64,000 nucleotides of DNA from Marsupella aquatica (lineage: Eukaryota; Plantae; Marchantiophyta), in NCBI GenBank assembly GCA_973895155.1, contig OZ316894.1, positions 14,872,699 to 14,936,698 of the forward strand. The letters are read 5' to 3'. Shown here piece by piece: positions 1 to 64,000 of this stretch; the stretch's first letter is position 1; each line of letters starts with the position of its first letter. The position numbers and the translations under genes are program-made. Under the pieces are notes generated by a model. It was not told the origin of the DNA. It did no database searches and saw nothing but the letters and a program-made list of their open reading frames with translations.

Positions 1-198
1 AAAGGAGAATAGGTTTGGAAAATCTTTCAGGGCTCTCTAGGTCCATAGTTTCTTTGAGGACATAGTTGTCCTCTTCTGAGCAATCTCTTTTGGTTGCTCT
101 TTTCTTTGATTGCATTGTACTTTACTTTTTGTGGCAGCTCCTTTGACTTTCATGGTCCCGGAGCTTATAATACATTACCATTACCATTACCATTACCA
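1..198 (+). mobile_element. LINE family A, copy 0: 3' end (ORF2 C-terminus, stop TAG 63-65, 3' UTR, (TTACCA)4 tail 175-198); continues left of window
   Basis: Reverse complement of 8745-8960 and 41634-41850. Has one copy of the 18-bp GGGCTCTCTAGGTCCATA unit where copies 2 and 3 have two. Confidence 0.93.
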
Positions 199-361
199 GT
201 ATAGACTAAGCTCACACCACCTTGAAGTAGAACAAGGGAGATGGAAGGATATTGACAGGAAAAAGAGGGTTTGTCAACTATGTGATAGCTCTAGTATAGA
301 GAATGAATATCATGTATTCATTGCTTGCAAGTTTTATGAGGGGGTTAGGATGGCATCTCAA
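197..361 (+). mobile_element. LINE-A internal fragment (ORF2 zinc-finger region) downstream of the copy 0 tail
   Basis: Encodes QYRLSSHHLEVEQGRW...CQLC...HVFIAC. Joined to the tail by CA microhomology. Inverted repeat of 425-589. Confidence 0.9.
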
Positions 362-364
362 GTT

Positions 365-3300
365 TTATCTTCCAAGTTGCTGAGGGGGCAGACCAAACAA
401 TGCATACAAATCTTTCACCAAGATTTGAGATACCATCCTAACCCCCTCATAAAACTTGCAAGCAATGAATACATGATATTCATTCTCTATACTAGAGCTA
501 TCACATAGTTGACAAACCCTCTTTTTCCTGTCAATATCCTTCCATCTCCCTTGTTCTACTTCAAGGTGGTGTGAGCTTAGTCTATACTGAGCAATAAGTT
601 GTCTAAGTTGTACTGAGATAGTGCTAGATAAGTATTCTTGTTCTCGATATTTCTTCATGGGGTTCACATCTCTCATGTAGTATTGCTGCCGTGGGCTAGG
701 TGCATGCCAAAGTTTGTGCAAAGCCTTTTGCTCAAGTTTTGCTCTTAGCTTGGTTGGGTGTGTTGGCCATTCATGTTCAGGAAAATCCCAAGCATGGGCC
801 CACCTGCACACATCTGCATACCACCCTTTAGCTGAAGATGAGCGCAAGGCATGAAAAGGAAATCTGTTTTCCTCCCAACTCTCTTACACGCATGATGTAT
901 TTGAGTGTGTGGAAGAGTGCCTCCACCTCCAAAGGAAACAAGCCTGCCTCTGCAAGTGTAAGTGCATATGGGGTTTGTGACTTGATCCCAAGCTCCATCT
1001 CAAGAAATAGCTTTTGCAGCCCCTCAATCTGTTGCCACCCAGATTTAGACACACCTGCTCCCCAAATTGGTGCTCCATAAAGAATGACTGGTTTCACCAA
1101 AGCTCCAAAGAGATGTTTCCTTAACCTCCAAGTGTGTAGACCAGCTCTTTTGCATTTGTTCATGAATGCATAAAAAGCTCTGTACCCATTGGCAGCCCTA
1201 GATTTTACACATGAGGCCCAACTCAAGTTTTGAGAGAACTCCACCCCAAGGTATTTGTAGGTCCTCACAAATTCCACCAGATTCCCTTGGAAGTAGAGCT
1301 CTGGATTTTGTCGTGTGCCAATGCCCAAACACTTGGTCTTCTTGAGGTTGACTACCATCCCTGTTGCTTGACAAAACTCCTCCAAGGCATTGAGATGTCT
1401 TTGCAAAGCTTCTTGAGCATGAGCAAGTAGGACCACATCATCTGCAAATATAAGAAGTTGGAGGACAAACCTACCCAATTGAGTGCCCACTCCACCATGC
1501 TCCTCCAAAATGTTGTGTAGCTGATCAATGAAGATGCCAAAGAGAGTTGGTGAGAGAGGACAACCTTGGATCACCCCAAGAGTGCTCCAGATTTCTTCAG
1601 AGGTTTCCTTTGAAAGTTTGATGCGCACTTCTTGGTACAATTTAGAAACAGCCAACCTGAGCTCTTCAGGCACTTCCAACTCCACCATCCTATCCCAAAG
1701 CTTGGATCGGGAAACTTTGTCAAAGGCCTTGGAGAAGTCCACAAACAAGCAAAATAATGGTTTATGTGGAGATTTGGCCTTTTCACACAACACCCTCAAG
1801 CAGAGAATGTGATCCATAGTGCTGAATTCTCTCCTAAAACCTGCTTGTGAAGGTGCCCTTTTCATCTCACTCTCCAAACCAAGAGCTTAATCTGGCTTCA
1901 AGTAGTCCTCCCAAAACTTTAGCAAAAGTATTGCCTACCATGATGGTTCTGTAGTTGTGCACATCGTCCTTGTTGCCTGCCTTGAAGATAGGCACCACTC
2001 TTCTGGTCATCCAAGCTTTAGGTAAACCTAAAGCCATTGCTTGATTCAGCTCATGCACCAAGTTTGTTAGTAAAGAGGGTCCTCCCCACAAAAGAAGCTC
2101 CAAGTTCAGGCCCAACAGATCTTTAGCTTTCCCATGTTGCATGTGGGAAAGATGCACCTTCACCTCCCTCTCTGTAAACTGAATGGTGTCCCCAAGGGGC
2201 AAAGGCATGCCACTAGCATCTGGAAAGAAATACAAGGATGTGACATAGGTTACCAGGTCCTGGTGATCCAAGGGGGGAGTAGTCTTGCCTGATTGCATTC
2301 TCTCCCAAAAACGTTTTGGATGTTTGATGAACTCCTCACATAGTGATTGTTGATGACTCTTCAAGAAGCACCTCTTCTTGTGTTTGATGAAGTTCTTGTA
2401 CATAGTGAATGCCAAAAGTCTCTTTTCCCCTGAATGTGATCTTGCTTGCATCCTTGCTCTAGCACAATCCTCGTCAAACCAAGCCTTCATGTTTTGCTTT
2501 CTAGGGGGTTTGGTGGAGAAAGTAGAGGCTGCTGCTTGTGCTATGACTTCTGAGAGCTCAATCTGATCATCCAGGGTATGGAGAAGATGTTCAAAGTTGG
2601 CTTTGAAGATGACTTCTCTATCAGGGTCTACAAACAGAGGTTTGGGTACTGGCTTTCTATGCACTTTGTTTGGGATTGTGGTCAGGTCAAGATGGAACAA
2701 CAAAGGCAAGTGTGAAGACTCTGGTTGTTGATCAAGTATTTGAAAGTCAACCACTCTAGTGGCAGAGGTAGGTGAGGCAAGAAGGTAATCAATGGTACTA
2801 CATCCTTGTTTAGATCTAAAAGTGTAACCAGATGATTGGGGAAATCTCTCAAGCCCATTCAATATTCTTAGATTACAAGAAGCTCCCAAATGCAAAAAGT
2901 GACGTGTCATGTCATTTGTTCTGGTGTCATGAGCCTCTCTCACCCAAGGTATCTCTTCACTACATGATGACCAAGGTAAAGTTCCTAAGTCCTCACTTTC
3001 AGTAAATTGTTCATTAGATACCCTGGCATTAAAGTCCCCCACTATCCATGTCTCCCCTAGTGGTGATATATCATGAATGACTTGGATTAACCTATGAAAT
3101 GGATAATGTGCATCAGCAATTCCCATCTTATAGACATTCATATTAAGGGGAGCAAAGTAGGTGACAATCAAAAATGATGGAGTACCTTTGGTATGAAGTC
3201 TCACCACCATGAACTGCTTGCTGGGATCTTCATGTTCAATAGAGGTGATGTGTTGAAGTTGATTCTTGGTGTAGACAGCAATGCCTCCAAACCCTCTTCC

Positions 3301-3486
3301 CCGTGTGGTCTTCTTCTCATTGAAGATGGATTGTATGCAAGTAAAGCCTTTAATGCTAGGTAGAGCATTTCCCTCATATTCCCAAGTCTCCGTGAAAAGC
3401 AAGATGTCAAAATTCTCAAACAAAGGTTCCCCTCCAATTGCTGTTTCTATGGAAAGTCCTGAAACATTCCATGCCATGACTCTCAA
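365..3486 (-). pseudogene. LINE-A ORF2 (APE endonuclease + reverse transcriptase + C-terminal CCHC finger), two +1 frameshifts (~1876, ~873)
   Basis: Motifs AWNVSGL, LFTETW, VGDFNA, IDY, SHLPL (APE); QAGFR, FVDFSKAFD, QGCPLSP, FADD, YKYLG (RT); CX2CX9HX4C. Split into ORFs 1867-3486, 828-1877 and 365-847. Confidence 0.95.
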
Positions 3487-3498
3487 GGTCCCAATCCA

Positions 3499-4272
3499 TC
3501 ATTTAGAAACAACTCTCTTCTTATTGGTAACAACAGCTTGTCCATTGCGCAAGTAGGCTACCAATCCTTGGTCTTTGGCTACCCTCACCTTCTCAAGCTC
3601 AATTTTCCTTGCTTGGACTTGTGTGGGAGTCAGATCATCATCCAACCAAATCCTTAGCCCTTTAAGCATGCTCTTGTTAGCCATCACTCTAGCTTTCTCG
3701 GATTCAGCTGCAAACTTCACCAAGATTGGACGCGGAAGGTCCCCCTTCTTTTTCCCAATCCTACATGCTTGCAAAATGATAGGGTCATGCACTTTCATCT
3801 GAGATTGGAAGAATGAAATTGTTACCTTCTTGGTGTCTTCCTTCTCCTCCTCAACAAGGCCTGATATTTTGCAGTTGCTGACTCTTGCATGCTGGTTCTT
3901 GTGTTCTTCTTCTAGTGCTCTCCTCTCCTCCTCCTTGGCTTGGACAAATTCCATATGTGATTGTTTTGCAGCCTGTGCAAAGGTTTTGAGCTTCTCCTCA
4001 ATCTCCCCTACAGCCTCATGTATCACTGATTTCTCTGGGCACATACTCTTCTCCATGTCTCCAAAACACGATGCAAGCAATGAGAGTTGCTTACCATTCT
4101 CCTGAGTTTGAGATCGAAGATCACTAATCAACCTCTTTTGCTTGACATTCTCATTCTTTAGCTCCGTCACCTCCTTGCTGAGCGTGGTAATCTCAATTGC
4201 GGAGTTTTCAGCCACAACTAAGATTTTCTCAAGCAAAGCCTTGAGATGGGCAATCTCCTCCGTTGCCATCAC
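3499..4272 (-). CDS. LINE-A ORF1, 257 aa (coiled coil + L1-type RRM/CTD-like nucleic-acid chaperone)
   Basis: Heptad-rich N-half, then RIG..PRPILVKF and IWLDDDLT motifs typical of LINE ORF1. Lies directly upstream of ORF2. Confidence 0.9.
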   Translation of the reverse strand: MMATEEIAHLKALLEKILVVAENSAIEITTLSKEVTELKNENVKQKRLISDLRSQTQENGKQLSLLASCFGDMEKSMCPEKSVIHEAVGEIEEKLKTFAQAAKQSHMEFVQAKEEERRALEEEHKNQHARVSNCKISGLVEEEKEDTKKVTISFFQSQMKVHDPIILQACRIGKKKGDLPRPILVKFAAESEKARVMANKSMLKGLRIWLDDDLTPTQVQARKIELEKVRVAKDQGLVAYLRNGQAVVTNKKRVVSK

Positions 4273-4334
4273 AAAGCTGAAACTGTTGTTAGAATGTACT
4301 CTTAGACGACAAATAGAAATTGGGAGTAGTAGAG

Positions 4335-5372
4335 GATGTCAGTTGCAGCTCTACCTTTGCCAGTGATACACTCTCGCTGTTTGCAACACTCTGCCAAAAT
4401 CTGAGCTCAAACCGCAGCCGATTGCCCTTCCAACTCAAAGTGAAATTTCGCCCCAAGCTCAGAATCCCGAAACTGGACACGTAACAGATCGTGCATGCTA
4501 AAGTGTATACCAAACAATGTCGGTTGCAGCTCTAACTTTGCCAGTGATACATTCTTGCTGTTTCCAATGCTCTGGCAAAATCTGAGCTCAAATCGCAGCC
4601 GATTGCCCTTCCAACTCGAAGTGAAATTTCACCCCGAGCTCAGAATCGCGAAACTAGAGACGTAGCAGATTGCGCATGCTAAAGTGTATACCAAACGATG
4701 TCGGTTGCAGCTCTAACTTTGCCAGTGATACATTCTCGCTGTTTCCAATGCTCTGGCAAAGTCTGAACTTAAACCGCAGCCGATTGCCCTTCCAACTCGA
4801 AGTGAAATTTTGCCCCAAGCTCAGAATTGCGAAACTGGAGACGTAACAGATCGTGCATGCTAAAGTGCATATCAAACAATGTCAGTTGCAGCTCTAACTT
4901 TGCCAGTGATACATTCTTGTTGTTTCCAATGCTCTGGCAAAATCTGAGCTCAAATCGCAGCCGATTGCCCTTCCAACTCGAAGTGAAATTTCACCCCGAG
5001 CTCAGAATCGCGAAACTAGAGACGTAGCAGATTGCGCATGCTAAAGTGTATACCAAACGATGTCGGTTGCAGCTCTAACTTTGCCAGTGATACATTCTCG
5101 CTGTTTCCAATGCTCTGGCAAAGTCTGAGCTTAAACCGCAGCCGATTGCCCTTCCAACTCGAAGTGAAATTTCGCCCCAAGCTCAGAATCGCGAAACTGG
5201 AGACGTAGCAGATCGCGCATGCTAAAGTGCATACCAAACGATGTCGGTTGCAGCTCTAACTTTGCCAGTGATACATTCTCGCTGTTTCCAATGCTCTGGC
5301 AAAGTCTGAGCTTAAACCGCAGCCGATTGCCCTTCCAACTCGAAGTGAAATTTCGCCCCAAGCTCAGAATCG
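4335..5372 (-). repeat. 181-bp tandem monomer array (~5.7 units) forming the LINE-A 5' UTR
   Basis: GTTGCAGCTC recurs at 4342, 4523, 4704, 4885, 5066 and 5247. Confidence 0.97.
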
Positions 5373-7657
5373 TGTTTGGACAAAGGGGAGTGCGAGCCAC
5401 GGGGGAGTGCGAGCCACGGGGGCCTCCCCCAAGGATGACTTGTGAGCAAAAATTAGCCTTTGCTGCTGATGTGGAAGAGTACTTGAAGGGCCAAACAAGG
5501 AAGCAAGAACTGTCCTTCGAAGCTTCATGGGGTGAAGAGGACACAAGGTCTTGCAAAACTGCCATACTGGTCGGTGAGTAAAATCACACTGGCATTCACC
5601 TTTTTCACTTTAAGATATTGCATAGTACCAGCATTGTACACACATGTCAATTTGCAGTTGGACTGATCTGCTTTTTGTTGTTTGGATGCAGAAACTTTTG
5701 ATCAACCATGTGCTGGATCCCATGCACACAGAGAAGAACATTGCTCAGAATTTGATTCACACTACTTCTGGGAAGAAGGATACCACTGCTGTGCGGAATG
5801 ATATGGAGGCTGAAGGCATTCACGAGCAGCTGTGGATGAAGCCTCATCCAAACAATAAGAAGGACCATTTTGTGAAGCCCAAGGCGCCCTATGTGATGAG
5901 CAAACCAGAGCTGGAGGAGTTCCTGGGCACTTTGAAGAACTTGAAGGTTCCCACAGATTTTGGTAGCTCATTGGCAAAGTGTGTGAGAGCCAGCAATAAG
6001 TTGGCTGGCCTCAAGTCTCATGACTACCATTGCCTCATGCAGCAGATACTTCCCTTGGCATTGAAGGACTTGATGGCAACAGGACCTCGAATGGCTATCA
6101 TTAGTGTGTGTCGTGTGTGGCGTAAAATTTGCTGTAAGGTCTGGGACCCTAGCACTAAGGATGAACTGATGACAGATGTGGCACATACTTTGTGTGCTCT
6201 GGAAATGCATTTTCCAGCTTCGTTTTTTGATGTCATGACACATTTGATGGCGCATATAGTGGAAGAGCTAGATATATGTGGACCTGTGTCACAATGGTGG
6301 ATGTATCCAATTGAGAGATACTTGAAAAAACTAAAGGGTTTTGTAAGAAACAGGGCACGACCAGAGGCATCTATGGCTGAGGGTTATATCCTAGAGGAGG
6401 CATTAGGATTTCTCACAGAGTATATGGTTCAGTGCGAAGTAACTCGGCAGCGGGTCTGGGACTTTGAAGAAGAGGCAGGGGTTAAAGGTGTGGTCCTGGA
6501 AGGGGCCTCAAGTAAACTGTCTCTAAGTGTTGCTGATCGAGATGCTGCCCACACCTATTACCTACAGAACCATGTACAGGTTGCACCATGGCTCAGGTAC
6601 ATGAAATAACTACATCATTTTGTTGCTGGCTGTCTGAGTGTTCAATAATGTAGTTCTAAATACATTGTCACAACATGACAGTCTTTCTTTTGTGGTATCT
6701 GATATTGTTCTTTGCTTGCTTGGAAGGTTGTATGAGTCAGAAGAGGAGGAGCGAAGGATAGAAAGAGAAGTTGTTCTAAGATAGCATAATGCAGAACGAC
6801 GACGAGGCAGACGTCAAGCAATGGCCTGTCCTGTTGAATTTGCTTCCATTCCTTTTGGAGTATGGTTCAGGGATACAATACACAAGGCTAACCTGGATGA
6901 AAATGAGGACAAGTTGCTGTTGACTGCAATTTCTTTTCCACCAAGCCAGAAGGCTTTGTCTTACATTTCAATGAAGGCTTTTGGGAACCATTATAGAGTG
7001 ATGCGCTGCAAAGATAGGAATGGCGAATGGCGTGAGATGTCCACTCTTAGGGACACTGATTGTCAAGGATATGCTACATTTGATTCCGGGGTGGCCACAA
7101 CTTTCCATGAGCAGATCAGGGAAGAAACCGGGGTGAATTTGGCCAAGCTTACATATGTGGGGGTTCTGACACAAATACTTGTGCTTGACTATGGACCTGT
7201 GTTACATTCTGAACCATCCATAATCTTGAAGGCAAAGTGGGTGCGGTCTAAGTGGGGAGAGGACAGGTCTAATCCATCAATGAAACATGATGAGACTGGC
7301 CTATGGCTTGCCAATTTTAATATGCCTTATCCCTCAGCTGAGAAATTAGATTATGTCTTGCCCAGTCAGATTGAGCAGGTTTTCTTTTACCCAAACACAG
7401 CCAGGGCCTCTTGGAGACATGTCCTCCATAAGGAAGGGAGGTCTCGACGAGTTGTTGAGGGTACAAATGACCTTGAGTTTAATGATCTTGTGGATCGTCA
7501 TGAGGCTGTTGAGGCTGAGCTTGTTGCAGCAGCTAACAGACGAGTGCCCTTGGATGAAGGAGAAATTGTAGTTTTTCAGGAGATGGCAGTGTTGACAAGA
7601 AGTGATAGTGATGATGATGATGTCTGGGAAGATGAAGAAGATTCAGATGAAGAGTGA
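5373..7657 (+). pseudogene. CACTA TnpD-like transposase, C-terminal part; exons ~5373-5573, 5692-6596, 6727-7657
   Basis: PSKLHGVKR..LPYW | LLINHVLDPMHTEKN, GLKSHDYH, FFDVMTHL, WMYPIERY, ASMAEGY, PSQIEQVFF (Transposase_21/DUF4218/DUF4216-type motifs). GT-AG introns restore frame. Frameshifts in the first exon. Confidence 0.88.
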
Positions 7658-7730
7658 GAATGTGCCTCTTGGGGCAGGAAGTACTGATTGCTCTTTGGTG
7701 ATAGTGTTTTTTATGCAATTTTGAATTGAA

Positions 7731-10700
7731 ATGCATGATCGGTCTGGGGTGAAAGGTTCTAAGAATGCCTATGAGGCACAGAGGAATAAGAACATAGCAG
7801 CCAACCAAGCTATACTTGACCAGTTCGTAGGAACTGCTGCAAGAGATTTAAAGTATGTACTCTATCCCTATATAGTTTTGAATTTATGCCTTGACTTTAT
7901 TACTAATGGTTCACACTCATGACATTGCCAGGGTGATTGCAGTTTACAGGGTGAGGCAAGGGTCAAGCGTCTATCTAAGTTGTCAAAGAAGACTGAACAG
8001 AATCAGCCATCTATAGCAAAGCGTAGGAGTTCACGATTACTTGGCAGGCACCTGGAGAAAATCATGGAGAGTGACAACAGTGGGAGTGATGAGTCTGAAA
8101 AATCAGCTGAGACAAATTATGGGGCAGGTTTAAGTGATGGCTTTGAATCAGATGGTGTTCAAGAGCTACGTAAGGTAAGAGAAGACTCATTGTCATTTTC
8201 TACTTCACTTGAAGCTAATTGCATTAATTGTCCAATTTTTGTATATCTCAATCTGGTGCTACTGTTACTAATTACTTGAATGTGCACACTGTTATCCTCA
8301 GGCTCCCCGAAAGTCAGGGCTTAAATATTATGTGGATCCTAGGACAAAGGAAGTGAGTGTGTGTAAGTAATTTATTCATTACCTCACTTGCCATGAACTT
8401 GTTTTTGACTTGCCAAGTGAATCCTGAGTTCAGAGATTCTCACAGTTGCAGATTGATTGTCACAAATTACATTAATGTTTGACTTGCTAACAGAATCTCT
8501 TTGGTTGGTTGTGGTAGTGACACCCTTGCCTAGAGCATCTGCTCGTGATCTGGATGATGGAATTATCACAGAAAGATCAGAACAGACACACGTACGACAA
8601 TCATCTCGTGCTGCAAAGAAACAATGGGAAGAGAACACAAGCGAGCATCGCAAGTTGGGCATGAAGAAAGCTGCAATCACTGTATGTTGCTTGTGAAAAA
8701 TCATGCTTGTGATTTATTGTTTGTCCTCTGTTATTGGTCTCTTATGGTAATGGTAATGGTAATGTATTATAAGTTCCGGGACCATGAAAGTCAAAGGAGC
8801 TGCCACAAAAAGTAAAGTACAATGCAATCAAAGAAAAGAGCAACCAAAAGAGATTGCTCAGAAGAGGACAACTATGTCCTCAAAGAAACTATGGACCTAG
8901 AGAGCCCTATGGACCTAGAGAGCCCTGAAAGATTTTCCAAACCTATTCTCCTTTCCCTATCCACCGCAAAGATATATCTTCCAAGTTGTTGAGGGGGCAG
9001 ACCAAACAATGCATACAAATCTTTCACCAAGATTTGAGATGCCATCCTAACCCCCTCATAAAACTTGCAAGCAATGAATACATGATATTCATTCTCTATA
9101 CTAGAGCTATCACATAGTTGACAAACCCTCTTTTTCCTGTCAATATCCTTCCATCTCCCTTGTTCTACTTCAAGGTGGTGTGAGCTTAGTCTATACTGAG
9201 CAATAAGTTGTCTAAGTTGTACTGAGATAGTGCTAGATAAGTATTCTTGTTCTCGATATTTCTTCATGGGGTTCACATCTCTCATGTAGTATTGCTGCCG
9301 TGGGCTAGGTTCATGCCAAAGTTTGTGCAAAGCCTTTTGCTCAAGTTTTGCTCTTAGCTTGGTTGGGTGTGTTGGCCATTCATGTTCAGGAAAATCCCAA
9401 GCATGGGCCCACCTGCACACATCTGCATACCACCCTTTAGCTGAAGATGAGCGCAAGGCATGAAAAGGAAATCTGTTTTCCTCCAACTCTCTTACACGCA
9501 TGATGTATTTGAGTGTGTGGAAGAGTGCCTCCACCTCCAAAGGAAACAAGCCTGCCTCTGCAAGTGTAAGTGCATATGGGGTTTGTGACTTGATCCCAAG
9601 CTCCATCTCAAGAAATAGCTTTTGCAGCCCCTCAATCTGTTGCCACCCAGATTTAGACACACCTGCTCCCCAAATTGGTGCTCCATAAAGAATGACTGGT
9701 TTCACCAAAGCTCCAAAGAGATGTTTCCTTAACCTCCAAGTGTGTAGACCAGCTCTTTTGCATTTGTTCATGAATGCATAAAAAGCTCTGTACCCATTGG
9801 CAGCCCTAGATTTTACACATGAGGCCCAACTCAAGTTTTGAGAGAACTCCACCCCAAGGTATTTGTAGGTCCTCACAAATTCCACCAGATTCCCTTGGAA
9901 GTAGAGCTCTGGATTTTGTCGTGTGCCAATGCCCAAACACTTGGTCTTCTTGAGGTTGACTACCATCCCTGTTGCTTGACAAAACTCCTCCAAGGCATTG
10001 AGATGTCTTTGCAAAGCTTCTTGAGCATGAGCAAGTAGGACCACATCATCTGCAAATATAAGAAGTTGGAGGACAAACCTACCCAATTGAGTGCCCACTC
10101 CACCATGCTCCTCCAAAATGTTGTGTAGCTGATCAATGAAGATGCCAAAGAGAGTTGGTGAGAGAGGACAACCTTGGATCACCCCAAGAGTGCTCCAGAT
10201 TTCTTCAGAGGTTTCCTTTGAAAGTTTGATGCGCACTTCTTGGTACAATTTAGAAACAGCCAACCTGAGCTCTTCAGGCACTTCCAACTCCACCATCCTA
10301 TCCCAAAGCTTGGATCGGGAAACTTTGTCAAAGGCCTTGGAGAAGTCCACAAACAAGCAAAATAATGGTTTATGTGGAGATTTGGCCTTTTCACACAACA
10401 CCCTCAAGCAGAGAATGTGATCCATAGTGCTGAATTCTCTCCTAAAACCTGCTTGTGAAGGTGCCCTTTTCATCTCACTCTCCAAACCAAGAGCTTAATC
10501 TGGCTTCAAGTAGTCCTCCCAAAACTTTAGCAAAAGTATTGCCTACCATGATGGTTCTGTAGTTGTGCACATCGTCCTTGTTGCCTGCCTTGAAGATAGG
10601 CACCACTCTTCTGGTCATCCAAGCTTTAGGTAAACCTAAAGCCATTGCTTGATTCAGCTCATGCACCAAGTTTGTTAGTAAAGAGGGTCCTCCCCACAAA

Positions 10701-13700
10701 AGAAGCTCCAAGTTCAGGCCCAACAGATCTTTAGCTTTCCCATGTTGCATGTGGGAAAGATGCACCTTCACCTCCCTCTCTGTAAACTGAATGGTGTCCC
10801 CAAGGGGCAAAGGCATGCCACTAGCATCTGGAAAGAAATACAAGGATGTGACATAGGTTACCAGGTCCTGGTGATCCAAGGGGGGAGTAGTCTTGCCTGA
10901 TTGCATTCTCTCCCAAAAACGTTTTGGATGTTTGATGAACTCCTCACATAGTGATTGTTGATGACTCTTCAAGAAGCACCTCTTCTTGTGTTTGATGAAG
11001 TTCTTGTACATAGTGAATGCCAAAAGTCTCTTTTCCCCTGAATGTGATCTTGCTTGCATCCTTGCTCTAGCACAATCCTCGTCAAACCAAGCCTTCATGT
11101 TTTGCTTTCTAGGGGGTTTGGTGGAGAAAGTAGAGGCTGCTGCTTGTGCTATGACTTCTGAGAGCTCAATCTGATCATCCAGGGTATGGAGAAGATGTTC
11201 AAAGTTGGCTTTGAAGATGACTTCTCTATCAGGGTCTACAAACAGAGGTTTGGGTACTGGCTTTCTATGCACTTTGTTTGGGATTGTGGTCAGGTCAAGA
11301 TGGAACAACAAAGGCAAGTGTGAAGACTCTGGTTGTTGATCAAGTATTTGAAAGTCAACCACTCTAGTGGCAGAGGTAGGTGAGGCAAGAAGGTAATCAA
11401 TGGTACTACATCCTTGTTTAGATCTAAAAGTGTAACCAGATGATTGGGGAAATCTCTCAAGCCCATTCAATATTCTTAGATTACAAGAAGCTCCCAAATG
11501 CAAAAAGTGACGTGTCATGTCATTTGTTCTGGTGTCATGAGCCTCTCTCACCCAAGGTATCTCTTCACTACATGATGACCAAGGTAAAGTTCCTAAGTCC
11601 TCACTTTCAGTAAATTGTTCATTAGATACCCTGGCATTAAAGTCCCCCACTATCCATGTCTCCCCTAGTGGTGATATATCATGAATGACTTGGATTAACC
11701 TATGAAATGGATAATGTGCATCAGCAATTCCCATCTTATAGACATTCATATTAAGGGGAGCAAAGTAGGTGACAATCAAAAATGATGGAGTACCTTTGGT
11801 ATGAAGTCTCACCACCATGAACTGCTTGCTGGGATCTTCATGTTCAATAGAGGTGATGTGTTGAAGTTGATTCTTGGTGTAGACAGCAATGCCTCCAAAC
11901 CCTCTTCCCCGTGTGGTCTTCTTCTCATTGAAGATGGATTGTATGCAAGTAAAGCCTTTAATGCTAGGTAGAGCATTTCCCTCATATTCCCAAGTCTCCG
12001 TGAAAAGCAAGATGTCAAAATTCTCAAACAAAGGTTCCCCTCCAATTGCTGTTTCTATGGAAAGTCCTGAAACATTCCATGCCATGACTCTCAAGGTCCC
12101 AATCCATCATTTAGAAACAACTCTCTTCTTATTGGTAACAACAGCTTGTCCATTGCGCAAGTAGGCTACCAATCCTTGGTCTTTGGCTACCCTCACCTTC
12201 TCAAGCTCAATTTTCCTTGCTTGGACTTGTGTGGGAGTCAGATCATCATCCAACCAAATCCTTAGCCCTTTAAGCATGCTCCTGTTAGCCATCACTCTAG
12301 CTTTCTCGGATTCAGCTGCAAACTTCACCAAGATTGGACGTGGAAGGTCCCCCTTCTTTTGCCCAATCCTATATGCTTGCAAAATGATAGGGTCATGCAC
12401 TTTCGTCTGAGATTGGAAGAATGAAATTGCTACCTTCTTGGTGTCTTCCTTCTCCTCCTCAACAAGGCCTGATATTTTGCAGTTGCTGACTCTTGCATGC
12501 TGGTTCTTGTGTTCTTCTTCTAGTGCTCTCCTCTCCTCCTCCTTGGCTTGGACAAATTCCATATGTGATTGTTTTGCAGCCTGTGCAAAGGTTTTGAGCT
12601 TCTCCTCAATCTCCCCTACAGCCTCATGTATCACTGATTTCTCTGGGCACATACTCTTCTCCATGTCTCCAAAACACGATGCAAGCAATGAGAGTTGCTT
12701 ACCATTCTCCTGAGTTTGAGATCGAAGATCACTAATCAACCTCTTTTGCTTGACATTCTCATTCTTTAGCTCCGTCACCTCCTTGCTGAGCGTGGTAATC
12801 TCAATTGCGGAGTTTTCAACCACAACTAAGATTTTCTCAAGCAAAGCCTTGAGATGGGCAATCTCCTCCGTTGCCATCACAAAGCTGAAACTGTTGTTAG
12901 AATGTACTCTTAGACGACAAATAGAAATTGGGAGCAGTAGAGGATGTCAGTTGCAGCTCTACCTTTGCCAGTGATACACTCTCGCTGTTTGCAACACTCT
13001 GCCAAAATCTGAGCTCAAACCGCAGCCGATTGCCCTTCCAACTCGAAGTGAAATTTCGCCCCAAGCTCAGAATCCCGAAACTGGACACGTAGCAGATCGT
13101 GCATGCTAAAGTGCATACCAAACGATGTCGGTTGCAGCTCTAACTTTGCCAGTGATATATTCTCGCTGTTTCCAATGCTCTGGCAAAGTCTGAGCTTAAA
13201 CCGTAGCCAATTTCCCTTCCAACTCGAAGTGAAATTTTGCCCCAAGCTCAGAATTGCGAAACTGGAGACGTAACAGATCGTGCATGCTAAAGTGCATATC
13301 AAACAATGTCGGTTGCAGCTCTAACTTTGCCAGTGATACATTCTTGCTGTTTCCAATGCTCTGGCAAAATCTGAGCTCAAATCGCAGCCGATTGCCCTTC
13401 CAACTCGAAGTGAAATTTCACCCCGAGCTCAGAATCGCGAAACTAGAGAGATAGCAGATTGCGCATGCTAAAGTGCATACCAAACGATGTCGGTTGCAGC
13501 TCTAACTTTGCCAGTGATACATTCTCGCTGTTTCCAATGCTCTGGCAAAGTCTGAGCTTAAACCGCAGCCGATTGCCCTTCCAACTCGAAGTGAAATTTC
13601 ACCCCAAGCTCAGAATCGCGAAACTGGAGACGTAGCAGATCGCGCATGCTAAAGTGCATACCAAACGATGTCGGTTGCAGCTCTAACTTTGCCAGTGATA

Positions 13701-15784
13701 CATTCTCGCTGTTTCCAATGCTCTGGCAAAGTCTGAGCTTAAATCGCAGCCGATTGCCCTTCCAACTCGAAGTGAAATTTCGCCCCAAGCTCAGAATCGC
13801 GAAAGAGCTCAGTGAATACTTGAGTTTATGATGCATTGTGTGCAGATTTGGAACAATGATGTTGATTCCAATGATCCATATCGGGCACCGTGGGGAGATG
13901 ATCTTCGTGCTGTGTGTATGGGTAAACTGAATCCTTCTATCCGTGAGATTAAGAAGCAAGACTCAGGGGTTCTTCTTCATGTTTATGCTGTGTTGGAGAA
14001 CGATTGAGAGTATGTACAGGGGACTCTGTCAATGAAGAAGTTCAGGTCTCATTGTTCAGCAGTAATGAAAGCACAGCGAGCAAGACTCCACAAACATTTT
14101 CAGGAAGGTGGAAGACGCTTGGACAAGAAGCCCCCTGAGAATGTGAAGCCTGAACATTGGAAGGCATTGTGTGAGTGGTGGCTGTCTCCAGAAGGGATGT
14201 CTAGCATTGACAAGATGAAGTATGCAAGATCTAAAGTCATTAATCCATCAAGGGTTGGACGAGGTGGCTACCGTGGGAAGGAGTCTGACCTTGTAAGTAT
14301 ACAAGATTCATTTACAGTTATTATGAATGTTTGTAAACAACAAGTAGGCTTACAGCATGTGTCTTCCTTTGTTTTAGCAATTGGTATGTAAAGAAGCAAG
14401 AAGTTTCATTCTAATATGTATTGTTTGGTTTCATTGCTCAGAAGAGAAAAAGAGGGGAAAGTCCACCTCTGTCTGAGCTACGCTCAAAAGATGATAGATT
14501 TGGAGTATCAAGTGTGAGATCTGTCACAGGACAGACCACACCATCTCATCGGAGAGGCAGAAAGTCAATTGTGAGTATTAGTTCACAAGTCCAATTTTTG
14601 ATTTCCAAATTGCCAAGTCTAGGTGATATCCACTAACTTTTGTATGATTGTTCAATGGTTGCAGACACCAGGTTCCAGGGTTATGATGGGAGACGAGGAA
14701 GGACGTGATGAGCGTATGTTGAGTACAATTATGAATGCAATAAGTACAGGGATGAGTGTTGGGTTTAACAAAATGTTAACTGTTTTGACAAAACCTAGCC
14801 TAAGTCAAGATGTGGAAGAAACCAGAACTGTCCCAGTTGGGCCGGGACAGTCTTCAATGCCCTCACGAATGAGTTCAGTTCCGAAGTCATTCAGGCCGTA
14901 GTACTTCAGCTGTGAAACTAGACTTTTTGGTGGACTTGACCAAAGAAGGTATGTTCTTTACAGAGAACAGTTAAAGTATGTGTAATCAAGCATGCATGAC
15001 TTGGATTAGTGAATGTTTTCTAATGTCTTGAAATGTTAATGGGCAGTTGAAGATGATCAGGGGATTGATCTCAATGCTGCTGTGGAATACAATTATGACC
15101 CAGTGATTGTGAAGCAAGAGATCAATGAAGAAACAGAGGTGGTATATAGTTCGCCTGCGCAGCATGATCAAGCAGGCAAAGATAAGGTTGGAATACCATC
15201 TAAACCCTAAACTTTGTACTATTAATGTGTTCATTATCCCATGAATTTGTAATATGAACCTGGTAGGGCATGCTTATGTAAGTTGTCTCACCCTAATCTG
15301 TTTTGCAGGAGATAATAGAAGCTTTGACACCTGAAGTTATTTTGACAAAGTCATCTGAAGAAGCCATTGTTACAGAGTTTTCAAAGTCGATCCCTTCACC
15401 TTTTGTCTTGAAGGTGAGCAAAAGCAAATGATTGCTTTCAATACATGTCCTATTTGTTTATTTGCTGTAACTTGTCATTAACAAGTCTAAGTAATGAAAT
15501 GGTTGTGTTATGTTGTTGATGTGTGACAGTTTAAAGTAGGAGACATGGTGAAATTGAAATCACCAGTGGATCAGCAGGTGATTGCTATTGCCAGAATCGA
15601 TGGAGTGTGTGGACTTGATCGATATTATGACAACCTAGTTCCTACTGGCTTCTTGATTGTCAAAGTTGTTTCTATTTTGAATGGAGATGCACCTCTCCAA
15701 GAAAAGCACCCAGAAGGCTTGGTAGCCCTCAAACATGTGAAGGGGCACCCATTTTTGTGGAGGCAGAAGTTAATGAGGAAGTAG
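7731..15784 (+). CDS. CACTA-1 second (TnpA/Ptta-like) multi-exon gene; exon structure only partly resolved
   Basis: Exon 14032-14292 KPPENVKPEHWKALCEWW..ARSKV..SRVGRGGY (Transposase_24-like). Last exon 15531-15784. Many short GT-AG introns. LINE-A copy 2 lies in intron 8682-13845. Confidence 0.65.
8872..12094 (-). pseudogene. LINE-A ORF2 with one +1 frameshift (~10484)
   Basis: ORFs 10475-12094 and 8872-10485. TCCAAACCAAG here versus TCCAACCAAG in the continuous copy 3. Confidence 0.95.
12107..12880 (-). CDS. LINE-A ORF1, 257 aa
   Basis: Near-identical to 3499-4272. Confidence 0.9.
   Translation of the reverse strand: MMATEEIAHLKALLEKILVVVENSAIEITTLSKEVTELKNENVKQKRLISDLRSQTQENGKQLSLLASCFGDMEKSMCPEKSVIHEAVGEIEEKLKTFAQAAKQSHMEFVQAKEEERRALEEEHKNQHARVSNCKISGLVEEEKEDTKKVAISFFQSQTKVHDPIILQAYRIGQKKGDLPRPILVKFAAESEKARVMANRSMLKGLRIWLDDDLTPTQVQARKIELEKVRVAKDQGLVAYLRNGQAVVTNKKRVVSK
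12943..13804 (-). repeat. 181-bp monomer array (~4.8 units)
   Basis: Same unit as 4335-5372. Confidence 0.97.
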
Positions 15785-16489
15785 GATTAGTAATTGAGGA
15801 GTAAAGCTTGCAATAGAGAATCCATGTGATTGAAGAAGTATGTAGGTTCCCATATAGGTAGCATGGATACTATTGTGCAACTATGGCTCTCAATTTTTGG
15901 ATTCCCAAATGTGTATCACTCTGGAATTTTGTTGGTGTTTGAAATGATGACTTACTAAGATTGTGTCATTTCTCAAATTTATTTGAATGTGTATGTGAGA
16001 CATTTGAGGTTTTTGCTATTGCTATTTAGGGTTTAGAACTTTAAAACTAATGTCTCTACATCTAGTGATTCGACATTCCAATGTACTATCATTCAAGTTC
16101 TATAGTACACCCAAATCACTACAATTGAAGTGATCAATACTAGACTATGGTCATACTACTGTAACTATAGTTATCAAAGATATGATGTTCATCACCCATT
16201 TTAAAGTTGTAACGTAGCAATCTATAACACTTAAGATGTAATCATATAGCAAGTAATAATGGATTGAATGATAGGTCTGTAAATACAGTCATATATAACA
16301 AATAACAAAAACTTTACAATTACTACTTCAATTTAAGACATATATCAAGAACTAAATTGCAAAATAATATCTTTATTATATCAAACTTAGTTATATAGCT
16401 GCAAGTATTACATGTGTCTAATACGTCATGTTATCACTTTAAATTTAGTGACACTACAAGTTGTAAATGTAATTTGGTTATGATTTCAA

Positions 16490-17035
16490 TTCTAGTCATA
16501 TAACTAGTAACTATTAAAAGTTGACACAAAGTATCTTTAAGACTCAAAATCTAGTCATATAGTGGCAAGGGCTATATAGTTTCTACTTGAATTCTAGTCA
16601 TGAAAGAAGTTATTTGAGGTTCAAGGTGCATTGACCACAATTGACTTTTGGTAATTGTCACCCCCAATGATTGTGGAGACCGCCACATGTTTAGGTATCA
16701 TTTGTCAAAAACAGTCATCATAGTAGTTGTTTTGGGAAAAATTTAATAATTGTTATTTTTCTAGTCATATAACTAGTATTAAAAGTTCGACACAAAGTAT
16801 CTTTAAGACTCAAAATCTAGTCATATAGTGGCAGGGGCTATATAGTTTCTACTTGAATTCTAGTCATGAAAGAAGTTGTTTGAGGTTCAAGGTGCATTGA
16901 CCACAATTGACTTTTGGCAAATGTCACCCCCAATGATTGTGGAGACCGCCACATGTCTAAGTATCATTTGTCAAAAACAATCACCATAGTAGTTGTTTTG
17001 GGCAAAATTTAAATAACTGTTATTTTTCTAGTTAT
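16490..17035 (+). repeat. ~270-bp direct tandem duplication in the CACTA-1 subterminal region
   Basis: TTCTAGTCATATAACTAGTA...GACACAAAGTATCTTTAAGACTC...GGAGACCGCCACATG occurs at ~16490 and ~16759. Confidence 0.9.
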
Positions 17036-17242
17036 TTAAGACCGTTGGGTTTGAAACCGACGGTGACATAAACCACTCATACATTTTGAGTACTTGTTAT
17101 AAACGACTTCATGCTCAATACGACTAGTTGTCTAAAGCGACTGACATTAGTGCACTCAAACCATTGAGTTGTAAATTGTCCGTTATCACTCTGAAACAAG
17201 TGAATTATAGGTAGTGATAAAATCCCGATTTCCTTCTAATGG

Positions 17243-18589
17243 CCGTATATGTGTGAAAGTGTGGGATCCCCAAGGATTGGAGCAATTGAAGCAGGATGTT
17301 GCTTATGTCCTCTGTGACTTGGAGATATACTTCCCCCCTGCTTTCTTTGATGTTATGACTCATCTCCTAATCCATGTGGTAGAAGAGCTAGGGCAGTATG
17401 GGCCAGTCAGTACCAGATGGATGTACCCTATGGAGCGATACATGAAGTTGTTGAAAGGTCATGTGAGAACATACTACAGGCCAGAGGCTTCCATGGCATT
17501 GGGGTACATTAAGGATGAGACGTTGGGATTCCTAACAGAGTACATGGCTGGGTCTGGTGAAGCTATGACAAGAGTTTGGAAATCTGGTGAAGATGATGGA
17601 GTGAGTGGCGAGGTTGTTGAAGGTGTGGGACGTGCTGTTCAGCTGCCTGTTGCGATTCGAGACAAGGCTCATTCATATGTGTTGGCAAACACAGAGCCTA
17701 TGCAACCATGGTGGAGGTGAGTGATTGAATTGACTTGCCTTTGTTGTGATGCTTCTTGTCTGTTCCAAGGGTGATCTTAGGTTGTCATGTGTTGTTTAGA
17801 CCTAACTATGCCTGTACCTCATATTGCAGGGAATATGATATGCAAAAAGCTGCACACTCTGGGCAGCAGGATCCCTTCCCACAGTTCGAGCAGTGGATTC
17901 GGGTGACAATTCGAGAGCATAGTAGACATCACCCAGATATGGAGAAGGATTTGTATCTTCTATCTGTGCCACCGCGATTGTCTATTCTGACCTACAAACG
18001 AATGAGAGCTTATGGAAATCATTATCGAGTGAGGGATGAGCAGGGTGACCATTGTGTATCATATGATTGTGGTTTGATTTCTGTGTTTGAGTAGAGGACC
18101 TCTGAAGAACAGAGGGGGTGGATGAAGATGGGTTACGTGGGGGAGTTGACCGACATTTGGGTGTTGAATTATGGTAACACAAGTGTCCCAATGATATTGA
18201 TGAAGGGATCATGGGTGAAATCAGAGTGGCAGAGACCAAGGGCCACCATGAAGCATGATCATGATGGGTTCTTGTTGGCCAATTTTAGGTCCAGAGTACC
18301 AGAATGGTCTGAGCCTTTTGTTTTCCCTAGCCAAGTTGAACAGGCTTTCTTTGCAGATGTGGAGGAGTCACATGGCTGGAGGGTGGTATGCCATAGCCAA
18401 GCACGGAACAGGCGGATGGATGGAAGTAAAGTAGAGTTCAGTTTGGATGACCATGCTGCATTCGAGCATCCTAGTCATGAGACTGTACTTCCAACTCGGG
18501 CAGGGACTGACTACATCCCCTTAACATTGAGAGAGACATATGATGAACCTGGGCAAATGGAATATGATGAGGTTGATGATTTGCAATAG
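17243..18589 (+). pseudogene. CACTA-2 TnpD-like transposase C-terminal part; intron ~17717-17828, premature TAG at 18092
   Basis: RICVKVWDP, FPPAFFDVMTHL, WMYPMERY, EASMALGY, AYGNHYRV, FPSQVEQAFF. Same intron position as in CACTA-1. Confidence 0.88.
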
Positions 18590-18766
18590 GCAACAGCTGG
18601 CGATTGGCAAGTATGAGGTTGAGGATGACTACCTGCACAGAGTCACAGAACAGGAATTGCTGCCTGGAATGATGTTTAGGATAGTTGGATATGCATGAAA
18701 TTGATTGATACTTTGAATTTAGTGTGCTGATTCTCCCTGTTTGGTTGTGGGTGCTGTGCAGAAGCT

Positions 18767-21700
18767 ATGGGGGAAGAGGGTGATGACATGGAGACAGACA
18801 TGGGGCTTGGAGAGTGGGGTGAAGAGGAAAGATTGGATATGGATGGAGACCCAGATGCAGGGGCCTCACAGAAAAATGCACCTGTGCAGGATGCACAGGG
18901 CCCTCATCAAGTCCCAGGTAGGTGGGCAGCTAGAGAGAAATCACATAATCCATATATACCCTAGAAGGAGCCAGAGTTATTGGCAAGGGACGCCTGATAA
19001 TTATGATGATGACTATGATGGAGCAGAAGATGGATGGGATGAATATGAACACCCAGAGCGTGGTAGAGACGGGTACAGAGGGCAATGGAAAGGTGAGGAG
19101 GATGATTGGACAAGTAAGTGCCTTGTGCTAGTGATTTTGTGATGGTAGTGGAGATTTAGCTCAATATGGACTTATCTGATGTGTAGCTAGGGCAAAGAGT
19201 TTATCTTACAGGTCCATGAGTGTGGCATGTACCTGTTGGTATGCAGACTCTGATTGGGACAATCACAAAAACAACAAAGGCCATCCACGTTCAGATAGGC
19301 GGCAATCATATTGGCGGGAGAAACGGCCCTAATTCATCAAGACAAAGCAATAGGACAGGTGGTCCAGAACCATCTATGCGCCAAGGGAGAGGTAACTTGG
19401 TCATTGCAGAATTGCTCTGAAGTCCAGTGTATATTTGGCAGCAGGATTTATGATTCATACTTACCTAATGTAAGTGACTGTAAATGGATCCTGTAAATGT
19501 GCAGGGACTCCAGGGAGGTTTGGACAATGCAATCCAGGCCGTGGGGGGAGATCAGGCCGTGGAGGGACCCCAGGCCGTGGGGGGACACCAGGCCGTGGAG
19601 GGACACCTAGTAGCGCTTCAGGGAGTACCAAGGCAGGAGACAGTAACAAATTTGGTAAAGTAGAAGTGAATTCCAAAGGTTGGATAACTCCCACATGTGA
19701 TGGTAAGAACCGTTGGCATTCTGACCTAAGAGGAGAAGTATTGCGTTGGTTAGATTTGAGCATTACAGAGTTTAGGAGTCAGAACAAAGCTGATTGGGCT
19801 GCTATCTGCAAGGACATTCTTGAACGGTGGGACTATGGTGGTAATGATGGTAAGGGCCCAGTTGAAGATTGCATATCAGATTATGCAATGAGGATTTTGA
19901 AACAAGAGAGGCATAGGTTGAAAAGGATGTGGATAGACAATGGTTCTAACTGGAGAAGGCCACCACCCCCATCATTGGAACTGGATCAATGGACACGGTT
20001 AATCAAAGGGTTCATGTCGGAGGCTGGACAGAGCAAGAGTGAACTGATGTCAAATGCTCGAGGCAAAGTGAAACACCTTTCACAGGCTGGGAGAGGAAGT
20101 TATGCTCCAGTGAAAGAACAATTGGTAAGGCAATGACATGCCTGATAGTAAGCCTCAAACTTATCATCTTGCTACCATTATTACATTTTCATTGACAATC
20201 AACACTTGGTTTCATTCATATGTATGTTGATGTGGACTGTAGAAGAAATTGACAGGTGAAGAACCATCAGCACAAGAAGTGAGAGAGGAATTCATGAAAC
20301 AAAGGAGTGAGGTGACAAGTGTGACTTCCAAACAGGTGATTATGTTGTAATTCTGTATGTTCTGTAACTATTTGGCCTTGAGCATCAGAAAGAAATGTAG
20401 TAGGAAGTAAGCAACCAGTTCTTGGGGACAGTTATCTGAGATATGTAAGCTGTGTTATGACAGGGAACTGTTACAACTCTCACAGAGATGTGTGAACGGT
20501 TGAAGTCATTAGAGTGTGGACTCCCTCGAGTGGAAAGTAAATTGGCTGATCGTTTGGATATTGTGGAGGCATCTGTAGCGAACCTTCTTGCATCAGTGGA
20601 ATCTAATTTCAAGCTTGTGATTGAAAAATTGGGTGGTTCCCAACCAAACAATGAGGACAACATTGTACAAAGTGTGCCCTTGTTAACAAAAAAGGGAATT
20701 GGCAAATCTGACACAGGTATGGAAATGACACCGGCCCATTGTTCATTGTGTCCTATGTTCAAATGTTAGAATGAATTGAGTGAATGGTTTGAATGCAGGA
20801 AGAGTGGAGGCAGAGAAGGACCCTGTAATCAGTAAGCAGAAGGGCAAGAAGGTTGCTGAGACAGGTAACCTGCTATGATCCAGTACATTACATTTGAAAA
20901 GTGCATGGAGTTTTGTGAAGCTTAAGCCGGTTGGAGGTAATCTTTTATGTAAGAACTGGTTGGATGAACTGGGATCTGAAGTGACATCATGATTGATGTA
21001 TCAGGTGATTCAAAGAGCAATAATGAAGAAGATGTGCCCAGTGCCTCAGTGACCATAGCCAAGGAGGTATCAGGTAAGCTGATGCTTTAAATTCCTCTAT
21101 ACGAATGTTGAGCAACAATTCAGTGGTTAATAGATTCAACCTGAATATTGTGGTGTGTTTATTGATCAACAGAAGCAGACATGGAGCATATGGCAATGGC
21201 AAAGAAGGGGAAGAAGGCTGTTCATAATGGTAAGGAGATAGTGACAACTTTGTGGTTGGTGACATGTACATTTAGCACATGTGATGAGTGATTGACTTAT
21301 GTTGGACATGACATTGAATTGTAGTTGATGCAGAGTTGACAGACTCTCAACCAAGTGGGAGTAGGGTGAAGTGACGTCGAAACTTGGGAGCAACATTGGA
21401 TGCAAGTAAGATTGTAGATGCTTCAATTGAAGCAAGTACAATGTTGGCAGATACTGAGATGATGTCGCAGGGAAATCCTGCTACACAATCAGAAGTGTCA
21501 AATATGGATGCAGATTCTTTGAAGAAGAGTGTAGCCAATTCTCGATCACCAGCACAAAACACTCGTGCCAAAGTCATGACTCGCAACCAAGGTATGAATA
21601 ATGTCATGTATAAGCCACCCAGGAAAGCCAAGAAAAACAGCCAGGGTAAGGTGGAGGTGATAGCCACAGCAGAGCCAGTCCATAATCTTCTATCATGGGA

Positions 21701-21929
21701 GGATGACTCGCAGGTATGTGTGGGTATAGGCATTTTGCGACCGGATCATGCAAAATTCCATGGCAAAGTGGTCCCGGATGACCATGTAGTAGTGTTGTTG
21801 ACTACAGTGATTGGATCTGATTGTAATTTGCCATTTCCGAATAGAGACGATGATCCACCTCAGGAAATAATTGCAGATGCAATAGGATCTCTTGTGCTCT
21901 GGCCATCAGAGTGTGTTAGTCTGCAGTGA
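18767..21929 (+). CDS. CACTA-2 second (TnpA/Ptta-like) multi-exon gene; exon structure partly resolved
   Basis: PPPSLELDQWTRLI..SELMSNARGKV..GRGSY exon. Last exon FHGKVVP..VVV..LPFP..AIGSLVLWP. 18-bp (PGRGGT)x4 repeat at ~19535-19605. Confidence 0.65.
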
Positions 21930-22755
21930 CTGAATGCAAGTGTAGATAGAATCATGTGAATTGTGTCACATTTTGACATTGCCTTGGAAAGATCCAAGAA
22001 ATATCTGTACCAATTTTTCCATTTGGTAAAGAGGATGAAGGAGACGTTGTGTGTGACATTGATATTTCTAAATTCTGTATGTATGAAACAAGTGATTGAT
22101 GTCAAACTATGGCTCTATGGTGATTGTCTATGATACTTGAATCTATTTTATAATTTCAGTATTAGTGTGTATGGTATAGAGGAATACTTTGTGACCTTCT
22201 TTGTAGTCTATGAAGTTTGAATCTGTGAATTCATATTAGTGTACATGGTATAGAAGATGGCTTTCTGAAACTATGTATTCTAATGTTAACATGATGAATG
22301 GTGAACTTATAGAGTGAGTTCATTCCAAGTACACAATAAAACATGAATGCAATATGTTATTTGTGCACAAGAGTGGGTTCATTCCAAGTAGTATAGTGGG
22401 GTCTTCATCACTCATATCCAGTTGACATGAAAGACTTATACATACCCCACAAAGTATATTTAAAGACTACCCTCCATAACCTTTTTAGTCGTTCCCAACG
22501 ACTCATCATCGCAGCCCATAAAAGACTGAAAACGACTCACCAAAGCTACCCACACAAAGACTAAAATAGACTGAAAATTCAGTCTATTAAACGACTTATA
22601 AACCAGTTCTATAAAGGACTCAGTTGATTATAGTAACAAAACATACGACTCGCAGTCCTATAAAGGACTGCAGTCCTTCCCAGTCGTTTCCAAGTCCTAT
22701 ACGGTACTGAATAGTCGTTTAATGGGGTCTAAATACCCCCCGGTTTCTACTAGTG

Positions 22756-23020
22756 TGACAACCCTGACCCGAGAGCAAATAGCTTTGGAGAAACAAAAGG
22801 TTAATCCTTTTTTGCATTTGCGAGAGAAAATCTAACTCACCCCGACCCTTTTGGTCTATCCATACGCTCTAACAAAGCAATGCAAAATTTTGGAGAGTGA
22901 AAAGTACCATCAAAGACTTCCAAATTTCAGTTTCTTTCAACCATGTCGTCAACATGTTCGTAAAGAGCTTTCACTATCGACTCTGTAGCAAAATTCAAGA
23001 TCCCTGCTAGTTTTGCAAGA
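22756..23020 (-). pseudogene. Continuation of the Zn-finger DNA-transposon-like gene broken at 58162
   Basis: Removing 23021-58161 and one CAAGA gives continuous NHEANPL|AKLAGILNFATESIVKAL, later GELDFLSQMQKRINLLFLQSYLLSGQG. Confidence 0.7.
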
Positions 23021-23940
23021 TGTCACTCCAAAAGCTTTGTTCTTAATTGGATTTCAGCTTAAAGGCGGCCATAAACTCCATTAATATTAAGGTTCGGGCA
23101 AGGAGGGACGTGCATACAGTACCGTATTCCACGAACTTGACACTAACTGTGCCAAATCCTATTGTTCCCGTATCATACGTATTGTTTGTGTTCCGCCGCC
23201 GAATTGTACCTCAAGTCGATAGCTAGATCAACCTAGGGTTAAGGACTTCTAAGCCTTTGTGTTGTTCGCCTCCGATCTGGATCTGATAATGCGGGCAGCT
23301 AACTTGGGCCCAAAACCACTATCTGCAGCCTACACCCCGTGCACGGCTCGTATAGCACATCTGGCCCAACATTCTCTATCCGCATACAAGATGTACAATT
23401 GTCTTAGCATTCACAACATACACACTTGATTTACACGAAGGAAAAAGTGGGGGAAAAGACTTTACTTCAGAATCCATTATGCACATACACATGGTTGACT
23501 CAACTTCTTCTAAATACTCAGGCCAAAGGCAAAGAGGCATACACTACAACTTAACTTAGCCCGGCTCCGCGCTCACCCAACGAGCTCAGTTGTACCCTCA
23601 ATCCTTGGAACTTCTATTCAAGAAGGTTGGGACTCCCTGCACATCCTGTAGATCCTCGGTTTTGAACCTAAAATCCCCCCCTTTGCATCTATCGGGGGTG
23701 CACTAAATACTAACTAAGAGCCGTGACCAGGAGTGGTCACGTGCTTGAGTTCTAACCTATGCTAGTCCTATCTAAACGACAATACGCTAAAATGGTTTGT
23801 CATTTATCCTAAGATACTACACTAAAAGGGTTGTCGGCGCCGCTCTAACTAGTTCCGATGCTCGTCAGTAGTGTCCTACTCCTACGGCTAAACCTACGCT
23901 ACTCCAAACCATCAGCGTTGCTTAATGTCTGGCTTGCTTA

Positions 23941-24175
23941 TTACATCCGCCCGAGTGAGACTTGGATCGGCCGTCCCGTTGCCTCCTCAGCCGGTCGACG
24001 TCTTGCTTGAGGATTTGGACCTGGCTGTTCCATGAGAGAATCATTTTCTCTCTTTACCGCGTCCGTCTCCTCTACGGCTTCCTGGTACCCCTCTTCCAAT
24101 TGCTGACCATCGCTTGTCAGCTTGGCCACCAGTTGGTCTTGTTTAGTGGCTTCTTGTTGAAGCCGTGTGCCGGAT
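23941..24175 (-). pseudogene. C-terminal coiled-coil remnant of the LTR-encoded ORF in element B
   Basis: KQDQLVAKLTSDGQQLEEGYQEAVEETDAVKRENDSL versus KQDQLAAKLTSDTQQLEEACQEAVEETDAARRENESL at ~28190-28305. Confidence 0.85.
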
Positions 24176-25644
24176 GCCAAATTAAGTAGTAGTTGTTTAA
24201 CTAGAGTTAAAAATGATGTAACTACAGTTAGAAGTAACCATGGTTAGCAATAAATTAGGGTTAGGAGAACAAAGAGATGAATAGTAAGTGGTAGGGGGCC
24301 GAGATGATTTAGTATGGGTTGCCTAACCGAGTTAGGAAAAGACAAGTTAGGTTAGAATTTATTAGGTTAACAATAGTAGTTTAAATAAAAGTGACCGTAA
24401 ATAAAAAAGACAATCGACTTAGCAGAATTAGATAAAAGTTTCAGAATAGAGTTAGAGCTAGGAATTTAGCAAGTAGTTAGTTTTAGGTTCAAGGAGCTCA
24501 CTAGAAAAAACTCAAGTAAAACGGAGGTCCGGGCACACTGCTGGAGATTTATGAAATCGGGATCCCATTATAAGTATACTCAAATGGGATACCATAGGAG
24601 TAATGGAATACAATGAAAGAATGCTATGAGGGTTAGTGAGAAAGGCCAGGTGTCACCACCTAAGCCCTTTCCTTGAACTTTGTTTTCTTTTATTACTATA
24701 ACCACGAAAGACCCCGTGGCAGGGGGATATAGCCCACAACACCAAAAAAACCAGAAACAGCCACGCCCAATATGAAGGACAACCAGTGACGCAGATTGTG
24801 TTTGCCCCAAATCAATAGTAGGGGCCAGCAGCAAGCCAAGCATATCATGCACTCCCAGAATTCAGGGGCCAATATCTATCAAGGCAAGCTAACCAGCTAT
24901 ACACAGCTCTCCTGTACCCGAGCCCTCCAAGGGCCAATACATAGCAAGGCAAACTAACCAGCTATGCACTACACACAAATGCCCGAGCCATCGATCAGCC
25001 AAAAACCAAGGCGACAATATACTTTGTCCCTGAGATCCAAAAAGACCTCAGCCAGACGTGATCCAAACCTGACGACTACGCAACCACACCACTGTCTCCT
25101 GATTAATAAGCTCTTTAACACGCATCATTCTTGTGCGCCGCCTGCCCAGGGGCAAGCTCAAGCCCACCGCAGTAACATGATCGGCTGCCTCCGATAAACC
25201 ACCTAAGCCCTTTCATAAGGACAAGATTTCAAAAGAAAACTATGTAGCAGTGATGGGGAAACAACAAAATTCCAGCAGGATGGCAGCCAGGTGCAATTAA
25301 GCAGAATCAACTCCTTCCATAAAGGTGTGACGCCGCCGGTACGCGCGTTAGGTGGGTCTTAGGCCGCTATTATTAGCATAACGACAGTATTTAGGTAATC
25401 ATTAGGGGTAGGACATCATTAGGCAATAAGGGGGACTTCAGGTTTGGGCTGACGGCGGGTCGCTATTCGCACACCCGGGTTACGAGCGTGGAAGGGCCCC
25501 TCCCTCGGGTCCGTATAACGAACTTAAGGAAGCGGCCACTGACGCACGCTGACTCAGACCGGCGGAGTGGCCGGTACACCACAAGCGTGAGCGGTTCAGC
25601 CTATGGGCGTCGAGGAGACGTCGGGGATCGACAAGCCCTCAAAG

Positions 25645-25652
25645 TATAAAAG
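25645..25652 (+). promoter_or_regulatory. Candidate TATA box of element A
   Basis: TATAAAAG followed by a pyrimidine-rich leader, ~108 bp before ATG 25753. Confidence 0.55.
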
Positions 25653-25752
25653 GGGAGCCAACCCTTTGTAGTGCACCAGTCCATCAGTCCGCGCGCCAGC
25701 TTTGACCCCAGCTCTCTCGTTCTCTCTAGGTCGCCACTACTATCTCCTCTGA

Positions 25753-28349
25753 ATGTCGCACACGATCCTCTCCAGCTCGGCCATTCGATTATGGACGCAG
25801 TTCCTATCTACCGGAAGGCACTTGGCCGATTCATTGAAACACGCCAACCCGCGCCGATACGAAATCGAACGCGAATACGAGAGAGCCATCCGCCTAGCAG
25901 GACGACACCACTACGTCCTTAACTTTGACTACCCGTCTCAGAGCGAGCTTTACCGACCAGCAGAGGTATCTGGGTACTTCTTCAACGGAGACAAATATAT
26001 CGGATTCTGGGAAGCATTGCTTCGGCTTCCGGACGGGTCTTCAATATCCTGGGTACAATCGACCTGCAGCGACATCACTTCGACCACATCCCTGCCCGGG
26101 TTCGGGCTGTCATTAACGGCGAGTCCAGTACCAACCGTTTGACAAGGGCGTCCGCACTCGCTTCGGAGAACTTCTACCAGCACCTGCAGAGCTTCATGGG
26201 AACTCGGCCATCAACCAACATGACCAACTCAGCCGTACCCGTACCCGTACCCGTGCCCATGCAACCCCAGCCTCAACCTCAGGCTCAGCTTCAGCTTCAG
26301 CCTCAGCCGCAGCCTAGCCAAACCCCACCACCTATCACCCAGCCAGCACAGGTACGCTCCGTCATCAACGCTGTGGATCTTAGCGATGACGACGAGGCTA
26401 CCCCACCCTTGACCAGGCGGCCCAGAGGAACAAGCGCTCGGGGGGCCGACACTATATCGTCCCCACCCCCTGCTCTGACCCCAGGAGCGGCCCCAACAGA
26501 CAACATGGTGACCGTGGCCGCCCCGGGCCCGTTACCAACGGCAGTGGCACTCCCCAGGCCCGATCGGGAGGATGGGGAAGTATCACCTTCCCCGAGTCAG
26601 TCACGGGGAAAGAAGAGGAAGGAATCTGCCACTGCATCCGGGTTACCGTTGGCCACGGTAGCCGTAACCAAGGTGACGATGCACCGCATGGGGGAAAACG
26701 TTCACAGCAACATCCTCCATCCCAAGCATGCAGTGTACCTGAAGACTCAGGGATTTGAGCACCTCACCTCTCTCCCCTGGAACACTTGCAGGTACTACGG
26801 GGAGGACATGACAGAATTCGTCAAGAATTATGATGACATACGTCAACAGACTCGGCTGCGGGGAAGGAATATGTCCCTCATAGAAGAACGGCTCAAGATG
26901 ATCTTCGGGTTACCCGAAGGTGACCATCGAGTCGAATCACGGGCTCCCGGGGGCAAGGGGGCCAAATACCAATCTTCAAGTTTTCCCTCAGAGGGAGCAG
27001 TAGACAACGGGTTCGTGATGAGGACCTGCCTCATGCCCGAGATAGCTGAGCGGCTGGAGTTCCAAAGGTACACTCTCCACATGATGGAACCCCGGGGGGA
27101 GATCTCCGCCGCCCAGGTTATCCAGGTCGAGAACTATCGACCTAGGAAATGGGCGTCGTACTTCGCTAAGAAATTCCATGAAGAGATGGAGCGGCGAAGG
27201 AAGACGCTGTACATTGGCGGGAAGGCTTATTTTGCTAGCCACATCAAAATCATTCTTGAATGGTACGCCCGGTTTGATCGACGAACCCTTCCCCGCATCA
27301 ACGTTACAAAGCTGGTCCCAGCTAGGTGGGTTTTTCCGGCATTGGAGAGACGGCCCCAACCCGAGGCCCGAAGTCCAGCGGACACGCCAGCTTCACCCAC
27401 CCCACCTCCACAAATAGCTGTAATCGTAACCGAGGAGGTGCCGGAGAGGTCGGTTGTCGCAACCGTTGATGCGACCCAACTAGCCGGGCTAAGTACAGAA
27501 GTTGGTACGGCAGAGGTCTTACCCAAACCCGGGTCTCCCAAGGACCCACCGGTGGCAATTCCAGAGAACCGGACATTGCTGCAGGAGGACACTCCAGCCC
27601 CTTCCAACGTTATGTCCCCAGGGCTGGCCGTCACTGCCCCGGCCCCCGCGCGTGTTGACGTCTGCCCGTGCCCAAATCCGGACAGGCACAACTTGGACCA
27701 CCCGAAACTCTTTGTACAGGGTACATTTCTTAACGGGCTTTTGGGAGATTTCTCTCATCAAATTGCCCGGGATACCGGGGAGTTCATGGCCCGGAAGGTA
27801 GCCTGTTTCTTCAATCAGGAGTTGGTTGCCGCCGTAAAGGCAGGTCGGGCCTAGTCGGAGGCCCTTCAGAGGATAGAGCGGTACCGGGTGGAGTCCGTGT
27901 ACCTAAAGAACGAAGTGGCGGCTCAAGAGGCTGAGCTTCTGCAACTACGACCCAAGGTTGCAGCCGCCGATGAGTTGTTAGCAAAGGCGCACGCTCTTAC
28001 CGCCCTAGCCAAACAGGCCAAAGCTGGGAACGAGGCCGAGATTACACGACTCCGGAACCAGATTGACAGTTTGAAGAAACAAGCTGTCACCTGGCAGAAA
28101 GACCTGGAGGAGGCCGAGGAGCGAGCCCAGCGGGACACGGTGGAGATAGCCACGCTGCAGGCCGAGAAGGCGCGGCTCCAAACCGAGGCCGAGAAGCAGG
28201 ACCAGCTGGCGGCTAAACTGACGAGCGACACCCAGCAGCTGGAGGAGGCATGTCAGGAGGCAGTAGAGGAGACGGACGCGGCGAGGCGAGAGAACGAATC
28301 TCTGCTGGACCAGGTCCAGCTCCTCAAAGCGGACAATGACAGGCTTTGA
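25753..28349 (+). pseudogene. ~860-codon retroelement accessory protein (P/Q-rich linker, conserved central domain, C-terminal coiled coil); one frameshift and one in-frame TAG (27852)
   Basis: ORFs 25753-26142, 26139-27854 and 27888-28349 (last two in the same frame). Central domain resembles the gypsy extra ORF at 46891-47595. Confidence 0.75.
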
Positions 28350-30818
28350 AGGCAGCGGGATGGCCGTTCCCATTCGGGCGGCTCTGGCAAGCGTGTCAGG
28401 CATTAGCGGCGGAGTAGGAATAGATTAGGATTAGGATTAGGATTGGCTTAGTCAGGCTCTTGGGACAGGCACCTGCCTTAGGGACAGCAGCGCTGCCCTG
28501 CTGTCCAGCCTGCGTAGATTAGGATCTTCTAATAAGACACAGCCGTTTTCCGGCCTGACTGTCAGCTTAGTTAGGACCTTAGTCAGCGAATCTTTGGCGA
28601 GAGGACACCCCGTCCCTCGGCTCTTAGTATTTAGTGCACCCCTCGGTAGAGGCAGGGGGGGTTTTAGTTTCAGAGTCGGACATCCGCGGGATATGTGGGG
28701 AGTCCCGACCTCTGGGAATGACAGAGTACCAAGGGGAGGGGGTAGGACTAAGCTCGTCGGGCGAGTGCGGAGCCGGGCTCCATTGTAGTGTGCACCCTCG
28801 GCCTTGAACCTGTTCATTCCAGGGCTGTCGGGTCAACTAAGTGTACGCATATGTTCCCTTTGTAGTAAAATCCTTTCCCATCATTTTCCTTCGTGTAAAT
28901 CGAGATTGTATGCATGTGTGCGCATATGTGTGTGGGTTTCTCGTATATGGGTGGCAGCGCCAGGCCGAACGCACTACCCGAGACGTGCATAGGGTGCAGC
29001 CTGCGGGTAAGTGGTTGCGAGCACGGGTTGAGGACCTGTATCATCGAATCCGGATCGAAGGCGGACAGCACGAAGGCTTAGAAGCCCTTAAGCCGGGGTC
29101 GATCCTGCTATCGACTAAGGTACGTTTCGGCGGCGGAACACAAACCATACCTAGGAGGTGTCCGTATTTGGCAGTATGCGCACTTAGCGCTAGTTTACGA
29201 GAATAAGGTGCATTACGTGCTTCCCTTCCTGCCCGAACCCTCAGATTTACGAGGGATGTGCCCGTCTAAGCTGAAGTCTGAGTTAAGGCCGAAGCCTACG
29301 ACGTGACAAAAGGCAATTAGAGTTGACTCATGAAATCCGGAGAGCACACACAAGGAGCTTGATTTCAGGCAAGGAGATAAGGAGATGGCCAGGTGAGGAG
29401 TGGGTGGATGGAGATTCAATGTTGCCATTCAATTGAGCCTCGTTGCTGCAGTGCTGCCATTTGCAATTGAATTGAATGGCTGATTACTCTACCAAAGAGC
29501 TTTTGCTGTTGGGATTAGTGACAAGCTTCAAAGTGCTGGAGATGAGCGTAGTACTGAGCATGTATTGAATAGAGCTTGCTGCTAACTAGGTGTTGCGTTG
29601 ACAAAAGAAGAGCTTGATCTTGCTACTCGATGCTGAGAGCTTGGTGCCACTCAGGAGCTCGCTACTACCAAGTGCTGCTACGATGTTACCGAAGAGGCTC
29701 AATGTTCAATTTAAGTTTGAAGCGCCAAAGGAGTTCGTGTTTAATTGAGTTTGTTGCTATGAGTTGGCTGATCAAAGCTGAGAGCTTGGAGTTTTACTGC
29801 TGTGGTAGTAAGCAGCTTTGGACTGTTGAAGATGAGCTCTGTGCTGTTGATTGTGTATTCAATGGAGCTTGCTGTTGAGTGATGTTCACTAAGTAGTTGT
29901 TCACTAGGGGAGGCGCTGCTGGCTATGGGGATTGTTGAGGGGCTGAAATCCTGGCTATGGAGTTTGCTGCTATGGGGAGGGAGTTCCTCGTCGCTTCAAT
30001 CGTGCTCCTGGATGTGGAGCTTGCAACTATGAAGCAGCTTGCGACCGCTTACTGAAGCTCAGGAAGGAAAAGATAAAAACACAAGTAGGGCTTAGGAAAA
30101 ACTTACCTGGTGAGTTTGGTGGCGGCGAGTTTTGAACCCGAGACCTGTTGGTTGCTAGGGATTTCAGTTGGGATACCAATAGAGCTTTTTGAGCTGTTCA
30201 TTTGAATAGCTCACAGCAACTCTAATTAAACTAAAACAACATCCTGCAATTGGGTTTGAGGGACTTTTGGGAGCCGGTTCGAGGCCAGTAGGGGACCAGG
30301 GAGACCAGAGGAGGGCCCAGCAGGGGTTCCTCGACTTCATGAAGGCCCGAGAGACAGTTTTTTATCCCAATAGGATATGCTAAGGAGTTTTCATGAAGGC
30401 TGGAAAACCACTATATATTTGTATGACTATTATGAAGCCCAACACTTGATGGGTGCTGGTATACGATGAGTTGTTGCTAGATAGCTCGGCCTTGCACTTG
30501 CACAGTAGCCATAGAATAACTACTAATGCCAACATTCTAGTTGGAACCAACTCAAGCGGTAGTTGTCCTAGTTGGGTAAGTTTACAACTGTGTAAAAGCT
30601 GACCTGTATTTCTGTGGTAACCCGAGCCTCAACGGTAAAACCCAAGACTCAGTGGTAACCCGGAACTCAGTGATGTATTAATCCTCAGGTGTAGACCGAG
30701 CTTGAAGTTGTTACTATGAGAAATATTGTGTTCCAGTCAATTTACAACTCGGTTAGTTGTAAGAGTTACCAAGGGGGTACCCTAGTTTCTCGTCTCACTG
30801 AGAGGTGGCCGTTGTTCA

Positions 30819-31018
30819 TCCGATAGCACTTAAAACGTCTTTCTTACTATTCCTTGTTCAAAAAGCAAAAAAATGACAAGTTTCTTACATAAACCTATAT
30901 CGAGCCATTCCACAACAAGACCTGAACAACGGCTCGATATAGGTTTATGTAAGAAACTTGTCATTTTTTTGCTTTTTGAACAAGGAATAGTAAGAAAGAC
31001 ATTTTAAGTGCTATCGGA
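30819..31018. repeat. Near-perfect inverted repeat: 88-bp arms (1 mismatch), 24-nt loop
   Basis: 30819-30906 is the reverse complement of 30931-31018. Confidence 0.95.
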
Positions 31019-33315
31019 GTAACTAGGTTTTAGGAACTTAAGTAGGTAGAATAGGAAAGATAGTGGAATGGAAGGTTACTGAGTTGTAAGCAAGTGACAA
31101 GGGATAAGAAAGGTCTTTATGATGGGGCATACAACGTTCCGTCCTTATTTAGACTAGGCGACTATTCCGAGCCGGAGAAACAACCCCACACTTGAAGTCT
31201 TAGTTTTGGTTCAGATTTTTTCCATAGATGCTAGGAGGTCCCTAGAGCACCCCTAAAAAGTTAGATGTCAAGTGGGGTCTCAACCTAGGGTTTCCTTGTG
31301 TTTTGGTGCGACTTAAATTAACAAAATAGCGGGTCCCGGGAAAAATAGCTGATGAGTAAATTTAGGAGTTCCAAGTTTGGAAGTGGGTTAGATATGGTCC
31401 ACTCTATCCCTGGGAACTTGTGGTAGAATCTGGGTATCTTTGGTTACTTTTTGGGAGCATCTCAAAGGTGAAAAGAATTTTGGAAAATATAATAATTAAC
31501 CCACTTTACCTAATTTTAGAAAATCGGTGATAAGGTTTTGTCTAGATATTAGTAAACCAGGACATAGGCCTATGTCCATAGAATATGTGTATATACTAAG
31601 AAGTAATTTTGGACTCATGTGTGATTTTTGGGGGCGGTCCAAAATGGCCTGGAAATACTGTTTCCCAACAAAAAGTATCAACCGCGTCGGCGGCGACCAC
31701 GACTTAAGCACGAGGCCAGGGCGACTCAAGCACGAGGTCAAGAACACCATAAGGGTCAATACATGAGATGCTTGCTTCGAATTGGGATCAAGAGGCAGCT
31801 ACGAAATTGAATTGAGCTGCTATAGCTTCAGGCATGGGATGCTGATCAGAATTGGCTAGCTGCCTCGATGCTGCTGATTGGAATAGAGCTGCTTGCTATG
31901 GAGAAATAGGCTACTGCTGATCAAGAGATAGCTGGCTGGCTATGAGCTATGGTGGGCTATGAAATTGAAGGGCTGGCAGCTGATCAGACTTATTGCTGCA
32001 CCAGAATTAGAAGGGCTAGCTTCAAGCACGAGATGTTGAGTGTTGGCTGATTAGTAAGTATGCTGCAAGCTCAATAGTGTTGCTGCTCTGCTAGCTACGA
32101 AGTTGAGAAGGGTGAGCTATGGCCGGCTGCTGGAGAATAGAGCTAGGCTGCTAGCAAATTGATTGAATGTAGTAGCAAACGGACCAGCTGCAAGGAAGGA
32201 ATTAAGAGGGCTAGCTGCGAATTGGTGGGCTATGGCTGCTGCAAAATTCTGCTGCAATTTTGAATCACTTGCAAGGCTGGATGGTTATGGAGGTGGACTG
32301 AGAAGGGTGCTGCAAACCTGGTTGAGCTGGCTCGCCCGGGCTGAACCCAAGGGACAAGACACTCGCCCGGCACTTGGGCTTCAGCACTTAGCTCCCTCCC
32401 TTGACCTGCTGCCATTCGAATCTAACAGAGAATGATGCACTTTCAGATTGAATTCAAGAGAGAGGAAAATGGCTGCAAAAATTGATGTCCTTATCAAATT
32501 CTTCATAAGAAACGTGAGTATAATGAGAGTACTCTCCCCTGGTGACACCTGGAATCTCCATAAGGGGCGTGTAAGGTAAGTGTAATCGGGTCGCCGCTTA
32601 CACCCACTTTACACCAAAAACAGGCCTTGGGAGAATGGGCATAACTTTGGCTAGGGGTATCCGTTGGGGCCCAAATTTTTTTGTGCTGAGTTAGGGGAAG
32701 GTAAGGCGCCCCTTGGTGAAGGTGGAAACCCAGAAAAAGAATCACTCAAACATATTTTTAGCCGAGGCCATGAGGGGGTCCCGATAGCTTGCAAACCAAA
32801 GTTGGCATAGGGGAATGACTACCAAATTTAGGGGCTGACCTTTCTTGCATCCATACTACTTTAGTTAGGCTATAGGGAAGGGTACTTACCTTTTTTCAAA
32901 GGTGTAAGGCCATCATGTTAAGAAAAGTAAGTATAGGGGGTAGTTTACTTAGGATAGTAAAGGGGTTACAAGTAAAATAGGGGCATCTTTGACTAGGCAC
33001 AACTTGAGACTCATTCACTCTTTTTTCGAGCTTTCAAGTGGTCCCAAGCTGGTGAGGAGGACCATAAGTGGGAGCAGGTTTAGAGGTCAAAGCATGCAAG
33101 TCATGTGTGGCATATTCCAGGGCTTGGAAGGAGTCCAAACAATATGTTGTAGGGTGGGCTACCAACTATAGAGTTGGACTTTGTGTGTTAGGAGGACTTG
33201 GGGGATGAGTAGTTGGACCCCAAGTCAAGCTTGGTGTGGTGTGGAAGGATAATAGTATATAAGGAGTAAGTTTTCATTTGTTAGGGACCGGGAGTCTCAT
33301 CTCTTAAGTGGAATC

Positions 33316-34638
33316 TGTGGTATGGGTGTCCCTGCAATTTTTTCTGGAAACTTGTTTATTTTTAGCATATCTCAAGATTTACTTACACTTTAGACGCCTC
33401 CGGCCAACATTTACTTGTTCTGGACACTTATAGAAATATTTGACATCTCCGGCTTTCCTGACGATTCCTAGTGTACTTTGCCCGACGCTGTGACTAGCGT
33501 CCGTTTCTTTTACTCATGACGCTTTTGAGCAGCGCCCGACCGCCACCAAGACTCTATGAGGATTTCACACGACGCTGTGAGCAGCGTCCACCCTAGTATT
33601 GATGCTGTGAGCAGCGTCCGTTGATTTTACTTAAGACGCTTTCAGCAGCGTCCGCTTCTACTCACAACGCTTCTAGCAGCGTCCGCTCGTCAATTAGACT
33701 TAGTTTTTGAAGTAGATTACTAGTAGAGTAGTATTTTGCCACCCTGGAAGTACTCATGCTGTACTTCTCCCTTGTTTAGTTTTAAGCTTGGAAAGGCACG
33801 ACTGTTCTTGCCTCCATTTTTGGATTCCAGCACTTATAAGACAGAGTAGAGTGCTCATTTGAAGTAGAGAGAAATAGACTTAATACTGTATTCAGAATTG
33901 AGTCTTCTGAATAGTTTCCTCCTCCTTCCATTGTAACAAGGCATGCTGTGAGTGTTTTGTATGGAAGTAAAGCTGTATTGATTGAAGTTGAGATTGAATT
34001 TCAAGAGATTCCTGTGGTGATTGAATTCAGTTACAGATTTCTGAAACTCGTATTGAATTCACTACTAGGCTTGCTTGCAGAGTCAGGATTCGCTAGCCAA
34101 TTCAAGAATAGTTAATGATAAATGAGAAGTAAATTCTGATTCTCAGAGTAGTCAGTACCGTTGTTTTGATTCTGGAATATGGTTTAGAGTTTGACTGAAT
34201 TGCGCATCGCTAACATCAAACCATGTTGACAACATTTTAAATCATATCATTCATTTGCAACCAGAAAGCTTCTAGTTCATCAGATTGAGAATTCCATTAT
34301 CATTAACCTTTGTGTTTTGAAGCGTGAGATTGATGAATTATGAGACAGATTTCATGTCTACACTGAGCCCAAATCCTTTCTGAAGGAGTGGCAGTAGTAG
34401 CTTGTAGTCTCTAAATCCTTACTCATTTCTTCTTTGATTCATAAATCAGGAGTTCAGTTACTTGGTTGTTTGTTTATTTGATTTTTCGTTGAAAAGTGAA
34501 GTCAGCATAGAGCTCAGGGCTCTAAATCACTCAGAGTGATAAAAGTTATACAATTCATTCTGAAATATGTTCTTAAAGGGATCGAAACCCTGGTTTTAGG
34601 TGAGAAGAGTCACTTTTGATACTTAGCACTATACGACA
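33316..34638 (+). repeat. 5' LTR (1323 bp)
   Basis: TGTGGTATGG...CTATACGACA. Roughly 97% identical to the 3' LTR by manual count. Confidence 0.97.
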
Positions 34639-34644
34639 TCTTTT

Positions 34645-34662
34645 TGGCGCCGCTGCCGGGGA
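34645..34662 (+). other. Primer binding site complementary to the tRNA-Asp 3' end
   Basis: TGGCGCCGCTGCCGGGGA, 6 nt after the LTR. One mismatch to the Athila-type TGGCGCCGTTGCCGGGGA. Confidence 0.88.
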
Positions 34663-35856
34663 ACGAATTTAAGATTGAATTGACGTACAGGCAGTGTATG
34701 CCAGAAGGAGCTAGACGGGAGAGGAATTCACGTTCTACTATAATTGTGAAGGTGTGTCATCACTGCAGTTAAAAAGATGAAGAGCTTCCATTTCGAGGTG
34801 ATGCCGTACTCTATCCAAAGCGCCCCGGAAGCTCTCTTAAGAGTATTGGAAAAATTTGTGGTGCCAAACTTAAGAGAAGAAACCCCTCTCCCACCAGAAA
34901 AGGCCTCATAGAGAGGAGCTGTTGCTCGGCAAGTTGCTTTGGAGACAGTCAAAGACACCAAAGACACTTTGAGTGACAAGTGAAGTTATCATAACTTTGC
35001 TCGGGACGTATGATTTGTAAAATTGTCCAACCACCCTGGTTCGTGTGACCGATGCCACCTATCTGATCTTTGGGAACATTAAGAATTAGGAATTTGAGGA
35101 ATCGTTATGTTAATTCTTGGGTTCTGAGCCTGAGAGGGAGGAATGGCATACATTGGTTAACTATCACCTGGTGGGAAGATGAAAGTTTGCATTTAGTAAT
35201 ATTAAGGCTGAATGGTAGGATCACACAGGAGAGATATTTAGTCATTTCCATTCGGGAGTTAGCGGAAGGAATCATGCACCAGGAATTGCGTAGAAGATTA
35301 GGAAGGAGATAGACGCCTGATTGGCCTAGTGTAGCGTACCATGTGGTAAAGAAATTTCAGGGTGTAGGAAGTCGGAGATTATGGGGAACGCCCGGTTCCA
35401 GTAATCGCCACCGTAAGGATGAGATAAGGAAGGACGCTGCAAAGAGCGTCCAATGCAATTCGTCCCAGAAGACTCCGCAAGTCAGGACGCTTCCAGTAAC
35501 GTTCGATCCCAGTGGACGCTATGAGCAACGTCCGTCGGAATCTATGACGAACCAACGTGCGCGATGCTTCTGGTGTGCCTTTCCGCGTCTCAACCCGAGG
35601 GACGCACCAGGGAAAACGAGGTTTTAGAATCTCGGCTGGTCACTGAAGGGAAGTATTAGCTATGGGAACGGGATAGCAAGGGGGAGGAATCATGCCAGGG
35701 ATGTTGAACGATGCTACGGGAAGTCACTTTGAGGAAACAGGTTCATATCTCCCGGAGTGGGGTGATAACGTCGCACCGAAATAATGACTCCTTACATAAA
35801 GACTCCTGAGGAGCGGGTCGGGTGTCTCAAAATCACCCGTGCTTGGAGAATGAGGG

Positions 35857-38800
35857 ATGTCTGAGGGAGATCCACCGAATAAAAGAAAACCTACCAAGAC
35901 CTCCAGTAATTCGGATGCCGCAAAATCAGTAGTGACCCCTCAAACATTATTACCCGAATTCCAGTCACCAGGAGCACCTGCACCGGGTAGTGTGTGGAAA
36001 CAAGTGAGATCTATTCAAGAGGCAAGTGGCTCTGTGGAAAGGCCCACGTCGACCCGACCCCTGTTTGTAAATCTTCGTTCAGGTCCAAAACTTATTGGTT
36101 CTCAAAAGATCAAGCTCCGCCAGCAGACAGTACGTTCGGTGAACCAAATTGACTCTGGTGTGGATAGTGCCACTGAGAGGGCCTTATCTCATACTGAAGG
36201 AAGAAATTTGGGTTTGCCTGAGAACACAGTTGCAGAACCGCTGGCCCAAGATAATTCTGTCGATCTTTTACAATTGGATAATCCAGAACCACTGAGCGAA
36301 GCCGGGGGTTCGTCCTCTAGTGAGACAAGCAGCAGTTCTGGTAGCAGCAGCCAATCCGGCAGTTCAGGCTTGGGCAGCCCAAACCCATTTGCTACCCGAT
36401 CAGCTCTTCCTTTCGTTACCCTCCTAGCTCCAACCACGATGGCTCAAAATAATGTGAGGTACGACCGGTTCTTCGGTACTTCCAAGGAGGATGCAGAGGT
36501 GTATTTGAAAGAATTTGAAGCTGCAGCTGCATCCAATGGACAGAGTCAAGACGCTGAAAAAGCCAATCTGTTTGGTGGTCTAATGAAAAAGGGTGCTCAG
36601 AAATGGTATGACCGTTTCCCGGACAAGCAGGATTGGGGGAAATTGAAGGCTGCTTTCTTGGCCAAATATAAAGAAGAAGGAGCAGCTGCGCGTGCCTTTG
36701 CCCGAATCTCACATCTGCACATGAAGAAACATGGGTCTGTAAGGAAATATGCCGACAAATTATTGGATTTGGTAGATCAATATAATCCAGCTACATCGAA
36801 ATCTACTATCAAGGACTGGTTTATTAACGGTTTACCCTCCAGGATTGCTCGTTACGTGAGACGAGAAGGTGGCACCACTTTGGGAGAAGTACAAGAGGCA
36901 GCCCAGAAGTACGTGGACTCAGAAATTTCAGAGAGAAAACGAGTTAAGAAAGACCTGAAGAAAGACAAAAGAAAGAAGAAGAAAACATCCAGGTCTAAAT
37001 CTGACTCGGAGGCGGAATCAAGTGAAAGTAGCACTAGTGAGGAGGACGAGAGTACAAATTCGAGCACTAGTGATAGTTCAAGCTCAAGTTCCGACTCAGA
37101 ATCCGTTGCTCCTAAAAAGAAGAAATCCTCTGTAAAAGGGAATAATAAAGTTCCCAACCAGAAGAAGATGGATCGCATGATGGAAGAACTCTCTGGTCAA
37201 TTGTCCAAGTTGAATGTCAATATCGCCATGGTAAAACCAGTGCGAAGGTTGCCTGCTCCCATGAGAATGAACGTATGGTGCACCCGATGTAGTCAGCAGG
37301 GCCATTACCCGAACGAGTGCCCCACATTACGAACTCTGGTGAATTATGTAGATGGTCAAGAAGAGGCTGAGGAGTATGAGTACGATCCCGCGTATACCGT
37401 CCAAACAGCACCCCGTGGACAGTATTTCCCACCACCTCCTGCTTCCAGGCCGACTTGGGGACCACCTAAGCCCACTTTCAATAAACCAACATCAAGACCA
37501 CCCATGGGACCCCCGGGAGGATATCCACCACGAGGAATACCGCGTCAAAAAGGGGCTTGTTGGAATTGTGGCCAACCTGATCATTATTCACCCCAGTGCC
37601 CTTATCCCAAACAGGAGGTGGGGTATACACCTATCTGTGGAAACTGTGGAAAAGAAGGACACTTACCGGTGGAATGCCCAAATCCGGCTAAGCCTAGGCT
37701 GATGGTTCGATTTGCTCAAGAACCAGTTAAAGAAGCCAGTCGACCTGAAGCCAAGATTCGGATGGTTTATTCTGAAGAGATGGAGCAATGCAGCTTCATT
37801 CAACATATGGATGTAAATCGGGTGGAATTAAAGCCAGATTCACTTTTTCATCAACCAGTATTCGGGGTGGTGCCTGATGTCTTGGTAAGTCATTTAGTGA
37901 AACCGGAAGTAGTTGGTATGCCGAATGATCGAGTTCAGAATCAGGATAAAGTTCTGACTAATATTTACGCAACTACTCGTTCGAAGAAAAAGGAGACCAA
38001 GAAGCATGAGCATCAGAAGGTCGCGAAAGCTCCCAAGGATGAAGGGCGCAAGCCATGTGAGGAAGGCCTAGACAAAGAAGACGACCTTGCTTATGACCGA
38101 TATGATCCAAAATACTTCTTGCCCGACATCTCTTTGGAAGTGAAAGACCATCTGGAAGAGCTAGTTAAGGAGCAAGTGCAATCTCCTAACTCACCAGTAG
38201 TAGTCAAAGCTAAAGAACCACTGAAAAATCCAGGTTATGATATTGTTGAAGATGTCAAGAATCATCCTGCACATATCACCATTGGGGAATTATTACAGGA
38301 CAATCCCGTTTATAGGCGACAGCTGAGGAGCCTCCTTGCAGGAAAACGGAGGAAGAAGAAGTTACCTTCTGTGGATGTGCTACGAACAGAGTGGGAGGAC
38401 AAAGGACCGATGGAAATTAAGGTTCAAATCCAGGGGTGTGTCATTCAGAGAGTTCCTGTGGATGGAGGAGCCAGCGTTAATCTGATTACACAGTCAGCAA
38501 CATTTAATTTGGGTTTCACTAAGTTTGAGCCCACTCCCAAGATTTTGCGCATGGCGGATCAGTCTCGTGTGGTACCCATAGGAAAGCTGACCAAAGTAGA
38601 AACTTTGATTGCTGGTGTCCCTTTTCTGTTGGATTATGTGGTTATTAATCCGGAAATACCATCCAACTTTCCTATTTTGTTAGGCCGACCATGGTTGTAT
38701 AAGGCTCAAGTTCAGGTTAATTGGCAATCTCAAGAGCTTTCATTTGGGAAGCCTAAGGTGACTGTTAGTTGGGTTCCGGAACGACATTTTGGAGAAACAC

Positions 38801-38937
38801 AAATAGATGATGGGTACACCTCGGATTTTTCGACCTCTTCGCTAGTCCTGCAGCCATTGGAATTTGAACTGGAGGAAGTTCGTTACTTGGAAGTTTATTT
38901 GTCTGATGCTCCCATAAAACCAACTAGGCCCTCCTGA
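35857..38937 (+). CDS. gag: Gag (three CCHC knuckles) + aspartic protease, 1026 aa
   Basis: Retrotrans-gag-like WYDRF..WGKLKAAFLAKY; CTRCSQQGHYPNEC, CWNCGQPDHYSPQC, CGNCGKEGHLPVEC; VDGGASVN...ILLGRPWL. Confidence 0.93.
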   Translation: MSEGDPPNKRKPTKTSSNSDAAKSVVTPQTLLPEFQSPGAPAPGSVWKQVRSIQEASGSVERPTSTRPLFVNLRSGPKLIGSQKIKLRQQTVRSVNQIDSGVDSATERALSHTEGRNLGLPENTVAEPLAQDNSVDLLQLDNPEPLSEAGGSSSSETSSSSGSSSQSGSSGLGSPNPFATRSALPFVTLLAPTTMAQNNVRYDRFFGTSKEDAEVYLKEFEAAAASNGQSQDAEKANLFGGLMKKGAQKWYDRFPDKQDWGKLKAAFLAKYKEEGAAARAFARISHLHMKKHGSVRKYADKLLDLVDQYNPATSKSTIKDWFINGLPSRIARYVRREGGTTLGEVQEAAQKYVDSEISERKRVKKDLKKDKRKKKKTSRSKSDSEAESSESSTSEEDESTNSSTSDSSSSSSDSESVAPKKKKSSVKGNNKVPNQKKMDRMMEELSGQLSKLNVNIAMVKPVRRLPAPMRMNVWCTRCSQQGHYPNECPTLRTLVNYVDGQEEAEEYEYDPAYTVQTAPRGQYFPPPPASRPTWGPPKPTFNKPTSRPPMGPPGGYPPRGIPRQKGACWNCGQPDHYSPQCPYPKQEVGYTPICGNCGKEGHLPVECPNPAKPRLMVRFAQEPVKEASRPEAKIRMVYSEEMEQCSFIQHMDVNRVELKPDSLFHQPVFGVVPDVLVSHLVKPEVVGMPNDRVQNQDKVLTNIYATTRSKKKETKKHEHQKVAKAPKDEGRKPCEEGLDKEDDLAYDRYDPKYFLPDISLEVKDHLEELVKEQVQSPNSPVVVKAKEPLKNPGYDIVEDVKNHPAHITIGELLQDNPVYRRQLRSLLAGKRRKKKLPSVDVLRTEWEDKGPMEIKVQIQGCVIQRVPVDGGASVNLITQSATFNLGFTKFEPTPKILRMADQSRVVPIGKLTKVETLIAGVPFLLDYVVINPEIPSNFPILLGRPWLYKAQVQVNWQSQELSFGKPKVTVSWVPERHFGETQIDDGYTSDFSTSSLVLQPLEFELEEVRYLEVYLSDAPIKPTRPS

Positions 38938-41900
38938 CAATTAATTTCATCATCGGAAGTGGGCCCAGCAGCAGACGAACCTCCTAATACTGAGTCTACT
39001 GGGGATTTACACCATGATATGGGAGTGTCAGCTACCCTTGAGCCAGTTGCACCAGAAGTATCCGAACTTGGACTTCAGCCGGCAAACCTCACGGATGGAA
39101 TTGTGGATCCAAAAGCTTGCCAGAAAATCGAAATTGAGCCAGGCAAGTTTTTGAATATTGGTAAGCATATCGAAGGGGAGCTATGGGAACAGTATATCAG
39201 TTTATTAACCCAGTATAAAGATGTTTTTGCCTGGAGTCATTCTGATTTAAAAGGTATCCATCCACATTTGGGCGAACATCGTAATGACCTTATGGAAGGA
39301 GCAGTACCTGTCCGACAGAGACAGTACCGTTTGAACCCCAAATATTCCATCCTGGTTAAAGACGAGTTGGACAAGCTCACGGCTGCTGGATTTATCTACC
39401 CGGTCTTGAGTAGTGAATGGGTCTCACCAATTGTCATTGTCCCCAAAAAGCCGGGACCCGATGGTAAAACGAAAATTCGCGTTTATCAAGACTTTCGGAA
39501 GTTAAATGCTGCCACTCGGAAAGATCATTATCCTTTGCCATTTATTGATCTGGTACTTGATTCAGTGGCCTTGCATGAGTTATACAGTTTTTTAGATGGG
39601 TACTCTAGTTATTACCAGGTGTCCATTCGGAAGGAGGATCGCGACAAGACTACGTTCACCACCGACTGGGGTACATATGCATTTACCATGATGCCTTTTG
39701 GGCTGTGTAATGCCCCAGGTACTTTTCAGCGCATTATGATGATCATCTTTCAAGAATATTTGTGGCATTTCATGGAGATTTTTATTGACGACTTTTGTGT
39801 TTACAGGTCAGCGACTGAACACCTCGTCGATTTGGAGAAGACATTTCAGAAGTGTAGAGAGGCTCAGTTGTGTCTTCATCCAGAAAAGTGCTTTATTGGT
39901 ATGAAGGAGGGAATTTTGTTAGGCCATGTTATTTCACAACGCGGCATTGAGGTTGATACGGAGAAGGTTAGAGTAATTGTGGAGTTGCAACCACCGACCG
40001 ATTTAAAGCAGCTTTGTGCTTTTCTGGGACATGTGGGGTATTATCGTCGGTTCATTTATAAACATGCTAATATTGCCTTACCCTTAACCCAACTGTTAAA
40101 AAGTGATGTGGAATATACATGGAATGAGGAGCGGCAGCAAGCATTCCAGTTGCTCAAGGATCGGTTAATCTCTGCACCTATTTTGTCACCCCCAGATTGG
40201 ACTAAGAAGTTTCATGTCTTCATTGACTCTTCTGCATTCTACATTGGAGCTAATCTCAGTCAGAAGGATGTGGAAAACCGTGACCATCCAATTTACTATG
40301 CCAGCCGCCAATTGAGTGCAGCCGAGAAAAACTACTCTGTCACTGAACGGGAAGCTTTGGCCATCGTCTTTGCGTGTAAGAAATTTCGTTACTATTTGTT
40401 GGGGTATCAGGTTATTTTTCACACTGATCATAATTCCTTAAAATATTTGGTTAACCAAGTGGATCTCTCAGGACGAGTAGCCCGGTGGGTTTTACTACTC
40501 CAAGAATTTGATTATGAAGTTCATGTCCGACCTGGCAAACATCATGAGAATGCAGACTTCTTATCTCGGTTACCTGGTCCAGAGAATCAGCATAATCTCT
40601 TTGATGAATTTCTTGACGAGCATTTGTGGCACATTGAAGGGGAGTCTTCTCGATATTTTAATATTGTGCACATGCTGCTTCATGGAACGTTTCCTGAAGG
40701 CTTTAATTCGGAAGAACGAGCTGTCTTTGCTCATAAGGTGGGTCCCTATACCATTATTCGGGGCACTTTGTTTAAACAAGGTCCTGATCAACCATTGCGA
40801 CGTTGTCTAGAGGATAGGGAACTTCCCCAAGTAGTTGAAGCTTTACATTCAGGAGAGACCGGTGGGCATTATGCTGTGAATACCACAGTTAAGAAAATTT
40901 TGGATGCTGGATACTGGTGGCCTACTATGCATCGGGATACTTACAATTTTATTAAGACCTGTGATCCCTGTCAAAGGATCGGGAAGCCCACTGCTAGTTC
41001 CAAATGGCCTCTTACGCCTATCCTTCCGTTGGCACCATTTGAGAAATGGGGGATTGATTTTATTGGCCCAATTTCTCCAGCAGCTCGGAAAAGCCGAAGC
41101 AAATATATTATTCTGGCCACTGATTATGCCACCAAATGGGTAGAGGCGAAAGCTACTCGCAAGAATGATGCTATAACCGCATCTGCATTTCTCTTTGAGC
41201 ACATTATCACTCGATTTGGTTGTCCTTTGGAGTTGGTAAGCGATAGGGGTTTGCATTTTCTTAACTCAACTATTGAGTTAATCACTGACCTTTATCTTAT
41301 CAAGCATCGCAAAACTACTCCTTACAACCCCCGAGCTAATGGCTTAACCGAGAGAGCTAATGGCATTATGGGCAAGATTCTGAATAAAATGGTAGAATCT
41401 CACAAGACAGATTGGGATGTGAAGCTCCATTCTGCATTATGGGCTTACCACACCGCTGAGAAGATTACAACTCTTCACACCCCTTCTATCTGACCTATGG
41501 CCTGAATAGTATTATTCCTATAGAATTTTTGCTACCAACGGAACGTATCTTGGTACCAAACCGACTCTCCCCTTCAGATAGTCTCTCACATCGGTTTTCC
41601 AATATTGTTAAATTAGAAGAAGTTAGACTTTTATGGTAATGGTAATGGTAATGTATTATAAGCTCCGGGACCATGAAAGTCAAAGGAGCTGCCACAAAAA
41701 GTAAAGTACAATGCAATCAAAGAAAAGAGCAACCAAAAGAGATTGCTCAGAAGAGGACAACTATGTCCTCAAAGAAACTATGGACCTAGAGAGCCCTATG
41801 GACCTAGAGAGCCCTGAAAGATTTTCCAAACCTATTCTCCTTTCCCTATCCACCGCAAAGATATATCTTCCAAGTTGTTGAGGGGGCAGACCAAACAATG

Positions 41901-41944
41901 CATACAAATCTTTCACCAAGATTTGAGATGCCATCCTAACCCCC

Positions 41945-44900
41945 TCATAACTTGCAAGCAATGAATACATGATATTCATTCTCTATACTAGAGCTATCAC
42001 ATAGTTGACAAACCCTCTTTTTCCTGTCAATATCCTTCCATCTCCCTTGTTCTACTTCAAGGTGGTGTGAGCTTAGTCTATACTGAGCAATAAGTTGTCT
42101 AAGTTGTACTGAGATAGTGCTAGATAAGTATTCTTGTTCTCGATATTTCTTCATGGGGTTCACATCTCTCATGTAGTATTGCTGCCGTGGGCTAGGTTCA
42201 TGCCAAAGTTTGTGCAAAGCCTTTTGCTCAAGTTTTGCTCTTAGCTTGGTTGGGTGTGTTGGCCATTCATGTTCAGGAAAATCCCAAGCATGGGCCCACC
42301 TGCACACATCTGCATACCACCCTTTAGCTGAAGATGAGCGCAAGGCATGAAAAGGAAATCTGTTTTCCTCCAACTCTCTTACACGCATGATGTATTTGAG
42401 TGTGTGGAAGAGTGCCTCCACCTCCAAAGGAAACAAGCCTGCCTCTGCAAGTGTAAGTGCATATGGGGTTTGTGACTTGATCCCAAGCTCCATCTCAAGA
42501 AATAGCTTTTGCAGCCCCTCAATCTGTTGCCACCCAGATTTAGACACACCTGCTCCCCAAATTGGTGCTCCATAAAGAATGACTGGTTTCACCAAAGCTC
42601 CAAAGAGATGTTTCCTTAACCTCCAAGTGTGTAGACCAGCTCTTTTGCATTTGTTCATGAATGCATAAAAAGCTCTGTACCCATTGGCAGCCCTAGATTT
42701 TACACATGAGGCCCAACTCAAGTTTTGAGAGAACTCCACCCCAAGGTATTTGTAGGTCCTCACAAATTCCACCAGATTCCCTTGGAAGTAGAGCTCTGGA
42801 TTTTGTCGTGTGCCAATGCCCAAACACTTGGTCTTCTTGAGGTTGACTACCATCCCTGTTGCTTGACAAAACTCCTCCAAGGCATTGAGATGTCTTTGCA
42901 AAGCTTCTTGAGCATGAGCAAGTAGGACCACATCATCTGCAAATATAAGAAGTTGGAGGACAAACCTACCCAATTGAGTGCCAACTCCACCATGCTCCTC
43001 CAAAATGTTGTGTAGCTGATCAATGAAGATGCCAAAGAGAGTTGGTGAGAGAGGACAACCTTGGATCACCCCAAGAGTGCTCCAGATTTCTTCAGAGGTT
43101 TCCTTTGAAAGTTTGATGCGCACTTCTTGGTACAATTTAGAAACAGCCAACCTGAGCTCTTCAGGCACTTCCAACTCCACCATCCTATCCCAAAGCTTGG
43201 ATCGGGAAACTTTGTCAAAGGCCTTGGAGAAGTCCACAAACAAGCAAAATAATGGTTTATGTGGAGATTTGGCCTTTTCACACAACACCCTCAAGCAGAG
43301 AATGTGATCCATAGTGCTGAATTCTCTCCTAAAACCTGCTTGTGAAGGTGCCCTTTTCATCTCACTCTCCAACCAAGAGCTTAATCTGGCTTCAAGTAGT
43401 CCTCCCAAAACTTTAGCAAAAGTATTGCCTACCATGATGGTTCTGTAGTTGTGCACATCGTCCTTGTTGCCTGCCTTGAAGATAGGCACCACTCTTCTGG
43501 TCATCCAAGCTTTAGGTAAACCTAAAGCCATTGCTTGATTCAGCTCATGCACCAAGTTTGTTAGTAAAGAGGGTCCTCCCCACAAAAGAAGCTCCAAGTT
43601 CAGGCCCAACAGATCTTTAGCTTTCCCATGTTGAATGTGGGAAAGATGCACCTTCACCTCCCTCTCTGTAAACTGAATGGTGTCCCCAAGGGGCAAAGGC
43701 ATGCCACTAGCATCTGGAAAGAAATACAAGGATGTGACATAGGTTACCAGGTCCTGGTGATCCAAGGGGGGAGTAGTCTTGCCTGATTGCATTCTCTCCC
43801 AAAAACGTTTTGGATGTTTGATGAACTCCTCACATAGTGATTGTTGATGACTCTTCAAGAAGCACCTCTTCTTGTGTTTGATGAAGTTCTTGTACATAGT
43901 GAATGCCAAAAGTCTCTTTTCCCCTGAATGTGATCTTGCTTGCATCCTTGCTCTAGCACAATCCTCGTCAAACCAAGCCTTCATGTTTTGCTTTCTAGGG
44001 GGTTTGGTGGAGAAAGTAGAGGCTGCTGCTTGTGCTATGATTTCTGAGAGCTCAATCTGATCATCCAGGGTATGGAGAAGATGTTCAAAGTTGGCTTTGA
44101 AGATGACTTCTCTATCAGGGTCTAGAAACAGAGGTTTGGGTACTGGCTTTCTATGCACTTTGTTTGGGATTGTGGTCAGGTCAAGATGGAACAACAAAGG
44201 CAAGTGTGAAGACTCTGGTTGTTGATCAAGTATTTGAAAGTCAACCACTCTAGTGGCAGAGGTAGGTGAGGCAAGAAGGTAATCAATGGTACTACATCCT
44301 TGTTTAGATCTAAAAGTGTAACCAGATGATTGGGGAAATCTCTCAAGCCCATTCAATATTCTTAGATTACAAGAAGCTCCCAAATGCAAAAAGTGACGTG
44401 TCATGTCATTTGTTCTGGTGTCAAGAGCCTCTCTCACCCAAGGTATCTCTTCACTACATGATGACCAAGGTAAAGTTCCTAAGTCCTCACTTTCAGTAAA
44501 TTGTTCATTAGATACCCTGGCATTAAAGTCCCCCACTATCCATGTCTCCCCTAGTGGTGATATATCATGAATGACTTGGATTAACCTATGAAATGGATAA
44601 TGTGCATCAGCAATTCCCATCTTATAGACATTCATATTAAGGGGAGCAAAGTAGGTGACAATCAGAAATGATGGAGTACCTCTGGTATGAAGTCTCACCA
44701 CCATGAACTGCTTGCTGGGATCTTCATGTTCAATAGAGGTGATGTGTTGAAGTTGATTCTTGGTGTAGACAGCAATGCCTCCAAACCCTCTTCCCCGTGT
44801 GGTCTTCTTCTCATTGAAGATGGATTGTATGCAAGTAAAGCCTTTAATGCTAGGTAGAGCATTTCCCTCATATTCCCAAGTCTCCGTGAAAAGCAAGATG

Positions 44901-44980
44901 TCAAAATTCTCAAACAAAGGTTCCCCTCCAATTGCTGTTTCTATGGAAAGTCCTGAAACATTCCATGCCATGACTCTCAA
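41945..44980 (-). CDS. LINE-A ORF2, 1011 aa, continuous APE-RT-CCHC; a 2-bp deletion removes the last ~63 aa
   Basis: Single ORF with all motifs. CTCATAACTTG here versus CTCATAAAACTTG in other copies. Clade assignment (RTEX-like) is tentative. Confidence 0.95.
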   Translation of the reverse strand: MRVMAWNVSGLSIETAIGGEPLFENFDILLFTETWEYEGNALPSIKGFTCIQSIFNEKKTTRGRGFGGIAVYTKNQLQHITSIEHEDPSKQFMVVRLHTRGTPSFLIVTYFAPLNMNVYKMGIADAHYPFHRLIQVIHDISPLGETWIVGDFNARVSNEQFTESEDLGTLPWSSCSEEIPWVREALDTRTNDMTRHFLHLGASCNLRILNGLERFPQSSGYTFRSKQGCSTIDYLLASPTSATRVVDFQILDQQPESSHLPLLFHLDLTTIPNKVHRKPVPKPLFLDPDREVIFKANFEHLLHTLDDQIELSEIIAQAAASTFSTKPPRKQNMKAWFDEDCARARMQARSHSGEKRLLAFTMYKNFIKHKKRCFLKSHQQSLCEEFIKHPKRFWERMQSGKTTPPLDHQDLVTYVTSLYFFPDASGMPLPLGDTIQFTEREVKVHLSHIQHGKAKDLLGLNLELLLWGGPSLLTNLVHELNQAMALGLPKAWMTRRVVPIFKAGNKDDVHNYRTIMVGNTFAKVLGGLLEARLSSWLESEMKRAPSQAGFRREFSTMDHILCLRVLCEKAKSPHKPLFCLFVDFSKAFDKVSRSKLWDRMVELEVPEELRLAVSKLYQEVRIKLSKETSEEIWSTLGVIQGCPLSPTLFGIFIDQLHNILEEHGGVGTQLGRFVLQLLIFADDVVLLAHAQEALQRHLNALEEFCQATGMVVNLKKTKCLGIGTRQNPELYFQGNLVEFVRTYKYLGVEFSQNLSWASCVKSRAANGYRAFYAFMNKCKRAGLHTWRLRKHLFGALVKPVILYGAPIWGAGVSKSGWQQIEGLQKLFLEMELGIKSQTPYALTLAEAGLFPLEVEALFHTLKYIMRVRELEENRFPFHALRSSSAKGWYADVCRWAHAWDFPEHEWPTHPTKLRAKLEQKALHKLWHEPSPRQQYYMRDVNPMKKYREQEYLSSTISVQLRQLIAQYRLSSHHLEVEQGRWKDIDRKKRVCQLCDSSSIENEYHVFIACKL

Positions 44981-44992
44981 GGTCCCAATCCA

Positions 44993-45766
44993 TCATTTAG
45001 AAACAACTCTCTTCTTATTGGTAACAACAGCTTGTCCATTGCGCAAGTAGGCTACCAATCCTTGGTCTTTGGCTACCCTCACCTTCTCAAGCTCAATTTT
45101 CCTTGCTTGGACTTGTGTGGGAGTCAGATCATCATCCAACCAAATCCTTAGCCCTTTAAGCATGCTCCTGTTAGCCATCACTCTAGCTTTCTCGGATTCA
45201 GCTGCAAACTTCACCAAGATTGGACGTGGAAGGTCCCCCTTCTTTTGCCCAATCCTATATGCTTGCAAAATGATAGGGTCATGCACTTTCATCTGAGATT
45301 GGAAGAATGAAATTGCTACCTTCTTGGTGTCTTCCTTCTCCTCCTCAACAAGGCCTGATATTTTGCAGTTGCTGACTCTTGCATGCTGGTTCTTGTGTTC
45401 TTCTTCTAGTGCTCTTCTCTCCTCCTCCTTGGCTTGGACAAATTCCATATGTGATTGTTTTGCAGCCTGTGCAAAGGTTTTGAGCTTCTCCTCAATCTCC
45501 CCTACAGCCTCATGTATCATTGATTTCTCTGGGCACATACTCTTCTCCATGTCTCCAAAACACGATGCAAGCAATGAGAGTTGCTTACCATTCTCCTGAG
45601 TTTGAGATCGAAGATCACTAATCAACCTCTTTTGCTTGACATTCTCATTCTTTAGCTCCGTCACCTCCTTGCTGAGCGTGGTAATCTCAATTGCGGAGTT
45701 TTCAGCCACAACTAAGATTTTCTCAAGCAAAGCCTTGAGATGGGCAATCTCCTCCGTTGCCATCAC
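44993..45766 (-). CDS. LINE-A ORF1, 257 aa
   Basis: Near-identical to the other copies. Confidence 0.9.
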   Translation of the reverse strand: MMATEEIAHLKALLEKILVVAENSAIEITTLSKEVTELKNENVKQKRLISDLRSQTQENGKQLSLLASCFGDMEKSMCPEKSMIHEAVGEIEEKLKTFAQAAKQSHMEFVQAKEEERRALEEEHKNQHARVSNCKISGLVEEEKEDTKKVAISFFQSQMKVHDPIILQAYRIGQKKGDLPRPILVKFAAESEKARVMANRSMLKGLRIWLDDDLTPTQVQARKIELEKVRVAKDQGLVAYLRNGQAVVTNKKRVVSK

Positions 45767-45828
45767 AAAGCTGAAACTGTTGTTAGAATGTACTCTTAGA
45801 CGACAAATAGAAATTGGGAGCAGTAGAG

Positions 45829-46231
45829 AATGTCAGTTGCAGCTCTACCTTTGCCAGTGATACACTCTCGCTGTTTGCAACACTCTGCCAAAATCTGAGC
45901 TCAAACCGCAGCCGATTGCCCTTCCAACTCGAAGTGAAATTTCGCCCCAAGCTCAGAATCCCGAAACTGGACACGTAGCAGATCGTGCATGCTAAAGTGC
46001 ATACCAAACGATGTCGGTTGCAGCTCTAACTTTGCCAGTGATACATTCTCGCTGTTTCCAATGCTCTGGCAAAGTCTGAGCTTAAACCGTAGCCAATTTC
46101 CCTTCCAACTCGAAGTGAAATTTTGCCCCAAGCTCAGAATTGCGAAACTGGAGACGTAACAGATCGTGCATGCTAAAGTGCATATCAAACAATGTCGGTT
46201 GCAGCTCTAACTTTGCCAGTGATACATTCTT
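45829..46231 (-). repeat. 181-bp monomer array (~2.2 units)
   Basis: Same unit as 4335-5372. Confidence 0.95.
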
Positions 46232-46890
46232 AGCATTAGACCATACAGTTACCATTCAGAACCAGCGTAAACTTGCTTATGATAAGAAGCTGCGCGTAGT
46301 GCAGTTAGATGTTGGTGATTTAGCATTAGTCTTTGATTCTCGTTCTATGCTATTTCTTGGGAAACTTCATACTCATTGGATTGGTCCTTACCGAGTTACA
46401 CACATCTGGGATAATGGTTCAGTTTCATTGACTACCTTAGATGGTCACCCACTTAACACTAGAATCAATGGGTTTAGGATTAAACGGTACTATGAGTCTT
46501 CCATTTAGAATTCTACCTGGGACAGGTTGCAGTTTAAGTGGAGGGCGGTAGTTGTACTTAGTTAGAATTAGTGACCCTCCCTAGTAAGTATTCGGAATTT
46601 TTTCAATTTTTTTTAGTTACTTTCAGTTTTTACATTGGACGCTGTGAGCAGCGTCCATTGTAACTCGACATTGGGGAAGCGTCCACTTAGTTTACAAAGG
46701 ACGCCATGCGCAGCGTCCGCTTTTGTATTAGTTCAGTTGCATGAGATGCTGTGAGCCGATGACTAGGCGTCTTGTATGACGGCGGATTGCGACAGCTCAA
46801 CGGGACGCTGAGGAGTAAGCAGTCGCGCTTTGATCTAGTTCACTATGGAACACGATTCTCACTGAGCCTACGGAGCTAACAAGTCACGCG

Positions 46891-49800
46891 ATGGCGGAGA
46901 CTGAGTTGACGACGCGACCAATACTCGCAGACATTCCATCGAATGCAGTGCATAGGCGGCAGTTGAAGACGGCTCTGGCAAAAATGGGCTTGAAGAAGCT
47001 GCTTCAACTTCCTTGGAAGATTTGCGAATTCAGCCTTATCGATCAAGGTGTCTGGGATGCTGAAGAAAGGATTGGTGTGCGCTCGCATCCCAGTGTTTGG
47101 ACTGAAGCGCTCATAGCGGAGGTCTATTCGACGCCGATGGAGGGCGAGGATTTATAGAAGGTTGACTGTGAGCCTCGGGTTTATGTAGAATCCTTCTTCG
47201 CTCCAGGATCTTTCAAGAGGCGGAATGGATGGCTAGCGGCGGACTGCTTAGATAATTCTCTGCAACGTCTATTTCAATTTCTGGCACCAATTTTCTACCC
47301 AAAAAGCCAGACGCGCATCACTCTTTTGTTCGCTGCAACGGTGATCTGTTCATTAGAACAGACGCAATCTATCAATTGGACGAAGGTTTTGCACCGAGTA
47401 ATTCATACTCAGGTCAAAAAAATTCATAGCAGGCTGAAAACGGGGAAAATAAGGTGTACCTACTTGGCCCCTTATTTAGCTCACATTTACCATAAGTATG
47501 ACTGTCTGCTTGCCTTGGAAAAAGATTTTTATCGCAACAATCAAAGAGCATCTACCGGTGAAGCAAATGATATGCCTGAAGTACGAGAAGTCTGAGCCAA
47601 TTCCACAGTGGTAGAGCTATGTGCAATACTCGACTGTGAGGAACCTGAACTGGTGGGTGAAGTTTGGAAATTGAAAGAGACAAGAGCATCAGCTGAAGGG
47701 AGTGACGATCCGATTCTTCACCAACCAAGAGAGGCTCAAGTTGCCGAAGATGTTCCTTCAGCAATGCCAACAGGGTTGGAGCATTCTATGTCACCTCGAC
47801 TCTCGCCTTCACCTTGTGCTGCCAAGCCTATTTATGATTTTGATCAGGATAATTCTGCTTCTCGGAAGAATGTTGAAGATGAGGTGAGGGTGGATGAAGA
47901 AGGCTTTTCAGGGGAACCTCTTCAACATTCTACTGCTGAGGACGAGTATGATAGATTTACTTCTACCCCTGTTTTGGTTCCCATAGAGGCAAATAGTGAT
48001 GCTTTGCAGGCTTTACAGGAATATGATTCATCCGACTCTCTTAGTTCTAGCCCAAGTATAGGTGAAATCCCTCTGGTCCAGGAGTCAGTAGAACCTTTGG
48101 CAATATTAAGCTCAGAGATTGTGAAGCTGGTTAAAGTTGATTCGGAGGATGCAATTGTAGATATAGACGAAGTAGGTGATCCAGTGACTTCTCCCCAATC
48201 TGTCGCAAGATCCCCTGCCTGGCCTACACCTAGTTCACTCATATCGATTCCTTTGGATATAACTAAAGAATTAGATGAGGCAATAGCCGAGATAGGAGCT
48301 CCTTCATTTCCACCTGTAAAATGGGTTTCTCCTGAAGATGAGTTGATTGAAGGAGGCTCTGCTGGTTTTCCGAGTCGCAATCAGGTATCTGGGAATAGGG
48401 GTATATCTGTACCCATATTGGTACCCGAGCACCCGTTTCGACAACCAGCTCAACACCAGTTTTGTTGGCTACAAACGAGGGTAAACACATTCGGGAGGAG
48501 TTTTCAGTGACGTATACTCGAAAACTTTGGAAACGGTTGCGCCATGCTATCAGTCGACAGACCTTTCCTGAAGCATCTTCCTAGGATTTTGAACAGGGAG
48601 AGGCACCTATCGGGACAGACGAGCTACCCCTTCCTGTACTTTTGGCAGATCGAACTAACCAGGAAGTCTCTTTACCTAGCGATAATTTTGAAGAAGAACT
48701 TCCTGTTTTAGTACCAATGCATCCCACTGCAGATCAACCAGCTGCTATTGCAAGAGAAGATTTTGAACCACTGGAGCCAGAACCTTCTGCTCCTTCGTCT
48801 CCTGTTACATTGCCAATTCGGCCAGTTAAGAAGTCAGTGATCCCTTCCGCTATGCCAGATGTAATTTTCCGTTGGATAGGAGCACCAAGTGACGGGGAAG
48901 AAGACGAAGACCCTCGCATTATCAGAGTACCTCCTCGACTTTGGCATACAGTGGATTTATCACCTCAAAATCCTATCCCTAACTTGGCTTCAATTCACAG
49001 GTGGGAGAAGAAACATTTTCGGGTAGCTTTTCGACATCTGGAGATGGAGAGCATTTTGCAGCAGCAGCAGATTTTGCCAATAACAACCCATCCGAGGATT
49101 CGTAGTTTGATTCGCACATATAAACCTGGAAAGGCGGTTCCTCCCATTGATAAGGACAGACGACATAAGTTTTCGGAGTTCAAAATTTGGTGTTGGGTGT
49201 ATATGCTTCGACGAGCTCAAGCTCCATTTCCACCCATTGTGCCGGAAATTCCATGGCCCTATCCATACTATGTTTGGGTTTGTCCTGATGGGTTTGCTAT
49301 TCCAATTAAATATGAGAAGGAGCTTGTTAAGCTAATGGAACAGTTGATTACAAAACAATGTATGCTACCGACTTCCCAAGGGTTCAAGTCGCTTAGGTGT
49401 TTAGCATTCCTACCTATTATTCCTTCTTATCCGGATGTGATTATTCAAGGTATTTTGTCTAGGACACATATTTGAAGGACACCATTTATGAGAGATATCA
49501 AACGGTGTTGTCATTTATATGTATATAAGCCGTTACTTTTGCAGCATCCTGCATTTGTTTCCTTCTTTCTCCTTCGAATTGATATTTATCTGCTCATGTG
49601 GAACATCAAAGCTACTATGGATTGTTGGAGTTCTTTACCCCGTGCTTTCCAACATTCCTTTGAAGGCAAGATCAAGCTGGGAGGACATGCTATTCAACAC
49701 TTTGTTATTGATCCAGGCTCTCGAATTAATTTCCTCTCCCATAGACTGTGCCAGCAATTTGTTCATCAAGAAGTACAGCCCATATCTGCTCATATATCAA

Positions 49801-49965
49801 TCGATGGACGAATCATTAAATCTTTGGGGGAGAGTTAAAGGAATCCCAATACAGATCGGAGAAGAATTCCATGACCTCGATTTTTATCTTCTGGATCCGG
49901 ATATCTCCCAACTCCCGTCAATGATTTTGAACACTACTTGGATTATTAAGCCAGAAGATTATTAA
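46891..49965 (+). pseudogene. Extra 3' ORF of the gypsy element (env position), ~1000 codons with stops and frameshifts, ending in a retropepsin-like domain
   Basis: ORFs 46891, 47326 and 47608 share one frame; 48642 and 49488 share another. Ends FVIDPGSRINFLS...GRVKGIPIQIG..LDFYLL..MILNTTWI. Confidence 0.75.
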
Positions 49966-50026
49966 TGAAGAACATGTCACTCGCTTCTGATTCAATTCGG
50001 TCATGTCTTGTGGGGACACGGCAAAA

Positions 50027-50042
50027 TTTAAGTGGAGGGCTA
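50027..50042 (+). other. Polypurine tract
   Basis: TTTAAGTGGAGGGCTA immediately before the 3' LTR. Confidence 0.8.
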
Positions 50043-51360
50043 TGTGGTATGGGTGTCCCTGCAATTTTTTCTGGAAACTTGTTTATTTTTAGCATATCTC
50101 AAGATTTACTTACACTTTAGACGCCTCCGGCCAACATTTACTTGTTCTGGACACTTATAGAAATATTTGACATCTCCGACTTTCCTGACGATTCCTGGTG
50201 TACTTTGCCCGGTGCTGTGACTAGCGTCCGTTTCTTTTACTCATGATGCTTTTGAGCAGCGCCCGACCGCCACCAAGACTCTATGAGGATTTCACACGAC
50301 GCTGTGAGCAGCGTCCACCCTAGTATTGACACTGTGAGCAGCGTCCGTTGGTTTTACTTAAGACGCTTTCAGCAGCATCCGCTTCTACTCACAACGCTTC
50401 TAGCAGCGTCCGCTCGTCACTTAGACTTATTTTTTGAAGTAGATTACTAGTAGAGTAGTATTTTGCCACCCTAGAAGTACTTATGCTGTAAGAACCCTTG
50501 TTTAGTTTTAAGCTTGGAAAGGCATGACTGTTCTTGCCTCCTCCATTTTTGGATTCCAGCACTTATAAGATAGAGTAGAGTGCTCATTTGAAGTAGAGAG
50601 AAATAGACTTAATACTGTATTCAGAATTGAGTCTTCTGAATAGTTTCCTCCTCCTTCCATTGTAACAAGGCATGCTGTGAGTGTTTTGTATGGAAGTAAA
50701 GCTGTATTGATTGAAGTTGAGATTGAATTCAAGAGATTCCTGTGGTGATTGAATTCAATTACAGATTTCTGAAACTCGTATTGAATTCACTGCTAGGCTT
50801 GCTTGCAGAGTCGGGATTCGCTAGCCAATTCAAGAATAGTTAATGATAAATGAGAAGTAAATTCTGATTCTCAGAGTAGTCAGTACCGTTGCTTTGATTC
50901 ATAGTTTAGAGTTTGACTGAATTGCGCATCGCTGACGTCAAACCATGTTGACGGCATTTTAAATCATATCATTCATTTGCAACCAGAAAGCTTCTAGTTC
51001 ATCAGATTGAGAATTCCATTATCATTAACCTTTGTGTTTTGAAGCGTGAGATTGATGAATTATGAGACAGATTTCATGTCTACACTGAGCCCTAATCCTT
51101 TCTGAAGGAGTGGCAGTAGCAGCTTGTAGTCTCTAAATCCTTACTCATTTCTTCTTTGATTCATAAATCAGGAGTTCAGTTACTTGGTTGTTTGTTTATT
51201 TGATTTTTCGTTGAAAAGTGAAGTCAGCATAGAGCTCAGGGCTCTAAATCACTCAGAGTGATAAAAGTTATACAATTCATTCTGAAATCTATTCTTAAAG
51301 GGATCGAAACCCTGGTTTTAGGTGAGAAGAGTCACTTTTGATACTTAGCACTATACGACA
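50043..51360 (+). repeat. 3' LTR (1318 bp)
   Basis: Matches 33316-34638 and is followed by TSD GAATC. Confidence 0.97.
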
Positions 51361-52379
51361 GAATCTCTACCTTGCCAAGGTAGGGCTAAGCTTGAGAAGG
51401 GAGAGGTGGTCCATGCTTAGTGTGGAGAATGTGTAGTGAACTTTTATTGTAAAGGTGATACAATAAAATGAGACTTGTCAATCTTCATTGTGACCATTAA
51501 GTGTGAGTGCATTTGAAGTATATGAGAGCAAGAGAAGAGTCCATGCTATGGTGTAATCTTGGTCTAAGCTCAAAGGGGATGTGCCAATACAAAACCAAGG
51601 CCAAGGAGGCAAGGTTAAGGTAGAGCACTACTTTGAGACTTAGAAAGGATTATAGCTTGAGGGTGGAAAGTACTTTGCTTGGTGTGTGGTGTTAACAAGA
51701 AGTAAGAACAAGAGGAAGAGTCCTTAGATAGAGGAGCCTTCTCTAGAGCTCAAAGGGGATGTGTGGACCCAAACCAACGCCAGGGGGGGCAAGGTTGAGG
51801 AGTAACACTACTTCGAGGGTCTTGAGGAGACTTAAGCTTGAAGAGGAAAGTACTTTGGGTGTTTGGGTGAGAATCTACTCTAAGGTGACAGCTTGGAGTG
51901 GAGATCCCCCTTGCTGATCTTTGGAGTAGAGGAGAGGGGAAGGGTGTGAGTGCAAAAGTAGTCAAAGGGACTGCCTCTCTAGAAGTGGAGAGTTGAAACT
52001 ACTTATGTATGGAGTGATTAGACATTGTAAGCACATTTCAAAAGTTTTGTCAATCCTTTGTGACCCTGGTATGACATGGAGCAGGTAGTAGGTAGTTTTT
52101 TGGGAGAAAAGCCACTTAAGCTCCTTGACAAGTGTTTGACACTTGTGTGGAAACCATAGTACTAGTTGTAGTTAAGTTGACCTACGGTTAAGATAGAAAC
52201 TTAACCCGGGTTAAGGATTAGCGGGAAAGTAGTTATGTTTGGGTTAAGTTCCAAGGTGACCACTAACCTGAGTTAGCACCTTAGGCCTGGTTTGGTTTGG
52301 CTTGGGTTGGTTTGGAGCCCTGGGGTGTTGAAATAAAGAGGAGAACCAGGGGGGCTATCTCCTCACTTGTTCACTTGCA

Positions 52380-52526
52380 CATGTAGTAGTGTTGTTGACT
52401 ACAGTGATTGTATCTGATTGTAATTTGCCATTTCCGAATAGAGACGATGATCCACCTCAGGAAATAATTGCAGATGCAGTAGGATCTCTTGTGCTTTGGC
52501 CATCAGAGTGTGTTAGTCTGCAGTGA
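52380..52526 (+). mobile_element. 147-bp fragment of the CACTA-2 family (end of the last exon)
   Basis: Matches 21783-21929 with 3 mismatches. Confidence 0.92.
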
Positions 52527-54339
52527 TACATGAGGCTGTAGGGGAGATTGAGGAGAAGCTCAAAACCTTTGCACAGGCTGCAAAACAATCACATATGGAA
52601 TTTGTCCAAGCCAAGGAGGAGGAGAGGAGAGCACTAGAAGAAGAACACAAGAACCAGCATGCAAGAGTCAGCAACTGCAAAATATCAGGCCTTGTTGAGG
52701 AGGAGAAGGAAGACACCAAGAAGGTAGCAATTTCATTCTTCCAATCTCAGATGAAAGTGCATGACCCTATCATTTTGCAAGCATATAGGATTGGGCAAAA
52801 GAAGGGGGACCTTCCACGTCCAATCTTGGTGAAGTTTGCAGCTGAATCCGAGAAAGCTAGAGTGATGGCTAACAGGAGCATGCTTAAAGGGCTAAGGATT
52901 TGGTTGGATGATGATCTGACTCCCACACAAGTCCAAGCAAGGAAAATTGAGCTTGAGAAGGTGAGGGTAGCCAAAGACCAAGGATTGGTAGCCTACTTGC
53001 GCAATGGACAAGCTGTTGTTACCAATAAGAAGAGAGTTGTTTCTAAATGATGGATTGGGACCTTGAGAGTCATGGCATGGAATGTTTCAGGACTTTCCAT
53101 AGAAACAGCAATTGGAGGGGAACCTTTGTTTGAGAATTTTGACATCTTGCTTTTCACGGAGACTTGGGAATATGAGGGAAATGCTCTACCTAGCATTAAA
53201 GGCTTTACTTGCATACAATCCATCTTCAATGAGAAGAAGACCACACGGGGAAGAGGGTTTGGAGGCATTGCTGTCTACACCAAGAATCAACTTCAACACA
53301 TCACCTCTATTGAACATGAAGATCCCAGCAAGCAGTTCATGGTGGTGAGACTTCATACCAGAGGTACTCCATCATTTCTGATTGTCACCTACTTTGCTCC
53401 CCTTAATATGAATGTCTATAAGATGGGAATTGCTGATGCACATTATCCATTTCATAGGTTAATCCAAGTCATTCATGATATATCACCACTAGGGGAGACA
53501 TGGATAGTGGGGGACTTTAATGCCAGGGTATCTAATGAACAATTTACTGAAAGTGAGGACTTAGGAACTTTACCTTGGTCATCATGTAGTGAAGAGATAC
53601 CTTGGGTGAGAGAGGCTCTTGACACCAGAACAAATGACATGACACGTCACTTTTTGTATTTGGGAGCTTCTTGTAATCTAAGAATATTGAATGGGCTTGA
53701 GAGATTTCCCCAATCATCTGGTTACACTTTTAGATCTAAACAAGGATGTAGTACCATTGATTACCTTCTTGCCTCACCTACCTCTGCCACTAGAGTGGTT
53801 GACTTTCAAATACTTGATCAACAACTAGAGTCTTCACACTTGCCTTTGTTGTTCCATCTTGACCTGACCACAATCCCAAACAAAGTGCATAGAAAGCCAG
53901 TACCCAAACCTCTGTTTCTAGACCCTGATAGAGAAGTCATCTTCAAAGCCAACTTTGAACATCTTCTCCATACCCTGGATGATCAGATTGAGCTCTCAGA
54001 AGTCATAGCACAAGCAGCAGCCTCTACTTTCTCCACCAAACCCCCTAGAAAGCAAAACATGAAGGCTTGGTTTGACGAGGATTGTGCTAGAGCAAGGATG
54101 CAAGCAAGATCACATTCAGGGGAAAAGAGACTTTTGGCATTCACTATGTACAAGAACTTCATCAAACACAAGAAGAGGTGCTTCTTGAAGAGTCATCAAC
54201 AATCACTATGTGAGGAGTTCATCAAACATCCAAAACGTTTTTGGGAGAGAATGCAATCAGGCAAGACTACTCCCCCCTTGGATCACCAGGACCTGGTAAC
54301 CTATGTCACATCCTTGTATTTCTTTCCAGATGCTAGTGG
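52521..54339 (+). mobile_element. LINE-A copy 4, truncated at both ends (mid-ORF1 to ORF2 codon ~427)
   Basis: ORFs 52523-53050 and 53063-54367. CAGTGA microhomology at the left junction, inversion junction at 54339. Confidence 0.95.
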
Positions 54340-54359
54340 ACTCTCAAGGTCCCAATCCA

Positions 54360-55133
54360 TCATTTAGAAACAACTCTCTTCTTATTGGTAACAACAGCTT
54401 GTCCATTGCGCAAGTAGGCTACCAATCCTTGGTCTTTGGCTACCCTCACCTTCTCAAGCTCAATTTTCCTTGCTTGGACTTGTGTGGGAGTCAGATCATC
54501 ATCCAACCAAATCCTTAGCCCTTTAAGCATGCTCCTGTTAGCCATCACTCTAGCTTTCTCGGATTCAGCTGCAAACTTCACCAAGATTGGACGTGGAAGG
54601 TCCCCCTTCTTTTGCCCAATCCTATATGCTTGCAAAATGATAGGGTCATGCACTTTCATCTGAGATTGGAAGAATGAAATTGTTACCTTCTTGGTGTCTT
54701 CCTTCTCCTCCTCAACAAGGCCTGATATTTTGCAGTTGCTGACTCTTGCATGCTGGTTCTTGTGTTCTTCTTCTAGTGCTCTCCTCTCCTCCTCCTTGGC
54801 TTGGACAAATTCCATATGTGATTGTTTTGCAGCCTGTGCAAAGGTTTTGAGCTTCTCCTCAATCTCCCCTACAGCCTCATGTATCATTGATTTCTCTGGG
54901 CACATACTCTTCTCCATGTCTCCAAAACACGATGCAAGCAATGAGAGTTGCTTACCATTCTCCTGAGTTTGAGATCGAAGATCACTAATCAACCTCTTTT
55001 GCTTGACATTCTCATTCTTTAGCTCCGTCACCTCCTTGCTGAGCGTGGTAATCTCAATTGCGGAGTTTTCAGCCACAACTAAGATTTTCTCAAGCAAAGC
55101 CTTGAGATGGGCAATCTCCTCCGTTGCCATCAC
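54360..55133 (-). CDS. LINE-A ORF1, 257 aa
   Basis: Near-identical to the other copies. Confidence 0.9.
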   Translation of the reverse strand: MMATEEIAHLKALLEKILVVAENSAIEITTLSKEVTELKNENVKQKRLISDLRSQTQENGKQLSLLASCFGDMEKSMCPEKSMIHEAVGEIEEKLKTFAQAAKQSHMEFVQAKEEERRALEEEHKNQHARVSNCKISGLVEEEKEDTKKVTISFFQSQMKVHDPIILQAYRIGQKKGDLPRPILVKFAAESEKARVMANRSMLKGLRIWLDDDLTPTQVQARKIELEKVRVAKDQGLVAYLRNGQAVVTNKKRVVSK

Positions 55134-55195
55134 AAAGCTGAAACTGTTGTTAGAATGTACTCTTAGACGACAAATAGAAATTGGGAGCAGTAGAG

Positions 55196-55999
55196 GATGT
55201 CAGTTGCAGCTCTACCTTTGCCAGTGATACACTCTCGCTGTTTGCAACACTCTGCCAAAATCTGAGCTCAAACCGCAGCCGATTGCCCTTCCAACTCAAA
55301 GTGAAATTTCGCCCCAAGCTCAGAATCCCGAAACTGGACACGTAGCAGATCGTGCATGCTAAAGTGTATACCAAACAATGTCGGTTGCAGCTCTAACTTT
55401 GCCAGTGATACATTCTCGCTGTTTCCAATGCTCTGGCAAAGTCTGAGCTTAAACCGTAGCCAATTTCCCTTCCAACTCGAAGTGAAATTTTGCCCCAAGC
55501 TCAGAATTGTGAAACTGGAGACGTAACAGATCGTGCATGCTAAAGTGCATATCAAACAATGTCGGTTGCAGCTCTAACTTTGCTAGTGATACATTCTTGC
55601 TGTTTCCAATGCTCTGGCAAAATCTGAGCTCAAATCGCAGCCGATTGCCCTTCCAACTCGAAGTGAAATTTCACCCCGAGCTCAGAATCGCGAAACTAGA
55701 GACGTAGCAGATTGCGCATGCTAATGCATACCAAACGATGTCGGTTGCAGCTCTAACTTTGCCAGTGATACATTCTCGCTGTTTCCAATGCTCTGGCAAA
55801 GTCTGAGCTTAAACCGCAGCCGATTGCCCTTCCAACTCGAAGTGAAATTTCGCCCCAAGCTCAGAATCGCGAAACTGGAGACGTAGCAGATCGCGCATGC
55901 TAAAGTGCATACCAAACGATGTCGGTTGCAGCTCTAACTTTGCCAGTGATACATTCTCGCTGTTTGCAACACTCTGCCAAAATCCGAGCTCAAACCGCA
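55196..55999 (-). repeat. 181-bp monomer array (~4.4 units)
   Basis: Same unit, with a 3-bp deletion near 55724. Confidence 0.95.
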
Positions 56000-58027
56000 A
56001 AATAGAGGTAGCTTGAGTCTTTTAGCCCTCTCCTCTAACACTCTAAGGCAAAACATGTGATCTAGAGTACTAAAACCTGCCCTAAAACCAGCTTGTGATG
56101 ATGCTCTTTTCATGTGTTTTTCAACCCAAGAACTAAGTCTAGCTTCTAGTAGTCCTCCTAAAACTTTAGCAAAGATACTAGCTATCATGATAGTCCTATA
56201 GTTGCTCACCTCATTCTTAGAGCCTACCTTGTGAATAGGTACCAATCTCCTTGTACTCCAATCTGGAGGTAAGCCACCTTGGATCACTTGATTCAAACAT
56301 GCAGTGAGTGCTGATACCAAAGAAGATCCACCCCATTGTAGGAGCTCCACTGTGAACCCTTGCAAATCTGCAGCCTTGCCCTTTTGCATTCTAGATAGTT
56401 GAGTTTGCACCTCTATATCTGAGAATTGAATAGCTTCCCCAATCTCCAAAGGCATGGAAGTAGCTTCGGGATAGAAGTAGAGAGACCATTCATAGCTTAC
56501 CAATGTTTGTTGCTCCAAGTAAGTATCTTCTTTTTTCACCTGAAATCTCTTCCAAAAGCCTTTAGGATTCTCTTGAAGTTCTTGGGAAAGCACTTGTTGA
56601 TGTTGCCTCATGAAGCATCTCTTCTTGTGCTTCACAAAGTTACTATACATTCTCAATGCAAGTAACTTTACATCTTCAGCTTGTGCCATGGCCCTCCTTC
56701 TAGCTTCTACACACTCTGCATCAAACCATGCTTTCATGGTTTGTTTTGTGGAAAATGATCTTTTAGAGAATACAGTAGTAGCTGCTTTTGCTATCAATTG
56801 TGATAGTTCCAACACATTGGAATGTGTTGGTAGTAGGGCCTCAATCTCCCCTCTAAATACATCAGCCTTATCATGATCCAGAAAGAGTCTATAAATATGT
56901 CTTTTCCTTGTTATCCCCTCTCTAAAACTTGTGGCCAAATCTAGATGCAATAACAAGGGTAGATGTGAAGAATATGGTTGTTGATCAAGTATTCTAAAAT
57001 CAATCACTCAACTAGCTGAAGATGGTGATGCTAGGAGATAATCAATGGTGCTACATCCTTGGCTTGATCTAAATGTATAACCTGATGAATGAGGAAATCT
57101 TTCAAGCCCATTCAATATTCTCAGATTACAAGAAGCTCCTAATTGTAGAAAATGGGGTGTCATATCATTTACCCTAGTATCTATAGCTTTTCTCAACCAA
57201 GATGAGTCTTCATTACATGATATCCAAGGCAATGCCCCCAAATCTCCACTATCAATGAATTGTTGGTGAGACACTCTAGCATTAAAGTCTCCCACTATCC
57301 ATGTCTCTCCTAGTACTGATACATCATGTATAACTTGAATCAAGTTATGGAATGGATATTGTGCATTAGCAGTTCCCATCTTGTACACATTCATGCTAAG
57401 TGGGGCAAAATAGGTGGCAATTAGAAATGATGGAATACCTCTAGTATGTCGTCTCACCACCATGAATTGCTTGCTTGGATCTTCATGCTCAATAGATGTC
57501 ATGTGTTGAAGATGATTCTTGGTGTAGACTGCAATACCTCCAAACCCTCTTCCCCTTGTGGTGTTCTTTTTATTGAAGAGAGATCCAATGCAAGTAAAAT
57601 CCTTGATGCTAGGTAGATCATTCTCCTCATATTGCCAAGTCTCCAGGAAGAGCAGGATGTCAGCATTCTCAAACAAGGGTTGTCCTCCTATTGCTGATTC
57701 TATGGAAAGTCCTGAAATATTCCATGCCATGACTCTCAAGGTCCCAACCCATCATTTAGAGGCATCTGTCTTCCTTTGGGTCACAAAAGCTTGACCATTG
57801 CGCAGATATGCTACCAATCCTTGATCCTTGGCTGCCCTCACCTTGTCAAGCTCAATCTTCCTTGCTTGCACTTGGGTGGGAGTCAGATCATCATCCAACC
57901 AAATCCTTTGACCCTTGAGCATGCTCCTATTAGCCATCACTCTAACTTTCTCAGATTCCATGCCAAACTTGACCAAGATTGGACGTGGAAGATCACCCTT
58001 CTTTTGTCCAATCCTGTATGCCTGCAA
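55997..58027 (-). mobile_element. LINE family B (diverged relative of A): ORF1 C-terminus, APE and start of RT; in-frame stop at 57008
   Basis: ORFs 57752-58027, 57008-57739 and 55997-57007 align collinearly with LINE-A ORF1/ORF2, with many substitutions. Confidence 0.93.
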
Positions 58028-58161
58028 TGTTGTCTTATTCATGATTACTAACTACTTTAGTGTCGTTATGCTAATACTTACGGACTACTAAGTCCCTAGT
58101 GTGCGTGCTCAGCATGAATTAAGCCGGATTACTCATTATCAGCCGTGCTGGCGGTGTCACA

Positions 58162-59363
58162 CAAGAGGATTGGCTTCATGATTTTTTTAATCAAATCCTC
58201 AGCCATCTTCTTGGCACTCCTTGAGAAGGTTTTTCTACCTGGATGGTTATGCTCACCTATGTGAATTGCCAGGCACGACATTTGACTACATGTTTTTGCA
58301 TCAAGTAATACTTGCGAGTACATATAAAACAAGCGAGCAGGGCAATACTTGACACAAAATGGAATCGCTTGACAATAATGACATACAACACCTCCCTCTT
58401 CAATAAAAGAACCCACAACATATTGACCACTAAGCTTTGGAGCACCCTGCCATGCTTTAGCATTTGCCTTCTTCTTCCTTTGGAAGTACTTGCAGGACTT
58501 GTTCCGACATTCTCTTTTGGTTGCTCTTTTCTTTGATTGCATTGTACTTTACTTTTTGTGGCAGCTCCTTTGACTTTCATGGTCCCGGAGCTTATAATAC
58601 ATTACCATTACCATTACCATTCCATAAACCCTGTACAAATAACCTTACCAAATTGCCAAATTTTTTTCGCTCCACGTATGTTTGCGGTGGTTGGAAATAT
58701 GCGTGTCCAAATGTAGCAATCTTTGGCACAGTCCATGTCCCTAAGCCTAGACCCTTTTGAGAGCATCTTGTCAATGGGTGGCAATTCAAAGACAACGTTC
58801 CCATTGTACTTGTTTGGCAAACAAGAGACTTGCTCATGTCTAAAATCACCCGCTGATATGACCCTCGACAGCTTGGTGTGACCAGTGGATTTGAGCAATG
58901 TGTCCATTGCACTCTGTTGATACACGACCTCCAACTGGTTAGAGCTCCCCAGAGTCTTACCTTTAACAAAAACATGTTGTGGGACTTTCAACTTCAACAA
59001 AGGACTTGGAGTGTGATCTCCATCTTCACTAGAAGAAATCTCCACAACATCAAATGGAACCTATCGGACACTTGAGAGTCCTTCAGGTGGTCTAACCCCA
59101 AGTGAGTACAAAATCCCAGCGTTAAGATGCCAAAATTGTTCACCATCATCAACATTGAACATTGCAACATATTTGATATCGTCAATGGATTCAACCTCTC
59201 GAACAATGGACTCAATGTCATTCATGTTCAAATCAAATCTTCCGCAAAGGTATCTCTCTTGGACTTGCTTGTACGTGTCTGCCAAAGGGACGGGGATGGT
59301 GACAATATCCCTAGTCCCAAAGCGGGATAGAACGATAGACCAAGACATTACAATTGAAGACAA
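58162..59363 (-). pseudogene. Cys/His-rich N-terminal part of a DNA-transposon-like protein (probably MULE/SWIM-associated)
   Basis: YNGNVVFELPP..KVICTGFM|ECRNKSC..CHYC..CVKYCPARLFY..AIHIGEHNHP after removing the 110-bp insertion. Family assignment is from memory, not searched. Confidence 0.6.
58513..58617 (+). mobile_element. 105-bp 5'-truncated LINE-A insertion (3' UTR + tail) with TSD CATTC
   Basis: Matches the copy 0 3' UTR from ~86 into the tail. CATTC at 58508-58512 and 58618-58622. Excision restores CTGFMECRN. Confidence 0.93.
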
Positions 59364-60497
59364 ATATGGGGGCTGAAAGTTTTCAAGAAAGAAAAGTTTG
59401 CGAGAATGTGGAGCTTATACCAATTGCACTTGGGAACTTTACGTTAAAAGAGCCGTTTGTATAAGAGAGAAAACGTAGGCGACATGAAATCCGTTGGCGC
59501 CATAAATGATATTTTGTCATTTTTTCCCAATAAGTCCGGATGTCAGACCCTCATACATTGTCAGAAAGGTCCATTGAAAAAACTCCAATTCGATCACCAT
59601 AAGGCAATAAATATTAGGCACAATTTGAGTAGTGTTAGGCGCTAACTAAAATACGACAAAACTAAAGAGTCCCAAATATTGATATCCCATACAAGCGCCA
59701 GGCGCTAGTATAAAATCCACACTCTCCGCACACAAAATAATTCTGAAATTATATGGGATATGTGAGTTTCAAGGCACTCCATTATTGGAAACATACCAGA
59801 TTTAGGGATTAATGCTGCATGTTTTACCAGCGCCTGGCGCTAGTGCTGGGAGAAAGAAAGTTTTTCAGAAAATAGTTACAACAACCAAAACAATTTAAAA
59901 TATGGGGTGTTAAGAGGATAAATCATCTATTGCAACCACGAATTCAGACATATTTTTGTGTCTTTCTTATTACTAGCGCTGGGCGCTATCATCAAAACTC
60001 TTCCAATTATCTCTCTTTAGGGACCATCTTTTTAATAGCGCCCGACGCTAGTATTTCTTGCAAATGTGGAGAAGGGGTATTAACGGTAACTTCTGGGTTA
60101 CGTGTTGATTACGTGTCTTCTTTTGCTTGATTTAGATAATTGAGTTATCCAATTACATACGTTGGGATCCGCCAAACATACTAGCTTGCCTCTTGAACCA
60201 AAGAGATTTGCTGAACTACCCCCTCCTTCTAGAATATAATACACGTTCAAGGAGGATTAGAGTTTCATAATTTCTTTGTACGATTGTTTGTACGCTTCTA
60301 GAAGGAAGACGATGGAGGTATTCCCCTCTTCAAGGAGAGGGTATAGTGCAGTTCGAGATCAGAATCAAGCTTATTCTGAGTCGTCGCAGTCTTTGTTTAC
60401 TGGTTTGGTTTATACACGTCGTGTGACACGTTCCACAAAGTTGTTGCCTCCCATTTCTATTAGCGGTTTTTTGGTTCTGAAACCTTTGCATAGAAAG

Positions 60498-62031
60498 ATG
60501 GAGAATCTTGACACATTTGCAATCCAAGATGTCGAAAATTGCGCGCTTGTGAAGACTGATCTCATATCCAAGCATGTCGATCATGTCTTTGGGAAGGATT
60601 CTCATGGATTTGACAAGGAGCCGCCTCAAATTCCCCCTATGTCAATTGGTTCACATGGCAGTGGTTTGCACATTGCAAAAAGATAGCTCTTCCATGGAGA
60701 AGCTGAAAGACTCATTTTGTAGTATGGGTTACAACTCATCCATAGGAATGCGTTTCTATGTGCAACCAATGGACGAGAACAAAATTCTTCTGGCCTGTAC
60801 CCAGGAGATTCATGATACTTGGGATCCGATCTGGCAATTGGAGAATGAGAAGTTTGAGGCCGAATGCGAGGCCGACCAAATTTTCTCATGTTGAAGGATA
60901 AGATGTTCTTTGTCTTTGATGGAAATCATAGGTTGTACTCATGGACGCTTGTTACAGAGGAGAACCTCGAGAATCCAAAGTACCATCCTCGTGTATTCTG
61001 TACAATTTTTAAGGGAGACAAGGGATCTCTGATTGAAATTGAAGCAGCTATGCACACCGTCAATTAGTAAGTTCACGTACTTATCCAGTTCCTTTCTTGA
61101 ATCTTGGAGTGTTCGATTTAAGAGCGCCCGGCGTTGGTTATAGGTCAATTCTTATTTGACTCTAACAAACTGCTTTTGTTCTTGTAGGCTTGGACAAGCC
61201 GTTGTTGAACCCTCCTGGATCCTAGATGCAGTTAGAATCAAAAGGATTCTGGCCCATGACCTTGAGTATTACAGTAAACTCATTGACCTGGCCAATTTCA
61301 AGAAGTTTGAGAACATTTGGCTGAAGACTCGGAAGGGGTCATGGTATACAAAGAAGATGCCACAGGAAGCTCTTGTTTACATTCTATGTGAGAATAAGAT
61401 AAAGTCTTATTTGCACCAATTCAAGCTTGACATGGATGCAACCCAGGCTCAAGGGAGTCCCTGGTTGGTGGAAGAGATTTCTAAATGGCATGCCTTAATG
61501 ATGAAGGACGCAACCAAAGACTGGGTAGTGAAGAGTTCAAAAAATACGCCCTTGTTAAGTCCTGAATTTGAAGATTTCCTGAGTACATGTGCAGAAATGT
61601 ATGTTGTCACGGAGAGAAACAAGAGAGAGAAGAAGCCCGACACCGTGTTATGTACAATGGACTGCGCCCGATTGTTCACCGCGGTCTTTGTACTAGACCC
61701 AAAGTTGCAGAGTACCCTACTTGTGGCACATTGCAATCTTGAGCTTTGGAGGCAGTTTTTCCACCCAGCTAGTGTTAACGACGACCCAGTGAAACAATGG
61801 TGTCACACTTGGATCACTTGGAATAGTGTGGAGGGAATTGTTGTCGGCATGTTACAGTCGTCTCTTTGTGAAGTAGAGCAAACCATTCCCGGGACTCGAT
61901 TGGAAGAGTGGAAGTGTGATTCCTTTGATGATCTCGTTCATTTTGTTATGAACGAGTTCAAGAGATATGGTGATTCCGTGAAGACTAAGTTCTTTCACAC
62001 TATGTCACTAGTAGAAACCGTGGCAATTTAG
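60498..62031 (+). pseudogene. Decayed gene with a ParB/sulfiredoxin-like motif; intron ~61067-61187
   Basis: EKLKDSFCSMGY...FFVFDGNHRLYSW. GTAAGT..TTGTAG intron. Stops and frameshifts present. Confidence 0.55.
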
Positions 62032-62569
62032 ACCAAACCTTATAGGACTAAGGCCACTAAGTCCTTTTTGGCAACCTTAAATGACTCGAAACCATTGCCA
62101 CGGTTCACATGAGCACTACAAAAGACTGTGAGTGCTTTTTGGTTTTGGATAAGACTATGAAAAGTACCCTTCTTTGTGAATGTATGAACACTCTAGCACA
62201 TGATGGGTTGTAGGGTTTAGTTGTGGGCTTTAATTTGATAATGGGCATATGGGGGGGGGGGGCACAATTCATTTGACGACCTCTTTACCAACATCCCGCT
62301 AACTTGAACACGGACAAACGGTGTAAATGTTGAAATTCCCTAATTTTGAATATACTCCATAGTGGGTTTGGGGGGGTTTAGGGCTCAAGGGTGGGCCGGT
62401 TACATGCAAAGGGTGTGGGGGTTCACCACTAAAGGGGTTTAGGGGGGTTTATATGCCAAGGGTGGGCCGGTTAGGTCTCAAGGGGGTGGGGGTCAGTAAA
62501 GGGGGTTTAGGGTCAGAGAACACTCAATTGAAATAGTGATGCAGCGATTTAGGGTAAACGAACGATTTA

Positions 62570-64000
62570 GGGTAAGCCCAAAATTTGAATATGCCAAGAC
62601 TATCGGAAGCTCAATGACACCACTCAAAAAGACCATTACCCGCTTCCGTACACGGATATGGTTCTTGACATGGTAGCTCGAAATGAGGTATACACCTTCC
62701 TGGACGGGTACTCGGGGTATAACCAGATTTGGATCCAACTATCAGACCAACTCAGAACCACCTTCATAATGGAGTGGGGAACCTACGCGTTCAGAAGGAT
62801 GCCCTTCGGCCTATGCAATGCCCCCGCTATGTTCCAACGAATCATTATGAATATTTTTCATGACTTCTTACGAGAATTCTTAGAGGTGTTCATAGATGAT
62901 TTTGCCATCTTCAGAACAATTGCTCAGCACCTAGAACACTTAAGGCGGACTTTTGAGCGATGCAGGGAAGTAGGTTTGAAGCTTCACTCGGGTAAATGCT
63001 TCTTTGGGGTAACGGAAGGAGTACTGTTGGGACACCAAGTATCCAAATGAGGGATTGAGGTGGACCAAGAGAAGGTGGTTGCGTGGATGAACTAGAAGGC
63101 GTTGCGATCCTTCTTAGGCTGTGTGGGGTACTACCGACGATTCATTCAGGATTTTGCCAAAATAGCCCTACCCCTCACAGAAATGATGAAACAAGACGCA
63201 ATCATAAAAATGACTCCCCGCCAAGTAGCAGCCTTTGACGAACTAAAAAAACGTCTAACTATGGCTCCTATCTTGACTACCCCCAACTGGAATAAGGAGT
63301 TTCACGTGTACGTTGACATATCTAGGTTTTGCATTGGGTCAGTCTTGAGCCAACTAGACGACGAGAAACAAGACCACCTCATCTACTATGCGAGCCAACA
63401 ACTGTTTGCGGCGGAGAGGAATTATTCGCCCATGGATCAGGAGGCCTTGGGGATTATCTACTCCTGTAAGAAGTTTTGCCATATCTATTGGGATATAAGG
63501 TAATTTTCCATACGGACCATGATAGCCTGAAATACATGGTAAACAAAACAGACTTGACGGGGAGAATAGCCCATTGGGTCTTACTACTCCAAGAATTCAA
63601 CTACAAAATCCGAGTGCAGCCTGGAAAATCACACGTGAATGCAGACTTCTTCTCAAGGATTGAGGGGGGGTTAGATGACGCACCCATTGATGATGCATTT
63701 CCAGACGAAGAGTTATTCCACGTCGGGATGGATCATCCAATGTGGTACGGGGACCTAATCACTTTTCTCTTAACTGGCCACATTCCAAGTAACATTAACT
63801 AGAAGGCCCACGTCAGTCTTCCTGCGTAAGGCATCACCTTACATGATGATACGCGGACATCTGCATAAGGAGGGCGTCGATGAGAAGATCCGCAGATGCC
63901 TAGAGTATAACGAAATGATAATCGTCATGCAAGCTATGCACGAGGAGGAAGCAGGGGGACACTTTGCCCTAGTAACCACGTCTCACAAAATCTTGGACGC
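62570..64000 (+). pseudogene. pol: Second Ty3/gypsy pol fragment (RT, RNase H, start of integrase), decayed, runs off the window
   Basis: ICQDYRKLN, FLDGYSGYNQI, MPFGLCNAP, FIDDF, ERNYSP, TDHDSLKY, EAGGHF. Several stops and frameshifts. No LTR or gag upstream. Confidence 0.92.

Follow-up and report, generated by a model that had tools for sequence, protein, structure and literature searches.

A highly repeated, gene-bearing TG..CA unit in a liverwort genome: a probable solo LTR with a predicted VANC-like domain

Organization of the locus

The window analysed here, a stretch of 64,000 nucleotides from the genome of the liverwort Marsupella aquatica, contains a TG..CA unit with a gene (unit A), two remnants of a related element (element B) and a neighbouring full-length Ty3/gypsy element. 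The features are listed below, with the evidence for each in parentheses.

25326..29308, + strand: unit A, 3983 bp, TGTGAC..GTGACA; probable solo LTR
25321..25325, + strand: left TSD, AAAGG (sequence; empty-site contigs with one 5-base stretch here)
29309..29313, + strand: right TSD, AAAGG (sequence)
25348..25423, + strand: 5′ cluster of same-strand TTAG/TTAGG, candidate binding sites (motif count)
25645..25650, + strand: TATAAA, candidate promoter, the only one in unit A, with a pyrimidine-rich leader after it
25753..26035, + strand: ORF start and N-terminal helical domain (unbroken homolog P0044, residues 4-90, 26%, E 5e-7)
26036..27851, + strand: ORF middle, up to the stop at 27852-27854 (P0044, 34% over 473 columns, E 2e-69)
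26673..27275, + strand: central globular domain, VANC21/PMD-like predicted fold (AF2 model, Foldseek, VIA-align)
27855..28406, + strand: ORF C-terminal coiled coil and basic tail (P0044 residues 725-884, E 7e-11)
28403..28667, + strand: 3′ cluster of same-strand TTAG, including a GGATTA tandem run (motif count)
28780..28950, + strand: T-rich stretch with five TGTA, candidate 3′-end processing region, also in element B
23021..24177, − strand: element B, 3′ part with the ORF C-terminus and 901 bp to the terminal CA; TSD CAAGA at 23016-23020
58050..58161, − strand: element B, 5′ end; TSD CAAGA at 58162-58166
46834..47595, + strand: broken extra ORF of the neighbouring Ty3/gypsy element, not part of unit A (profile search, hhalign)

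Boundaries and repetition of unit A

The combination of TG..CA with a 5-bp match is, taken alone, close to a chance occurrence (28 pairs in the window versus approximately 19.5 expected), and the inverted match between the ends of unit A is imperfect (8 of 10 bases). The boundaries are nevertheless trusted because contig depth edges, empty-site joints and the homologous ends of element B all support them independently of the TG..CA/TSD match. Sharp depth edges are present at both termini in all four runs, the 3′ edge being found again in each of them, and contigs of three of the four runs contain empty-site joints that connect position 25322 with 29314 or 29320. The duplication is exactly 5 bp and not longer. 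The TG..CA ends and perfect AAAGG duplication described in the first-pass annotation are thus confirmed on sequence, depth edges and empty sites.

Element B is a fragment of which about 110 bp of the 5′ end and about 1.16 kb of the 3′ end remain, 35 kb apart, with unit A sitting inside its span; the two pieces may derive from the extremities of a longer element. The 3′ part is 66% identical to unit A over 1029 columns. The proposal that B is a family relative stands with respect to the shared termini, the separate CAAGA duplication and the end of the ORF, located 901 bp from the terminus compared to 902 bp between the stop codon and terminal CA of unit A (the roughly 1 kb of 3′ sequence noted earlier), but the comparison is limited to a fragment. 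Depth edges at both termini show that the boundaries of unit A recur in other copies.

Unit A is a real, highly repeated mobile-DNA unit. Contig depth, which is not equivalent to copy number, amounts over the ORF to 378, 474 and 117 times that of the flanks in three runs; all bins of the unit are covered, and the highest depth among the joints listed is 182. The depth ratio between the 5′ region and the ORF is 0.80-0.87, and that between the 3′ noncoding region and the ORF is 0.58, 0.67, 1.77 and 0.67 in the four runs, with no consistent excess at the ends such as LTR sequence confined to them would produce, a weak indication. No single contig spans unit A, so that the colinearity of the unit in other copies is pieced together from short overlaps. 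Among the 11 loose contig ends listed past the terminal CA, several lead into unrelated flanks, indicating dispersed insertions; none of the 11 continues into a tRNA PBS-like sequence, short contigs breaking at that branch point, and one (4 contigs, agreement 0.92) may represent a shared non-PBS continuation. No related loci were confirmed in viral or metagenome contigs. Three collections contained 4, 1 and 2 loci with a 20-bp motif common to A and B, and all seven were dismissed as chance matches devoid of further similarity.

Sequence comparison and domain search bear out the original description of unit A as a unit without an internal LTR pair, PBS or gag-pol: within it there is no internal direct repeat, PBS-like or PPT-TG junction, gag-pol, long TIR or second copy of the unit start. 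Two terminal direct repeats, as in the TRIM/LARD/TR-GAG layout, are lacking as well (end-to-end similarity of at most 11 bp), and short LTR pairs around the ORF, the case that had been set against the coding-LTR proposal, found no support. Unit A contains no MuDR transposase domain, and its TSD is 5 bp rather than about 9 bp. The region 22900-29400 has no Rfam matches up to E 1.

The coding region, its selection and its homologs

The coding span extends from the ATG at 25753 to the stop at 28404-28406 (about 885 codons). The open frame of about 860 codons initially reported does not hold up: the span is interrupted by a frame break near 26035 and by in-frame stops at 27852 and 28347 (28347-28349), and the longest open piece, stop to stop, is 641 codons. 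This copy can therefore no longer yield a full-length protein and is defunct as a coding copy. Element B reads through the position equivalent to the stop at 28347. The middle of the ORF encodes, in this order, a Pro/Gln-rich linker, a basic RGKKRK stretch (near 26604-26624), the central domain and a second linker; the C-terminal region yields coiled-coil-type Pfam matches below the cut-off.

Judging from the sequences, purifying selection has acted on the gene family. Between A and B, in a comparison that covers the C-terminal part of the ORF, past the first 750 codons, 64 codons give pN of 0.134 and pS of 0.747, and the differences are distributed 10/10/32 over the codon positions (Fisher p 6e-14); neutral evolution, named in the first-pass annotation as a refuting case, does not fit these values. 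There are 42 homologs at E<=0.001, including unbroken proteins of 906, 812, 809 and 787 aa with the same layout. Those with a species name come only from the liverwort Calypogeia fissa and are deposited as unnamed protein products; the C. fissa loci include those of CAM6105325.1, CAM6082161.1, CAM6101870.1, CAM6086213.1 and CAM6090539.1. Word-index searches with the window frame and for long fused forms of 1587-4530 aa retrieved nothing, the method being insensitive (with the window frame, it missed the homolog P0003, recovered by another search). Continuous depth, purifying selection and unbroken homologs jointly support the earlier view of the ORF as a selected, family-wide part of the TG..CA unit.

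In the neighbouring full-length element, pol and the 3′ LTR are separated by an extra ORF with a distant copy of the central domain of unit A: a profile built without unit A scores 25 bits on it (E 2.8e-7), compared to 3.9 bits for the best of 500 shuffles. Since the neighbour has the domain in the usual slot between pol and the 3′ LTR, the domain family can be considered a retrotransposon accessory gene.

Predicted fold of the central domain

The AF2 model of the central domain (pLDDT 88.6) resembles VANC21, with which VANDAL21 transposons of Arabidopsis counteract silencing, and the domain is accordingly predicted to have the VANC/plant-mobile-domain fold. In Foldseek, VANC21 is the only match with a probability above 0.02 (9lnj_A, probability 1.00, TM 0.52, E 2.5e-3). 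In VIA-align, it is the sole chain with Z>=5 among 48,161 (9lnk_A, 214 residues aligned, rmsd 4.1; next-best Z 2.3), its Z of 8.6 being close to the 7-8 at which the top hit typically lies for models that match nothing clearly. With this TM score and E value, an rmsd of 4-5 and an identity of 8-11%, the similarity is moderate. Atlas features point the same way (DUF1985 0.86, PMD 0.85) and, at less than 0.9, are leads only. The Pfam DUF1985 and PMD profiles have no match in the window frame or in 25 + 6 homologs, nothing in the viral fold library matches clearly (highest probability 0.38, TM 0.21), and the family profile, run against PDB sequences, returns coiled-coil matches only. The N-terminal model of a homolog is mostly helical and poor (mean pLDDT 46.7; 50-70 over the domain), and its matches, with Z up to 6.2, are to four-helix bundles of a generic kind, which point to no specific fold.

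A fold shared with VANC21 is no proof of a shared function; PMD proteins include silencers, such as MAIL1/MAIN (available text of PMC5418596). The coiled coil of VANC serves oligomerisation, according to the accessible part of PMC13547354, and VANC21 binds dense, short, same-orientation motifs in the noncoding parts of its own element, as described in the available portion of PMC5735166.

Noncoding sequence of unit A

At 25326-25752, TTAG occurs 6 times versus 2.0 expected (p 0.006) and TTAGG 5 times versus 0.7, the reverse motif being absent; at 28407-29308, TTAG occurs 14 times versus 5.7 expected (reached in 0 of 1000 shuffles), and in B 15 times versus 7.2 (p 0.002), all p values being optimistic because the motif was picked after the sequence had been seen. 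The ORF contains 3 TTAG versus 6.1 expected. Another repeat, at 24251-24500, is also TTAG-rich (13 in 250 bp), and the clusters may therefore be general LTR-type promoter motifs. A k-mer scan of the noncoding parts found no 6-8-mer above the shuffle maxima; a 9-bp word present in both clusters and resembling the VANC21 motif was rejected as chance-level (E 3.7).

The TATA box noted at the outset is the TATAAA at 25645, and the stretch at 28780..28950 is a candidate 3′-end processing region, by analogy with plant poly(A) signals. Positions 25720-25729 resemble a splice acceptor, which could have hinted at spliced expression in the manner of env; this idea was dropped because the AG is variable in about half of the contig depth in the three deep runs and throughout the depth of the fourth. 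The CpG observed/expected ratio is 0.86 in A and 0.81 in B, compared to 0.45-0.61 in the flanks and the neighbouring element and 0.12 in a LINE; the high values may reflect a young age or the GC content.

Comparison with known systems

The PMD (PF10536) ORF of Ogre, found in 57% of Ogre elements in the accessible part of PMC6317226, Transposase_28 of Retand/Grande and ORF-1 of Athila are likewise accessory genes of LTR-type elements that evolve under selection; Grande gene23 has its own promoter and encodes a nuclear protein (PMC7264820). The extra ORFs of these plant non-chromovirus Ty3/gypsy elements resemble that of unit A in combining a globular PMD-like core with a coiled coil and basic stretches, whereas the unit A ORF has no Pfam match and belongs to a bryophyte-type family. 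VANC21/VANC6 (DUF1985) and the PMD-C of MAIN/MAIL1 share with it the predicted fold of the central domain, the coiled coil and oriented short-motif clusters in noncoding DNA. VANC21/VANC6 differ from it in sequence (8-11% identity with the unit A domain), in lacking the additional N-terminal domain and in being borne by DNA transposons, unlike a TG..CA element with a 5-bp TSD. VANC is described as dicot-specific in the available part of PMC13547354.

Long LTRs with similar termini and an extra ORF are known from the Tekay elements Retrosat2, RIRE3 and RIRE8, which have LTRs of more than 3 kb, TGTCAC..GTGACA-type ends, abundant solo LTRs and ORF0 (accessible text of PMC3485330); ORF0 is, however, described upstream of gag-pol, apart from the LTR. 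TR-GAG, TRIM/Cassandra and LARD are similarly small TG..CA units without pol, but have two terminal repeats, a PBS and a PPT, none of which was found in unit A, and the unit A ORF is not gag. Coding sequence within LTR boundaries, as proposed for unit A, is found in MMTV (sag, an ORF in U3 of the 3′ LTR) and HIV (nef). These are genes of vertebrate retroviruses with host-immune functions, sag comprises about 320 codons versus about 885, and in unit A the ATG is preceded by a candidate TATA within the same unit. PMD-fold accessory ORFs are known as such, whereas a whole one inside an LTR was not found in the literature searched.

Origin and possible function of unit A

In our preferred reading, to which we assign a probability of roughly 0.6, unit A is a solo LTR of a high-copy Ty3/gypsy family on the Athila/Tat side, the LTR having absorbed a VANC/PMD-fold anti-silencing accessory gene. 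LTR status is the best inference and likely; the Athila/Tat-side placement would follow from the extra ORF of the neighbouring element. LTRs of plant non-chromoviruses reach about 5 kb (available text of PMC6317226). Given the homolog in the internal slot of the neighbour, an accessory ORF that usually resides between pol and the 3′ LTR would have come inside the LTR boundaries; reverse transcription would then place a copy of the gene in both LTRs in each round, and LTR-LTR recombination would delete gag-pol while the promoter, the ORF and the 3′ end stay behind, flanked by a single TSD, as in unit A.

An LTR-less DNA element that is moved whole in trans, with short TG..CA ends, an integrase-like transposase and a VANC-like gene as in VANDAL, is an improbable origin. 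It would account for the absence of gag-pol from both copies in the window and of a PBS-type continuation among the 11 loose ends listed, and the sole structural match is indeed a DNA-transposon protein. However, the terminal inverted match extends to only 8 of 10 bases, the TSD is 5 bp as opposed to the approximately 9 bp of Mu-like (VANDAL) elements, and the nearest homolog of the domain in the window sits in a true LTR retrotransposon. Furthermore, strand transfer in reverse transcription requires terminal redundancy, and an element devoid of it cannot be copied by a retro route. Still less probable is a deletion derivative in which the beginning of a 5′ LTR was joined to an extra ORF from the internal region and to a portion of a 3′ LTR, the ORF not being LTR sequence. 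The normal place of the domain between pol and the 3′ LTR and the TTAG clusters both at the unit start and directly after the ORF are compatible with such an origin, but the 5′ sequence does not recur past the ORF, where the best match is 11 bp long (E 0.3), and there is neither a depth gap nor a high-depth joint at a private junction. The purine run at 28731-28742 that could be cited in its favour has no TG after it and is not conserved as such in B, and the 1.77-fold 3′ depth excess of one run is not seen in the other three.

Under the solo-LTR reading, the protein, with its helical N-terminal domain, linker with a basic stretch, VANC-like core and coiled coil, would be a sequence-specific DNA-binding anti-silencing factor of its own family: it would move into the nucleus, form multimers and attach to the same-strand TTAG-type clusters flanking the ORF, keeping the LTRs of the family open, and leftover solo LTRs would go on producing it and so protect the family from silencing. 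Expression, DNA binding and anti-silencing are all inferred steps for this family. Regardless of LTR status, an accessory DNA- or chromatin-binding factor with a job other than the removal of silencing marks, such as transactivation of the LTR promoter via host factors, tethering of the integration complex or self-limitation of copy number, has a chance only somewhat short of even. The fold is common to MAIN/MAIL1, which act in silencing or against Polycomb (available parts of PMC5418596 and bioRxiv 2024.09.27.615353), the roles of extra ORFs in plant LTR elements are stated as unknown (PMC7264820), and no fold could be assigned to the additional domain at the N-terminus. Conversely, VANC, the sole characterised TE-encoded protein with this fold, is an anti-silencer, and its coiled coil serves oligomerisation (accessible text of PMC13547354). 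The oriented motif clusters bound by VANC resemble those of unit A, and the high CpG ratios of A and B also speak for anti-silencing, subject to the explanations by age or GC content given above.

Implications

Solo LTRs are usually treated as inert or cis-acting scars. If the solo-LTR reading is correct, an LTR with its own trans-acting chromatin protein would outlive the deletion of gag-pol, the gene dose per insertion would be doubled, and solo-LTR formation, the main removal route of the host, might leave intact anti-silencer cassettes that act in trans across the family. It is a doubtful proposition in its full form that a Ty3/gypsy family of the liverwort lineage moved a complete VANC-like anti-silencing gene into its LTR, together with promoter, poly(A) region and arrays of binding sites for the protein itself, that its solo LTRs are trans-acting cassettes, and that the VANC fold is retrotransposon-borne far outside eudicots. 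With protein and target sites physically linked in the LTR, their co-evolution would be easy to study over many copies. The reading also suggests, in a form that can be tested, what the extra ORFs of plant Ty3 elements, long without an explanation, may do, and would place a VANC-like fold, described as dicot-specific and MAIN-derived, in retrotransposons of early-diverging land plants, where such copies will be annotated as host genes, as the unnamed protein products of C. fissa illustrate.

Boundaries and repetition of the gene-bearing unit

Plant transposable elements are nested in one another across the window, among them young LINEs, remnants of the CACTA type and one full-length Ty3/gypsy element. 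The principal features are:

25326..29308, plus strand: unit A, a gene-bearing TG..CA unit of 3983 bp
25645, plus strand: TATAAA, the only copy in unit A, followed by a pyrimidine-rich leader; candidate promoter
28780-28950, plus strand: T-rich stretch with five TGTA, echoed in element B
58161 to 23021, minus strand: element B, a diverged relative of unit A, with CAAGA at both ends
33304-51360, plus strand: full-length Ty3/gypsy element with gag, pol, two LTRs and extra ORFs

Unit A starts with TGTGAC at 25326, ends with GTGACA at 29308 and has AAAGG on either side, a target-site duplication (TSD) of exactly 5 bp. If the termini are defined loosely, TG..CA pairs flanked by a 5-bp match number 28 in the whole window, where ~19.5 would occur by chance, so that the TSD required independent support. 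This came from contigs of four public runs, three of them deep, placed on 24800-29800: depth edges fall at both termini, every bin of the unit is covered, the deepest joint among those listed has depth 182, and in three of the four runs joints connect 25322 with 29314 or 29320, that is, empty sites of the surrounding repeat. The termini and TSD recognized in the first-pass annotation are thus supported. Summed contig depth over the ORF relative to the flanks is 378x, 474x and 117x in the deep runs, which suggests at least hundreds of copies, contig depth not being a copy count. At the 3' end, main-path contigs have depths of 3,350-12,550 and junction contigs of ~11-190; the 11 loose-end rows beyond 29308-29313 represent several unrelated flanks, two rows being one flank in two runs.

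In the surroundings, a TGTCAC at 24651, for which no matching end was found, may be the start of the host repeat that received unit A, and the repeat flanking unit A contains a near-perfect inverted repeat of 96 bp, its spacer being 18 bp long (30814-31023).

The coding span, its relatives and selection

The ORF, originally put at ~860 codons, corresponds to a coding span of about 885 codons (ATG at 25753, stop at 28406). It is not open in this copy: the frame breaks near 26035, and in-frame stops follow at 27852 and 28347. Since contigs deviating from the unit A copy at the frame break account for 97%, 46%, 60% and 100% of the depth there in the four runs and element B reads through the position of the 28347 stop, these lesions look like decay after insertion; this copy is a pseudogene.

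For element B, the same two termini, its own TSD (CAAGA) and the matching distance from stop codon to element end (901 bp in B, 902 bp in A) all stand, with 66% identity to unit A across the last 1 kb, but only its ends survive (~110 bp of the 5' end and ~1.16 kb of the 3' end); the middle is absent from the window and no pol lies on its strand inside its span. Unit A is located within this span, and the 35 kb between the B ends (23021-58161) hold insertions nested at least three layers deep, one of them unit A, a member of B's own wider family. A comparison of the 64 codons present in both A and B gives pN 0.134 and pS 0.747, with 10/10/32 differences per codon position (Fisher p 6e-14), which rules against neutral evolution of the ORF, named in the first-pass annotation as refuting its proposal.

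With the central 241 residues as query, 42 of 1.84 billion representative proteins were retrieved at E<=0.001, one being a repeat artefact; 10 of the 42 comprise four unnamed Calypogeia fissa proteins, five Logan-only sequences and one unnamed protein with JGI members. In a further search all 17 homologs came from C. fissa, the query itself being rich in C. fissa. The named homologs suggest that the host is a bryophyte, probably a liverwort. The unbroken homologs (906, 812, 809 and 787 aa) share a layout of helical N-domain, disordered linker, central domain, linker, coiled coil and basic tail, and all three pieces of the unit A ORF align, in order, with the 906-aa homolog (E 5e-7, 2e-69 and 7e-11). 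Unit A is a real, selected, high-copy coding unit. Several unbroken homologs, among them P0005 and P0044 (the 906-aa protein), are found on Logan contigs of 3.6-4.4 kb, about the length of unit A.

Predicted fold of the central domain

Pfam searches with the unit A ORF and its homologs gave only sub-threshold coiled-coil matches, and the Atlas suggested DUF1985 (0.86) and PMD (0.85), as leads only. In Foldseek, the AlphaFold2 model of the central domain (26673..27275; pLDDT 88.6, pTM 0.84) matched the structure of VANC21 in complex with its target DNA (probability 1.00, TM 0.52, E 2.5e-3), the following row having E 1.4. In VIA-align, VANC21 (Z 8.6, 214 residues, rmsd 4.1) was the sole chain of 48,161 above Z 5, and just one other exceeded Z 2. 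Although moderate in absolute terms, the match is isolated, domain-wide and consistent with the Atlas lead, because VANC carries DUF1985 and has a fold in common with the MAIN/MAIL PMDs (accessible parts of PMC13547354 and bioRxiv 2024.09.27.615353). The structure prediction proposed in the first-pass annotation points, with moderate confidence, to a VANC21-like central domain; model and structure comparison gave no fold assignment for the N-domain.

A related domain in the neighbouring Ty3/gypsy element

The neighbouring Ty3/gypsy element has 1.3-kb LTRs (33304-34638 and 50028-51360, 96.4% alike) and, after a 6-base spacer, a PBS-like TGGCGCC at 34645, which we take to be of the tRNA-Asp type. 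This tRNA is used by Athila elements (PMC2533021, in part). Between pol and the 3' LTR lie broken sense-strand extra ORFs (46834-49965), the first bearing a VANC-like domain and the second (48585-49475) lacking a Pfam match. A central-domain profile built without unit A gives the first of these ORFs 25 bits (E 2.8e-7), against 3.9 bits for the highest of 500 shuffles; in the six frames of the window only unit A scores better. By this match, the central domain belongs to the accessory domains of Ty3/gypsy elements in this genome, being found once in the textbook internal slot (the neighbour) and once between TG and CA (unit A).

The integrase region of the neighbour is interrupted by a young LINE, one of four copies 98-99.6% identical (360-5372, 8739-13804, 41628-46231 and 52521-55999, the last with its 5' part inverted); a diverged copy occupies 55967-58027. 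This LINE encodes an endonuclease-RT and a 279-codon ORF1, carries a 181-bp tandem array in its 5' region and has a CpG observed/expected ratio of only 0.12. Remnants of CACTA-type transposase (DUF4218), together with what are probably pieces of accessory ORFs, occur at 5626-7657, 17211-18589 and 19474-21929 and represent two diverged copies, and a second, decayed Ty3 pol (62571-63998, plus strand) is about 50-55% identical to that at 38938-41493.

Unit A as a putative LTR

Unit A is likely to be a gene-bearing solo LTR encoding an accessory protein of predicted VANC/PMD fold, and we put the probability that it is an LTR at about two in three. In favour are its integrase-type ends and TSD; the non-chromovirus LTRs of up to about 5 kb (PMC6317226, in part); the absence from unit A of terminal redundancy or TIRs that would allow self-copying; 3'/ORF depth ratios of 0.58, 0.67, 1.77 and 0.67, in which the ends do not consistently exceed the ORF; and the absence of any repeat of its 5' sequence after the ORF. 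On the other side, no PBS was found among its loose ends, a weak test as this branch point is where contigs end; one row, with four agreeing contigs, may represent a shared non-PBS continuation. No contig in the four runs spans all of unit A, and the public contig collections yielded no related loci.

The extra ORFs of plant LTR elements are described as internal and of unknown function, in most cases occupying the stretch from pol to the 3' LTR (PMC7264820). In the accessible parts of the respective sources, PMD is present in 57% of Ogre elements (PMC6317226), angiosperm PMD-A clades are encoded by Gypsy elements (PMC5418596), and Retrosat2 has LTRs >3 kb but an ORF0 upstream of gag-pol (PMC3485330). 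Full-text literature searches found no whole ORF inside a plant LTR, although the supplementary tables of PMC6317226 may list overlaps; a search by phrase brought up only a review on MMTV and a paper on a mouse ERV, and the accessible text of PMC12859917, PMC13468544, PMC11963269, PMC10787394 and PMC11728184 contains nothing on ORFs inside LTRs.

VANC21 binds arrays of short motifs in one orientation, which are dense in noncoding DNA of the element that encodes it (PMC5735166, in part). In unit A, sense-strand TTAG occurs 6 times before the TATA (2.0 expected), 14 times after the stop (5.7 expected; 15 against 7.2 in element B) and, without enrichment, 3 times within the ORF (6.1 expected), the motif having been chosen after sequence inspection and a similar cluster (13 sense-strand copies) occurring in another repeat at 24251-24500, within an AT-rich fragment (24178-24650) that adjoins the broken ORF of element B.

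A transcript running from just after the TATA at 25645 to the T-rich stretch would place the ORF in an R region of unusual length; a second promoter further 3' would place it in U3. We propose that the accessory gene was absorbed into the LTR, so that it would be copied to both element ends at each transposition and would remain when LTR-LTR recombination deletes gag-pol; the protein it encodes would recognize the motif clusters in LTRs of the family by binding them, and would oppose silencing.
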